Below are positions 1 to 32,000 of a stretch of DNA of 32,000 nucleotides, one piece after another (positions within the stretch are counted from its first letter, which is position 1; the number at the start of each line of letters is the position of its first letter). Under the pieces are notes generated by a model, which did not search any database, was not told the DNA's origin, and saw only the letters and a list, made by a program, of their open reading frames with translations. The stretch lies in NCBI GenBank assembly GCA_963169695.1, contig CAUJDS010000076.1:14452-46451 (forward strand), read 5' to 3'. This stretch comes from Bdellovibrionota bacterium (GTDB taxonomy: Bacteria; Bdellovibrionota; UBA1018; CAUJDS01). Both the position numbers and the translations under genes were made by a program.

Positions 1-383
1 AAACCACGAAAGACCGCCGCTGATCGCTCGCCATTTGAATAAATGGATTCGTAGATGCGCTTCGCGAGACTTATATCACCCGCCGCCTCTAAGATTCTTG
101 CCTGCTTAACTAGGAACTCTGGGGTTTGCTCCTCTTTGATTGGTGGAGCGGGGGGCGTTGCACCAAAAGGACGAGTAATAGGCTCGTTGGGAGCTACCGA
201 CACAAAATACCATTGCGCGCCCGCGGTCTGATCAGAATCAAACTCTTCCATCAGCTCCTCAAGATTTTTCATCCGTGATGACCGGCTACCTGCGCCATCT
301 ACTTCGATGACTTCAGCGCGATACCTTCCTTTTTTCTCTAAACTGTCTGCAATCATCCGGCGAATTTCTGAATTTTCTGACAT
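1..383 (-). CDS. hypothetical protein, N-terminal part only (gene runs off the left edge)
   Basis: Reverse-strand reading from ATG (383..381) stays open to position 1 (MSENSEIRRMIADSLEKKGRYRAEVIEVDG...FLVKQARILEAAGDISLAKRIYESIY...). Its ATG shares one base with the TAA stop of the upstream ORF (TAATG). No family recognised. Confidence 0.45.
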   Translation of the reverse strand, partial: MSENSEIRRMIADSLEKKGRYRAEVIEVDGAGSRSSRMKNLEELMEEFDSDQTAGAQWYFVSVAPNEPITRPFGATPPAPPIKEEQTPEFLVKQARILEAAGDISLAKRIYESIYSNGERSAAVFRG

Positions 384-802
384 TAGTACCTCCGGTCGAA
401 TTCGTGACCCGAGTGGTCTACATGACTCTTGAATCTTCCCAATTTCTCGCGTGTTTCGTGATCCCGATTGAGATCGATTTGAATCTGCTTGAGCTCCGTG
501 CCTAAGACGTCAAATAGTCGCTGGTCGCTCTTACGAATTTTTGTGAGCAGATCCGTCCGATTCTTAAGGTAAGCGGTCCAAACCCATTGCTCAGAAAAGC
601 GGATATCTCGCTGAGCTATCTGGCCTTTAATGTGCTGATCCAACGCATCAAGCGTCTTAAGGGTGCACTCTCTACGTTTCATCAAGCGTGCCATCGCTTC
701 TTCATCTTGAAGTGCGGTTTCTTGTTTGAGATATTTTTCAGTCGTGTCTAAGAATTTTTCAAAACATTTTAATTGAAACTGAAGAAGTTCTTCCAAATTC
801 AT
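383..802 (-). CDS. small helical/coiled-coil protein of unknown function directly downstream of fliS (possible FlgN/FliT-like export chaperone, speculative)
   Basis: The track ORF is 383..850, but its first 16 codons overlap the fliS 3' end. The ATG at 802..800 (MNLEELLQFQLKCFEKF...) lies 2 nt after the fliS stop. The 139-aa product has heptad-like, charged composition. Position after fliS is where FliT/FlgN-type chaperones often sit. Confidence 0.6.
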   Translation of the reverse strand: MNLEELLQFQLKCFEKFLDTTEKYLKQETALQDEEAMARLMKRRECTLKTLDALDQHIKGQIAQRDIRFSEQWVWTAYLKNRTDLLTKIRKSDQRLFDVLGTELKQIQIDLNRDHETREKLGRFKSHVDHSGHEFDRRY

Positions 803-804
803 CG

Positions 805-1191
805 CTATTTCTTCCTCTCTTGTCCAATTTTCTCGACAGCTCCGCGCCAACCTTCAAGGAGGTTCTCAAGGATTTTCTGAACCTCTTTCAACTTCTTGTC
901 TGAGTTTTGGATATTGGCATCAATGAGATGGCGAACGATAAAATTATAGAGTTGCTCCAAGTCTGCGGCGACCTTTCCACCTGCTTCGAAGTTCAATGAA
1001 GTGTGCAGTTCCACTATAATGTCGTGGACTTTTCCAATCGCAATTCCTTTTTCATTCAGGTTTTTTTCTTCTAACGCACTAATGGCTTTCTTGGTGTGTT
1101 TCACGGCAGCTTCATAGAGCATGATAAGGACCTGCTCACGCGAGGCAGTTGTAATGGAAGTTTTTTTGTACTGATTTGCTCCAAAACTCAT
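805..1191 (-). CDS. fliS: flagellin-specific export chaperone FliS
   Basis: 128 aa. MSFGANQYKKTSITTASREQVLIMLYEAAVKH...IGKVHDIIVELHTSLNFEAGGKVAADLEQLYNFIVRHL matches the conserved FliS four-helix pattern. Located immediately after fliD. Confidence 0.95.
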   Translation of the reverse strand: MSFGANQYKKTSITTASREQVLIMLYEAAVKHTKKAISALEEKNLNEKGIAIGKVHDIIVELHTSLNFEAGGKVAADLEQLYNFIVRHLIDANIQNSDKKLKEVQKILENLLEGWRGAVEKIGQERKK

Positions 1192-1206
1192 TTAGCTTTT
1201 CCCTTC

Positions 1207-2616
1207 TTAGCCACCTGATGCCAATAGATTTTCGACCATGCTTCCGCCACCACCACCACCGCCTAGGGCCGCTAAGGATGCTTGCTGGCTTTGCATGGAA
1301 CCAATGGTTCCTTGTAATCTTGAAAATTTATCTCGGAGTGACTTAGACTTCATGTCGATAAGACGTTCTTTGTTTTCAATATTCTTATCTATCGATTCGA
1401 TACGGCTACGCAGGCCTTTTTCACGCATCGCTAGGAATCCGTCTCCTCCCCGCGTATAGGGAGTAATGACTGCCTTGAGCTGGGCGACGAATCCATTTTC
1501 CCCCGTGATGGCTTCGGATAGCCCTGAAAAGTCATCCTCGAGAGCCTTTTGAAATTTCTTCTCATCAATCTTCAACAATCCTTCACGATTGAACTCAATT
1601 CCGGCTTGATTGAGGTGAACCAGACGGTAGTCTTCGCCGTTATTAAAATAGACCGGAAATGCCTCGTGCATCAAATTTCGGAGACGGTATTCAACTGTTT
1701 GAATTCCCGTATCTCCGGTAAACATAACTCGTGTGTTGGAGGATTCATCTACGCTGTTCTGAGCTTTGATGAATTTGAGAACTTCATTGATACTATCGAC
1801 GGTGCCTTTAAATTTTTGAGATACTTTTTCGTAGTCGACTGAAATATTGAGCATGAAAGGCTTATCAGGCCGTGCTTGTTTTATTTTGAAATTAACCCCG
1901 GTGAAGAAGTCTTTGACTTCGTTTCCCGGCGCATCAATCTCAAATCCATCAACTTTTAGGTAAGCATTTTGGGCGTCTTTTGAATCATCGACGTAGAAGT
2001 CAATCCCACCATCTAAGAAATAGAACTCTGGGAGATCGATATTATTTTGTTCTCCTTCGGCCTTCGATTTCACAATCAGGCGCCAAGGTTCGTCCGGAGT
2101 GTAGGCATCATAGACCACTTCAGCACTGATGGGGGAGTCCTTCTGCTTGTTAATCTCCTCAGCCACTCCGTGCAGGCTAGATCGATCGCTGTCGATAAAG
2201 ACTTCGTACCGTTCTCCGTCGGGCTTGTATGAAACTAGGTACCCTGCGCCCAACGTGGCTTCATCGGCACTGCTAAAGCTATTAGAAATAAGAGAGGATC
2301 GATTGGCCAATTCATCGATTTGGATTTGATAGCTTCCAGGCTGGGCTTTGCTCTTGTCGATTGTAATATCTAACAAGTCCTTGGCATCACCTAAGTCGGC
2401 CTTAAGCTCGCGAAACTGCTCTAACGAAGACATGGAATCCAGGGCAGTAGCTAAGCCCGTAAATTTGGTCTTAAAAGCCTGAAAGGTCTTGAGCTTTTCA
2501 TTCTGCTCTGCTTTGCGAGCTTCAAGTTGGCGTATGGGTTCACGCTCTGCTTGAATAAGCTGATCCACAACACGCTTAAACTGCCCCCCACCTACGGGGT
2601 CAAATCGTAAACCCAT
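1207..2616 (-). CDS. fliD: flagellar filament cap protein FliD (hook-associated protein 2)
   Basis: 469 aa. FliD-like N-terminus (VDQLIQAEREPIRQLEARKAEQNEKLKTFQAFKTKF) and C-terminal helical region (RLIDMKSKSLRDKFSRLQGTIGSMQSQQASL). SD GGAGTGAGGG sits directly upstream. Gene order is flaG-x-fliD-fliS. Confidence 0.93.
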   Translation of the reverse strand: MGLRFDPVGGGQFKRVVDQLIQAEREPIRQLEARKAEQNEKLKTFQAFKTKFTGLATALDSMSSLEQFRELKADLGDAKDLLDITIDKSKAQPGSYQIQIDELANRSSLISNSFSSADEATLGAGYLVSYKPDGERYEVFIDSDRSSLHGVAEEINKQKDSPISAEVVYDAYTPDEPWRLIVKSKAEGEQNNIDLPEFYFLDGGIDFYVDDSKDAQNAYLKVDGFEIDAPGNEVKDFFTGVNFKIKQARPDKPFMLNISVDYEKVSQKFKGTVDSINEVLKFIKAQNSVDESSNTRVMFTGDTGIQTVEYRLRNLMHEAFPVYFNNGEDYRLVHLNQAGIEFNREGLLKIDEKKFQKALEDDFSGLSEAITGENGFVAQLKAVITPYTRGGDGFLAMREKGLRSRIESIDKNIENKERLIDMKSKSLRDKFSRLQGTIGSMQSQQASLAALGGGGGGGSMVENLLASGG

Positions 2617-2627
2617 CCCTCACTCCA

Positions 2628-3419
2628 TTATGAGAGAGGGGGCTCCTTTATCCAAGCGGCAGAAATTTCCGAGTGCAGTGGGGAATGAAGGGACTTTCTT
2701 GCAAGAACTCCTGTCGATTCGCTCCAAAGAAGGTAGGACCCATGAATAGGAGGATACCCCATATTCTTGTAATGACCTTCCCGGCTGCCAACTGCAAAAC
2801 TCATCTCGTCAAGATCATGACAATGGCCCAGAATCACATAGTCAAATCCACGCGTAATTTTTTCCACGGCAAAGTTTCTATAAACTCGGCGTAACCTCGA
2901 AACATCCTTTGGCACCGGGCCTTGCCGAGAATCACTACTCTTAGTTTTGAGGCGGTCACCAATCCATTGAATCCACGATTTGGGTGCAGCTCTTGAAAAA
3001 ATGCGCAGTGGCCAAGATCGAAGGATCCATCGCAATGCGAGATAACCATAATCAGTGCGATCTACTAGATCTCCGTGGGCTATGTAGAAATTCTTGCCGC
3101 CCATTCCTAATTCGACAGATTCCGTACGTACTCGAACCCCTGATCCATGAGGAAAGACGCGATTCATATAAAGGTCATGATTGCCTTCAATAAAATCAAT
3201 CTGAATTCCTTTTTGAACCAAAGCACGGAGGTTCTGAAGAAACCCTTGATGCTCCACCCTAAACGGAGTGCGGTTTCCTATATAAAGGTCGAAGATGTCT
3301 CCCGCCAAGACCAACCGATCACCAGGTTGAAGGTAGGGAAGGAGGTTCAATTCCAACCGCTCCAGAAGAGGATCTCGCCTGGACTTTAAATGTAGGTCGG
3401 ACAGAATGATCAACTTCAT
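2628..3419 (-). CDS. lpxH: UDP-2,3-diacylglucosamine hydrolase LpxH-like calcineurin-type metallophosphoesterase
   Basis: All metallophosphoesterase/LpxH motifs are present in order: SDLHL, AGDIFDLYIG, EGNHD, AHGD, LGHCHD. It aligns colinearly with recalled E. coli LpxH (GDLFEAWIG, HGNRD, MHGD, HGHTH). 263 aa. Confidence 0.72.
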   Translation of the reverse strand: MKLIILSDLHLKSRRDPLLERLELNLLPYLQPGDRLVLAGDIFDLYIGNRTPFRVEHQGFLQNLRALVQKGIQIDFIEGNHDLYMNRVFPHGSGVRVRTESVELGMGGKNFYIAHGDLVDRTDYGYLALRWILRSWPLRIFSRAAPKSWIQWIGDRLKTKSSDSRQGPVPKDVSRLRRVYRNFAVEKITRGFDYVILGHCHDLDEMSFAVGSREGHYKNMGYPPIHGSYLLWSESTGVLARKSLHSPLHSEISAAWIKEPPLS

Positions 3420-3442
3420 TTATTGAAGGAGTCTTATCGATT

Positions 3443-3820
3443 CTAAAGTTTTTGATCAAGAATTTTTCCGGTGCCGCTCTTGGTTGTCACCGCTTTGCGA
3501 AGTTCTAAGAACTCTTCTCCCGTCCATTGCCTTATAACCGCACCAGAGCCGTCTTTCAGAACGACACGCAGCCCCGGACCGGATCCTTTGGACTCAGCGA
3601 CGAGCCCTTTGCGGTCTGCTTCAATCTCACGGCGAAACCCTTCCATTGCTGAAAGGACACCTTCGTCTGTAACCTGAATGGGCTCCTTGCGACCTTCTTT
3701 TTCGTCCTCACGCTTCTCATGATGATCAGGACTTTGACGAGAAAATCCCTCATCGCCAGCGTCGGCCTTTTCATTAACTTTTGGAAAGTAGGGCTCACTT
3801 GCCACAGACCGGATCTTCAT
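3443..3820 (-). CDS. flaG: flagellar protein FlaG
   Basis: 125 aa. The C-terminal segment GLRVVLKDGSGAVIRQWTGEEFLELRK resembles the FlaG family core (..v.d.etgevIRQIPpEe.l). Position is upstream of fliD/fliS. SD AGGAG lies 11 nt upstream of the ATG. Confidence 0.65.
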   Translation of the reverse strand: MKIRSVASEPYFPKVNEKADAGDEGFSRQSPDHHEKREDEKEGRKEPIQVTDEGVLSAMEGFRREIEADRKGLVAESKGSGPGLRVVLKDGSGAVIRQWTGEEFLELRKAVTTKSGTGKILDQKL

Positions 3821-3842
3821 GAATCACTCGGCTCCTACAAAC

Positions 3843-3869
3843 CTATCGGAGAGAGCAATACTGCGCTTA
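3843..3869 (-). promoter_or_regulatory. possible sigma28 (FliA)-type promoter for the flaG operon
   Basis: Minus strand reads TAAG-N15-TCCGATAG (consensus TAAA-N15-GCCGATAA). It ends about 23 nt upstream of the flaG ATG, so the leader would be very short and would start at the SD. This is a weaker match than the other three sigma28 sites. Confidence 0.35.
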
Positions 3870-3945
3870 AATGCCAAAGCGATTTATCACACCTAACTTC
3901 ATTAACTATCTGGCTGGTCAAGAAATTGACTGAGGTCGAATCCAA

Positions 3946-5058
3946 CTAGTTCGCAGGTGCAACCGCGACTGAAGCCGAGAGATTGGCCTCAATTGCAAAA
4001 AACTTAGCGCGTATTCTTCGAGCTCCGCCGAGCACCAAAAATTGATAATCCAACTCGTTGCCTTCCTGCAGACGATACTTAGATTCAAACTGAAGGGCTG
4101 CCCAATAGAGTGCCAAAATTTCTTCGCTAGGGCGCCAACCAGTCGGCCGGCCTGGCATGCGAAGTACGGGGTGGTTTCGAAGACCCTCCAATATTTGATC
4201 TGAATTCTCCAAGGTCTGACCGAGCACATGGGCCAAAGCTTCTCGAATTGGCTTTTCGAATTCGGCGGGCGGGTTGCCATACAGAAGCGCGGTTGCAAAA
4301 GACGCGATCTCTTTAGATGACGGCATAGTCGTAACTTGTGATTGCTGAGATTGATAACGCTTCAGCACTCTCAAAAGGAGCAAAAGACTTTGGTCCGTTT
4401 CTTTCTGCATTTCAGCAATCTGTGGACCTGCTGGATAGAGAGAAAATTGATACTGGGAAAAAGGTGCTGGAGCGTTGAAGATTCCACCGTTGTGGTCCAT
4501 AGAGAATCTCAATTCGGTGGAAGTATTAATCACCCTGTTAAACAACATACCCTGAGCATTGAGATTCTTCTCTGAGTCCTCCACGATTTTCCAATCCTTG
4601 AGGGCTTCATCTTTACGAACGATTTGCTGAGTCTTTTGAATTTGCTCGAGCAACTGCCTAGCCTTCATGGACTGTGCTGCCATATCCGTAAGCGTAACAA
4701 GTTTACCTTTATCTCGACCCTTGCGTGATCGGTATTCGTAATAGCCGCCCTTTTTGGATTGAACGAGGTCATCGGCTTCATCAGCCAATCGCTCAAGTTG
4801 CTGGCTGGTTTCTTCAATCTGAGCAATCGAATCCGAACTCCACTTTTCTTCCAAATGACCTTCGTCCAAAACCGCGGGGCCATCTTTGACTTTTGCAGGT
4901 AGGAAGCGAATGCCCTTATCCTCAAGACTCTTTAGAACCGTCCGGTACTGACTAACTTCGTAATCTTCTTGTTTTGTATCGTAATTAAATTTATCGCAGG
5001 CCACGGCCGCCAAGAGCAGGCCCCCAAGAGCGATGGTAGGTTTAAATTTTAAAAGCAT
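3946..5058 (-). CDS. hypothetical lipoprotein
   Basis: 370 aa. Signal peptide with lipobox (MLLKFKPTIALGGLLLAAVA|C). Charged, helical N-terminal half. No family recognised. AAGGA SD lies upstream of the ATG. Confidence 0.7.
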   Translation of the reverse strand: MLLKFKPTIALGGLLLAAVACDKFNYDTKQEDYEVSQYRTVLKSLEDKGIRFLPAKVKDGPAVLDEGHLEEKWSSDSIAQIEETSQQLERLADEADDLVQSKKGGYYEYRSRKGRDKGKLVTLTDMAAQSMKARQLLEQIQKTQQIVRKDEALKDWKIVEDSEKNLNAQGMLFNRVINTSTELRFSMDHNGGIFNAPAPFSQYQFSLYPAGPQIAEMQKETDQSLLLLLRVLKRYQSQQSQVTTMPSSKEIASFATALLYGNPPAEFEKPIREALAHVLGQTLENSDQILEGLRNHPVLRMPGRPTGWRPSEEILALYWAALQFESKYRLQEGNELDYQFLVLGGARRIRAKFFAIEANLSASVAVAPAN

Positions 5059-5237
5059 AATAAAATCCTTAACTTATATCCAAGCACCAGTATTCCCGAC
5101 AAAAACAGTCTTATAACAAGATTCTCGCAGTGAGTCCAGAATTTTCTGGCTTCCTCGAAGTCCCGAATCCATTGAGTTTTATACCATACTAAAATTGACC
5201 GTTATTTACAGTTGTGCTAAGCAAAGCCGAGGTCCAA

Positions 5238-8174
5238 ATGAGCCGCTACTTAAAAAACTGTCTCACCGCCCTCCTTCTCAGCTTGGTTTTGAACGCTGGC
5301 AATGCAACGTCAGCCCACGCAGTTCCTTTTGACGAAGGATTCTACTCTTTTTGGGAAGAAGCACTTCCTCTGGATAAGATTCAATCCAAATACGGCATTG
5401 CTATATCTCGAGAAGCACTCGCCAAAGCCGGCTCCTCGATAGTCAAATTTCAGATCCCTTCACTACCGGGATACTCAACCGGTAGCTTTGTTTCTTCCCA
5501 AGGATTGATCATCACCCATTCTGCAATGGCTGAGCTTTGCCTGCAGGGGTATCAAGAAAAGCACGCGAACTTTAAAATTTCAGAAGAAGGTTTTTTTGCC
5601 AAGCACCTCACAGAAGAAGTTCCTTGCCCTGGCATGGTAGTGACTCGCGTGCACGCTGAATCCGATGTGACCAACGAGATCGAATCAACTTTCGAAATCT
5701 TTCGCAGCCTTATTTCTCGACCCATGTATGGTCCTCCCAATCCACATCCCACCTCTCCTTGGGATGACGATGTGGACTGGCAGGCTTTTCAATTCGACGA
5801 GCCGCAACTTCCACTGGACTCAGCTCAAAGTAATCCTGTCATTGGACCTCTGCTGCCCAAGGATGCCCCGAAAAAGGTATCCCCGCTCAGTGTGATGGTT
5901 TCTCACATCGGCATGGAGGACTATATTGACGTCCTTCTCTCGGATGAATACTCTGCCCTTCCAGAATCTGGATTGGATCCAGCGATGGCCGAAGACGTAA
6001 AAATACTCAAAGAAATGTCGGGTGCTTTGAAAAGTGGCCAATTTGATGTTGATCTCGAAGCTGAAGGAGCCTATCAGGCAGCTCTGTATAAGGACCAGGT
6101 AAAGAAGACACTGCTCGGCCAACCCAGCGCAGTAACTGCAATTCACAAGGCCTTTGAGTTAATTCTGAACTGCGAAGGAATCGAACCTTCCAAATGGAAT
6201 CCCACTCAGTATTGGGATGAATTCACGGCACAGACTGAGCACTGCCAGCTGAAACGATACAAAGACAGCATGGGAAATCGCAACTTTGCGATCGTTAAGT
6301 ACGACACGCTTCGTGATATCCGACTGGTCGCAGTACCGTCACCCGGAGCATTAGCATTGAGCAAAAAAGTACCACCAGGAACCGTGCCGGCTATTCGAAT
6401 GGATTTCTCTATTTTTCGAGCCTACGGAATGGAGAATGGCCTTCTACCGAACGTTCGAATGGGAGAAAGCCTTGGCACACTCAAAGAGGTGGCAACCCTT
6501 GGGTCCATCAACAGCGTCCTGACTCCAAATGAATCCAATCGACCCTTGAATTCCTCAGAGTTCTTTCTCCCTCCGCAGTTTGATTCCAAAATGGAGGAAG
6601 GAAATTTTTCGATGACCCTAGGGCATCCTATGGAATTTGATCGTCAAAAAAATTACTTTCAATTTAAAATTCTGGTGGAATCCAAAATTCCGGCCGCGCT
6701 AGGAAACGTAGAAGCCATGATTCCAAGCTTACGAGCCAAAGTCTATGAACTTGCAAGTGACCCGAGTCCTAAAGGTAAAAAGCTCTACCAGGAAGCGCTC
6801 GCTGCCTATCAAAGCAATTTGAAATTTCGCGATGCCTACCAAGCACTTGCCAAAGAACTCGTTCAACCGAATTATCTCGAACGCAGGAATGAACTCATTC
6901 AAGAAATTAAGTTAGCAGCTGAAAAGAACCCAGAAGATGCTCAGGCGAAGACTACCTTGGAACAAGTAAAAAAGGCTCAGGACCTCACCGAAGAGTATCA
7001 AAAGATTTATCCCTTCTACTTTCTTGTTTTTGAGTGGCTAAATAGCGGCGTGGTCCAACCCATCAATACCTTATTGGACGTTCAGGAACAAATTGCGGCT
7101 ATTTCCAACAAACTCAAATCTGACGAAGATCGAGATGAACTTCTGAGGACCATTCTCCCAAAATTTTCCAAAATAAAATCTGCCCTCTTGGGCATTCCCC
7201 TTGCGTCTTACAAACAGGTCATCAGTCAGAAACTTCTTAGCTCCATCCTCGTGATGGCCAGAAAGAAAGAAGTCCCCGTCTTTACCGAACACTTCAAGCC
7301 ACAGGAGGGTATTGAGGTAGTGGCTATTGCTCATGACTTGTTGAATGTGTACCCAATATTACAAATCGACACCTACCCCGATATAGAATTGATGTCTGAG
7401 AAATGGCAGCCAATTTCTCCAAAAGCCAAAGAGCTCGTTTCCTTGATCCGCCAGATCAGGAGAATTTTTACAGCTATTGACACTAAAATGAAGAAAATCG
7501 CAAAGGAGCTCGGGAGTCTCAGCGAGGAACTGCGAGTAGTTGATAGGTATGGAATTATTGAGACGTCGGTACCTAATCGATTGCCACGATTTAGTTATGG
7601 AACGATTCGTGGGACGGAATCCACCCCAGCAGTAATGAAGGCATCTTACCTCAAGGAGAATGCGATTGCCTTTGCTCCCCTCAAATCTGCAGAGAGGTCT
7701 CTCGCTAGAGACCTCATTGAAAAATTGGGAGAAACTCCTTACTTGTTTCAATCGGATGCCGATACGCTGACCGGTTTTGATTTTCCGGATCTTGGAATTG
7801 AGCACGAGTACTACTACCCTGGAGGTATGGCACTTGTGGATGAGCACTTCCGGTGGCATGGACTTCAAGTAGATACGAACAGTGAAGCAAGGGCCAATGT
7901 GTTTGAATATAGCGGTGATCAATCTGCGAGGGCTATTGTATTGAGTGCAAATGCAATCATGGGGTATTTGGACCTCAATGCAGACGCAAAAAGATTGAAG
8001 GAAGAACTAACTTATTCCACCAAGGGAAGAGGTTACTTTGAGTCTACAGAGAGTGGAAAATCTGAATGGTGCCTTTTGGAAACTCCTAAGATAACAGGTC
8101 AAGAGAATAAGAAAAATCAGAACTCCTCAGGGAAGAGCTCTGACTGCAGTACCGATTTAATCAAAATAAAGTAG
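5238..8174 (+). CDS. secreted S46 (DPP7/DPP11/DAP BII)-like peptidase homologue, probably non-catalytic, with large insertions
   Basis: The track ORF starts at GTG 5214. ATG 5238 follows a GAGG SD and gives a signal peptide ([28 protein letters not shown]). The N-terminus matches the recalled S46 pattern (DEGFY.., [19 protein letters not shown] vs [38 protein letters not shown]..DVT). The C-terminus aligns with the S46 serine region, but GNSGSP is replaced by TGFDFPD. Confidence 0.6.
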   Translation: [978 protein letters not shown]

Positions 8175-8186
8175 GTAAAATAAGTT

Positions 8187-8219
8187 CCCCCTCCAAGGCC
8201 TCGGCAACCTTGAAGGGGG
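8187..8219. terminator. hairpin between convergent genes (S46-like gene and flagellin gene)
   Basis: CCCCCTCCAAGG-(9 nt)-CCTTGAAGGGGG, 11 of 12 complementary. On the minus strand it is followed by AACTTATTTTACC (T-rich), which fits a rho-independent terminator for the flagellin gene. There is no T-run on the plus strand. Confidence 0.55.
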
Positions 8220-8274
8220 TGGGCTTAAGGCATCACACAGGCACAATTGCCTATGAGATTTGAGCGCAACTTAT

Positions 8275-9102
8275 TTAGAGCAATTGCAACGCTTTATTAG
8301 GCGCTGAATTTGCTTGAGCTAGAACGGAGATTCCTGCGTGGCTCAGAATGTTCTCACGAGTGAGTTCTGAGGTTGCAAGAGCGATGTCCGTGTCTGCAAT
8401 TCGGCTGCGAGCTTGAGACTGCATTTCTTGAGAAATTCTCAAGTTATTGACCGATGATTGCAGCTTATTCTGCATGGCTCCAAGGTTAGCTCGACCGGCA
8501 TTGAGCCTGTCGAACGCCTTGTCCACTGATTCGAGCATCTCTCTAGCTGAATCCTTAGATTCGGTAGAGGCACCATTGATTCCCAATGTATCCGTGCTGA
8601 GATCGTTCTCGCTGACTTTGAATACGACGCGAGACTCTTCACCCGATCGGATACCAACTTGGAACTCAAGGTCCTTGCCGCCACTGCTAAGCAGAGGAGT
8701 ACCGTTGAATTCTGTAACTTTTGCTATGCGATCTACTTCATCCTTCAAAGACTGAACTTCTTTGTCGATGAAACCTCGCTCGGTGTCGCCAATGGTGTCC
8801 GAAGCAGCTTGAATCGCAAGTTCGCGCATACGAACGAGGATGTTGCTAGCTTCAAACATTCCACCTTCTGCTACTTGCACGAGAGAAATGCCGTCATTCG
8901 CATTTCTTTCTGCTTGAGCAGTGGATCGCAACTGAGCACGCATGTTTTCACTAATGGACAAGCCTGCGGCATCGTCACCAGCATTGATGATTCGATTTCC
9001 TGAGGCAATTCTTTGATATTGCTTCGATTGCTTTTCACCCGTAGACGCCAATTGTCTTTGAGTTGCCAGCGAAGCGGTATTGGTCGCTATTCTTAAGCCC
9101 AT
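8275..9102 (-). CDS. fliC: flagellin (short, about 275 aa, lacking a large variable domain)
   Basis: MGLRIATNTASLATQRQL...GNRIINAGDDAAGLSISENMRAQLRS...ANDGISLVQVAEGG N-terminus and C-terminal ...RIADTDIALATSELTRENILSHAGISVLAQANSAPNKALQLL are canonical flagellin D0/D1. SD AAGGAG lies 8 nt upstream. Confidence 0.96.
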   Translation of the reverse strand: MGLRIATNTASLATQRQLASTGEKQSKQYQRIASGNRIINAGDDAAGLSISENMRAQLRSTAQAERNANDGISLVQVAEGGMFEASNILVRMRELAIQAASDTIGDTERGFIDKEVQSLKDEVDRIAKVTEFNGTPLLSSGGKDLEFQVGIRSGEESRVVFKVSENDLSTDTLGINGASTESKDSAREMLESVDKAFDRLNAGRANLGAMQNKLQSSVNNLRISQEMQSQARSRIADTDIALATSELTRENILSHAGISVLAQANSAPNKALQLL

Positions 9103-9348
9103 GATGGCTACTCCTTAATTAAGCGCGGGTAGTCCTTGAGTCCATGCTCACCAGGAACTGGCGAAGCTGCACGCAGAGCCGCCCGAGCTGTTTAAAGTAA
9201 TCCGTCTGTGTTGGGGTTCAAATGAGCTGCGCAGGATGGCGCCTTGGTGGGTGCCGACTTTCCGACCCCTTCCAACAAAAGGGGTCGAACGCGAGGAGCA
9301 GACGATTTTTTCATCTCCCGAAGGACAATCCCTCTTGAGACAATACAC

Positions 9349-9375
9349 TGATCGGCTGCGTTACTGAATACTTGA
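9349..9375 (-). promoter_or_regulatory. sigma28 (FliA)-type promoter of flagellin gene 8275..9102
   Basis: Minus strand reads TCAA-GTATTCAGTAACGCA(15 nt)-GCCGATCA, versus consensus TAAA/TCAA-N15-GCCGATAA. It lies about 245 nt upstream of the start codon. Confidence 0.65.
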
Positions 9376-9412
9376 GTATTATGGTATTATTTAACAATTG
9401 ACCCAAGGTCCT

Positions 9413-9464
9413 GAAATAAAAAGGTTTCCTGGAGCGAAGTTCCTTGGGGAAGCTCCGCTCCAGG
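9413..9464 (-). terminator. rho-independent terminator of flagellin gene 9484..10314
   Basis: 37-nt imperfect hairpin at 9428..9464 with perfect 9-bp outer arms CCTGGAGCG/CGCTCCAGG. On the minus strand it is followed by AAACCTTTTTATTTCAG. It starts 20 nt past the stop codon. Confidence 0.7.
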
Positions 9465-9483
9465 ATCCCAGTACTCTGATGGC

Positions 9484-10314
9484 TTAGATTAGCTTGAGAG
9501 CTAACTGACTATTGGCGTTCGCTTGACCGAGGACCGACGTACCAGCGTTAGCAAGAATGTTATTCTTGGTAAGCTCAGATACTTCAGACGCGATGTCGGC
9601 ATCATAGATGCGACTTCGGGCAGCGGACAAGTTTTCGTCATAGATCTTCAAGTTGTTGATGCTCGACTCTAATCGATTCTGAAGTGCACCCAGGTGAGCG
9701 CGGTTTTCAGAAAGTTTAGAGATCGACTTGTCGATCATGTCTAGGTTGTTTTGAGCAGACTCTTTCGTTAGTGCCGAGACATCGGAGAGTCCCAGTGACT
9801 CAAGTCCGGTCTGTGTCTCAGTCGTATTGTAGACGAAGCGGTCATGCTCTGGGTTGTTATGTGTACCCACTTGGATTTCAACAATACCACCTTCACCCGA
9901 AAGCAAGGCACGGCCGTTGAATTCCGTCGTCTTAGAGATACGATCCACTTCATTCTTCAACTGCTGAACCTCCTTGTCGACAAAGCCTCGCTCGGTGTCG
10001 CCAATCGTGTCAGAAGCAGCCTGAATAGAAAGCTCTCTGAAACGAATCAGAATATTTCCAACTTCGTTGAGGCCCCCTTCAGCTACTTGAACCATCGATA
10101 CGCCGTCTTGGGCGTTTCGAACGTCCTGACGAATCGAACGAACTTGCGCTCGCATTGTTTCAGAAATCGCCAAGCCAGCGGCATCGTCAGCAGCTCGAGT
10201 AATTCGAGCACCTGATGCCAATCGCTCTTGAGTACGACCAACTTGATTGTTGGTGTTACCAAGATGACGCTGCGCAGCAATTGACTGCGTATTTGTCGCA
10301 ATTCTCATTCCCAT
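9484..10314 (-). CDS. fliC: flagellin (second tandem paralogue, about 276 aa)
   Basis: MGMRIATNTQSIAAQRHL...ARITRAADDAAGLAISETMRAQVRS...AQDGVSMVQVAEGG and C-terminal ...RIYDADIASEVSELTKNNILANAGTSVLGQANANSQLALKLI. Start chosen at ATG 10314..10312, 5 nt after AGGAG. The track's GTG at 10320 overlaps the SD. Confidence 0.96.
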   Translation of the reverse strand: MGMRIATNTQSIAAQRHLGNTNNQVGRTQERLASGARITRAADDAAGLAISETMRAQVRSIRQDVRNAQDGVSMVQVAEGGLNEVGNILIRFRELSIQAASDTIGDTERGFVDKEVQQLKNEVDRISKTTEFNGRALLSGEGGIVEIQVGTHNNPEHDRFVYNTTETQTGLESLGLSDVSALTKESAQNNLDMIDKSISKLSENRAHLGALQNRLESSINNLKIYDENLSAARSRIYDADIASEVSELTKNNILANAGTSVLGQANANSQLALKLI

Positions 10315-10421
10315 ACACACTCCTATAAAGAAGTATACATACCAAATTACTTTGGTATATTTACTATTTGTTTCGATAATTTACTGGATATGCTGTACCC
10401 AGAAAAACCATCTTGTTGACT

Positions 10422-10448
10422 ATTTCGGTATGTTACTAAGAAACTTTA
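10422..10448 (-). promoter_or_regulatory. sigma28 (FliA)-type promoter of flagellin gene 9484..10314
   Basis: Minus strand reads TAAAGTTT-CTTAGTAACAT(11 nt)-ACCGAAAT. The enteric consensus is TAAAGTTT-N11-GCCGATAA, so the -35 is exact and the CCGA core is present in the -10. The leader is about 100 nt. Confidence 0.6.
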
Positions 10449-10477
10449 GACTATTTTAGTATGGTATTAGGATCGGA

Positions 10478-11299
10478 CTAGAGATCAGAGAACTCGGGGT
10501 CAATTTCTAAGCCTGCTTCGACATCCCAGTTGGTATCGAATTCATCGACCGGATCCTGGGCCATTGCCGAGCCGGAAGTAGGACTAGGCGCTGCAACCCT
10601 AGCTGGAGCCACAGGGGTCGGCTCTGCCATTACTGGAACACGAAGCCCGTACTTCTCAAGCACTGACCCGGTCTGTTCAGCTGGCCGTCTCCAAATCGAA
10701 GAAGGATCTGGGCCCGTCTCAACTAGAAGCGCGGTCATATCAGGCGAAAGCGTTAGTGACTGGTAGAAAACTTGTTCACTCAATTTGCGATACTCGTGGA
10801 TCGCCCAACGAAGGTAACGAGTGTCTTGAAATTCCTTCTGAAATGCTCGAGCAGTAGGAATCAAGGTGCTAAACGCCGACAAAACCTGTTTCTGCTTTTC
10901 GAGTATAGATTCCGTTTTTTCTAGCGAGGTGTGCAACTGCCTAAGGCCATCATAAAAGCACCAGTGCGCCTTGACGGGTTCATCAGCCACCCACTCCAGG
11001 GCACCTCGATCTCTTTCGTCCCGACTGACGGTTTTCTCATTGAGTGTCTGGAGCACTTTCTCACACCCCTTCCAGACGTCCGGACTAGGGACGTCTGGGC
11101 CTAGGAATACCGCTTCCAGATCAGCCCACTCATACCCAGAAGGATGACGCACTCCGGCAATTTCCGGGACCACCGGAAGTGGCTCTAATGGCGGAACTTC
11201 CTTCGTAGTCGAGCAAGACGCTATGGTAAATCCAATGCTCATCATCAGGAACAATCTAGCAATTTCAGATAGATACATTGTTCGTACCATTTCAGTCAA
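10478..11299 (-). CDS. hypothetical lipoprotein (start uncertain: TTG 11299, ATG 11290 or ATG 11278)
   Basis: Lipoprotein signal (..LFLMMSIGFTIAS|C), a Pro-rich linker and an acidic C-terminus (DPVDEFDTNWDVEAGLEIDPEFSDL). No family recognised. A sigma28-like promoter abuts the 5' end. Confidence 0.65.
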   Translation of the reverse strand: MTEMVRTMYLSEIARLFLMMSIGFTIASCSTTKEVPPLEPLPVVPEIAGVRHPSGYEWADLEAVFLGPDVPSPDVWKGCEKVLQTLNEKTVSRDERDRGALEWVADEPVKAHWCFYDGLRQLHTSLEKTESILEKQKQVLSAFSTLIPTARAFQKEFQDTRYLRWAIHEYRKLSEQVFYQSLTLSPDMTALLVETGPDPSSIWRRPAEQTGSVLEKYGLRVPVMAEPTPVAPARVAAPSPTSGSAMAQDPVDEFDTNWDVEAGLEIDPEFSDL

Positions 11300-11300
11300 C

Positions 11301-11328
11301 TTATCGGCAAAACCTTGACGCAGATTGA
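11301..11328 (-). promoter_or_regulatory. sigma28-type promoter for lipoprotein gene 10478..11299
   Basis: Minus strand reads TCAA-N16-GCCGATAA. The -10 is a perfect consensus and the spacer is 1 nt longer than canonical. The -10 ends only 2-11 nt before the candidate start codons, implying a very short or absent leader. Confidence 0.5.
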
Positions 11329-11348
11329 GCTTAACTAGGTTGCGGGAC

Positions 11349-11375
11349 TCAAGCCCCCGGCCAAAAAGCCGAAAA
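11349..11375 (+). promoter_or_regulatory. sigma28-type promoter for the seven-gene operon 11412..18571
   Basis: Plus strand reads TCAA-GCCCCCGGCCAAAAA(15 nt)-GCCGAAAA. This is the same TCAA-N15-GCCGA architecture as the flagellin promoter at 9349..9375. It ends 37 nt before ATG 11412, which is preceded by GAAGGTG. Confidence 0.55.
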
Positions 11376-11411
11376 GTCTAATGAGGACAAAAGGATAATG
11401 AAGGTGCCTCG

Positions 11412-12599
11412 ATGATGTTTTTCAAAATGAACGTCGCAAGCGGTGCGAAAATTTCTCTCTTTTTTGGGATGGCGGTATTCCTTTTGCACCTCTTTGCCTA
11501 CGCTGGCGACGACACAAGCCCCGCAATTAATCCTCCAGCGGAAGAACAACAACTTCCAAAATCCGAGGGAGCAAAATCGCAACTGAAAGCTCCAGCAACC
11601 AGTACTCACAGCAGAAATTTCTATCAAGTCCTGGAAGATGTACTTGGGGATTTTGAGTACGACCTCAACAATGGGCAAGTCCAAGGCCTAAAGGGGCTCG
11701 CGATACGCTCTATTGCCACCAGTGAAAACGTACCACCTTCATTCAAAGACCACATTGACCTCTTGATCAAAGAACGCGTTTTGAGTTCAACCAAGAACAA
11801 GATCATTAATTGCATTCAGTGTCGTTCTCAAAATGCCGTACTCAACGGAGACCAAGTTACCATCTCATCTCCGCAATCCAATCCTGCAGAGCTCAATCGG
11901 ATTGCCAAACAAATGGGCATCGATCACTTCATGGACGTCGCATTTGCCTACCAACCGAATGGCCTCATTTTATCGCTCAGTATTTCTGAAACGGACGGCA
12001 GTGATTCCGTGATTTGGTCACGAAGTTACAACTCTGAAACCTCGCGAGCGTCAGCATTTCGAAGAGGGGTTGACTACAACCAACTCGACGAAGCCAGAAA
12101 GAGCGTTGAGTACCAGCCGACCGTAGTGTATCGCCCAACGCTTTACTACCTCTTTGAGAACGATACGACGGGTTACGTGGGCACACTGGGCTTCGCTTTC
12201 CGAATGGTGGAACGCTATGACAACCGCAAAAAAGAAGTGGGATTTGAACTGAACTACCTCATGGACAGCGGATCTCTTGTCGGAAGCACGAGCACTTCTG
12301 ACTCTGTTTTTCGCAGCTTCAATATTACGCTCTTATTTGTTCATTCCTGGAATTTGATCGGTGACGTTGAATCTTACAATCAGGTGAGAGGCAGCGTCTT
12401 CACTGCAGTAGGAGGCACTTACGGATCAGGTTTCCTTGGAGCAGTTGTTCGTGGTGGATATGAGTGGCGCCTAGGCAAGCATTGGGCAGTGCAGGGTCTT
12501 TTGGGGTACCGTCCACAGGCTTCAAAATTTCTAAACGGGGTAGCATCTGGGTCCGTTTCTGGCTTTGAATTCGGAGTGGGGATCAGTGCACTGTACTAA
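11412..12599 (+). CDS. predicted outer-membrane protein: FlgO/CsgG/LpoB-like alpha-beta domain fused to a C-terminal beta-barrel
   Basis: Signal peptide (..FFGMAVFLLHLFAYA|G). The N-domain (LKGLAIRSIATSENVPPSFKDHIDLLIKERVLS ... AELNRIAKQMGIDHFMDVAFAYQPNGLILSLSISETDGSDSVIWSRSY) fits the recalled CsgG/FlgO/LpoB-type pattern. The C-terminal ~170 aa have alternating amphipathic strands and end in ..GFEFGVGISALY (aromatic terminus typical of OMPs). Confidence 0.6.
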   Translation: MMFFKMNVASGAKISLFFGMAVFLLHLFAYAGDDTSPAINPPAEEQQLPKSEGAKSQLKAPATSTHSRNFYQVLEDVLGDFEYDLNNGQVQGLKGLAIRSIATSENVPPSFKDHIDLLIKERVLSSTKNKIINCIQCRSQNAVLNGDQVTISSPQSNPAELNRIAKQMGIDHFMDVAFAYQPNGLILSLSISETDGSDSVIWSRSYNSETSRASAFRRGVDYNQLDEARKSVEYQPTVVYRPTLYYLFENDTTGYVGTLGFAFRMVERYDNRKKEVGFELNYLMDSGSLVGSTSTSDSVFRSFNITLLFVHSWNLIGDVESYNQVRGSVFTAVGGTYGSGFLGAVVRGGYEWRLGKHWAVQGLLGYRPQASKFLNGVASGSVSGFEFGVGISALY

Positions 12600-13299
12600 G
12601 AAGATCATACTCGCACTCAAGCTCTTCGGACTTTACGCACTTGGCGCCACAGCATGCTCGTCTATCCTAAGTTCATCCGATGATGGACAAGCTGGCGCAC
12701 CGATAGACAATCCTTTTGGAAATTTTTATGAGGAATCCAATAAATCCAATCAGGGCGTCATTTTGCGCTCCCGCAAAGGGGCTCAGACCGTCGAAGTAGA
12801 ACTCCCAAAAGAAGGCCACGACCGTACAAACTTTGTCATACCTATGACTGCCGGATCTTTTCAACCACCGGCCAACCAAACGGCTAGTGCCCAAAACTAT
12901 TCTCATTACCGCTCCGGCCTATCCGACCGAGAAATTGCCGGGACTTTTCCAAAAGGAAGCCCCGAGCAAGTCCAAAAACGTTCTGAAATGGAACGAGATT
13001 TGGGTCTTATTCCTTCTCAGAATGATTCTCCAACCAACGATCAAAGCTATTTGGGATCCATCGATCAAGTGAAGATTCTGTATCGTCAGGGCCGGTACGA
13101 GGCTGGCCTTATTGAAATTGACCAGATACTGCGCCGCTATCCAACGGATCCGAGACTGCACGAAATGCGTGGCACTCTTTTGGATCGAATGGGCCAAAAG
13201 GAACTGGCCCGACAAGCTTGGAATCAGTCCTTAGAACTTGAACCCAATAACGAAGGACTCAAGAGATTTCTCACTCGTAGAATTGCGAGCAAACCATGA
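12586..13299 (+). CDS. TPR-repeat lipoprotein
   Basis: GTG 12586 lies 9 nt after GGAG and gives VHCTKKIILALKLFGLYALGATA|C (lipobox). The C-terminus carries TPR motifs (ILYRQGRYEAGLIEIDQILRRYPTDPRLHEMRGTLLDRMGQKELARQAWNQSLELEPNN). It overlaps the upstream gene by 14 nt and the downstream gene by ATGA. Confidence 0.7.
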   Translation: MHCTKKIILALKLFGLYALGATACSSILSSSDDGQAGAPIDNPFGNFYEESNKSNQGVILRSRKGAQTVEVELPKEGHDRTNFVIPMTAGSFQPPANQTASAQNYSHYRSGLSDREIAGTFPKGSPEQVQKRSEMERDLGLIPSQNDSPTNDQSYLGSIDQVKILYRQGRYEAGLIEIDQILRRYPTDPRLHEMRGTLLDRMGQKELARQAWNQSLELEPNNEGLKRFLTRRIASKP

Positions 13300-15608
13300 A
13301 GATAAGAAATCTAGTTTCGCTTCTTGTGGCGTCCATGCTAATTTCTTCCACTTCATTCGCAACACCAGAAGCATCGCTTGAAGCACTCAATCTCAAGACC
13401 AATGACGAGGTTTTGAAAATCATAAAACCTCTCATGGATAAGTACTGCAAGGACAGCTGCCAGGTACTCAGCGCAAAGCCTGAAATTAAACTTCAAGACA
13501 CCGAAGAAACCGCACCCGGATTTGATGAAATCGCGCCACAGGAAGCCCTCAATTACAAGCCAGCCCTGGTGACTGTAGATGTTCTGGTAGATGAAATTGT
13601 AGGTCAAGTCACCCTTTCGCATCTTTTTGGTATCATACAAGAACACCTGAGCATACTTCCGTACCCTGTTATCTTGAATGAAAGGCGCAAGAAATTCCCG
13701 CAACCCTTGACGTCTGTTCAAAAAATGGCGGAACTGCGCAATAAAGTGGCCACGGACTTTCGGCAGAAAATTGAAGAGCTTTTTCGTGAATTCTGTCCGA
13801 AACAATGTATTCTGGCAGACCTAGATGTTTCATTGCAACAGCGCAATTTAGAAGAAGCCCAATACAACGCTAGCGGAGAATACATTACGGACGGAGATAC
13901 CTCTGCCAAGATCAATAAAATTTCCGGCCAAATTCTCTTCGATACGACCCTTACTCCGGATGAACAAACCGCCATCTTCGAAATGGCTCAACTCAAAACT
14001 AATTCCTACAAAAGCGTCAATCTTCAAGCAAAGAGCCGCTCTTTTCCCCATCCCGAACCCTATTCGGAAGATGGTTCGAATTTGGCATATGGTCGCATGG
14101 GCGGCAAGTACAGAGGATTGAGTTCGCAAGAGAGCAAGACTCAGAAGTCTGACTCAAAGAATTCTCAGCAGACGGATCGCAGGCTTTCTTCTTCGAGCAA
14201 TAACTCTCAGACGAATCAATCCAACAGTAAGACATCACAAGAATCCCAATTCAATAAAACTCAAAACGAAAGTGCCGAGAAATCCGAAAGTTATCAACGT
14301 ACTGAGCGAATTGAGCGAGTTGAAAGTGGCGACGCGGTTCAGGCCGAATTGAAGCGGCTTTCTGTATGGGGAGTCATCTTTGCGTGTTCAGTGCTTTCTC
14401 TTCTCATCTTTATAGCATTGGCCACCTATGCACCACGATCCAAGAAATCGAGCGAAAATTCACTTCTGCAGTGGATCCAAAAGTCGCCTAAAGGATCAAA
14501 AGAGCAGCTACCAGCCAAGACTGGGCCTAAGTCATCCAATGATTCCATTGCGCGTCGCTACGAAATTGACAACCTCATAGATGAATTGACTAGGATCTTT
14601 GCAGAACATCCCAAGGTTGCCAAGCACGCCTTCACTAGAGTTCTCACGGAAGAAGGAGTCGAAATCACAGCCGCCTATATATCAATCTTGGGCGAAAGCA
14701 TCGTACTTGATCTCCTCAAGGATCCCAGCCTGCAGAATGACGTCAATGAACTCACCGAATACTACGCTAAGAACACGCTGGAATTGAAAGACGAAGATAA
14801 ACTCGAGCTGCTCAAGAAGCTTCACAATCGTGCAATTGCATCTAAGCTTCAAGTGATTGGCAATCGCTCTTCTAACGCATTTGATTTCTTAGTGGAGATG
14901 GACGGCCTTCAAATTCTTGAAATGATTCAGAATGAATCCCTTACAGTAAAGGCAATCGTACTAACTCAATGTGATACGCAAAAGCGAGCTATTATCTACT
15001 CACACTGGGACGACGACGCTCGCGCCAAGATTCTAAAAGAATTATCTCGAATTGATCACCTTCCTCGAAATTATATTTATAACGTTTCTAATGCTCTACG
15101 TCGAAAGCGGCAAGACAATCCTCGCCTCAATACCGAGGCCCTTCCTGGTTCCGAAGTACTGGTGGGCCTATTAGAAAAGTCTTCCTTTGGGCAGCAACAA
15201 CAAGTCGTGATGGACCTAGAACAGAACAATCCTGAGAGTGCACGCGTACTCAAGAGCAAACTTGTTAGCATCGACACGCTACGCTACCTCCGCGACTCCC
15301 AGTTGCTCGAAGTCGTGCTCAGTCTCAAACACGAGGAGCTGCTTGCATTCCTCAAGGGCGCACCAGACCATATTCGCAAAACCATATTTGACAAGTCACC
15401 CAAAGATTTGGCCGAGGAAATTCAGGATGAGTTGACCATGGTCAGTCCGCTCAACCGCGACACCTACCAGGTAGTGGAACGTAAGATTCTCAATCGGGTA
15501 CGCCTCATGGCAAACGACGGACTCATCAATCTCATTGAAACCAACGAACGCATGTTTGCCGAAAGTCCCGCCAACCATGCCGGAGCTAGGAGGGCCGCAG
15601 GATGGTAG
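13296..15608 (+). CDS. bitopic membrane protein: periplasmic duplicated C-x3-C module, low-complexity linker, one TM, cytoplasmic FliG-like (N/M/C) region
   Basis: Signal peptide MKIRNLVSLLVASMLISSTSFA|TPEA. TM LSVWGVIFACSVLSLLIFIALATYA (nt ~14358-14432). C-terminal LLAFLKGAPDHIRKTIFDKSPKDLAEEIQDELTMVSPLNRDTYQVVERKILNRVRLMANDGLINL is colinear with recalled E. coli FliG [65 protein letters not shown]. The FliG-middle-like segment is ILEMIQNESLTVKAIVLTQCDTQKRAIIYSHWDDDARAKILKELSRI. Confidence 0.7.
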   Translation: MKIRNLVSLLVASMLISSTSFATPEASLEALNLKTNDEVLKIIKPLMDKYCKDSCQVLSAKPEIKLQDTEETAPGFDEIAPQEALNYKPALVTVDVLVDEIVGQVTLSHLFGIIQEHLSILPYPVILNERRKKFPQPLTSVQKMAELRNKVATDFRQKIEELFREFCPKQCILADLDVSLQQRNLEEAQYNASGEYITDGDTSAKINKISGQILFDTTLTPDEQTAIFEMAQLKTNSYKSVNLQAKSRSFPHPEPYSEDGSNLAYGRMGGKYRGLSSQESKTQKSDSKNSQQTDRRLSSSSNNSQTNQSNSKTSQESQFNKTQNESAEKSESYQRTERIERVESGDAVQAELKRLSVWGVIFACSVLSLLIFIALATYAPRSKKSSENSLLQWIQKSPKGSKEQLPAKTGPKSSNDSIARRYEIDNLIDELTRIFAEHPKVAKHAFTRVLTEEGVEITAAYISILGESIVLDLLKDPSLQNDVNELTEYYAKNTLELKDEDKLELLKKLHNRAIASKLQVIGNRSSNAFDFLVEMDGLQILEMIQNESLTVKAIVLTQCDTQKRAIIYSHWDDDARAKILKELSRIDHLPRNYIYNVSNALRRKRQDNPRLNTEALPGSEVLVGLLEKSSFGQQQQVVMDLEQNNPESARVLKSKLVSIDTLRYLRDSQLLEVVLSLKHEELLAFLKGAPDHIRKTIFDKSPKDLAEEIQDELTMVSPLNRDTYQVVERKILNRVRLMANDGLINLIETNERMFAESPANHAGARRAAGW

Positions 15609-16120
15609 GCACTTCAGAAGGAAAACCAACCTTAGAGATCCTGAAAAATATTCAGCTCTTTAAGGTTTTTACTGATTCGGAACTTCAACAGCTCCTTGCC
15701 ATGGGACAATCTGAATCGCACCAATCGTATTCTAATATTGTGATCGAGGGAGAGCTATCCTGGAGCCTCTATCTCATTCTCCAAGGCACCGTCGGCATCT
15801 TCAAGACTAATCCGCTTAGCGAGAACTCTTATGATATTGGCCAACTCAAAGAGGGAAGCTTCTTTGGCGAAATGTCTCTGGTCGATGAGAATGGCCGCTC
15901 AGCGACTGTAAGAGCACTAACCGATTGCGTTGTGTTTGTCATATCCAAGGAAGCATTTTCTACTTTTCTCAATAGCTCCACTGAACGACGTACTCGATTT
16001 TACGAAAAATGCATCAAGACTCTGGTCGATCGACTCCGAGAACTGAACGATGGATATGTGATCAGTCAGTATCAACTCTGGAAATCGGCGCTAAAAAAAG
16101 ATTCCGAGGAGGCCGCCTAA
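15602..16120 (+). CDS. stand-alone cyclic nucleotide-binding (CAP effector domain) protein
   Basis: 172 aa. Canonical CNB fold motifs: LFKVFTDSELQQL..., IVIEGE....LYLILQGTVGIF, phosphate-binding cassette FFGEMSLVDENGRSATVRALTDC. AGGAGG SD. The ATG overlaps the upstream stop region by 7 nt, and its stop TAA abuts the motA ATG. Confidence 0.88.
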   Translation: MVGTSEGKPTLEILKNIQLFKVFTDSELQQLLAMGQSESHQSYSNIVIEGELSWSLYLILQGTVGIFKTNPLSENSYDIGQLKEGSFFGEMSLVDENGRSATVRALTDCVVFVISKEAFSTFLNSSTERRTRFYEKCIKTLVDRLRELNDGYVISQYQLWKSALKKDSEEAA

Positions 16121-16903
16121 ATGAACCTTTCATCATTCTTCGGTGTTTTGCTAGGAATTGGAATTGTCGTTGCAGCGATTCATGAAAGTGGAATGCAGGC
16201 TGCATTCTTTCTAAATTTTCATGGTGTGGTGATTGTCGTAGGTGGAACACTTGCAGCGGCAAGTATTAGTTTTCCACTCTCAAAAGTTCTATCTCTTCTA
16301 AGGGTATTTTTTCAACGGGTTCTAGGAAGGAATAAAATCGACTACCAATCGATCATTACCCAACTACTTGAGGCGAATCGAAAGTTCAACCTCGGTCAAG
16401 GGTCGGTAGCTGAGTTGACTGCTGGAATACAACACAGCTTCCTTAAGGAAGCGATTGAGCTTGCAGCAACAGGTGTCCTGACTCAAAAAGAAGTGAGGCA
16501 AGTCCTTGAGCAGCGTGTAAAAACTATGGAAAATCGCTATATGTACGAAGCCAATATGTTTCGTATCCTAGGGCGATTTCCTCCAGCGTTTGGACTGCTC
16601 GCCACAACCCTAGGAATGATAGCGCTACTACAAAATCTTGGTCAGCCTGGCGCAGAAAAGCTCATCGGACCAGCCATGTCTATAGGACTCGTCGGTACCC
16701 TCTATGGAATAGCACTAGCCAACCTCGTTTTTCTGCCCATCGCAGAGAATCTCACTGTGAGAACCAAGGAAGAAATGGAATTGCGTCGGATGATCATAGA
16801 GGGAGCTGTCTTACTTAAGGCGCAAGTGAACCCGATGTCTATGCGAGAGAGCCTCAATTCCTTCCTTGCACCAGGAGAGCGCGTACTGAGAAGGGCTGCG
16901 TAG
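16121..16903 (+). CDS. motA: flagellar stator protein MotA/PomA family
   Basis: 260 aa. Four TM segments with a ~100-aa cytoplasmic loop between TM2 and TM3. Conserved PPAFGLLATTLGMI (TM3 Pro) and IGPAMSIGLVGTLYGIALANLVFLPIA (TM4 Pro). GAGGAGG SD. Confidence 0.9.
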   Translation: MNLSSFFGVLLGIGIVVAAIHESGMQAAFFLNFHGVVIVVGGTLAAASISFPLSKVLSLLRVFFQRVLGRNKIDYQSIITQLLEANRKFNLGQGSVAELTAGIQHSFLKEAIELAATGVLTQKEVRQVLEQRVKTMENRYMYEANMFRILGRFPPAFGLLATTLGMIALLQNLGQPGAEKLIGPAMSIGLVGTLYGIALANLVFLPIAENLTVRTKEEMELRRMIIEGAVLLKAQVNPMSMRESLNSFLAPGERVLRRAA

Positions 16904-16911
16904 GAACACCT

Positions 16912-17739
16912 ATGGCACTTTCATTCTTAAAAAAGAAGAATCCGGAATCGGATTCGTCGGAGAAACTGCCTGACCAGCCTCATGATTCTTATCAATCAGA
17001 AGGAGATGAATCCAATTGGCTGGTGTCCTACGCGGATATGATGACGCTACTCTGTGCTTTTTTCATCATGATGTTTAGTATGTCGACCCTGCAGACGCCA
17101 AAGTTCGAGAAGGCCAGGGAAGAGGTTTCAAAGCACTTTGGAGGCGGCTATGACAAGCCCAACGCCCAACTTTCTAAGGTGGTGCAAGATTCAATTGCTT
17201 CGGCCCAATTGGGTAAGGAAGTCACAGTAAGATCGAATCCGGCAGGTGTTTCTATAAGCTTTGAATCCACGCTCTTCTTTGACAGCCTAGGCGCGGCTGT
17301 CAAATCAGATGGCCAGAAAGTTCTCACAGAACTTGCTCGATCAGTCTTGAGATACGCCAAAGACCATCAAATGAAATACAAAATTGTAGTGGAAGGGCAT
17401 ACAGACGCTCAGCCCATCTTAAGCGGCACCTTTCTATCAAATTGGGAACTATCTGGCGCTCGAGCCTCTCGAGTGGTCGACATTTTCTTGGCCCAAGGAT
17501 TTCAACCCGCTGACTTCATGCCAGTAGGGTACGGATCGACCCGACCTCGTGAGCCAAGCCGAGATTCAAACGGAAACTGGATTCCAGAAAATCTTGCCAA
17601 AAATAGGCGTGTGGTCCTGCGCATCCTAGATTCACAAGAAAACTCCATCCCTTGGAATATGGACTTGGACCTAGCTATTGATCCGCCACCCGAATCGGCA
17701 AAGTCTGCCGCCATTGCGCTTCCACCCCCTTCTCACTGA
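16912..17739 (+). CDS. motB: flagellar stator protein MotB (OmpA-like peptidoglycan-binding C-terminus)
   Basis: WLVSYADMMTLLCAFFIMMF (channel Asp in YADMMTLL). OmpA-like VVEGHTDAQP...SNWELSGARASRVVDIFL...GYGSTRP...NRRVVLRI. Confidence 0.9.
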   Translation: MALSFLKKKNPESDSSEKLPDQPHDSYQSEGDESNWLVSYADMMTLLCAFFIMMFSMSTLQTPKFEKAREEVSKHFGGGYDKPNAQLSKVVQDSIASAQLGKEVTVRSNPAGVSISFESTLFFDSLGAAVKSDGQKVLTELARSVLRYAKDHQMKYKIVVEGHTDAQPILSGTFLSNWELSGARASRVVDIFLAQGFQPADFMPVGYGSTRPREPSRDSNGNWIPENLAKNRRVVLRILDSQENSIPWNMDLDLAIDPPPESAKSAAIALPPPSH

Positions 17740-17764
17740 TCCTAGTGAGAAGAGGTCCTGCCGG

Positions 17765-18571
17765 ATGCGATGGAGTTGTCCGCATTGTAAAGTAAGTCAA
17801 AGTATTCCTGACGAACGAGTAGAGGGGGGCTGGTCTTTTGCTCGATGCTACAAGTGCAACGGATATTCTCTCGTGCGCAAGTCTGACGTCAAAACATTTA
17901 AAGTTGCACAACCACCCGAACAAGCCACCGTTCTCAATTCCCATCCCAGCGAAGTACCTCTCATGAGCCGAGAGGCTACTAACCATTTGCAATTGACACT
18001 GAAGAATGCGGCCATTCGATCCGAAAATTTTCAAGAACTGGCAAAGTCTCTTCAGAACCAAGAAGTGAATCAGACTAATGAGGGGCCAAAAAAAGCTATA
18101 AGCGAACGTATGCTTCCCTATGCCATTGGTCTTGCTGGAGCCCTCGCGCTCTTTTCCGGCGCCTACCTATTTATGGAGGGACAGTCTCTTTGGAATAAAG
18201 CACACCATGCAAGCCGAGAAGCCGATCCCATTCCAGTAGAACCTAGCATTGCAGCACCGATCAAAGATGAACTGAAAGAAGCAGCAATGGCCCCTGTTCG
18301 AGAGCCCGTACAGGAATCGGCTCAAGTACCGGAGACCGTCTTCAAACCGGAAGTCATTTATCGCTCTATCGTCATTAAGCCTCTTGCGGACCGCGTAAAT
18401 CTGCGGACTGAGCCAAACGTGCAGGCGGGTATATCCGGTACGGCGACACGTTCGGATCGCTTTACGGTACATCAATGGAAGAGCGACTGGTTTGAGGTTT
18501 CAAACGTGAAATTTCCGGATAAAAAATACTGGATCCGAAACGACTTCGTATCTGTAGCCGAAAATGAATAA
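17765..18571 (+). CDS. zinc-ribbon (MJ0042-type) / single TM / C-terminal SH3b-like domain protein
   Basis: The track ORF starts at 17678 and overlaps motB. ATG 17765 gives MRWSCPHCKVSQSIPDERVEGGWSFARCYKCNGYSL (CxxC...CxxC). TM is MLPYAIGLAGALALFSGAYLF. The C-terminus VNLRTEPNVQAGISGTATRSDRFTVHQWKSDWFEVSNVKFPDKKYWIRNDFV resembles bacterial SH3. Confidence 0.65.
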   Translation: MRWSCPHCKVSQSIPDERVEGGWSFARCYKCNGYSLVRKSDVKTFKVAQPPEQATVLNSHPSEVPLMSREATNHLQLTLKNAAIRSENFQELAKSLQNQEVNQTNEGPKKAISERMLPYAIGLAGALALFSGAYLFMEGQSLWNKAHHASREADPIPVEPSIAAPIKDELKEAAMAPVREPVQESAQVPETVFKPEVIYRSIVIKPLADRVNLRTEPNVQAGISGTATRSDRFTVHQWKSDWFEVSNVKFPDKKYWIRNDFVSVAENE

Positions 18572-18575
18572 ACAG

Positions 18576-20093
18576 CTACCGAGGATTCTGAGGCTTACAA
18601 AGCCAAACTGAGATTGCCTTGCCAGGTACACCCATTCGTTCTTGAATCGGCACAAGTTGATCTTCACAAAAGGAATTTCTGAAGCCAGGCCCTTGGGCAT
18701 AACGTTGGTCCGTAACGTAAATGACTGGTTCGATTAGTGCTGGCCAATCTGTACGGCGCTCTTCACTTAGACCAAGGTCTCTCCAATCCGAAGCTTCTCT
18801 AGCGTCTACTGGCAAGCGCGTTGCAGCGAATTCAGGACCAAGCGCCATAGCTGCTTGTGACAAAGTTTGGTAACGAGATCCGATGACAGGAAGTTGCGAG
18901 GAAAGCCCTTTTGACTTCAAAAATGAGGGAAGAAAGCCCCACCCTCTCAGGTCATTGGATGGATCATGGAGGGGATTAGGTATTTGATTCAAGACGTACT
19001 TCTCAGTCCATCCAACCAAGGGAAGGTGACAACCTAGAAAAACCAATGCGGTTAGAGCAATACTCACTTTCCAAAATCCCTTAAACAATCTATGGAGTGA
19101 AAGTCTTGACCAGTGAGTTGAAAAGAAAAGCATTAGCGGAAACCAAAAGGTCAAACTCCAATGAATTTTATAGTCCGAAAAAAAAGGTTGAAGCCCAAAA
19201 ACAAGAAATGCAGGGAAGAACCAAACCAGTAAATACCTCTGCTCTCTAGGAAGGGGCCACTTTCGACCTGTTCTCATTCGCTCCCAAAGTAACCGAGCCG
19301 AAAAAAGCATGAGAACGGGCCCAGCTACTAAAAATTGCAGAAGCCAAAATCGGAGACCCTGTTGAAGACGAAAGTGCCCCCCCGAGTGCCGCTCCGAAAG
19401 CTGGTAAGCAATAGGGCGCCAATCTTCCTGCCAATTCCAATAGAGCGTAGGCAGCAGTGATAAGCCGATTGATAAAATAGAGAGAAAAAGAAGCCGCTTC
19501 CACCGACCATGCTGAATAAGATTTTTTCTCCAGAGGATCAACGAACCAAAGGCACTGGCAGCTGGCAAGATTCCCGAAAATTTGGACAATAGGACCAAAG
19601 CATAGCCAGCAACGAGGAGAACTTCATTTTGCTTAGTGGGCTCACCCACGATTTCTGCCCAAACGGCGTAGATCAATAAACTCATTCCGAAAAACATCGG
19701 AAGGTCAGGAACACTCATCCACAGCCCCAATACAAATCCAGAGAAAGCAAATACACCTGCGAGCAATCCCCTGAAGGCTTCTCTTTCATCCCGCAAAACC
19801 AGACAGAGCCAGCGGTGGGCAAAAACCAAAATCCCAAAACTGCAAATAGCTGCCCCGAGGCGCATCAATCCGGGAGAAGTGGCAGACCACCCCAGGATGG
19901 CCCCAACCTTTTGAATGAAGTATTGAATCCAAAGTATCATTGGCGGGTGGTACGCAAATCCCCAGCGCCACTCACGAGAAAGCACCCAGTAATAGGCCTC
20001 ATCATCGGAGGGTCCAAGCATTGCCCCATGTAGCCACAGCAGCGTACACAGCCCAAAAAGTAAGTAGGTAGGTTTTTTAATGAAATGCGTCAT
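18576..20093 (-). CDS. GT-C fold glycosyltransferase, family 39 / ArnT-PMT-like
   Basis: 505 aa and polytopic. The first periplasmic loop motif SDDEAYYW is typical of ArnT/PMT_2 enzymes. The start ATG overlaps the upstream M14 gene stop (ATGA). Confidence 0.7.
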   Translation of the reverse strand: MTHFIKKPTYLLFGLCTLLWLHGAMLGPSDDEAYYWVLSREWRWGFAYHPPMILWIQYFIQKVGAILGWSATSPGLMRLGAAICSFGILVFAHRWLCLVLRDEREAFRGLLAGVFAFSGFVLGLWMSVPDLPMFFGMSLLIYAVWAEIVGEPTKQNEVLLVAGYALVLLSKFSGILPAASAFGSLILWRKNLIQHGRWKRLLFLSILSIGLSLLPTLYWNWQEDWRPIAYQLSERHSGGHFRLQQGLRFWLLQFLVAGPVLMLFSARLLWERMRTGRKWPLPREQRYLLVWFFPAFLVFGLQPFFSDYKIHWSLTFWFPLMLFFSTHWSRLSLHRLFKGFWKVSIALTALVFLGCHLPLVGWTEKYVLNQIPNPLHDPSNDLRGWGFLPSFLKSKGLSSQLPVIGSRYQTLSQAAMALGPEFAATRLPVDAREASDWRDLGLSEERRTDWPALIEPVIYVTDQRYAQGPGFRNSFCEDQLVPIQERMGVPGKAISVWLCKPQNPR

Positions 20094-21067
20094 CGAAATA
20101 CGAAATTTCCGGCCTCAGCTCCTATAGCTGGATTGTAATCCGGAACTCGAAATTCAACCACTGCATGCATCCCTTTTTTAAAGGCTTCCCAATAGGAGTT
20201 GGCTTTATCGGGATTGGCAGTAGGCAACTCAAGTGTCAACGTAGGAATACCCCGCTCCTGTCCTGCGTAATTGCCGAGAGAACCTACAAAGTAGCCACCA
20301 GAAACGGCATGGACCTTCGATCGAAGTCGCAAACACTCCCGAACATAATCGTTTGGAAATCGCTTTAACGTCAAAACATTGGGGCCATCATAATCCATAA
20401 AATTCAAAGGCGCGTGAATGGAAAGGATCTTGTTAGGGCGAAAACGGTAAATCAAATTTCTCTGAAAAATGGTTTCCGGCTCTGAATTGGGCGATGCCCC
20501 TGGATTTCGTCGCGGATCAGATCGAAATCGCTGCTTCCATAAAGCCAATGCACTCTTCTTCCAGTCTCGCGTATGAAAATTGCGATTCAAATCCACGCCT
20601 CTCGCATTATATCTCGTTCTCTTATCAAGATAGAAGCCATCTGGATTTACCAATGGTGCAATGATGACTCTCGCTCCCGGTGAATCCTGTGGATGAAGAT
20701 GAAGCCACTCAATGAGCTTGAGGCCCAGGTACAATGGCGTATTTTCATCCGGATGCACCATGGTCAGAACCAGTGTCGTATTATCCGAATCCTCAGGGCC
20801 AAACTCAAAATAGACAAGTGGCCTGCCTAGAATGGATTGGCCACCGACACGAAAAAGGTCCTTGCGAACGCAAACTGGAACCTTCCACCCAAAATCCTGA
20901 ACAGCTTTCTCTAAATTCTTGCACCAGACTTCTCTCTGAGCTTCGAGCTGAGCAGCTTCCTCTCGAGCCCAATTAGGCGAATGGTTACTGCCACCAAAGG
21001 CTAGGTAAGGAATAAAATTTCCAAAAAGGATTCCTAATAGCGCGGCACGACCAAAAGTCCGTCTCAT
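20090..21067 (-). CDS. M14 family zinc carboxypeptidase (MpaA-like murein peptide amidase type)
   Basis: VHPDENTP (HxxE zinc site), LVNPDG, ARGVDLNRNF and ILSIHAP motifs appear in canonical order. Start placed at ATG 21067 (MRRTFGRAALLGILFG.., signal-like), overlapping the dedA stop as ATGA. Confidence 0.75.
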   Translation of the reverse strand: MRRTFGRAALLGILFGNFIPYLAFGGSNHSPNWAREEAAQLEAQREVWCKNLEKAVQDFGWKVPVCVRKDLFRVGGQSILGRPLVYFEFGPEDSDNTTLVLTMVHPDENTPLYLGLKLIEWLHLHPQDSPGARVIIAPLVNPDGFYLDKRTRYNARGVDLNRNFHTRDWKKSALALWKQRFRSDPRRNPGASPNSEPETIFQRNLIYRFRPNKILSIHAPLNFMDYDGPNVLTLKRFPNDYVRECLRLRSKVHAVSGGYFVGSLGNYAGQERGIPTLTLELPTANPDKANSYWEAFKKGMHAVVEFRVPDYNPAIGAEAGNFVFR

Positions 21068-21675
21068 TTTACAATATTCCGACGATTGGCAAGCCACTTT
21101 GACACGAAGAAAACTCCAACTAGTAAAATGGTGATCCAGATACCATACTGTGCTTTGCGAATGATTCGAATGACTTTGTCGACGTGCTCACCGAAGTAAT
21201 AGAGCGCATAGACAATCAATGGAACACTGATCAAGGCTGCAATTCCATCGTAAAAAATAAAAACACGAAAGCGCATATGCATCAGACCCGAGGTAAAATA
21301 AATGGGCGCGCGTAGTCCGGGCATAAAGCGAGCAGTGAAAATGAATTTATTTCCGTGAGTCCGAATCCGCTCTTTGATGACTCTTTCGCGACTAGGAGTC
21401 AGAAGGTTCTTAAATGGCCATCGCTTCAGTACTTTTTTTCCATAGGCCGCACCCAGCCAAAAAACAAAGCTATCGCCAATCAAAACTCCAAAAAGCGACA
21501 CCAAGACCATGAGGTGATGATTCGCCTTGCCGTAGTAGGCAGAAAGACCCGCCGCAAAGAGCGTCACGTCCTCAGGAATAGGTAGACCCAGCCCGCACGC
21601 AAGTAGGATGGCAAATACAATGAGGTAAGGAACAGGACCCTCGAGGCCCAATAGAAAGGTAACTAACTTATCCAT
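21064..21675 (-). CDS. DedA/VTT-family inner-membrane protein
   Basis: 203 aa. GLPIPEDVTLFAAG ... GDSFVFWLG..YG ... FIFTARFMPGLRAPIYFTSG matches the DedA family signature. Confidence 0.85.
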   Translation of the reverse strand: MDKLVTFLLGLEGPVPYLIVFAILLACGLGLPIPEDVTLFAAGLSAYYGKANHHLMVLVSLFGVLIGDSFVFWLGAAYGKKVLKRWPFKNLLTPSRERVIKERIRTHGNKFIFTARFMPGLRAPIYFTSGLMHMRFRVFIFYDGIAALISVPLIVYALYYFGEHVDKVIRIIRKAQYGIWITILLVGVFFVSKWLANRRNIVK

Positions 21676-21699
21676 GAGTTGATTCTCTGTTCTACTGGG

Positions 21700-22623
21700 C
21701 TATCGCCCTCTTTTCAAACTCAAAGGATGAGCTTCCGCATACTCCTTGGCAATGCCTTCATAGTCCAAGTGAGTATAGCGCTCCGTGGTAGCCAACTGAG
21801 CGTGTCCCAGAAGCTCCTGAATCGACCGTAAGTCCGCGCCATGATTCAATAAATGTGTTGCAAAGCTGTGGCGCAAAGCATGAGGCGAGAATCCTTTTTC
21901 ACTATAATTCAATGCTGTGTCATCAAGCTGTATCCAATAGCGGCCAAAGATCCGAGCCACACTCCTCGTGCTTAGGCGGTCACCACGGTAGTTGGTAAAG
22001 ACGGGCGCGCCTGATAAAGCGCCAACACGCGCTGCTAAGTGTCCCCTCAGGGCCCCAACTGCGGGCGCGCCAAGCGGTACCCTTCTGGATTTGCCACCCT
22101 TGCCCAACCGAACCAAGAGCCAACCCCCCTCCAGGTCTAAATCTCCCAAGTCCAAACCCACCAGCTCGGACACCCTCAGTCCCGCCCCATAGAGCACCTC
22201 CAGAAGAGCGCGATCGCGCCTTCCCAGTACCTTCTCCACATTAGGCAGGAGCATCAGATCAAGAGCCTGTTGGACCTTCAAGTAGCGAGGTAGGGCTCGC
22301 TCGGATTGAATTTTGGGCACCCTCGCGAGAAGGACCTGAGAAATCTCTTTTTTGCCTCTCAAAAATCGTAGAAAGGAGCGAAGCGCAGAAATCTTTCGCA
22401 CCATCGAAGCCCGTGACCACGGCGGCTGATGTCCATGGAGGTAACTTCGGATAAAATTTTCGGTTAAGCCGGCCCAGGGATCACTGGAACCGAGGCTTTG
22501 TCTGCTTAGCGCCTCCGTCCACCCCGCCAGATCCGATCGATAGGCACGCAATGTGTGGGCCGAAACCCCACGGTTTTTTTCAATAAAAAGAAGAAATAGG
22601 TCCTTTTGTTCTTCCAAGCTCAC
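21700..22623 (-). CDS. xerC: tyrosine site-specific recombinase XerC/XerD family
   Basis: AHTLRAYRSDLAGW (N-terminal SAM-like domain). Catalytic region LRVSELVGLDLGDLD...GKGGKSRRVPLG...HALRHSFATHLLNHGADLRSIQELLGHAQLATTERYTHL. GTG start. XerC versus XerD cannot be resolved by eye. Confidence 0.8.
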   Translation of the reverse strand: MSLEEQKDLFLLFIEKNRGVSAHTLRAYRSDLAGWTEALSRQSLGSSDPWAGLTENFIRSYLHGHQPPWSRASMVRKISALRSFLRFLRGKKEISQVLLARVPKIQSERALPRYLKVQQALDLMLLPNVEKVLGRRDRALLEVLYGAGLRVSELVGLDLGDLDLEGGWLLVRLGKGGKSRRVPLGAPAVGALRGHLAARVGALSGAPVFTNYRGDRLSTRSVARIFGRYWIQLDDTALNYSEKGFSPHALRHSFATHLLNHGADLRSIQELLGHAQLATTERYTHLDYEGIAKEYAEAHPLSLKRGR

Positions 22624-22654
22624 TGTGATAAATGCTAGCTCCTTAATACGAAAA

Positions 22655-24028
22655 ATGGAAACTAGGCAACCTGTTCACATCATCGGCGCTGGTCTCGCAG
22701 GTAGCGAAGCGGCCCTTCAACTTGCCGCACGTGGCGTCCCCGTGGTGCTTCATGAAATGCGCCCGGTAAAAATGACCGAAGCTCACCAAACCTCACGGTG
22801 TGCGGAGCTTGTTTGCAGCAACTCCTTTAAGTCGCGCACGGAACCTTCGGCTCCAAGCATCCTGAAGCAAGAACTCAAGGCCATGGGCTCTTTTCTTCTC
22901 GACCTGGCCTACCAAAACGAAGTGCCGGGTGGAGAGGCACTCAGTGTTGATCGTGATCGCTTTTCAGCGAGCGTGGATGCGAAGATTCGATCCAACCCAC
23001 TCATTGAGTTGAGTATTGGAGAAGTTCGAGAACCTTTTCCCGACGCGATCAACCTCATTGCCACCGGACCACTCACCGGTGAGAACCTTACGCAATGGAT
23101 ACAGAAGCAGACAGAATCCAAGCAGCTGTATTTTTACGATGCCATTGCCCCGATTGTTGATGCCGCAACGATCGACTTCGATGTCGTATACGGAGCCAAT
23201 CGATACGACAAAGGCGAAGTCACGGCCTACCTCAATTGTCCCTTCACAGAAACTCAATACCAAGCCTTCCTTGAAGCACTCCTTATGGGTGAGCAGGTTC
23301 CTTCCAAGAACTTTGAAAAAGAAAACTTTTACCAAGGTTGCCAGCCGATCGAGGCCATAGCCGCTTCGGGCTCTGAAAGCCTTCGCTTTGGACCCATGAA
23401 GCCCGTGGGGTTGATTGATCCCAAGACCGGCAGAATTCCCCATGCAGTTGTTCAGTTAAGGCCGGAGAATCTATCAAAATCCGCTTACAACTTGGTGGGA
23501 TTTCAAACCAAATTAAAATACGGCGAACAACTCAAGGTCCTTAGAAAAATCCCTGGACTCGAGAAGGCCGAATTTTTTCGATATGGATCGGTTCATCGCA
23601 ACACCTATCTGTGCGGTCCGCGGGCACTTCGCCCTGATCTTTCACTTAAGAGAAATCCAAAAATTTATTTTGCCGGTCAGATTACAGGAGTGGAAGGATA
23701 CCTTGAATCTGTCGCTACGGGCCTGCTCGCGTCTCATTTTATTTGGAATAGGCTAACCCAGAATGCGGTTGTTCCGCCTCCAGCTAATTCAGCACTCGGA
23801 TCATTGCTGAGGCATGTGCTGAGATCGGATCCTGATCGCTTTCAGCCATCAGGAATTCATTTTGGGCTTTTTGAAACACTGCTCTTTGACGATGTTACTG
23901 GCCTCAAACGAGACCAAGCAAGGCAGCGCATCTCTACACAATCGCTAGAAAATATTTTGACTTGGTCAAAAGAAGCTGGAGAGCCGAAATCGGCCCCCCA
24001 GCCCACTTCTGTTCAAACCTTAGTTTGA
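22655..24028 (+). CDS. trmFO: methylenetetrahydrofolate--tRNA-(uracil54-C5)-methyltransferase TrmFO (Gid)
   Basis: METRQPVHIIGAGLAGSEAALQLAARGVPVVLHEMRP...ELVCSNSFKS... and YFAGQITGVEGYLES are characteristic. The track ORF's 34-codon 5' extension overlaps xerC and is discarded. Confidence 0.9.
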   Translation: METRQPVHIIGAGLAGSEAALQLAARGVPVVLHEMRPVKMTEAHQTSRCAELVCSNSFKSRTEPSAPSILKQELKAMGSFLLDLAYQNEVPGGEALSVDRDRFSASVDAKIRSNPLIELSIGEVREPFPDAINLIATGPLTGENLTQWIQKQTESKQLYFYDAIAPIVDAATIDFDVVYGANRYDKGEVTAYLNCPFTETQYQAFLEALLMGEQVPSKNFEKENFYQGCQPIEAIAASGSESLRFGPMKPVGLIDPKTGRIPHAVVQLRPENLSKSAYNLVGFQTKLKYGEQLKVLRKIPGLEKAEFFRYGSVHRNTYLCGPRALRPDLSLKRNPKIYFAGQITGVEGYLESVATGLLASHFIWNRLTQNAVVPPPANSALGSLLRHVLRSDPDRFQPSGIHFGLFETLLFDDVTGLKRDQARQRISTQSLENILTWSKEAGEPKSAPQPTSVQTLV

Positions 24029-24838
24029 AAAGTGTACTTTCGCACGCTTGCTATTGAGCTTCATGAGATAAGCATTGATCTTATCTTCTTTGCTTTTCGA
24101 TGGCTTCACTGCCCGAACCTTAACTTGGTTCGGCACTTCCGTCACACGCGTCAACGCTGAAGCTTCTGCGGATGGCATTCTTGCAAATGCAAGAACTTGC
24201 GGAGTGGTGTTGCCCTTGAGAACATCACCAAAATCAGCAAATACGCCTAATCCACTTTGGCCTGCGCCCGTTCCAGTGAAAACACCGGCTACGCCGCGAA
24301 CTTTGCCCATGGTGAATTGTGGAAAAAGATCAACTCCACCAATCGCTTGTCCCAAGCCTTCTAATTCCTTGATTGCGAGTGCAGAACCAATGACCGCCAC
24401 TCCAGGTGCTACCGCCAAATAGACCTTTGACTTTGAGCTACCAACGTCAAAGCTGAATACTTCCGCACTTCCTGTTCCAATTGGAATCAAATTGCCGTTA
24501 GGCAAACGCGCATCACCTACTACTCGATCATTGATCGCTTGAGTAAGATTGACATCAACCGACAGCTGACCGCCGCCGCCAGCATTGGGCCGCAGAGCAA
24601 CGGTACCGTATTGTTTGCCAGGATGGCTTGCATTCATGATTGGCAGTTCAATCGCAAAAAGAACAATGCTCTTGGTGTCCAAGTCTGCATCAAGGCGAAC
24701 ATGTGCCTCGCTGTTCACGGTTGAAGCCACCACATTGGCATTGCGAACAATACTGAACCCTTTTTTTCCGCAACCACTTATCCATGCACTGCACACTACA
24801 AGCGTGACAAGAGCCACACTGACTCGATTTCGAAACAT
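24020..24838 (-). CDS. hypothetical lipoprotein (Gly/Val-rich, beta-rich)
   Basis: MFRNRVSVALVTLVVCSAWISG|C lipobox. No family recognised. Its 3' end overlaps the trmFO 3' end by 9 nt (convergent). Confidence 0.65.
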   Translation of the reverse strand: MFRNRVSVALVTLVVCSAWISGCGKKGFSIVRNANVVASTVNSEAHVRLDADLDTKSIVLFAIELPIMNASHPGKQYGTVALRPNAGGGGQLSVDVNLTQAINDRVVGDARLPNGNLIPIGTGSAEVFSFDVGSSKSKVYLAVAPGVAVIGSALAIKELEGLGQAIGGVDLFPQFTMGKVRGVAGVFTGTGAGQSGLGVFADFGDVLKGNTTPQVLAFARMPSAEASALTRVTEVPNQVKVRAVKPSKSKEDKINAYLMKLNSKRAKVHFSN

Positions 24839-25047
24839 TCCTAAGACCTCCAGATTTGCAGTCGCGACATTGCGAAAGCTAACTATTACTCGGAATATTA
24901 ACTAATTTTAATTATATTAATTCATCGCGTCAATCTATGTTTTTTTCGAGCATACTTAATTAAATCGATTTATTTTTTTAGCGAGATGGCAAGCCCCTGT
25001 TCTTAAGGGTTTTCTCATTGAGAATTGAATACCCCTGAGATACTCCC

Positions 25048-26007
25048 TTGGTCGTGCGACAACGAGACTGGATCATTTTATCGGGTAATTCCAACCATCC
25101 CTTAGCGGAGAAGATCTCCGAAAAGCTTGGCAAGACGCTGGCAAAGGCAGACGTCAAACGATTCTCAGACGGCGAAGTCTTTGTAGAGATTGGTGAAAAC
25201 GTCCGCGGCAAGGATGCTTACGTCATTCAAAGTACCTGTCCCCCAGTCAATGACAACCTGATGGAATTGCTGGTCCTTATTGATGCCCTCAAGCGAGCAA
25301 GCGCTAAGGAGATTTCCGCAATCATTCCTTACTTTGGTTACGCACGCCAAGACCGAAAGGTGGGACCCCGAACTCCCATTAGTGCCAAACTTGTAGCAGA
25401 CCTCATCACAGCGGCGGGAGCTACGAGAGTAGTTGCCATGGACCTCCATGCCGGTCAGATTCAGGGATTTTTCAATATTCCGTCAGATAATATCTTCGCC
25501 TTACCAGTCATTCTCAATTATTTGCGCCGGGAACTGGTGAGCCAAGGTGAGAATACGGTTATTGTTAGCCCAGACGCGGGCGGTGTGGAACGTGCGCGGG
25601 CCTACGGCAAGCGACTCCAGGCCTCAGTTGCAATGATCGACAAGCGACGAACCGGGCCCAATGTTGCCAAGGCGATGAATATCGTTGGAGACGTTAAAGG
25701 CAAGGTAGCCATCATCATGGACGACATGATCGACACTGCTGGTACATTGACCGAAGCAGCCCATGCAGTACTGGAGAATGGGGCTACGGATGTCATCGCA
25801 GTCGCAACACACGGAATTTTTTCGGGTCCAGCGATTGAGCGCATCAGTCAGTCTCCCATTCGACAAGTTATTATTACCGACACCCTTCCACTCAGCCCTG
25901 GCGCCTCCAATTGCCCAAAGATTATTCAGCTCTCCGTTGCGGACATCATAGCGGAAGCCATTCACCGCATTCACAATTACGATAGCCTGAGCAGCCTCTT
26001 TATCTAA
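25048..26007 (+). CDS. prs: ribose-phosphate pyrophosphokinase
   Basis: ILSGNSNHPLAEKISEKLG...RFSDGEVFVEIGENVRGKDAYVIQST...IPYFGYARQDRK...DLHAGQIQGFF...IVSPDAGGVERAR...IIMDDMIDTAGT are canonical Prs motifs. The start is non-ATG (TTG 25048 or GTG 25054), so it is uncertain by a few codons. Confidence 0.92.
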   Translation: MVVRQRDWIILSGNSNHPLAEKISEKLGKTLAKADVKRFSDGEVFVEIGENVRGKDAYVIQSTCPPVNDNLMELLVLIDALKRASAKEISAIIPYFGYARQDRKVGPRTPISAKLVADLITAAGATRVVAMDLHAGQIQGFFNIPSDNIFALPVILNYLRRELVSQGENTVIVSPDAGGVERARAYGKRLQASVAMIDKRRTGPNVAKAMNIVGDVKGKVAIIMDDMIDTAGTLTEAAHAVLENGATDVIAVATHGIFSGPAIERISQSPIRQVIITDTLPLSPGASNCPKIIQLSVADIIAEAIHRIHNYDSLSSLFI

Positions 26008-26624
26008 TGAAACTCATCGTAGGACTTGGCAATCCTGGCAATCGCTACCTCAAGACTCGCCACAACGCGGGATTTATGGCTGCTGATTTCCTCATTTCAG
26101 CCTGGAATGCTCATCGCGAGAAGTCTTCGCTCCCATTGGAACTCTATCGATCAAAGGTTTTGGGAGAAGACGTACTGATCGCCAAACCTCAGACCTTTAT
26201 GAACTTATCCGGCCAAGCCGCTGCGCCACTCCTTCGATTTTACAAACTCTCAGCTCAAGACCTCCTGGTCATTCATGATGAATTGGACCTTGATCCAATG
26301 GTTTTTCGTATCAAAAAAGGTGGCGGAACTGGCGGCCACAACGGATTACTCTCGCTCGATGAATCCCTAGGAAAAGAAAGTACTGGCTATATTCGCTTTC
26401 GAATCGGCATTGGCAAGCCCTCCACCGTTCAAAGCAGACTCCCCACCGAAGATTACGTTTTGGCGCCATTTTCTACGGATGAAGGCATCCTTTTTCAGGA
26501 GATCCTTCCTCATATACAATCCGCAGCAGAACTTTGGCTTCAGGGATCACTCACTCAAGCAATGAATCAATTCAACCAGAAAAAAAAGAACTCATCAGAA
26601 GAGGACGGAACTCATGGGATTTAA
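26007..26624 (+). CDS. pth: peptidyl-tRNA hydrolase
   Basis: [29 protein letters not shown]...VIHDELDL...GGHNGL. The ATG overlaps the prs stop (TAATG). Confidence 0.93.
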
Positions 26625-27714
26625 ATGCGGCATCGTTGGACTACCCAACGTCGGAAAATCGACAATATTCAATGCTCTCACTTCAGCTAAAGCAGAGGCA
26701 GCCAATTTTCCTTTCTGCACAATTGAACCCAATACGGGCATTGTACGAGTACCAGATCCTCGACTAGACAAACTTACGGAGTATTTCAAACCCAAAATCA
26801 CTGTGCCGACCAGCATGACCTTCGTAGACATTGCTGGACTCGTCCGAGGTGCATCCAAAGGCGAAGGTCTCGGCAATCAATTTCTTGCTCATATCCGTGA
26901 GACTCAGGCCATTGCCCATGTGGTTCGTTGCTTTGGCGATCCCAACGTGGTGCACGTAGAAGGATCGGTCGACCCCCTTCGCGATATCGAAACCATCGAT
27001 ATTGAACTCATCCTCGCAGACCTCGAAACGGTGACGAAAAAATACTCCCAGGTCGAAAAATCTGCCAAAACAGGCAATAAAGAAGCGGCCGCGCTCTATG
27101 GCGTATTGTCCCGCATCAAGCCTGCACTCGAAGCTGGATCCAGCGTTCGCTCTCTTGGCCTGACGGCTGAGGAAGAACTCATTGTCAGAGATTTCCACCT
27201 CATTACACTTAAGAAGGTTCTTTTCGTTGCCAACGTTGATGAAGAAGACATGGCTTCACCCGAAAAAAATTCCAATTACCAAAAGCTAGCTGCCCATGCT
27301 GCCAAGGAACGAGCACCAGTCGTAGCTATTTGCGGAAAGATCGAATCAGAAATATCAGAACTGGCCAACGAAGATCGCAAGCAATTTCTGCAGGAAATGG
27401 GTATGGAAGAACCTGGCCTCAACAAAGTCATTCGAGCTGGTTACGAAATTCTGGGATTACAAACCTATTTTACGGCAGGCGAAAAAGAAGTCCGGGCCTG
27501 GACGATTGGCAAAGTTTGTACTGCACCACAAGCTGCAGGCGTCATTCACTCTGATTTTGAAAGAGGTTTCATTAAAGCGGAAGTTTTTCATTTTGATGAC
27601 GTGATTAAACACAAATCCGAACAAGGAATCAAAAACGCAGGACTCCTTCGACTCGAAGGAAAAGACTACCTCGTCAAAGACGGCGACGTCATGCACTTTC
27701 GATTCAATGTGTAG
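26614..27714 (+). CDS. ychF: ribosome-binding ATPase YchF (Obg-like GTPase family)
   Basis: [23 protein letters not shown]...FPFCTIEPN...[22 protein letters not shown] and a C-terminal TGS-like end [18 protein letters not shown]. Confidence 0.95.
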
Positions 27715-29602
27715 TAGCTTCTGGCGCAATCCAAAGCGTGCCAAAATCCTTGAGCGCGTGACCATTGAGGGATAGCTGGTACCAAAAATAATTCTTTACG
27801 ATGCTACGCACATAATTTCTGGTTTCGGAATAAGGAATTCTCTCAATAAACTCATCTAAAGTAAGTTTTTCAAGCTTGATATTTTTTAGCCATGACTTAA
27901 GTTTATTGGGACCCGCATTGTATGCCGCTAGCGCAAAAGGGACATTGCCATTGAATTGTTTCAAAAGCTTGGCCAGATATTCCGCTCCCAATTCAAGATT
28001 GAGCTCAGGATCATAGGCCTGACGCAAATAGAGATTGGCCCGAATATCGAGTGCCGTATAGGGCATGAGTTGGGCGAGGCCCATGGCTCCCGAACTTGAT
28101 CGGATTTCTGGGTCAAATGAACTCTCTTGCTTCACTAGGCTTAGGAGCAAAATGGAATCCACTCCAGCCTTGGCCGCTGCTGACTTAATCTCGTCCAAAT
28201 AGGGCGTGGAAAAGGTAATCCCCACCTGATGAGTTGAATATCCAAAGGGGCTATTTCTGAGAATAAGCTCGGTCAGAAAATCGTATGTCAAAAGGTGATT
28301 TCCTACGACATCTTGAAGCGTAGCAAGGTACATACAGAAGCCCGAAGAATAAAAAGACTTCACCTTCAGTTGATCAAGCTCTTTCTTCGCCAAGTCGAGC
28401 TGCTTTTGTCCAATCAGTTCTTCTGCACGACTTAAGTTTAAGAGATCTCTCGGACTTAAATTGGGGTCCGAAGTTTCAACCATTGGAAGATTAGCAGACA
28501 TAACCATTTGAGGATTTCTCCCCAATAGAAATGCGGAACTTAGGCCATAAAACGAAAGCGGGGATTCTTTTAACGTCAGCTTGAAGAAAAATTCTGCCGC
28601 CTTAGCATCCCCAATTTTTTGAAGGGTTTTACCAAACCAATAGCGTGCACGGGCCATTTCACTCGATTTTGGATAGGTTTTCAAGAACGCATCAAATCTT
28701 TCTGCTGCCTTCCAATAGGATTCCGAGAAGTAGAGAGAGAAAATTTCGTCCAAATCTTTCTTGTCACTATCGCCAACCGAATATTTTTTTGTAATTCTCT
28801 CATAAATAGGCAGCGAAGCTTTGTAATTTCTGGCTGTCGGATCAATCTCTAAAATTTCCTTTCTCTCCATTGAGTTTTCCGGATATTGCGCCATGATTTT
28901 CTTCATCCATGCCTCGCATCGAGCCGATCGAGATTGCTTACACAATCCGACATAGAAAGAAAGCGTGGATTCTTTGAGCTTGTAGACAAGTCTTCCACTA
29001 CTGAGTCTTTCAAAGGCCGTCTCGAGTTGGAATTGCGCTTTTTCTTTTTGTCTCAGGCTAGAATAAGCCTCTGCAATGCCCACTTCCCAATCGAAGGCAC
29101 GTTCTGCTTGATCCTCTAAAAGAGGTGACTCAGGTCTGTCTTTTCCAATCTCAAAAAGAAAACTCTTAGCGTGATTGAGTTCTTCGATGGCTTTGGCCCA
29201 ATTCTTATGAGCAAGGGAGTAACTTCCCATCGAACCATATACTTCAGCCTCAAAATAAAGTGCATAATCTCGATAGCGCAAATCGCGCTTAAGCTTTTCA
29301 CAGAAGACCAGCGCCTCGCTGTATTTTCGTTTTTTAATTCGGTCTCGGATCTTATCAATTATTTTGACTGGTTCACTTTTCTTGGCATAAACAGCATCGA
29401 GTGCGTCCTGAATGGAAACAGAAAAAGCGGTCCGTACTTCGGGTGCCTTCTTTTTTAGAAATACGTCCAGGCGCAGCTTTTCTTTAAACGCAGTAGTGCC
29501 AGCCGTTGCTGAAGCAAGCCAAAGAAAGGCCGTAGCCATGAGCAGAAATTTAGATTTTCTCCCTGGCAAGCTTAAGGTCGGTGATTGCACGCTGTAGCTC
29601 AT
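27704..29602 (-). CDS. slt: soluble lytic murein transglycosylase (Slt70-like: superhelical N-domain plus SLT catalytic domain)
   Basis: SLT domain [33 protein letters not shown]...[13 protein letters not shown] (catalytic Glu in QES). Long TPR-like helical N-terminal region. The start is uncertain: ATG 29602 overlaps the upstream gene by 53 nt, and TTG or ATG 29539 are alternatives. Confidence 0.85.
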
Positions 29603-30131
29603 CCTTTTCGGTAGCAGAGGTCCCGGGCAAAACCTTTTCTAGTCTTGCAATAGCCGCCGAGACTGCCTGCACTGAGCCTGCAGGATCCCGCTTGGAATGA
29701 CTAAAAAGCAAATCCACAGCCTCATTGTAAGACGTGGCCAAGTCCTGAAAATTATCATGTTTTCTAAAAGTAATGCGCTCCAACCGCCCCTTGCGTGCAC
29801 CATCGAGAGATTTTTTTAATTTATAGAGAGGACCAGCAATTTTGTGCGAAACAAAAAGACTTATCAAAAGCGTCAAAAGAATAAACACGCTGTGGATTGC
29901 GCTAAGCAACCAGAGGAACTCTGAGCGAAATGTCTCGAGGACAACGCTGCTTTCTTGACCAGCACTGTCAGCGACATAGCGCATAAAATATTCAAAAAGG
30001 TCGTAAATAATGAGAGGGTAAGCAAGGCTTAGCGCCAAAATCCAAGACACCACAAAGAACGTGAACTTCAGCTGAAATTTGCGATCGACCAGGAGCGAAC
30101 TTCGACGTTTCGCGTTAGTATTACCATCCAT
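29550..30131 (-). CDS. 2-TM HAMP-domain protein without recognisable output domain
   Basis: N-terminal RRSSLLVDRKFQLKFTFFVVSWILALSLAY (TM1). A second TM is LLSAIHSVFILLTLLISLFV, followed by a HAMP-like SHKIAGPLYKLKKSLDGARKGRLERITFRKHDNFQDLATSYNEAVDLL. Only ~45 aa follow the HAMP. Confidence 0.7.
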   Translation of the reverse strand: MDGNTNAKRRSSLLVDRKFQLKFTFFVVSWILALSLAYPLIIYDLFEYFMRYVADSAGQESSVVLETFRSEFLWLLSAIHSVFILLTLLISLFVSHKIAGPLYKLKKSLDGARKGRLERITFRKHDNFQDLATSYNEAVDLLFSHSKRDPAGSVQAVSAAIARLEKVLPGTSATEKDELQRAITDLKLAREKI

Positions 30132-30165
30132 GCGTTCAGATTCTATCTCAGGAAACTCTCAAAAG

Positions 30166-30492
30166 CTATTTTCCGGAAACGCGAAGGCGATCGGGCACTT
30201 GATTTTCTTTGCCCGTAGCCAAGTCTAGGACACACGCTGCGTCTTCGGGACGAAGCTTTCCTAGCCAAATTCCCTGTGGATAGATGACTGCGGCAGCCCC
30301 ATCCTCACAGATGTCTAAGCAGCCCGACTTTTGAGCCCGAACATCCTTACGTAAACCTCGCTTTATTACTTCGGCCTTTATTGCATCAAGCAAAGCCTCT
30401 GATCCTCGCGCAGAGCAGCACCCCCGGGGATTGCCTGATTCTCTCTGATTGGTACATATAAAGATATGAGCTTTCAGTTTTCGATCTGCCAT
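30166..30492 (-). CDS. thioredoxin-fold [2Fe-2S] ferredoxin family protein
   Basis: 108 aa. HIFICTNQRESGNPRGCCSARGSE ... SGCLDICEDGAAAVIYPQGIWLG matches the cysteine pattern of thioredoxin-like 2Fe-2S ferredoxins. Confidence 0.7.
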   Translation of the reverse strand: MADRKLKAHIFICTNQRESGNPRGCCSARGSEALLDAIKAEVIKRGLRKDVRAQKSGCLDICEDGAAAVIYPQGIWLGKLRPEDAACVLDLATGKENQVPDRLRVSGK

Positions 30493-30510
30493 GAAAAAGT
30501 CCTTAGTAAG

Positions 30511-31923
30511 ATGAAATCGTTTCTCCTAGGGCTTATGGCTTTTGTCTTTTTTGCGCAATCCCCAGCTTATGCTGAGCCACCTTTTCTTCAGGTCTCAGTA
30601 GAGACGGAGCCGGCGACGCTTGACTGGCATCGCTACCGTTCTTCTAGTGACCGATTCATCGTGTCTTTTTTGATGCGAGGATTGATGAAGTATTCTGCAA
30701 CAGGACAGGCTGAATGCGATCTCTGCCTGTCCTACCAAGTTGACGCCACCGGAAAGAACTATGAATTTCGAATCGCTCCCATGGAAAGGTGGTCGGACGG
30801 AGTACCTCTTGAAGCTAAGCATTTTGTCGACTCCTTTCAACGTCTTCTCGATTCCCAAAAGCATTTCCCAGCTGCAGGTCCTTTTGCCATCATTAGCAAG
30901 GTCAAAGCAACCGGCTCTCACACCGTTCAGATTCAACTCAAATCTTCCAAAAAGGAATTTCTGGATCTCCTCACATTGACTCCTTCGTTTCCCATTCGGA
31001 AGGATCTTATTTCGAATGCCAAGAATGATCGCGGTGAGAAAATGGCACAAACAGCGACCCTTGGACCCTATTTCTTAGCGGAATGGGATTACGGAAAGCG
31101 AATCGTATTAGAGGGTAATCCATTTTATATGGGCGACCGCCCCGTGTTTCGTGTGGATCTCCTCTTTGGAAGTCACCAAGAAAGCGTCGCACGATTCAAA
31201 GAAGGCAAGTTGGATGTGCTTTCCAATCCAACGACTGAAGAAATTATGAGCCTTTCCGGATCCAAGCTCGAAACTCGCCCGCTCTGGTCCACGCGATTTC
31301 TCTCTCTCAATACCAAGAGCGGTCCCCTCCAGGATGCGAGCATGCGCAAAGCTGTTTCCTACAGCCTTGAGCGTGCCAACCTTAGCGCCTTGTTAAAAAA
31401 CGGCGAGAGGCCGCCACTCGGACTTCTTCCACCAGGAATTCCGGGCTACCCACTTCTCACTTCCGCCCCGCCGTTTGACCTCACCAAGGCCCAAGCCGAA
31501 CGTCACCGCGCCGTAGCGTGGCCGAAGGAAGTAGAAGTCACGCTCCTCCATTCGGACCAAGACACCGACCAGAAAGTTGCATTGTGGCTCATTGAGGCAC
31601 TGAAGAAGGTTCACATCAAGGTTTCTCCAAAGAAGGTTGCGACTCGCGATTTCTTCGAAGCCCTCGCCAAACAAAACCACGACCTCGCACTGGTAACTTG
31701 GATCTTTCAGACGGCCACCTCAGAGGACCTTTCTCAGTTGCTTGGACAGAAGGATGGAACCGCTTCTTCCCAAATGGCCAAAACAGCTGAGGTTGACAAA
31801 AATGCCGTGATCACCCTGGGGTATCCGTCGCAGTCCTATTTATTGGGGCGAAGGGTACAGAGTTTTGAAGTGACGCCCTATGGTGAACCAGATTTGGTCA
31901 AGATTTCGCTTCCTCAAAACTAG
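30511..31923 (+). CDS. ABC transporter substrate-binding protein, family 5 (peptide/nickel type)
   Basis: ATG 30511 gives signal peptide MKSFLLGLMAFVFFAQSPAYA. Family-5 N-lobe pattern (TLDWHRY...SFLMRGLMKY...YEFRIAPMERWSDGVPLEAKHFVDSFQRLLD; LGPYFLAEWDYGKRIVLEGNPFY). Confidence 0.85.
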   Translation: MKSFLLGLMAFVFFAQSPAYAEPPFLQVSVETEPATLDWHRYRSSSDRFIVSFLMRGLMKYSATGQAECDLCLSYQVDATGKNYEFRIAPMERWSDGVPLEAKHFVDSFQRLLDSQKHFPAAGPFAIISKVKATGSHTVQIQLKSSKKEFLDLLTLTPSFPIRKDLISNAKNDRGEKMAQTATLGPYFLAEWDYGKRIVLEGNPFYMGDRPVFRVDLLFGSHQESVARFKEGKLDVLSNPTTEEIMSLSGSKLETRPLWSTRFLSLNTKSGPLQDASMRKAVSYSLERANLSALLKNGERPPLGLLPPGIPGYPLLTSAPPFDLTKAQAERHRAVAWPKEVEVTLLHSDQDTDQKVALWLIEALKKVHIKVSPKKVATRDFFEALAKQNHDLALVTWIFQTATSEDLSQLLGQKDGTASSQMAKTAEVDKNAVITLGYPSQSYLLGRRVQSFEVTPYGEPDLVKISLPQN

Positions 31924-32000
31924 GCGCCACCGACCATCTTCAAAATGGACAAGCCGAGGATTTTCAGTTATTTCAAGAAGTTCATTCAGTCCAATAGACC

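What the first reader, a model, noticed from the sequence alone, without database searches (positions are those of the whole stretch)
11349..18571. Seven-gene sigma28-driven operon spanning outer membrane to cytoplasm around a MotAB pair
All seven ORFs are on one strand with minimal or negative spacing. Gene 1/2 overlap by 14 nt, gene 2/3 by ATGA and gene 3/4 by 7 nt. Gene 4/5 abut (TAA then ATG), gene 5/6 are 8 nt apart and gene 6/7 are 25 nt apart. The operon is preceded by TCAA-N15-GCCGAAAA, the same architecture as the flagellin promoter in this window. The predicted localisations tile the envelope. There is an OM beta-barrel with a periplasmic FlgO/CsgG-like domain and a TPR lipoprotein. 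There is an IM bitopic protein with a periplasmic domain and a FliG-like cytoplasmic region, and a cytoplasmic cNMP sensor. MotA/MotB form the ion channel with a peptidoglycan anchor, and an IM zinc-ribbon/SH3b protein closes the set. This is more than a plain motAB locus. It looks like a dedicated accessory structure for the stator, comparable in principle to the Vibrio H/T rings or the Campylobacter PflA/PflB disks but with unrelated parts. Alternatively it could be an independent MotAB-powered trans-envelope machine. The zinc-ribbon-TM-periplasmic-domain layout also recalls GltJ-type proteins of the Myxococcus Agl-Glt gliding apparatus.
Basis: partly seen in the sequence, partly recalled or inferred. 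Interest (0 to 1): 0.8.

Follow-up and report, generated by a model that had tools for sequence, protein, structure and literature searches.

The report
MotAB operon with private rotor-like protein
A conserved operon pairs an ordinary-looking flagellar ion motor (MotAB) with an undescribed membrane protein resembling the two flagellar rotor proteins FliF and FliG joined together, plus two outer-membrane partners, so it may be a second small motor or a new motor attachment.

Summary
Seven same-strand genes (11412-18571) overlap or abut exactly as described and follow a sigma-28-like motif. The order is conserved in about 60 related loci at only 40-60% protein identity.

The domain calls are right. 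The key addition concerns gene 3. Its periplasmic part is two tandem FliF-like ring-building modules. A 40-98-residue flexible linker, one TM helix and a full FliG-like N-M-C region follow, so it is a natural FliF/FliG-like chimera.

Five genes form a core: OM barrel protein, TPR lipoprotein, chimera, MotA and MotB. This core recurs in Silvanigrellales and in Bradymonadales-like genomes, in another gene order and away from flagellar genes. In one of these genomes genes 1 and 2 are fused. The cNMP sensor and the Zn-ribbon/SH3 gene are specific to this lineage.

A published genome of this clade (class UBA1018) has canonical fliF/fliG elsewhere and at least five MotA homologues.

Best reading (about 0.45): a dedicated, switchless rotor-stator module linked to the outer membrane and expressed with late flagellar genes. 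A static stator scaffold (about 0.3) is not excluded. I found no description of it in the literature.

The parts
11349..11375 (+). Sigma-28-like promoter motif, TCAA-N15-GCCGAAAA
   Evidence: Only match in the window, 0.06 expected. A related motif lies upstream of gene 1 in 14 of 56 related loci, against 0.015 expected per region. FliA dependence is inferred, not shown.
10478..11299 (-). Divergently transcribed lipoprotein gene (lipobox IASC); a possible extra member
   Evidence: No Pfam or NCBIfam match. Found in 55 of 75 loci, mostly at the same divergent position. Not found next to the distant versions of the module.
11412..12599 (+). Gene 1: signal peptide, periplasmic alpha/beta domain (residues ~70-207) with an invariant CxxC, and a C-terminal 8-stranded outer-membrane barrel ending in ...ALY
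   Evidence: AF2 model, pLDDT 75. Foldseek matches the barrel to OmpW, NspA, OmpA and OmpX, and the N-domain to LpoB-C, TolB-N and PelC. No Pfam family. Homologues sit in the Silvanigrellales (E 1e-33) and Bradymonadales-like (E 1e-17) clusters.
12586..13299 (+). Gene 2: lipoprotein with C-terminal TPR repeats
   Evidence: TPR_2 E 1.5e-7. The lipobox Cys is at least 95% conserved. It is fused to the gene 1 homologue in L080, a 689-aa protein.
13296..15608 (+). Gene 3: FliF/FliG-like chimera, 770 aa
   Evidence: Pfam FliG_M 6e-8 and FliG_C 8e-15. AF2 model, pLDDT 73. Foldseek matches full-length FliG (3hjl, 317 columns, E 4e-8) and the FliF MS-ring (7bk0_B E 9e-5, 6scn_A E 3e-4).
13371..14039 (+). 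Gene 3, periplasmic part: two tandem alpha-beta-beta-alpha-beta modules (residues 26-132 and 138-248), each with a conserved CxxxC
   Evidence: Secondary-structure order in the model. The two halves are homologous (hhalign 97%, E 6e-11). The FliF similarity is at fold level only; sequence comparisons were not significant.
14049..14285 (+). Gene 3, periplasmic low-complexity linker
   Evidence: pLDDT below 50. Length is 40-98 residues in 32 homologues, and 44% of residues are S, N or T. The Bradymonadales-like relative (L080) has a Pro/Ala/Lys-rich linker instead.
14364..14420 (+). Gene 3, single transmembrane helix
   Evidence: Hydropathy 2.64 over 19 residues. It is the end of a long helix, 325-378, in the model.
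14535..15563 (+). Gene 3, cytoplasmic FliG-like N-M-C region
   Evidence: Mapped onto E. coli FliG. K264, D288 and D289 equivalents are kept. The R281 equivalent is acidic in all 69 sequences. EHPQR is degenerate: E-S-L-T...R.
15602..16120 (+). Gene 4: stand-alone cyclic-nucleotide-binding protein
   Evidence: cNMP_binding E 8e-18. The phosphate-binding cassette FGEMSL...RSAT is conserved. The gene is absent from nine loci of one subclade and from the distant clusters.
16121..16903 (+). Gene 5: MotA, PomA/MotP-like
   Evidence: MotA_ExbB 4e-19. NCBIfam MotP 6e-41 and PomA 2e-39, all below the equivalog cut-offs. Closest solved structures are Clostridium MotA and PomA. K/R87, K/R88 and D/E98 are conserved in 66-67 of 67 sequences.
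16912..17739 (+). Gene 6: MotB with plug, channel Asp and OmpA-like peptidoglycan-binding domain
   Evidence: MotB_plug 2e-16 and OmpA 2e-12. The YADMMTLL segment containing the Asp is conserved.
17765..18571 (+). Gene 7: cytoplasmic Zn ribbon, TM helix, Pro-rich linker and periplasmic SH3b-like domain
   Evidence: Zn_ribbon_4 2e-4 and SH3_3 8e-5, both below cut-off. TM at residues 148-166 of the long ORF. Hits at this position in 50 of 75 loci, but many are short or only 22-31% identical, and only 27 relatives align over at least 70% of its length.

Best explanation
The operon encodes a self-contained rotor-stator module that is separate from the canonical flagellar rotor.

Gene 3 has two kinds of ring-forming parts in one chain: FliF-like RBM modules outside the membrane and a FliG-like N-M-C region inside. 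It oligomerises in the inner membrane into a ring or arc. Its FliG-like C-terminal domain is the docking and torque partner for the cytoplasmic face of the co-encoded MotA5B2 units. These units are anchored to peptidoglycan through MotB.

Gene 3's periplasmic heads reach outwards on a 40-98-residue flexible tether. They meet an outer-membrane partner built from gene 1 (barrel plus a TolB-N/LpoB-like domain) and gene 2 (TPR lipoprotein). Proton- or sodium-driven rotation of MotA therefore acts on this private rotor-like protein and is relayed towards the outer membrane.

There is no FliM/FliN switch, because the EHPQR motif is lost. In this lineage the module is transcribed with late flagellar genes from a sigma-28-type promoter. 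It has also gained a cAMP/cGMP-binding regulator (gene 4) and a Zn-ribbon/SH3b protein (gene 7).

Shown: the anatomy, folds, conserved residues, conserved linkage and restricted distribution. Inferred: oligomerisation, the MotA-gene 3 contact, the gene 3-gene 1/2 contact, where in the cell it sits, and its output.
For: (1) Gene 3 aligns structurally to full-length FliG and to the FliF MS-ring. Its periplasmic modules have the RBM order alpha-beta-beta-alpha-beta and are tandem duplicates.

(2) Torque-helix charges are largely kept: K264, D288 and D289 equivalents. The matching MotA charges are conserved: K/R87 and D/E98.

(3) MotAB always travels with genes 1-3. This holds in about 60 loci of this type, in Silvanigrellales, and in three Bradymonadales-like loci (L080, L082, L083) that have enough flank. 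In a fourth short contig (L079) the chimera-like gene directly follows a MotB gene, preceded by a cut ORF that aligns to MotA. Gene order differs between lineages, and these distant loci have no flagellar gene within 10 kb.

(4) Genes 1 and 2 are fused in L080.

(5) The periplasmic domain of gene 3 is rare. It matches 138 clusters among 1.84 billion representatives, and where the rest of the protein was examined it is joined to a FliG-like part.

(6) The published annotation table of FG-1, a member of the same class, lists canonical fliF-fliG in the main flagellar cluster and at least five MotA hits. The canonical rotor and other stators therefore exist elsewhere (PMC13200544).

(7) EHPQR is degenerate in all 69 sequences, whereas the FG-1 canonical FliG keeps NEHPQT.
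Against: No experiment, and no multimer model, shows that gene 3 forms rings or touches MotA.

The FliF likeness rests on one Foldseek run with E about 1e-4. Profile searches did not detect it, and a second structural method was unavailable.

A floppy 40-98-residue linker is a poor shaft for transmitting rotation.

The R281 equivalent is charge-reversed in every member.

Flagellar association is real. There is a sigma-28-like promoter, and flagellin genes lie within 10 kb in 28 of 75 loci. All three host lineages are reported to be flagellated or to carry flagellar genes (PMC13200544, PMC7386786, PMC7188933). That pattern fits a flagellar accessory role equally well.

MotA here is no closer to the MotA of the distant clusters (24-29% identity) than to ordinary flagellar stators. 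No dedicated stator lineage is therefore demonstrated.
Confidence: 0.45

Rival explanations
1. Static scaffold of the flagellar motor. MotAB here are ordinary flagellar stators that turn the canonical FliG ring. Genes 1, 2 and 3 build a non-rotating cage. Its parts are an outer-membrane and periplasmic disk, plus a membrane-anchored cytoplasmic collar whose FliG-like domain holds the outer face of each MotA pentamer. The cage recruits and fixes the stators, as the Vibrio H/T rings, Campylobacter PflA/PflB and FlgX do.
For: There is a sigma-28-like promoter. fliC, fliD and fliS are neighbours, and flagellin genes are nearby in 28 of 75 loci. MotAB are of the canonical flagellar type, with plug and PG-binding domain. 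TPR proteins and TolB-N-like domains are the usual building blocks of known stator scaffolds (PMC13023049 for TPR partners). The host lineages are flagellated, and cells of this class have an unusually thick flagellum of 53 nm (PMC13200544).
Against: A static FliG-like torque helix engaged with a rotating MotA pentamer should hinder rotation. The distant versions of the module lie away from flagellar genes, in 11-gene clusters that also encode further OM barrels and a weak TonB_C-like protein. A complete FliF-plus-FliG-like architecture is more than a clamp would need.
Confidence: 0.3
2. Ton/Tol/Glt-like force transducer, not a ring. Gene 3 acts as a single tether, analogous to TonB, TolA or GltG/J. 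MotA rotation drags or winds its cytoplasmic FliG-like handle. The pull passes through the long periplasmic linker to the gene 1 barrel and its TolB-N-like domain. This energises an outer-membrane process such as surface movement, OM or sheath remodelling, or transport.
For: A long flexible periplasmic linker is kept in the UBA1018-type homologues (S/N/T-rich) and in the one Bradymonadales-like relative read (L080, Pro/Ala/Lys-rich). The gene 1 N-domain resembles TolB-N. The distant clusters add two more OM barrels and a TM/Pro-rich/TonB_C-like protein. Gene 7 has the same general layout.
Against: Known transducers of this kind couple to the motor through a TM helix, and their motors are ExbBD/TolQR-type without a plug or PG anchor. 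Here the motor is a plug-bearing, PG-anchored MotAB. The RBM and FliG folds are ring formers.
Confidence: 0.12
3. cNMP-controlled decoy or brake. The membrane-anchored FliG-like domain competes with the real rotor for this MotAB pair, parking or releasing stators according to the cAMP/cGMP level read by gene 4.
For: The gene 4 cNMP-binding protein sits between gene 3 and motA, with translational coupling, and its binding cassette is conserved. Conserved stator-contact charges would allow competition.
Against: Gene 4 is missing from one subclade and from both distant lineages, while genes 1, 2 and 3 and MotAB persist. A decoy needs neither two RBM modules nor outer-membrane partners.
Confidence: 0.08
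4. No functional unit: neighbouring genes that merely share a strand.
For: None beyond the absence of transcript data.
Against: Start and stop codons overlap. Order is conserved at 40-60% identity in about 60 loci. The core recurs in other lineages, and genes 1 and 2 are fused in one of them.
Confidence: 0.02

Closest known systems
Flagellar rotor FliF (MS-ring) plus FliG, including engineered FliF-FliG fusions (PDB 8z4d; PMC6079021)
   Same: RBM-type periplasmic modules, a membrane anchor, and a FliG N-M-C region with a largely conserved torque helix, encoded next to MotAB. Engineered full-frame FliF-FliG fusions assemble rings (PMC6079021).
   Different: It has a cleavable signal peptide and one TM helix instead of two TM helices. 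It has two duplicated modules and no beta-collar. A disordered linker separates the modules from the membrane. EHPQR is lost and the R281 equivalent is reversed. There is no sequence-level match to FliF. It coexists with a canonical fliF-fliG pair.
Periplasmic and OM stator scaffolds: Vibrio H/T rings (FlgT, FlgO/P, MotX/Y) and Campylobacter PflA/PflB, FlgP and FlgX
   Same: The same building blocks are used: a TPR protein and an OM-anchored protein with a TolB-N-like domain. The genes are encoded with or near stator genes and are expressed with flagellar genes.
   Different: No homology to any of those families was detected. None of them contains a FliG-like or FliF-like protein.
Envelope machines driven by 5:2 ion motors: Ton (ExbBD-TonB), Tol-Pal, Myxococcus Agl-Glt, Bacteroidota GldLM/T9SS
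   Same: An inner-membrane ion motor is combined with a periplasm-spanning tethered protein, OM beta-barrels and TPR proteins. Gene 7 shares GltJ's layout of Zn ribbon, TM helix, Pro-rich linker and small beta domain.
   Different: The motor here is a flagellar-type MotAB with plug and OmpA-like PG anchor, not TolQR/ExbBD/GldLM. The coupling would run through a cytoplasmic FliG-like domain, which none of those systems has.
E-ring proteins FlgY/FlbB/MotE (PMC13023049)
   Same: These are ARM-like (MgtE_N/FliG-like) domain proteins associated with the motor. Some are membrane-anchored and have TPR partners.
   Different: Their ARM-like domain is periplasmic and encircles the MS-ring. In gene 3 the FliG-like part is cytoplasmic by topology (signal peptide, Cys-containing N-domain, TM helix) and matches FliG_M and FliG_C proper.
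Multiple MotAB pairs of Bdellovibrio bacteriovorus (Morehouse et al. 2011, cited in PMC12827227)
   Same: The same phylum, with several stator sets per genome.
   Different: The scan of one genome per species found the gene 3 family only in uncultured lineages and FG-2, not in B. bacteriovorus. That scan used two narrow peptide patterns. The Morehouse paper itself could not be read.

Membership tests
Flagellar-type stator MotA/MotB (PomAB/MotPS-like, 'FIT' class of PMC12505986) | MotA_ExbB channel domain with a long cytoplasmic loop carrying the conserved basic/acidic pair (E. coli R90/E98) | tested here: met
   PF01618 4e-19. K/R87 in 67 of 67 and D/E98 in 66 of 67 sequences. Closest solved chains are flagellar MotA and PomA.
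Flagellar-type stator MotA/MotB (PomAB/MotPS-like, 'FIT' class of PMC12505986) | MotB with plug segment, channel Asp in the TM helix and OmpA-like peptidoglycan-binding domain | tested here: met
   MotB_plug 2e-16 and OmpA 2e-12. The YADMMTLL segment is conserved.
Flagellar-type stator MotA/MotB (PomAB/MotPS-like, 'FIT' class of PMC12505986) | Reaches a curated equivalog score for a named stator (MotA, PomA, MotP, MotB, MotS, MotD) | tested here: not met
   Best scores are 140 bits against a cut-off of 394 (MotP) and 142 bits against 283 (MotD).
Flagellar-type stator MotA/MotB (PomAB/MotPS-like, 'FIT' class of PMC12505986) | Drives rotation of the flagellar rotor | not testable with these tools
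   Needs genetics or imaging.
FliG (flagellar rotor/switch protein) | FliG_M and FliG_C domains, with whole-protein fold match to FliG | tested here: met
   PF14841 6e-8 and PF01706 8e-15. Foldseek 3hjl, 317 of 321 columns.
FliG (flagellar rotor/switch protein) | EHPQR motif of the middle domain (FliM binding) | tested here: not met
   E547-S-L-T...R585. The H, P and Q positions are replaced in all 69 sequences.
FliG (flagellar rotor/switch protein) | Five conserved torque-helix charges (E. coli K264, R281, D288, D289, R297) | tested here: inconclusive
   K264, D288 and D289 equivalents are kept. The R281 equivalent is D/E in 68 of 69 sequences, with a basic neighbour in 57 of 69. R297 is shifted by one position.
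FliG (flagellar rotor/switch protein) | Soluble cytoplasmic protein bound to the FliF C-terminus; reaches the TIGR00207 equivalog score | tested here: not met
   Membrane-anchored, with a signal peptide and one TM helix. 63.7 bits against a cut-off of 226.7.
FliF (MS-ring protein) | RBM (alpha-beta-beta-alpha-beta) periplasmic ring-building modules | tested here: met
   Topology in the AF2 model. Foldseek 7bk0_B E 9e-5, 6scn_A E 3e-4, 8z4g. This is fold level only.
FliF (MS-ring protein) | Sequence membership (YscJ_FliF family), two TM helices, beta-collar | tested here: not met
   No Pfam or NCBIfam hit. No PDB profile hit. hhalign probability 0.4%. One TM helix and no collar.
FliF (MS-ring protein) | Forms a closed ring in the inner membrane | not testable with these tools
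   No multimer prediction was available.
Vibrio H/T-ring and Campylobacter PflA/PflB scaffolds | Homology to FlgT, FlgO, FlgP, MotX, MotY, PflA or PflB | tested here: not met
   No such family matched genes 1, 2, 3 or 7. The only links are generic TPR matches and a TolB-N/LpoB-like fold.
Myxococcus Agl-Glt gliding machinery | TolQR-type motor AglRQS; GltG/J with a TonB_C domain | tested here: not met
   The motor is MotAB with plug and OmpA domain. Gene 7 ends in an SH3-like domain, not TonB_C.
Zorya anti-phage system | ZorA with a long C-terminal tail, plus ZorC/ZorD or ZorE | tested here: not met
   No ZorA, ZorC or ZorD match. Only generic ZorB/MotB similarity.

The most novel reading that the evidence does not exclude
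This is an autonomous, switchless minimal rotary motor. It consists of a ring of a natural FliF/FliG-like chimera turned by its own MotAB units and coupled to an outer-membrane barrel/TPR complex. It is a flagellum-derived or flagellum-ancestral rotor-stator pair without export apparatus, rod or filament. It has been kept in three bacterial lineages for a non-swimming, outer-membrane-directed task.
Probability: 0.3. Interest if true: 0.95.

Novelty: new variant of a known kind. Interest (0 to 1): 0.8.

Why it matters
The rotor (FliF/FliG) and stator (MotAB) of the flagellum are textbook partners that, as far as I found, are known only inside the complete flagellum. Here a second protein with the folds of both rotor proteins is permanently linked to its own stator genes and to outer-membrane partners. 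No export apparatus, rod or switch gene lies in the module or in the up to 10 kb fetched on either side of it, and the linkage holds in three separate lineages.

If it rotates on its own, it would be the simplest rotor-stator unit known. It would also be a living model for how the flagellar motor could have been assembled from, or stripped down to, a torque-generating core.

If it is part of the flagellar motor, it is a new kind of stator-holding structure, one that uses a FliG copy on the outside of the stators. That would bear directly on how high-torque motors, and possibly sheathed ones, hold and regulate their stator units.

Either way it gives concrete, testable candidates in a poorly known predatory clade (class UBA1018). 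Relatives in orders that have cultured members (Silvanigrellales, Bradymonadales) may make it tractable.

Tried and rejected
- Sequence-level tests of FliF homology were negative. The periplasmic profile against PDB found nothing. hhalign against E. coli FliF gave probability 0.4%, although the short matched stretch is the start of RBM3.
- A strict sigma-28 pattern found only 4 of 57 loci. A crude intergenic window found 12 of 45. The relaxed pattern with a background estimate is the figure used.
- The B. bacteriovorus three-stator paper could not be read.
- Taxon names for the distant clusters could not be obtained from cluster look-ups. The only name is one partial homologue labelled Persicimonas sp., so 'Bradymonadales-like' is an inference.
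- The FG-1 annotation table could not be mapped gene by gene onto the cluster. Its second FliG-like hit (04250) is not next to a KO-called MotA or MotB. I use the table only for counts.
- Defence system (Zorya, Pycsar) rejected: only generic MotB and cNMP-domain similarity.
- Riboswitch, other RNA or tRNA in the window: none.
- A link between the conserved C-terminal [KR][KR]VAGW motif of gene 3 and the presence of gene 4 was rejected. A shortened form of the motif persists where gene 4 is absent.
- A dedicated MotA lineage co-evolving with gene 3 is not supported by pairwise scores. No proper phylogeny was made.

Full report
**1. The observation**

The window carries seven + strand ORFs between 11412 and 18571. 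Independent gene calls on public contigs holding identical DNA use the same starts.
- Genes 1 and 2 overlap by 14 nt (GTG start at 12586).
- Genes 2 and 3 overlap by ATGA.
- Genes 3 and 4 overlap by 7 nt.
- Genes 4 and 5 abut.
- Genes 5 and 6 are separated by 8 nt.
- Genes 6 and 7 are separated by 25 nt (ATG at 17765).

The operon ends 4 nt from a convergent gene.

TCAA-N15-GCCGAAAA lies at 11349-11375. It is the only match in 32 kb to TMAA-N15-GCCGAWAA, against 0.06 expected. The flagellin gene 9484-10320 has TAAA-N15-ACCGAAAT. The second flagellin gene does not show such a motif.

The surroundings are late flagellar genes: fliS, fliD and two flagellin genes.

**2. The parts**

MotA (gene 5) and MotB (gene 6) are of the canonical flagellar type.
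- MotA carries the MotA_ExbB domain. It is closest to Clostridium MotA and Vibrio PomA.
- The basic/acidic pair that contacts FliG in E. coli is conserved across 67 orthologues, as K/R87 and D/E98.
- MotB has the plug, the channel Asp and an OmpA-like peptidoglycan-binding domain.
- None of the named equivalog models is reached.

Gene 4 is a stand-alone cyclic-nucleotide-binding domain with an intact phosphate-binding cassette.

Gene 2 is a lipoprotein with C-terminal TPR repeats.

Gene 7 has a cytoplasmic Zn ribbon, one TM helix, a Pro-rich linker and an SH3b-like end. Its Pfam scores are below cut-off, but the CxxC pairs are conserved.

Gene 1 has no family assignment. Its AlphaFold model (pLDDT 75) shows an alpha/beta periplasmic domain and a C-terminal eight-stranded barrel.
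- The barrel matches OmpW, NspA, OmpA and OmpX.
- The N-domain matches LpoB-C, TolB-N and PelC.

**3. Gene 3 is the key**

The model (pLDDT 73) shows the following, in order:
- a signal peptide;
- two alpha-beta-beta-alpha-beta modules (residues 26-132 and 138-248);
- a disordered stretch;
- a long helix ending in the single TM segment (residues 357-375);
- about 340 residues of helical repeats.

Foldseek aligns the cytoplasmic part over essentially all of full-length FliG (3hjl, 317 columns, E 4e-8). It aligns the periplasmic part to the FliF MS-ring (7bk0_B E 9e-5; 6scn_A E 3e-4; Vibrio S-ring 8z4g) and more weakly to YscD.

The two periplasmic modules are tandem duplicates (hhalign 97%, E 6e-11). 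Each has a conserved CxxxC.

The linker is 40-98 residues long in 32 homologues and is 44% S, N or T.

Mapping onto E. coli FliG with column counts from 69 sequences gives this picture:
- The K264, D288 and D289 equivalents are kept.
- The R281 equivalent is always acidic, with a mostly basic neighbour.
- The EHPQR motif that binds FliM is reduced to E-S-L-T...R.

Gene 3 is therefore a natural FliF/FliG-like chimera that has probably lost the link to the switch complex. The FliF likeness is structural only. Pfam, a PDB profile search and hhalign against E. coli FliF did not detect it, and a second structural method was unavailable.

**4. Conservation**

A search with gene 3 found more than 100 full-length relatives at 45-60% identity, all from Bdellovibrionota metagenome bins.

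A scan of one genome per species returned 73 loci. In these loci and two fetched earlier, the order gene 1, gene 2, gene 3, MotA, MotB is kept wherever the flank suffices.
- Gene 4 is absent from nine loci of one subclade.
- Gene 7 gives a hit at its position in 50 of 75 loci, but many hits are short or weak.
- A divergently transcribed lipoprotein gene (10478-11299) is present in 55 loci.
- Flagellin genes lie within 10 kb in 28 loci.

A sigma-28-like motif precedes gene 1 in 14 of 56 distinct loci, against 0.015 expected per region.

The hits include bin UBA1018, genus CAIRTR01 and strain FG-2. A 2026 paper places these in class UBA1018 ('Bdellonasia'). These are uncultured vibrioid cells with a single thick (53 nm) polar flagellum (PMC13200544). 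The window most likely comes from that class; this is an inference.

**5. Wider distribution**

An exhaustive profile search with the periplasmic domain alone found only 138 clusters among 1.84 billion representatives.
- The strong hits mostly share the 730-830-aa architecture, and many of the remainder are fragments.
- A few are about 970 aa.
- A weak tail of 570-610-aa proteins has one module, and most of those scanned also carry a weak MgtE_N- or FliG_C-like match.

The about 970-aa form occurs in a Silvanigrellales bin. Its gene order is gene 1-like, gene 2-like, MotA, MotB, gene 3-like, among housekeeping genes.

The short form sits in conserved 11-gene clusters. These add two OM barrels, further unknown proteins and a TM/Pro-rich/weak TonB_C protein, and they have no flagellar gene within 10 kb. 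In one of them the gene 1 and gene 2 homologues are a single 689-aa protein. The only named relative of this form is a partial protein from a Persicimonas sp. bin, order Bradymonadales.

A five-gene core therefore persists across three lineages despite shuffled order. The fusion of genes 1 and 2 argues that those two proteins work together.

**6. Is this MotAB the flagellar stator?**

This cannot be settled here. All three host groups are reported to be flagellated or to carry flagellar genes (PMC13200544, PMC7386786, PMC7188933).

The published annotation table of FG-1, a member of the same class, lists a canonical fliF-fliG-fliL...fliA cluster. It also lists at least five MotA hits and a second FliG-like hit. 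The canonical rotor and other stators therefore exist besides this module. I could not map that table onto the cluster gene by gene.

MotA here is not closer to the MotA of the distant clusters than to ordinary stators.

**7. Explanation**

The most economical structural reading rests on three points. Gene 3 unites two ring-forming elements of the flagellar rotor. It keeps most stator-contact charges. It never separates from a MotAB pair.

On that basis gene 3 is the private partner of that MotAB. Genes 1 and 2 are the outer-membrane end of the assembly, reached through the flexible tether. I put this at 0.45.

The main rival, at 0.3, is a static scaffold for ordinary flagellar stators. It is favoured by the sigma-28 motif, the flagellar neighbourhood, and the TPR and TolB-N-like building blocks. 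It is disfavoured by the non-flagellar context of the distant clusters and by the difficulty of clamping a rotating MotA ring with a torque helix.

A Ton/Tol/Glt-like pulling tether (0.12) is suggested by the conserved long linker and by the TonB-like genes in the distant clusters. It can be seen as a non-ring variant of the best explanation.

A cNMP-controlled decoy (0.08) is weakened because gene 4 is dispensable in evolution.

**8. Known or new**

Full-text searches found no description of a membrane-anchored FliF/FliG-like protein linked to MotAB.
- A 2025 survey of MotAB relatives does not mention one.
- One preprint notes unexplained motAB and fliG homologues in Elusimicrobiota that lack flagellar structural genes. 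I could not follow that lead.

Defence systems and RNA elements were excluded.

I file it as a new variant of a known kind: an envelope assembly driven by, or attached to, an ion motor. There is a 0.3 chance that it is something categorically new, namely an autonomous minimal rotary motor.

Noticed in passing
window 15588-15605 (last six codons of gene 3); relatives in L001-L075: The extreme C-terminus of gene 3 ends in a conserved basic-basic-hydrophobic-small-Gly-Trp motif. It is KKVAGW in most relatives and RRAAGW here. It is shortened to ...RKVG or ...RRYG in the subclade that lacks gene 4. It looks like a docking peptide, and its partner is unknown.
   Followed up: partly
window 11811-11822 (gene 1, C134/C137); 13446-13460 and 13794-13808 (gene 3): Conserved cysteine pairs occur in the periplasmic domains of both gene 1 (invariant CxxC) and gene 3 (one CxxxC per module). 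They may be disulfides or a shared metal or redox feature linking the two proteins.
   Followed up: no
window 18576-21675, minus strand: A downstream block is conserved next to the operon in many relatives. It holds a 505-aa polytopic membrane protein without a family (39 loci) and an MpaA-like M14 murein-peptide amidase (31 loci); in the window and in L001 a VTT/DedA protein follows. This is a possible cell-wall or envelope link to the module, but it may simply be conserved neighbourhood.
   Followed up: partly
L080 6226-8295: In a 7.5-Mb Bradymonadales-like genome the homologues of gene 1 and gene 2 are one 689-aa protein. The same cluster has two extra OM barrel genes and a TM/Pro-rich/weak TonB_C gene.
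   Followed up: yes
supplementary file 10 of PMC13200544 (FG-1 genome): A genome of the same class lists at least five MotA (K02556) hits but only two MotB hits at the KO threshold. Several of the MotA hits cluster within about 35 genes (02662-02696). This is an unusually rich set of stator paralogues.
   Followed up: partly
window 8275-9102 and 9484-10320, minus strand: There are two tandem flagellin genes. Only the second has a recognisable sigma-28-like motif upstream (10422-10448). The first has none within about 160 nt, so it may be read through or use another promoter.
   Followed up: partly
window 5214-8174: A large (986-aa) S46-family peptidase gene is inserted between the fliD-side genes and the flagellin genes.
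   Followed up: no
window 21700-24028: A XerC/D-type tyrosine recombinase gene (minus strand) overlaps head to head by about 70 nt with the longest ORF of a GidA/TrmFO-like gene. The local G+C rises to 0.55, the highest in the window.
   Followed up: no
bioRxiv 10.1101/2022.07.08.499144, section 13: Elusimicrobiota that lack flagellar structural genes are reported to carry motAB and fliG homologues of unknown role. If those FliG homologues are membrane-anchored like gene 3, that would be direct evidence for a flagellum-independent function.
   Followed up: no

Follow-up and report, generated by a model that had tools for sequence, protein, structure and literature searches.

The window, the whole stretch of 32,000 nucleotides of Bdellovibrionota DNA analysed here, contains an operon on the forward strand whose third gene encodes a membrane-anchored protein with a FliG-like cytoplasmic region. 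The open reading frame starts with ATG, occupies exactly positions 13296..15608 (+) and specifies a product of 770 residues. It lies among genes that abut or overlap one another. Gene 1 (11412..12599, +) encodes an exported protein of 395 residues, OMP395, which has a β-barrel-like C-terminal half ending in ...GVGISALY; judging from this sequence pattern it is probably an outer-membrane protein, and it has no match in Pfam, NCBIfam or the PDB. Gene 2 (12565..13299, +), whose stop overlaps the start of the FliG-like gene, encodes a TPR protein of 244 residues (TPR244; Pfam TPR_2 and TPR_14) with a lipoprotein-like signal (…LGATAC). Gene 4 (15602..16120, +) encodes a stand-alone cyclic-nucleotide-binding protein of 172 residues (Pfam cNMP_binding, E 8e-18), which carries the cassette FGEMSL…GRSATV and matches the CNB domains of PKA-R and PKG in the PDB.

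Genes 5 and 6 encode a MotA/PomA-type stator A subunit of 260 residues (16121..16903, +; Pfam MotA_ExbB) and a MotB-type stator B subunit of 275 residues (16912..17739, +), the latter with a plug, the channel Asp (YADMMTLL) and an OmpA-like peptidoglycan-binding domain (Pfam MotB_plug 59.6 bits, OmpA 47.5 bits). Gene 7 (17678..18571, +), listed at 297 residues with a true start that is probably later, specifies a zinc ribbon, a TM segment, a Pro-rich linker and an SH3_3 domain (Pfam Zn_ribbon_4 and SH3_3, both below cutoff). A preliminary description of this DNA had placed the FliG-like gene next to motAB. The genes do share one tightly packed operon, but the cyclic-nucleotide-binding gene (15602..16120) intervenes before motA.

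The best NCBIfam matches of MotA are MotP, PomA and MotA (E 1e-39 to 6e-41), all of them below the equivalog cutoffs (for example, 140 vs 394 for MotP). The basic pair K/R87-88 (here K87K88) and E/D98 are conserved, and both channel prolines are kept in 74-75 of 75 sequences. The ion-driven 5:2 motors ExbBD-TonB, TolQRA-Pal-CpoB, AglRQS-Glt, GldLM and ZorAB likewise combine a MotA/MotB-family motor with co-encoded envelope-spanning partners, the partners here being the putative outer-membrane protein, the TPR lipoprotein and the TM protein with a Pro-rich periplasmic linker. Here, however, the stator is of the flagellar type (plug and OmpA domain, with PomA and MotP as best matches), and none of the non-flagellar 5:2 motors has a FliG torque-helix partner. 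PADLOC assigned no Zorya protein to MotA, the FliG-like protein or the other operon products, and reported only a generic similarity of MotB to ZorB.

Topology and periplasmic modules

The 770-residue protein consists, in order, of a signal peptide, two CxxxC modules, an S/N/Q-rich linker, a TM helix and the cytoplasmic FliG-like region. The signal peptide (13296..13361, +; residues 1-22) reads MKIRNLVSLLVASMLISSTSFA and is followed, after the putative cleavage site, by TP. Its hydropathy peaks over residues 5-24 and a lipobox cysteine is lacking; all 30 aligned homologues likewise begin with a hydrophobic segment. The single strong TM segment comprises residues 357-379 (hydropathy up to 2.64). 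A juxtamembrane helix is continuous with it (14331..14432, +); the AF2 model covers both with one helix, residues 346-378, and the ERIERVESGDAVQAEL motif is invariant in the family, the invariant alignment columns running from E337 through L352. Because the signal peptide, the periplasmic domain and the TM helix precede it, the FliG-like part is cytoplasmic. Hydropathy and the AF2 model therefore bear out the topology proposed in the preliminary description.

The region upstream of the TM helix is a disordered S/N/Q/T-rich linker (14058..14324, +; residues about 255-343), modelled by AF2 without secondary structure at a pLDDT of about 31-37; in the family alignment it contains many gaps and varies in length. 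With 60-100 disordered residues separating the TM helix from the periplasmic modules, torque would be transmitted poorly, which counts against a rotor that does work in the periplasm.

Module 1 (13368..13694, +; residues about 25-133) and module 2 (13707..14045, +; residues about 138-250) are both predicted by AF2 (pLDDT 84.5 for the periplasmic model) to adopt an α-β-β-α-β fold of the ring-building-motif (RBM) type. The cysteines of the protein are C51/C55, C167/C171, C364 and C559, the first two pairs being the C-x3-C pairs described earlier. C51-x3-C55 sits at the junction of helix 1 and strand 1 of module 1, in which PGF is invariant, and module 2 is a duplicate with C167-x3-C171. The two modules are homologous (hhalign probability 96%, E 1e-9, 103-110 columns), and distant one-module relatives match module 1 only. 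In a Foldseek search of the PDB with the periplasmic model, the top matches were the FliF chains 7bk0_B and 6scn_A (E 3e-7 and 3e-6; probability 1.0), FliF MS-ring chains were the only strong structural matches, and YscD first appeared at rank 23. The AF2 fold and these matches confirm the weak resemblance to ring-building motifs that had been seen in the sequence. No match to Pfam YscJ_FliF or YscJ_FliF_C was obtained, either with the protein itself (E<=1) or with 30 family members (E<=10), and the family profile showed no significant match to E. coli FliF. By eye, the stretch QPKVAKxVFSRIL resembles the FliF tail with its FliG-binding helices, but hhalign gave this no support (probability <1% vs the E. 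coli FliF C-terminus).

FliF is thus the best structural match, and tandem RBM modules followed by a TM helix and cytoplasmic FliG reproduce the order RBMs-TM2-FliG of the engineered FliF-FliG fusions (PDB 8z4d; Salmonella, Vibrio), unlike which the present protein is natural. Engineered fusions of this kind form rings, and 8z4d itself appears in the PDB search with the family profile. The protein differs from FliF in having two modules rather than three, in the cleavable-looking signal peptide that replaces TM1, in the long disordered linker before the TM helix and in leaving Pfam YscJ_FliF unmatched. In the AF2 model, the two modules (residues 25-250) are followed by the disordered linker; a third RBM with its β-collar, and an S-ring, are absent, and therefore there is nothing to hold a rod or an export gate. 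SctJ (YscJ/PrgK/EscJ) shares with the protein a signal sequence, two periplasmic RBM modules and one TM helix on their C-terminal side. However, the protein has no lipobox cysteine and carries about 390 cytoplasmic FliG residues where SctJ has a short tail, and the Foldseek ranking puts FliF ahead of every Sct protein. Type III secretion genes are absent from the window and from the related loci.

The cytoplasmic FliG-like region

The cytoplasmic region comprises an N-terminal helical domain in the FliG_N position (14532..14861, +; residues about 413-522; six helices, pLDDT 82-91), a FliG middle domain (14883..15119, +; residues about 530-608) and a FliG C-terminal domain (15147..15560, +; residues about 618-755), in which residues 701-713 form the torque helix SPKDLAEEIQDEL. 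The variable C-terminal tail with the stop codon (15561..15608, +; pLDDT below 50) ends in a conserved (K/R)(K/R)xAGW motif, corresponding to columns 901-910 of the family alignment.

The FliG likeness of this region is far beyond chance. Pfam FliG_C (PF01706) matches residues 640-746 (E 8e-15, 55.4 bits vs a cutoff of 23.3) and FliG_M (PF14841) matches residues 539-608 (E 6e-8, 33.3 bits vs a cutoff of 25), each of them in 30 of 30 family members, and the family profile matched the FliG structures 3hjl, 3ajc and 1lkv in the PDB at E about 5e-10. With the full-length AF2 model, all 16 PDB matches at E<=1e-3 in Foldseek were FliG or FliF. The alignments to full-length FliG chains of 315-331 residues spanned 314-326 columns, and the FliG_C domain superposed on 1qc7_B with a TM of 0.83 and an rmsd of 1.8 Å. 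The alignment along the whole of FliG that had been made by eye is therefore substantiated, by profile searches above their thresholds for FliG_M and FliG_C and by structure prediction, in which the periplasmic part matched only FliF and the cytoplasmic part only FliG. Pfam FliG_N matched three of the 30 members (best E 0.05), and PDB profile and hhalign searches for FliG_N with residues 416-535 were negative; the equivalence of the N-terminal helical domain to FliG_N is one of predicted fold.

In the middle domain, the E. coli residues EHPQ (125-128) align to N546-E547-S548-L549, with T550 following. The replacement of the FliM-binding EHPQR by NESLT, already noticed in the preliminary description, holds across the family, in which NESLT is conserved and E547 and T550 are invariant. 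In the C-terminal domain, an ungapped alignment equates E. coli K264, D288 and D289 with K687, D711 and E712, and K687, K/R703, D/E711 and E712 retain their charge in 29-30 of 30 members. The four torque charges had been given as K, K, D and E, and three of them stand. The counterpart of R281 is D704, acidic (D/E) in 30 of 30 members, and the K cited for it is the preceding residue, K703. At the position of R297 the family has S/N720, next to R721. The charge reversal at the R281 position counts against a rotor function, though a K/R lies one residue earlier.

The protein thus resembles FliG in its middle and C-terminal domains by sequence and in all three domains by predicted fold, in the conserved equivalents of K264, D288 and D289, and in being co-encoded with a MotA/MotB stator. 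Whereas FliG is soluble and docked on FliF, here a periplasmic domain and a TM helix precede the FliG-like region in the same chain. It further differs from FliG in having NESLT for EHPQR, an acidic residue at the R281 position, a FliG_N equivalent that is undetectable by sequence and an extra conserved C-terminal tail motif, and in scoring 63.7 bits against TIGR00207, the FliG equivalog, far below its cutoff of 226.7. These features bear on the idea that the protein is the organism's only FliF/FliG, a natural fusion forming the MS-ring and the top of the C-ring of its flagellum, which we regard as highly improbable. Homologues are labelled 'FliG' by JGI pipelines, flagellin and fliD genes lie close by and engineered FliF-FliG fusions such as that in 8z4d assemble into rings, but the two modules run into a disordered linker with neither a third RBM nor a β-collar to hold the rod, EHPQR for FliM is absent, the TIGR00207 score falls short, Pfam YscJ_FliF is unmatched and some clusters that contain the module have no flagellar genes.

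Family distribution and flagellar context

Members of the FliG-like family occur in the genomes of at least 89 species of uncultured Bdellovibrionota (class UBA1018), and the literature that was searched contains no description of this architecture or of any family member, in agreement with the earlier statement that no such natural protein had been described. Five genes, encoding OMP395, TPR244, MotA, MotB and the FliG-like protein, are common to all 51 complete loci, with gene 1 on the same strand in 51 of 51. The cyclic-nucleotide-binding gene is found in 41 of the 51, between the FliG-like gene and motA, and is absent from the distant lineages; gene 7 is found in 40 of the 51. The five genes are also linked, in a different order, in two distant lineages, a Silvanigrellales-like locus and three GC-rich loci, the latter encoding a shorter, one-module variant of the FliG-like protein. 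In the distant loci L087, L089 and L090, phmmer finds homologues of gene 1 next to the FliG-like gene and MotAB (E 5e-34 to 4e-15), and homologues of gene 2 are present (E 1e-18 to 2e-11). The conserved 11-gene cluster of the GC-rich loci contains no flagellar structural genes, and no flagellar genes were found in the distant-lineage clusters that hold the five-gene core. Because the five genes are co-inherited across three deep lineages, we infer that, of the three functions proposed in the preliminary description, "the rotor of a distinct MotAB-driven device" is favoured.

One of the other two was a rotor mimic, which would park, sequester or brake stators. MotA would bind to a FliG surface fixed immobile in the envelope, and the stator units would be kept inactive or away from the flagellar rotor until a cyclic nucleotide releases them. 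The retention of the MotA-contact charges despite the loss of the FliM-binding motif, the cyclic-nucleotide-binding gene between the FliG-like gene and motA in 41 of 51 loci, and a long flexible linker ill-suited to transmitting torque would all fit such a surface. It is not obvious, however, why a decoy should need a stator of its own, and the family's own MotAB is always co-inherited, even in lineages where both the cyclic-nucleotide-binding gene and nearby flagellar genes are missing. Ring-building modules and a complete N-M-C FliG likewise exceed what a decoy needs, and we consider this function improbable.

A link to the flagellum is possible, since flagellin genes lie within 10 kb in 27 of the 48 UBA1018 loci with enough flank and fliD is present in the window, where it and two flagellin genes are located 3-12 kb upstream. 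Class members bear a single thick polar flagellum (PMC13200544). The protein could accordingly serve the polar flagellar motor as an accessory: an additional ring in the membrane, surrounding the MS/C-ring or lying next to it, would recruit or position a specialised stator set or offer it a second torque-receiving surface. On the model of PflA/PflB, FlgP/FlgO and MotX/MotY, the TPR lipoprotein and the outer-membrane protein might then form a scaffold in the periplasm. Both the nearby flagellar genes and the flagellar-type stator, with its plug and its best matches to PomA and MotP, are consistent with such a role. Nevertheless, it appears doubtful, as flagellins are unlinked in 21 of the 48 loci, the five-gene core occurs in distant lineages within clusters without a flagellar gene, and neither canonical FliF nor FliG was detected within 10 kb of any family locus with E. 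coli queries. Moreover, under the 5:2 stator model, a second FliG ring beyond the rotating MotA pentamer would be expected to turn opposite to the C-ring.

A candidate MotAB-driven rotor

To our knowledge, FliG has so far been known only as a soluble flagellar rotor protein, and the torque interaction between FliG and MotA is considered specific to the flagellum. The FliG-like protein and its own MotA and MotB point to what may be an undescribed flagellar-type rotor, perhaps one running apart from the flagellum. Our preferred reading, to which we give a probability of about one half, is that MotAB drives a dedicated ring machine that lacks a switch complex and has this protein as its rotor subunit.

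Ring formation, contact with MotA, rotation and the roles of the partners are inferred as follows. The protein would be a natural equivalent, in a single chain, of FliF plus FliG. After export the signal peptide would be cleaved, and the two FliF/SctJ-type ring-building modules would oligomerise in the periplasm, gathering a ring of single TM helices and a cytoplasmic ring of FliG-like N-M-C domains. MotA5B2 stators from the same operon, held to the peptidoglycan via MotB, would engage the FliG_C domain at its conserved, charged torque helix and use the ion gradient to rotate the ring. Since the FliM-binding motif is lost and the membrane anchor is built in, such a ring could dispense with a separate FliF and with a FliM/FliN switch; it should be unidirectional or be regulated by other means, the co-encoded cyclic-nucleotide-binding protein being a likely regulator in UBA1018. 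The output would probably be received or guided by the TPR lipoprotein as partner in the periplasm and by the outer-membrane-like protein as partner in the outer membrane.

With less assurance, and at somewhat under even odds, we propose that this dedicated rotor is a self-contained, non-flagellar rotary machine, in which MotAB turns a single-chain FliF-FliG ring without export gate, rod, hook, filament or FliM/FliN and which works with the outer-membrane protein and the TPR lipoprotein. If so, predatory lineages (Bdellovibrionota UBA1018, Silvanigrellales-like and Bradymonadia relatives) would use flagellar-type torque for a different task in the envelope, and the machine would either have arisen from the flagellar motor by reduction or have survived from a rotor that predates flagella. 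If a natural ring-building FliG protein with private MotAB and outer-membrane partners exists, either the FliG/MotA torque couple is used beyond the flagellum, or some flagellar motors hold a second, unsuspected rotor-like ring. Both outcomes would inform the evolution of the flagellar motor, because the system would represent a minimal MS-ring/FliG/stator core without the secretion apparatus, and it would be far simpler than a whole flagellum for in vitro studies of stator-rotor coupling.

Among flagellar proteins, the E-ring components FlgY, FlbB and MotE are also membrane-anchored, carry a helical domain of the FliG/MgtE_N type and are tied to flagellar motors (PMC13023049). The FliG-like protein shares this anchoring and domain type, but their ARM-like domain is periplasmic and encircles the MS-ring, whereas here the corresponding region is cytoplasmic and includes genuine FliG_M and FliG_C domains together with a torque helix.

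Domain organization of the FliG-like protein

The gene encoding the FliG-like protein lies exactly where the preliminary description had placed it, as an ATG-initiated open reading frame at 13296..15608 of the forward strand with a product of 770 amino acids. The topology proposed there was recovered by a hydropathy scan, which gave a signal-like segment at residues 5–24 and one strong TM segment at residues 357–379, and the four cysteines of the N-terminal domain form two CxxxC pairs, C51/C55 and C167/C171, as had been noticed. In the cytoplasmic part, previously aligned with FliG by eye, Pfam profiles detected the FliG middle domain at residues 539–608 (33.3 bits against a cutoff of 25) and the FliG C-terminal domain at residues 640–746 (55.4 bits against 23.3). 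As these domains pass their cutoffs while the FliG equivalog model TIGR00207 stays far below its own, with only 63.7 bits against 226.7, the profile scores indicate that the protein is related to FliG and yet is no ordinary FliG.

The family profile matched solved FliG structures across the M and C domains at E about 5e-10. In the full-length AlphaFold2 model, residues 413–755 were predicted with pLDDT values of 80–91, and the likeness to FliG was borne out by Foldseek, in which each of the 16 PDB matches with E<=1e-3 was FliG or FliF. The isolated FliG_C domain 1qc7_B superposes with a TM-score of 0.83 and an rmsd of 1.8 Å. Given that full-length FliG chains of 315–331 residues aligned over 314–326 columns, the predicted fold contains all three FliG domains, including the N-terminal domain, for which no sequence match was detectable. 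A profile search of the PDB with residues 416–535 returned nothing relevant.

The residues of the torque helix were mapped on E. coli FliG (sequence from NC_000913), with conservation taken over 30 family members. The charges had been read as K, K, D and E, and three of these stand: K264 corresponds to K687 (K in 29/30), D288 to D711 (E/D in 30/30) and D289 to E712 (E in 29/30). The position of R281, however, is taken by D704 (D/E in all 30), and the basic residue, K/R703, lies one residue earlier. Similarly, R297 corresponds to N720 (S or N) and is followed by R721. We considered that the acid in place of R281 might be offset by loss of the E98-type acid of MotA, and this co-variation was ruled out; the operon MotA retains E/D98 in 68 of 70 sequences. 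In the middle domain, the FliM-binding EHPQ (residues 125–128) maps on N546-E-S-L549, followed by T550, with E547 and T550 invariant. The mapping and the family conservation together confirm that EHPQ is replaced by a conserved NESLT.

The periplasmic part (residues 24–262) was modelled with a mean pLDDT of 84.5 as two consecutive alpha-beta-beta-alpha-beta modules, and hhalign shows the two to be homologous (probability 96%, E 1e-9). Its best two Foldseek matches in the PDB were chains of the Salmonella FliF MS-ring (7bk0_B, E 3.4e-7; 6scn_A, 2.8e-6; probability 1.0), whereas the matches that followed were thousand-fold weaker and unrelated, with the injectisome protein YscD at rank 23. The TM-scores were low (about 0.3), since the two modules are oriented to each other otherwise than in the templates, and the match in the model thus concerns the fold and order of the modules. 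Pfam YscJ_FliF gave no match. FliF has a third module and a beta-collar, whereas the model contains neither and passes after residue 250 into a disordered S/N/Q-rich linker that extends as far as the membrane. It is therefore very unlikely that the protein serves as the sole FliF/FliG of the flagellum, as both the RBM3/beta-collar and the FliM-binding motif are missing.

A weak HMM alignment had suggested that the residues following the TM helix (…QPKVAKxVFSRILTEEG) form a FliF C-terminal FliG-binding tail. This idea was dropped, as hhalign gave probabilities below 1% for the E. coli FliF tail, for FliG_N and for a synthetic fusion. The two CxxxC pairs (13446–13460 and 13794–13808) occupy the equivalent place in each ring-building module, and one-module relatives carry CPGRCE; they may be a disulfide or metal site.

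A conserved family with a private stator

More than 150 full-length relatives, 730–840 residues long and 45–60% identical across the whole length, were retrieved by a protein search. None of them has a functional name; database labels are 'hypothetical', 'FliG' or 'FliG C-terminal domain-containing protein'. The 30-member alignment retains both CxxxC pairs, an invariant PGF, the TM helix and long stretches of the cytoplasmic part. The motif EKIERVE(S/N)GDAVQAEL (14295–14360, residues about 334–355), which precedes the TM helix in the periplasm, is family-invariant and modelled as a single helix running into the TM helix, so placed that it could meet the plug region of MotB. The C-terminal end (K/R)(K/R)xAGW (15561–15605, residues 756–770), which follows a variable disordered linker, is conserved in the family, where the 30-member alignment gives it as (K/R)KVAGW, is absent from the distant variants, and resembles a short linear motif on which some partner would dock.

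One genome per species was scanned, and 89 were found to carry the gene, all of them from uncultured Bdellovibrionota. Among the carriers are two magnetotactic MAGs, FG-1 and FG-2, which their paper (PMC13200544) assigns to the GTDB class UBA1018 along with JAMPXJ01, CAIRTR01 and UBA1018. In Bdellovibrionota bacterium FG-1, two contigs of one MAG each end inside a gene copy (query residues 1–580), which could reflect duplication or an assembly split.

The preliminary description had put the gene next to motAB; the genes do share an operon, but one gene intervenes. Downstream on the same strand, overlapping or abutting, are genes for a 172-aa cyclic-nucleotide-binding protein with an intact binding cassette, for a protein of the MotA/PomA type and for a MotB that carries plug and OmpA domains. 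The MotA retains the basic pair K/R87–88 and both channel prolines, and the MotB its plug, channel Asp (YADMMTLL) and OmpA-like domain. The closest families are MotP, PomA and MotA, with all equivalog cutoffs missed widely. The pair is a divergent flagellar-type stator that looks functional.

The last operon gene (17678–18571, forward strand) encodes a zinc ribbon, a TM helix, a Pro-rich periplasmic linker and an SH3_3 domain. This layout recalls force transducers of the TonB/TolA/GltJ type, and the NCBIfam match to GltJ is not significant (E 0.58). The exported 395-aa protein at 11412–12599 (forward strand), with no match in Pfam, NCBIfam or the PDB, has a C-terminal half resembling an outer-membrane beta-barrel and ending in ...GVGISALY. 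A PADLOC search for defence systems was negative.

Synteny is the strongest functional evidence. In all 51 family loci whose flanks were long enough, the genes for the 395-aa outer-membrane-like protein, the 244-aa TPR lipoprotein-like protein (12565..13299), MotA and MotB accompany the gene on the same strand with fixed spacing, while the cNMP-binding gene is found in 41 and the zinc-ribbon/TM/SH3 gene in 40 of the 51. A search of the whole library with the periplasmic-domain profile gave 138 cluster representatives, among which were two distant types: two-module proteins of about 970 residues with an N-terminal extension, one labelled Silvanigrellales, and one-module proteins of about 570–614 residues with MgtE_N/FliG_C signatures, one relative being labelled Persicimonas sp. 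The short variants consist of one ring-building module, a Pro-rich linker, a TM helix and an MgtE_N/FliG_C-like region, and the profile of alignment A3 retrieved the same 13 proteins as a single-sequence search. The extended-type locus L087 has the order OMP-like, TPR, MotA, MotB, FliG-like. Three independent GC-rich short-type loci, L085 (on a 7.5-Mb contig), L089 and L090, share a conserved 11-gene cluster around the five-gene core, with six further uncharacterised genes and no recognisable flagellar structural gene. All five core proteins are homologous across the three lineages (phmmer). As the five genes stay together across such distances, though reordered, they form a functional module. 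At 6055–8295 of L085, the OMP-like and TPR genes occupy one apparent open reading frame of 689–746 aa; a second frame carries the barrel C-terminus ...ARVSFNW, there is a lipoprotein signal in the interior, and the apparent gene fusion is probably a long-read assembly frameshift.

The FliG-like protein might park or brake stators, a role in agreement with the cNMP sensor and the flexible linker, but this would leave unexplained both the private MotAB and the persistence of the module where the sensor gene is lacking.

A proposed rotor ring and its possible relation to the flagellum

Most likely, copies of the FliG-like protein make up a self-templating rotor ring with a private stator as its drive, a reading in which ring formation, MotA contact and rotation are all inferred. 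It rests on a one-for-one match to the torque-generating core of the flagellar motor, namely a ring-building periplasmic domain with a TM helix (the role of FliF), an FliG N-M-C unit and a MotA5B2 stator, and on engineered FliF-FliG fusions, which reportedly assemble into rings (PDB 8z4d). The periplasmic modules and the TM helix would build the ring, and the MotA5B2 stator of the same operon would drive it without a FliM/FliN switch. In this class the cyclic-nucleotide sensor may influence the ring, and the TPR lipoprotein and the outer-membrane-like protein would be the likely periplasmic and outer-membrane partners. The long disordered linker predicted before the membrane argues against simple shaft-like transmission of torque.

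The main alternative is that the protein is an accessory of the flagellar motor. The fliD gene (1207–2616) and two flagellin genes (8275–9102 and 9484–10320) lie upstream, on the strand opposite to the operon, so that the source organism is flagellated; a gene (5214–8174) whose 986-aa product has a peptidase S46 domain lies between fliD and the flagellin genes. Flagellin genes occur within 10 kb in 27 of 48 family loci, and class UBA1018 is flagellated, the paper on FG-1 and FG-2 describing vibrioid cells that bear a single thick polar flagellum (PMC13200544). However, the module also occurs in clusters without flagellar genes. A tblastn search of all fetched loci with E. coli FliF and FliG gave no match, i.e. 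none within 10 kb. In a published gene table, six non-flagellated Bradymonadales genomes keep a single motA and are without fliF, fliG, flhA, fliP, flgB/C/E and fliM/N (PMC7460792 Table S3). The Lujinxingia group, listed there with one motA and no fliF, fliG or flhA, is a candidate for carrying the operon in the absence of flagellar genes.

That no natural protein of such topology has been described held up in our literature search, which gave only engineered fusions and unrelated FliG paralogues. Flagellar and generic stators are set apart in a recent phylogeny of MotAB, which describes no such partner (PMC12505986). We put somewhat short of an even chance on the protein marking a wholly new category, in which the FliG/MotA torque couple works outside the flagellum.

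Scans of the window for sigma-70, sigma-28 (GCCGATAA) and sigma-54 promoters and for terminators all remained at chance level. The single GCCGATAA box (sigma-28 -10-like; 11301–11308, reverse strand), at chance frequency, lies at the 5' end of a divergent gene at 10478–11299 (reverse strand), which encodes a 273-aa lipoprotein-like product (…IGFTIASCS) of unassigned family and adjoins the operon in 61 of 83 loci.
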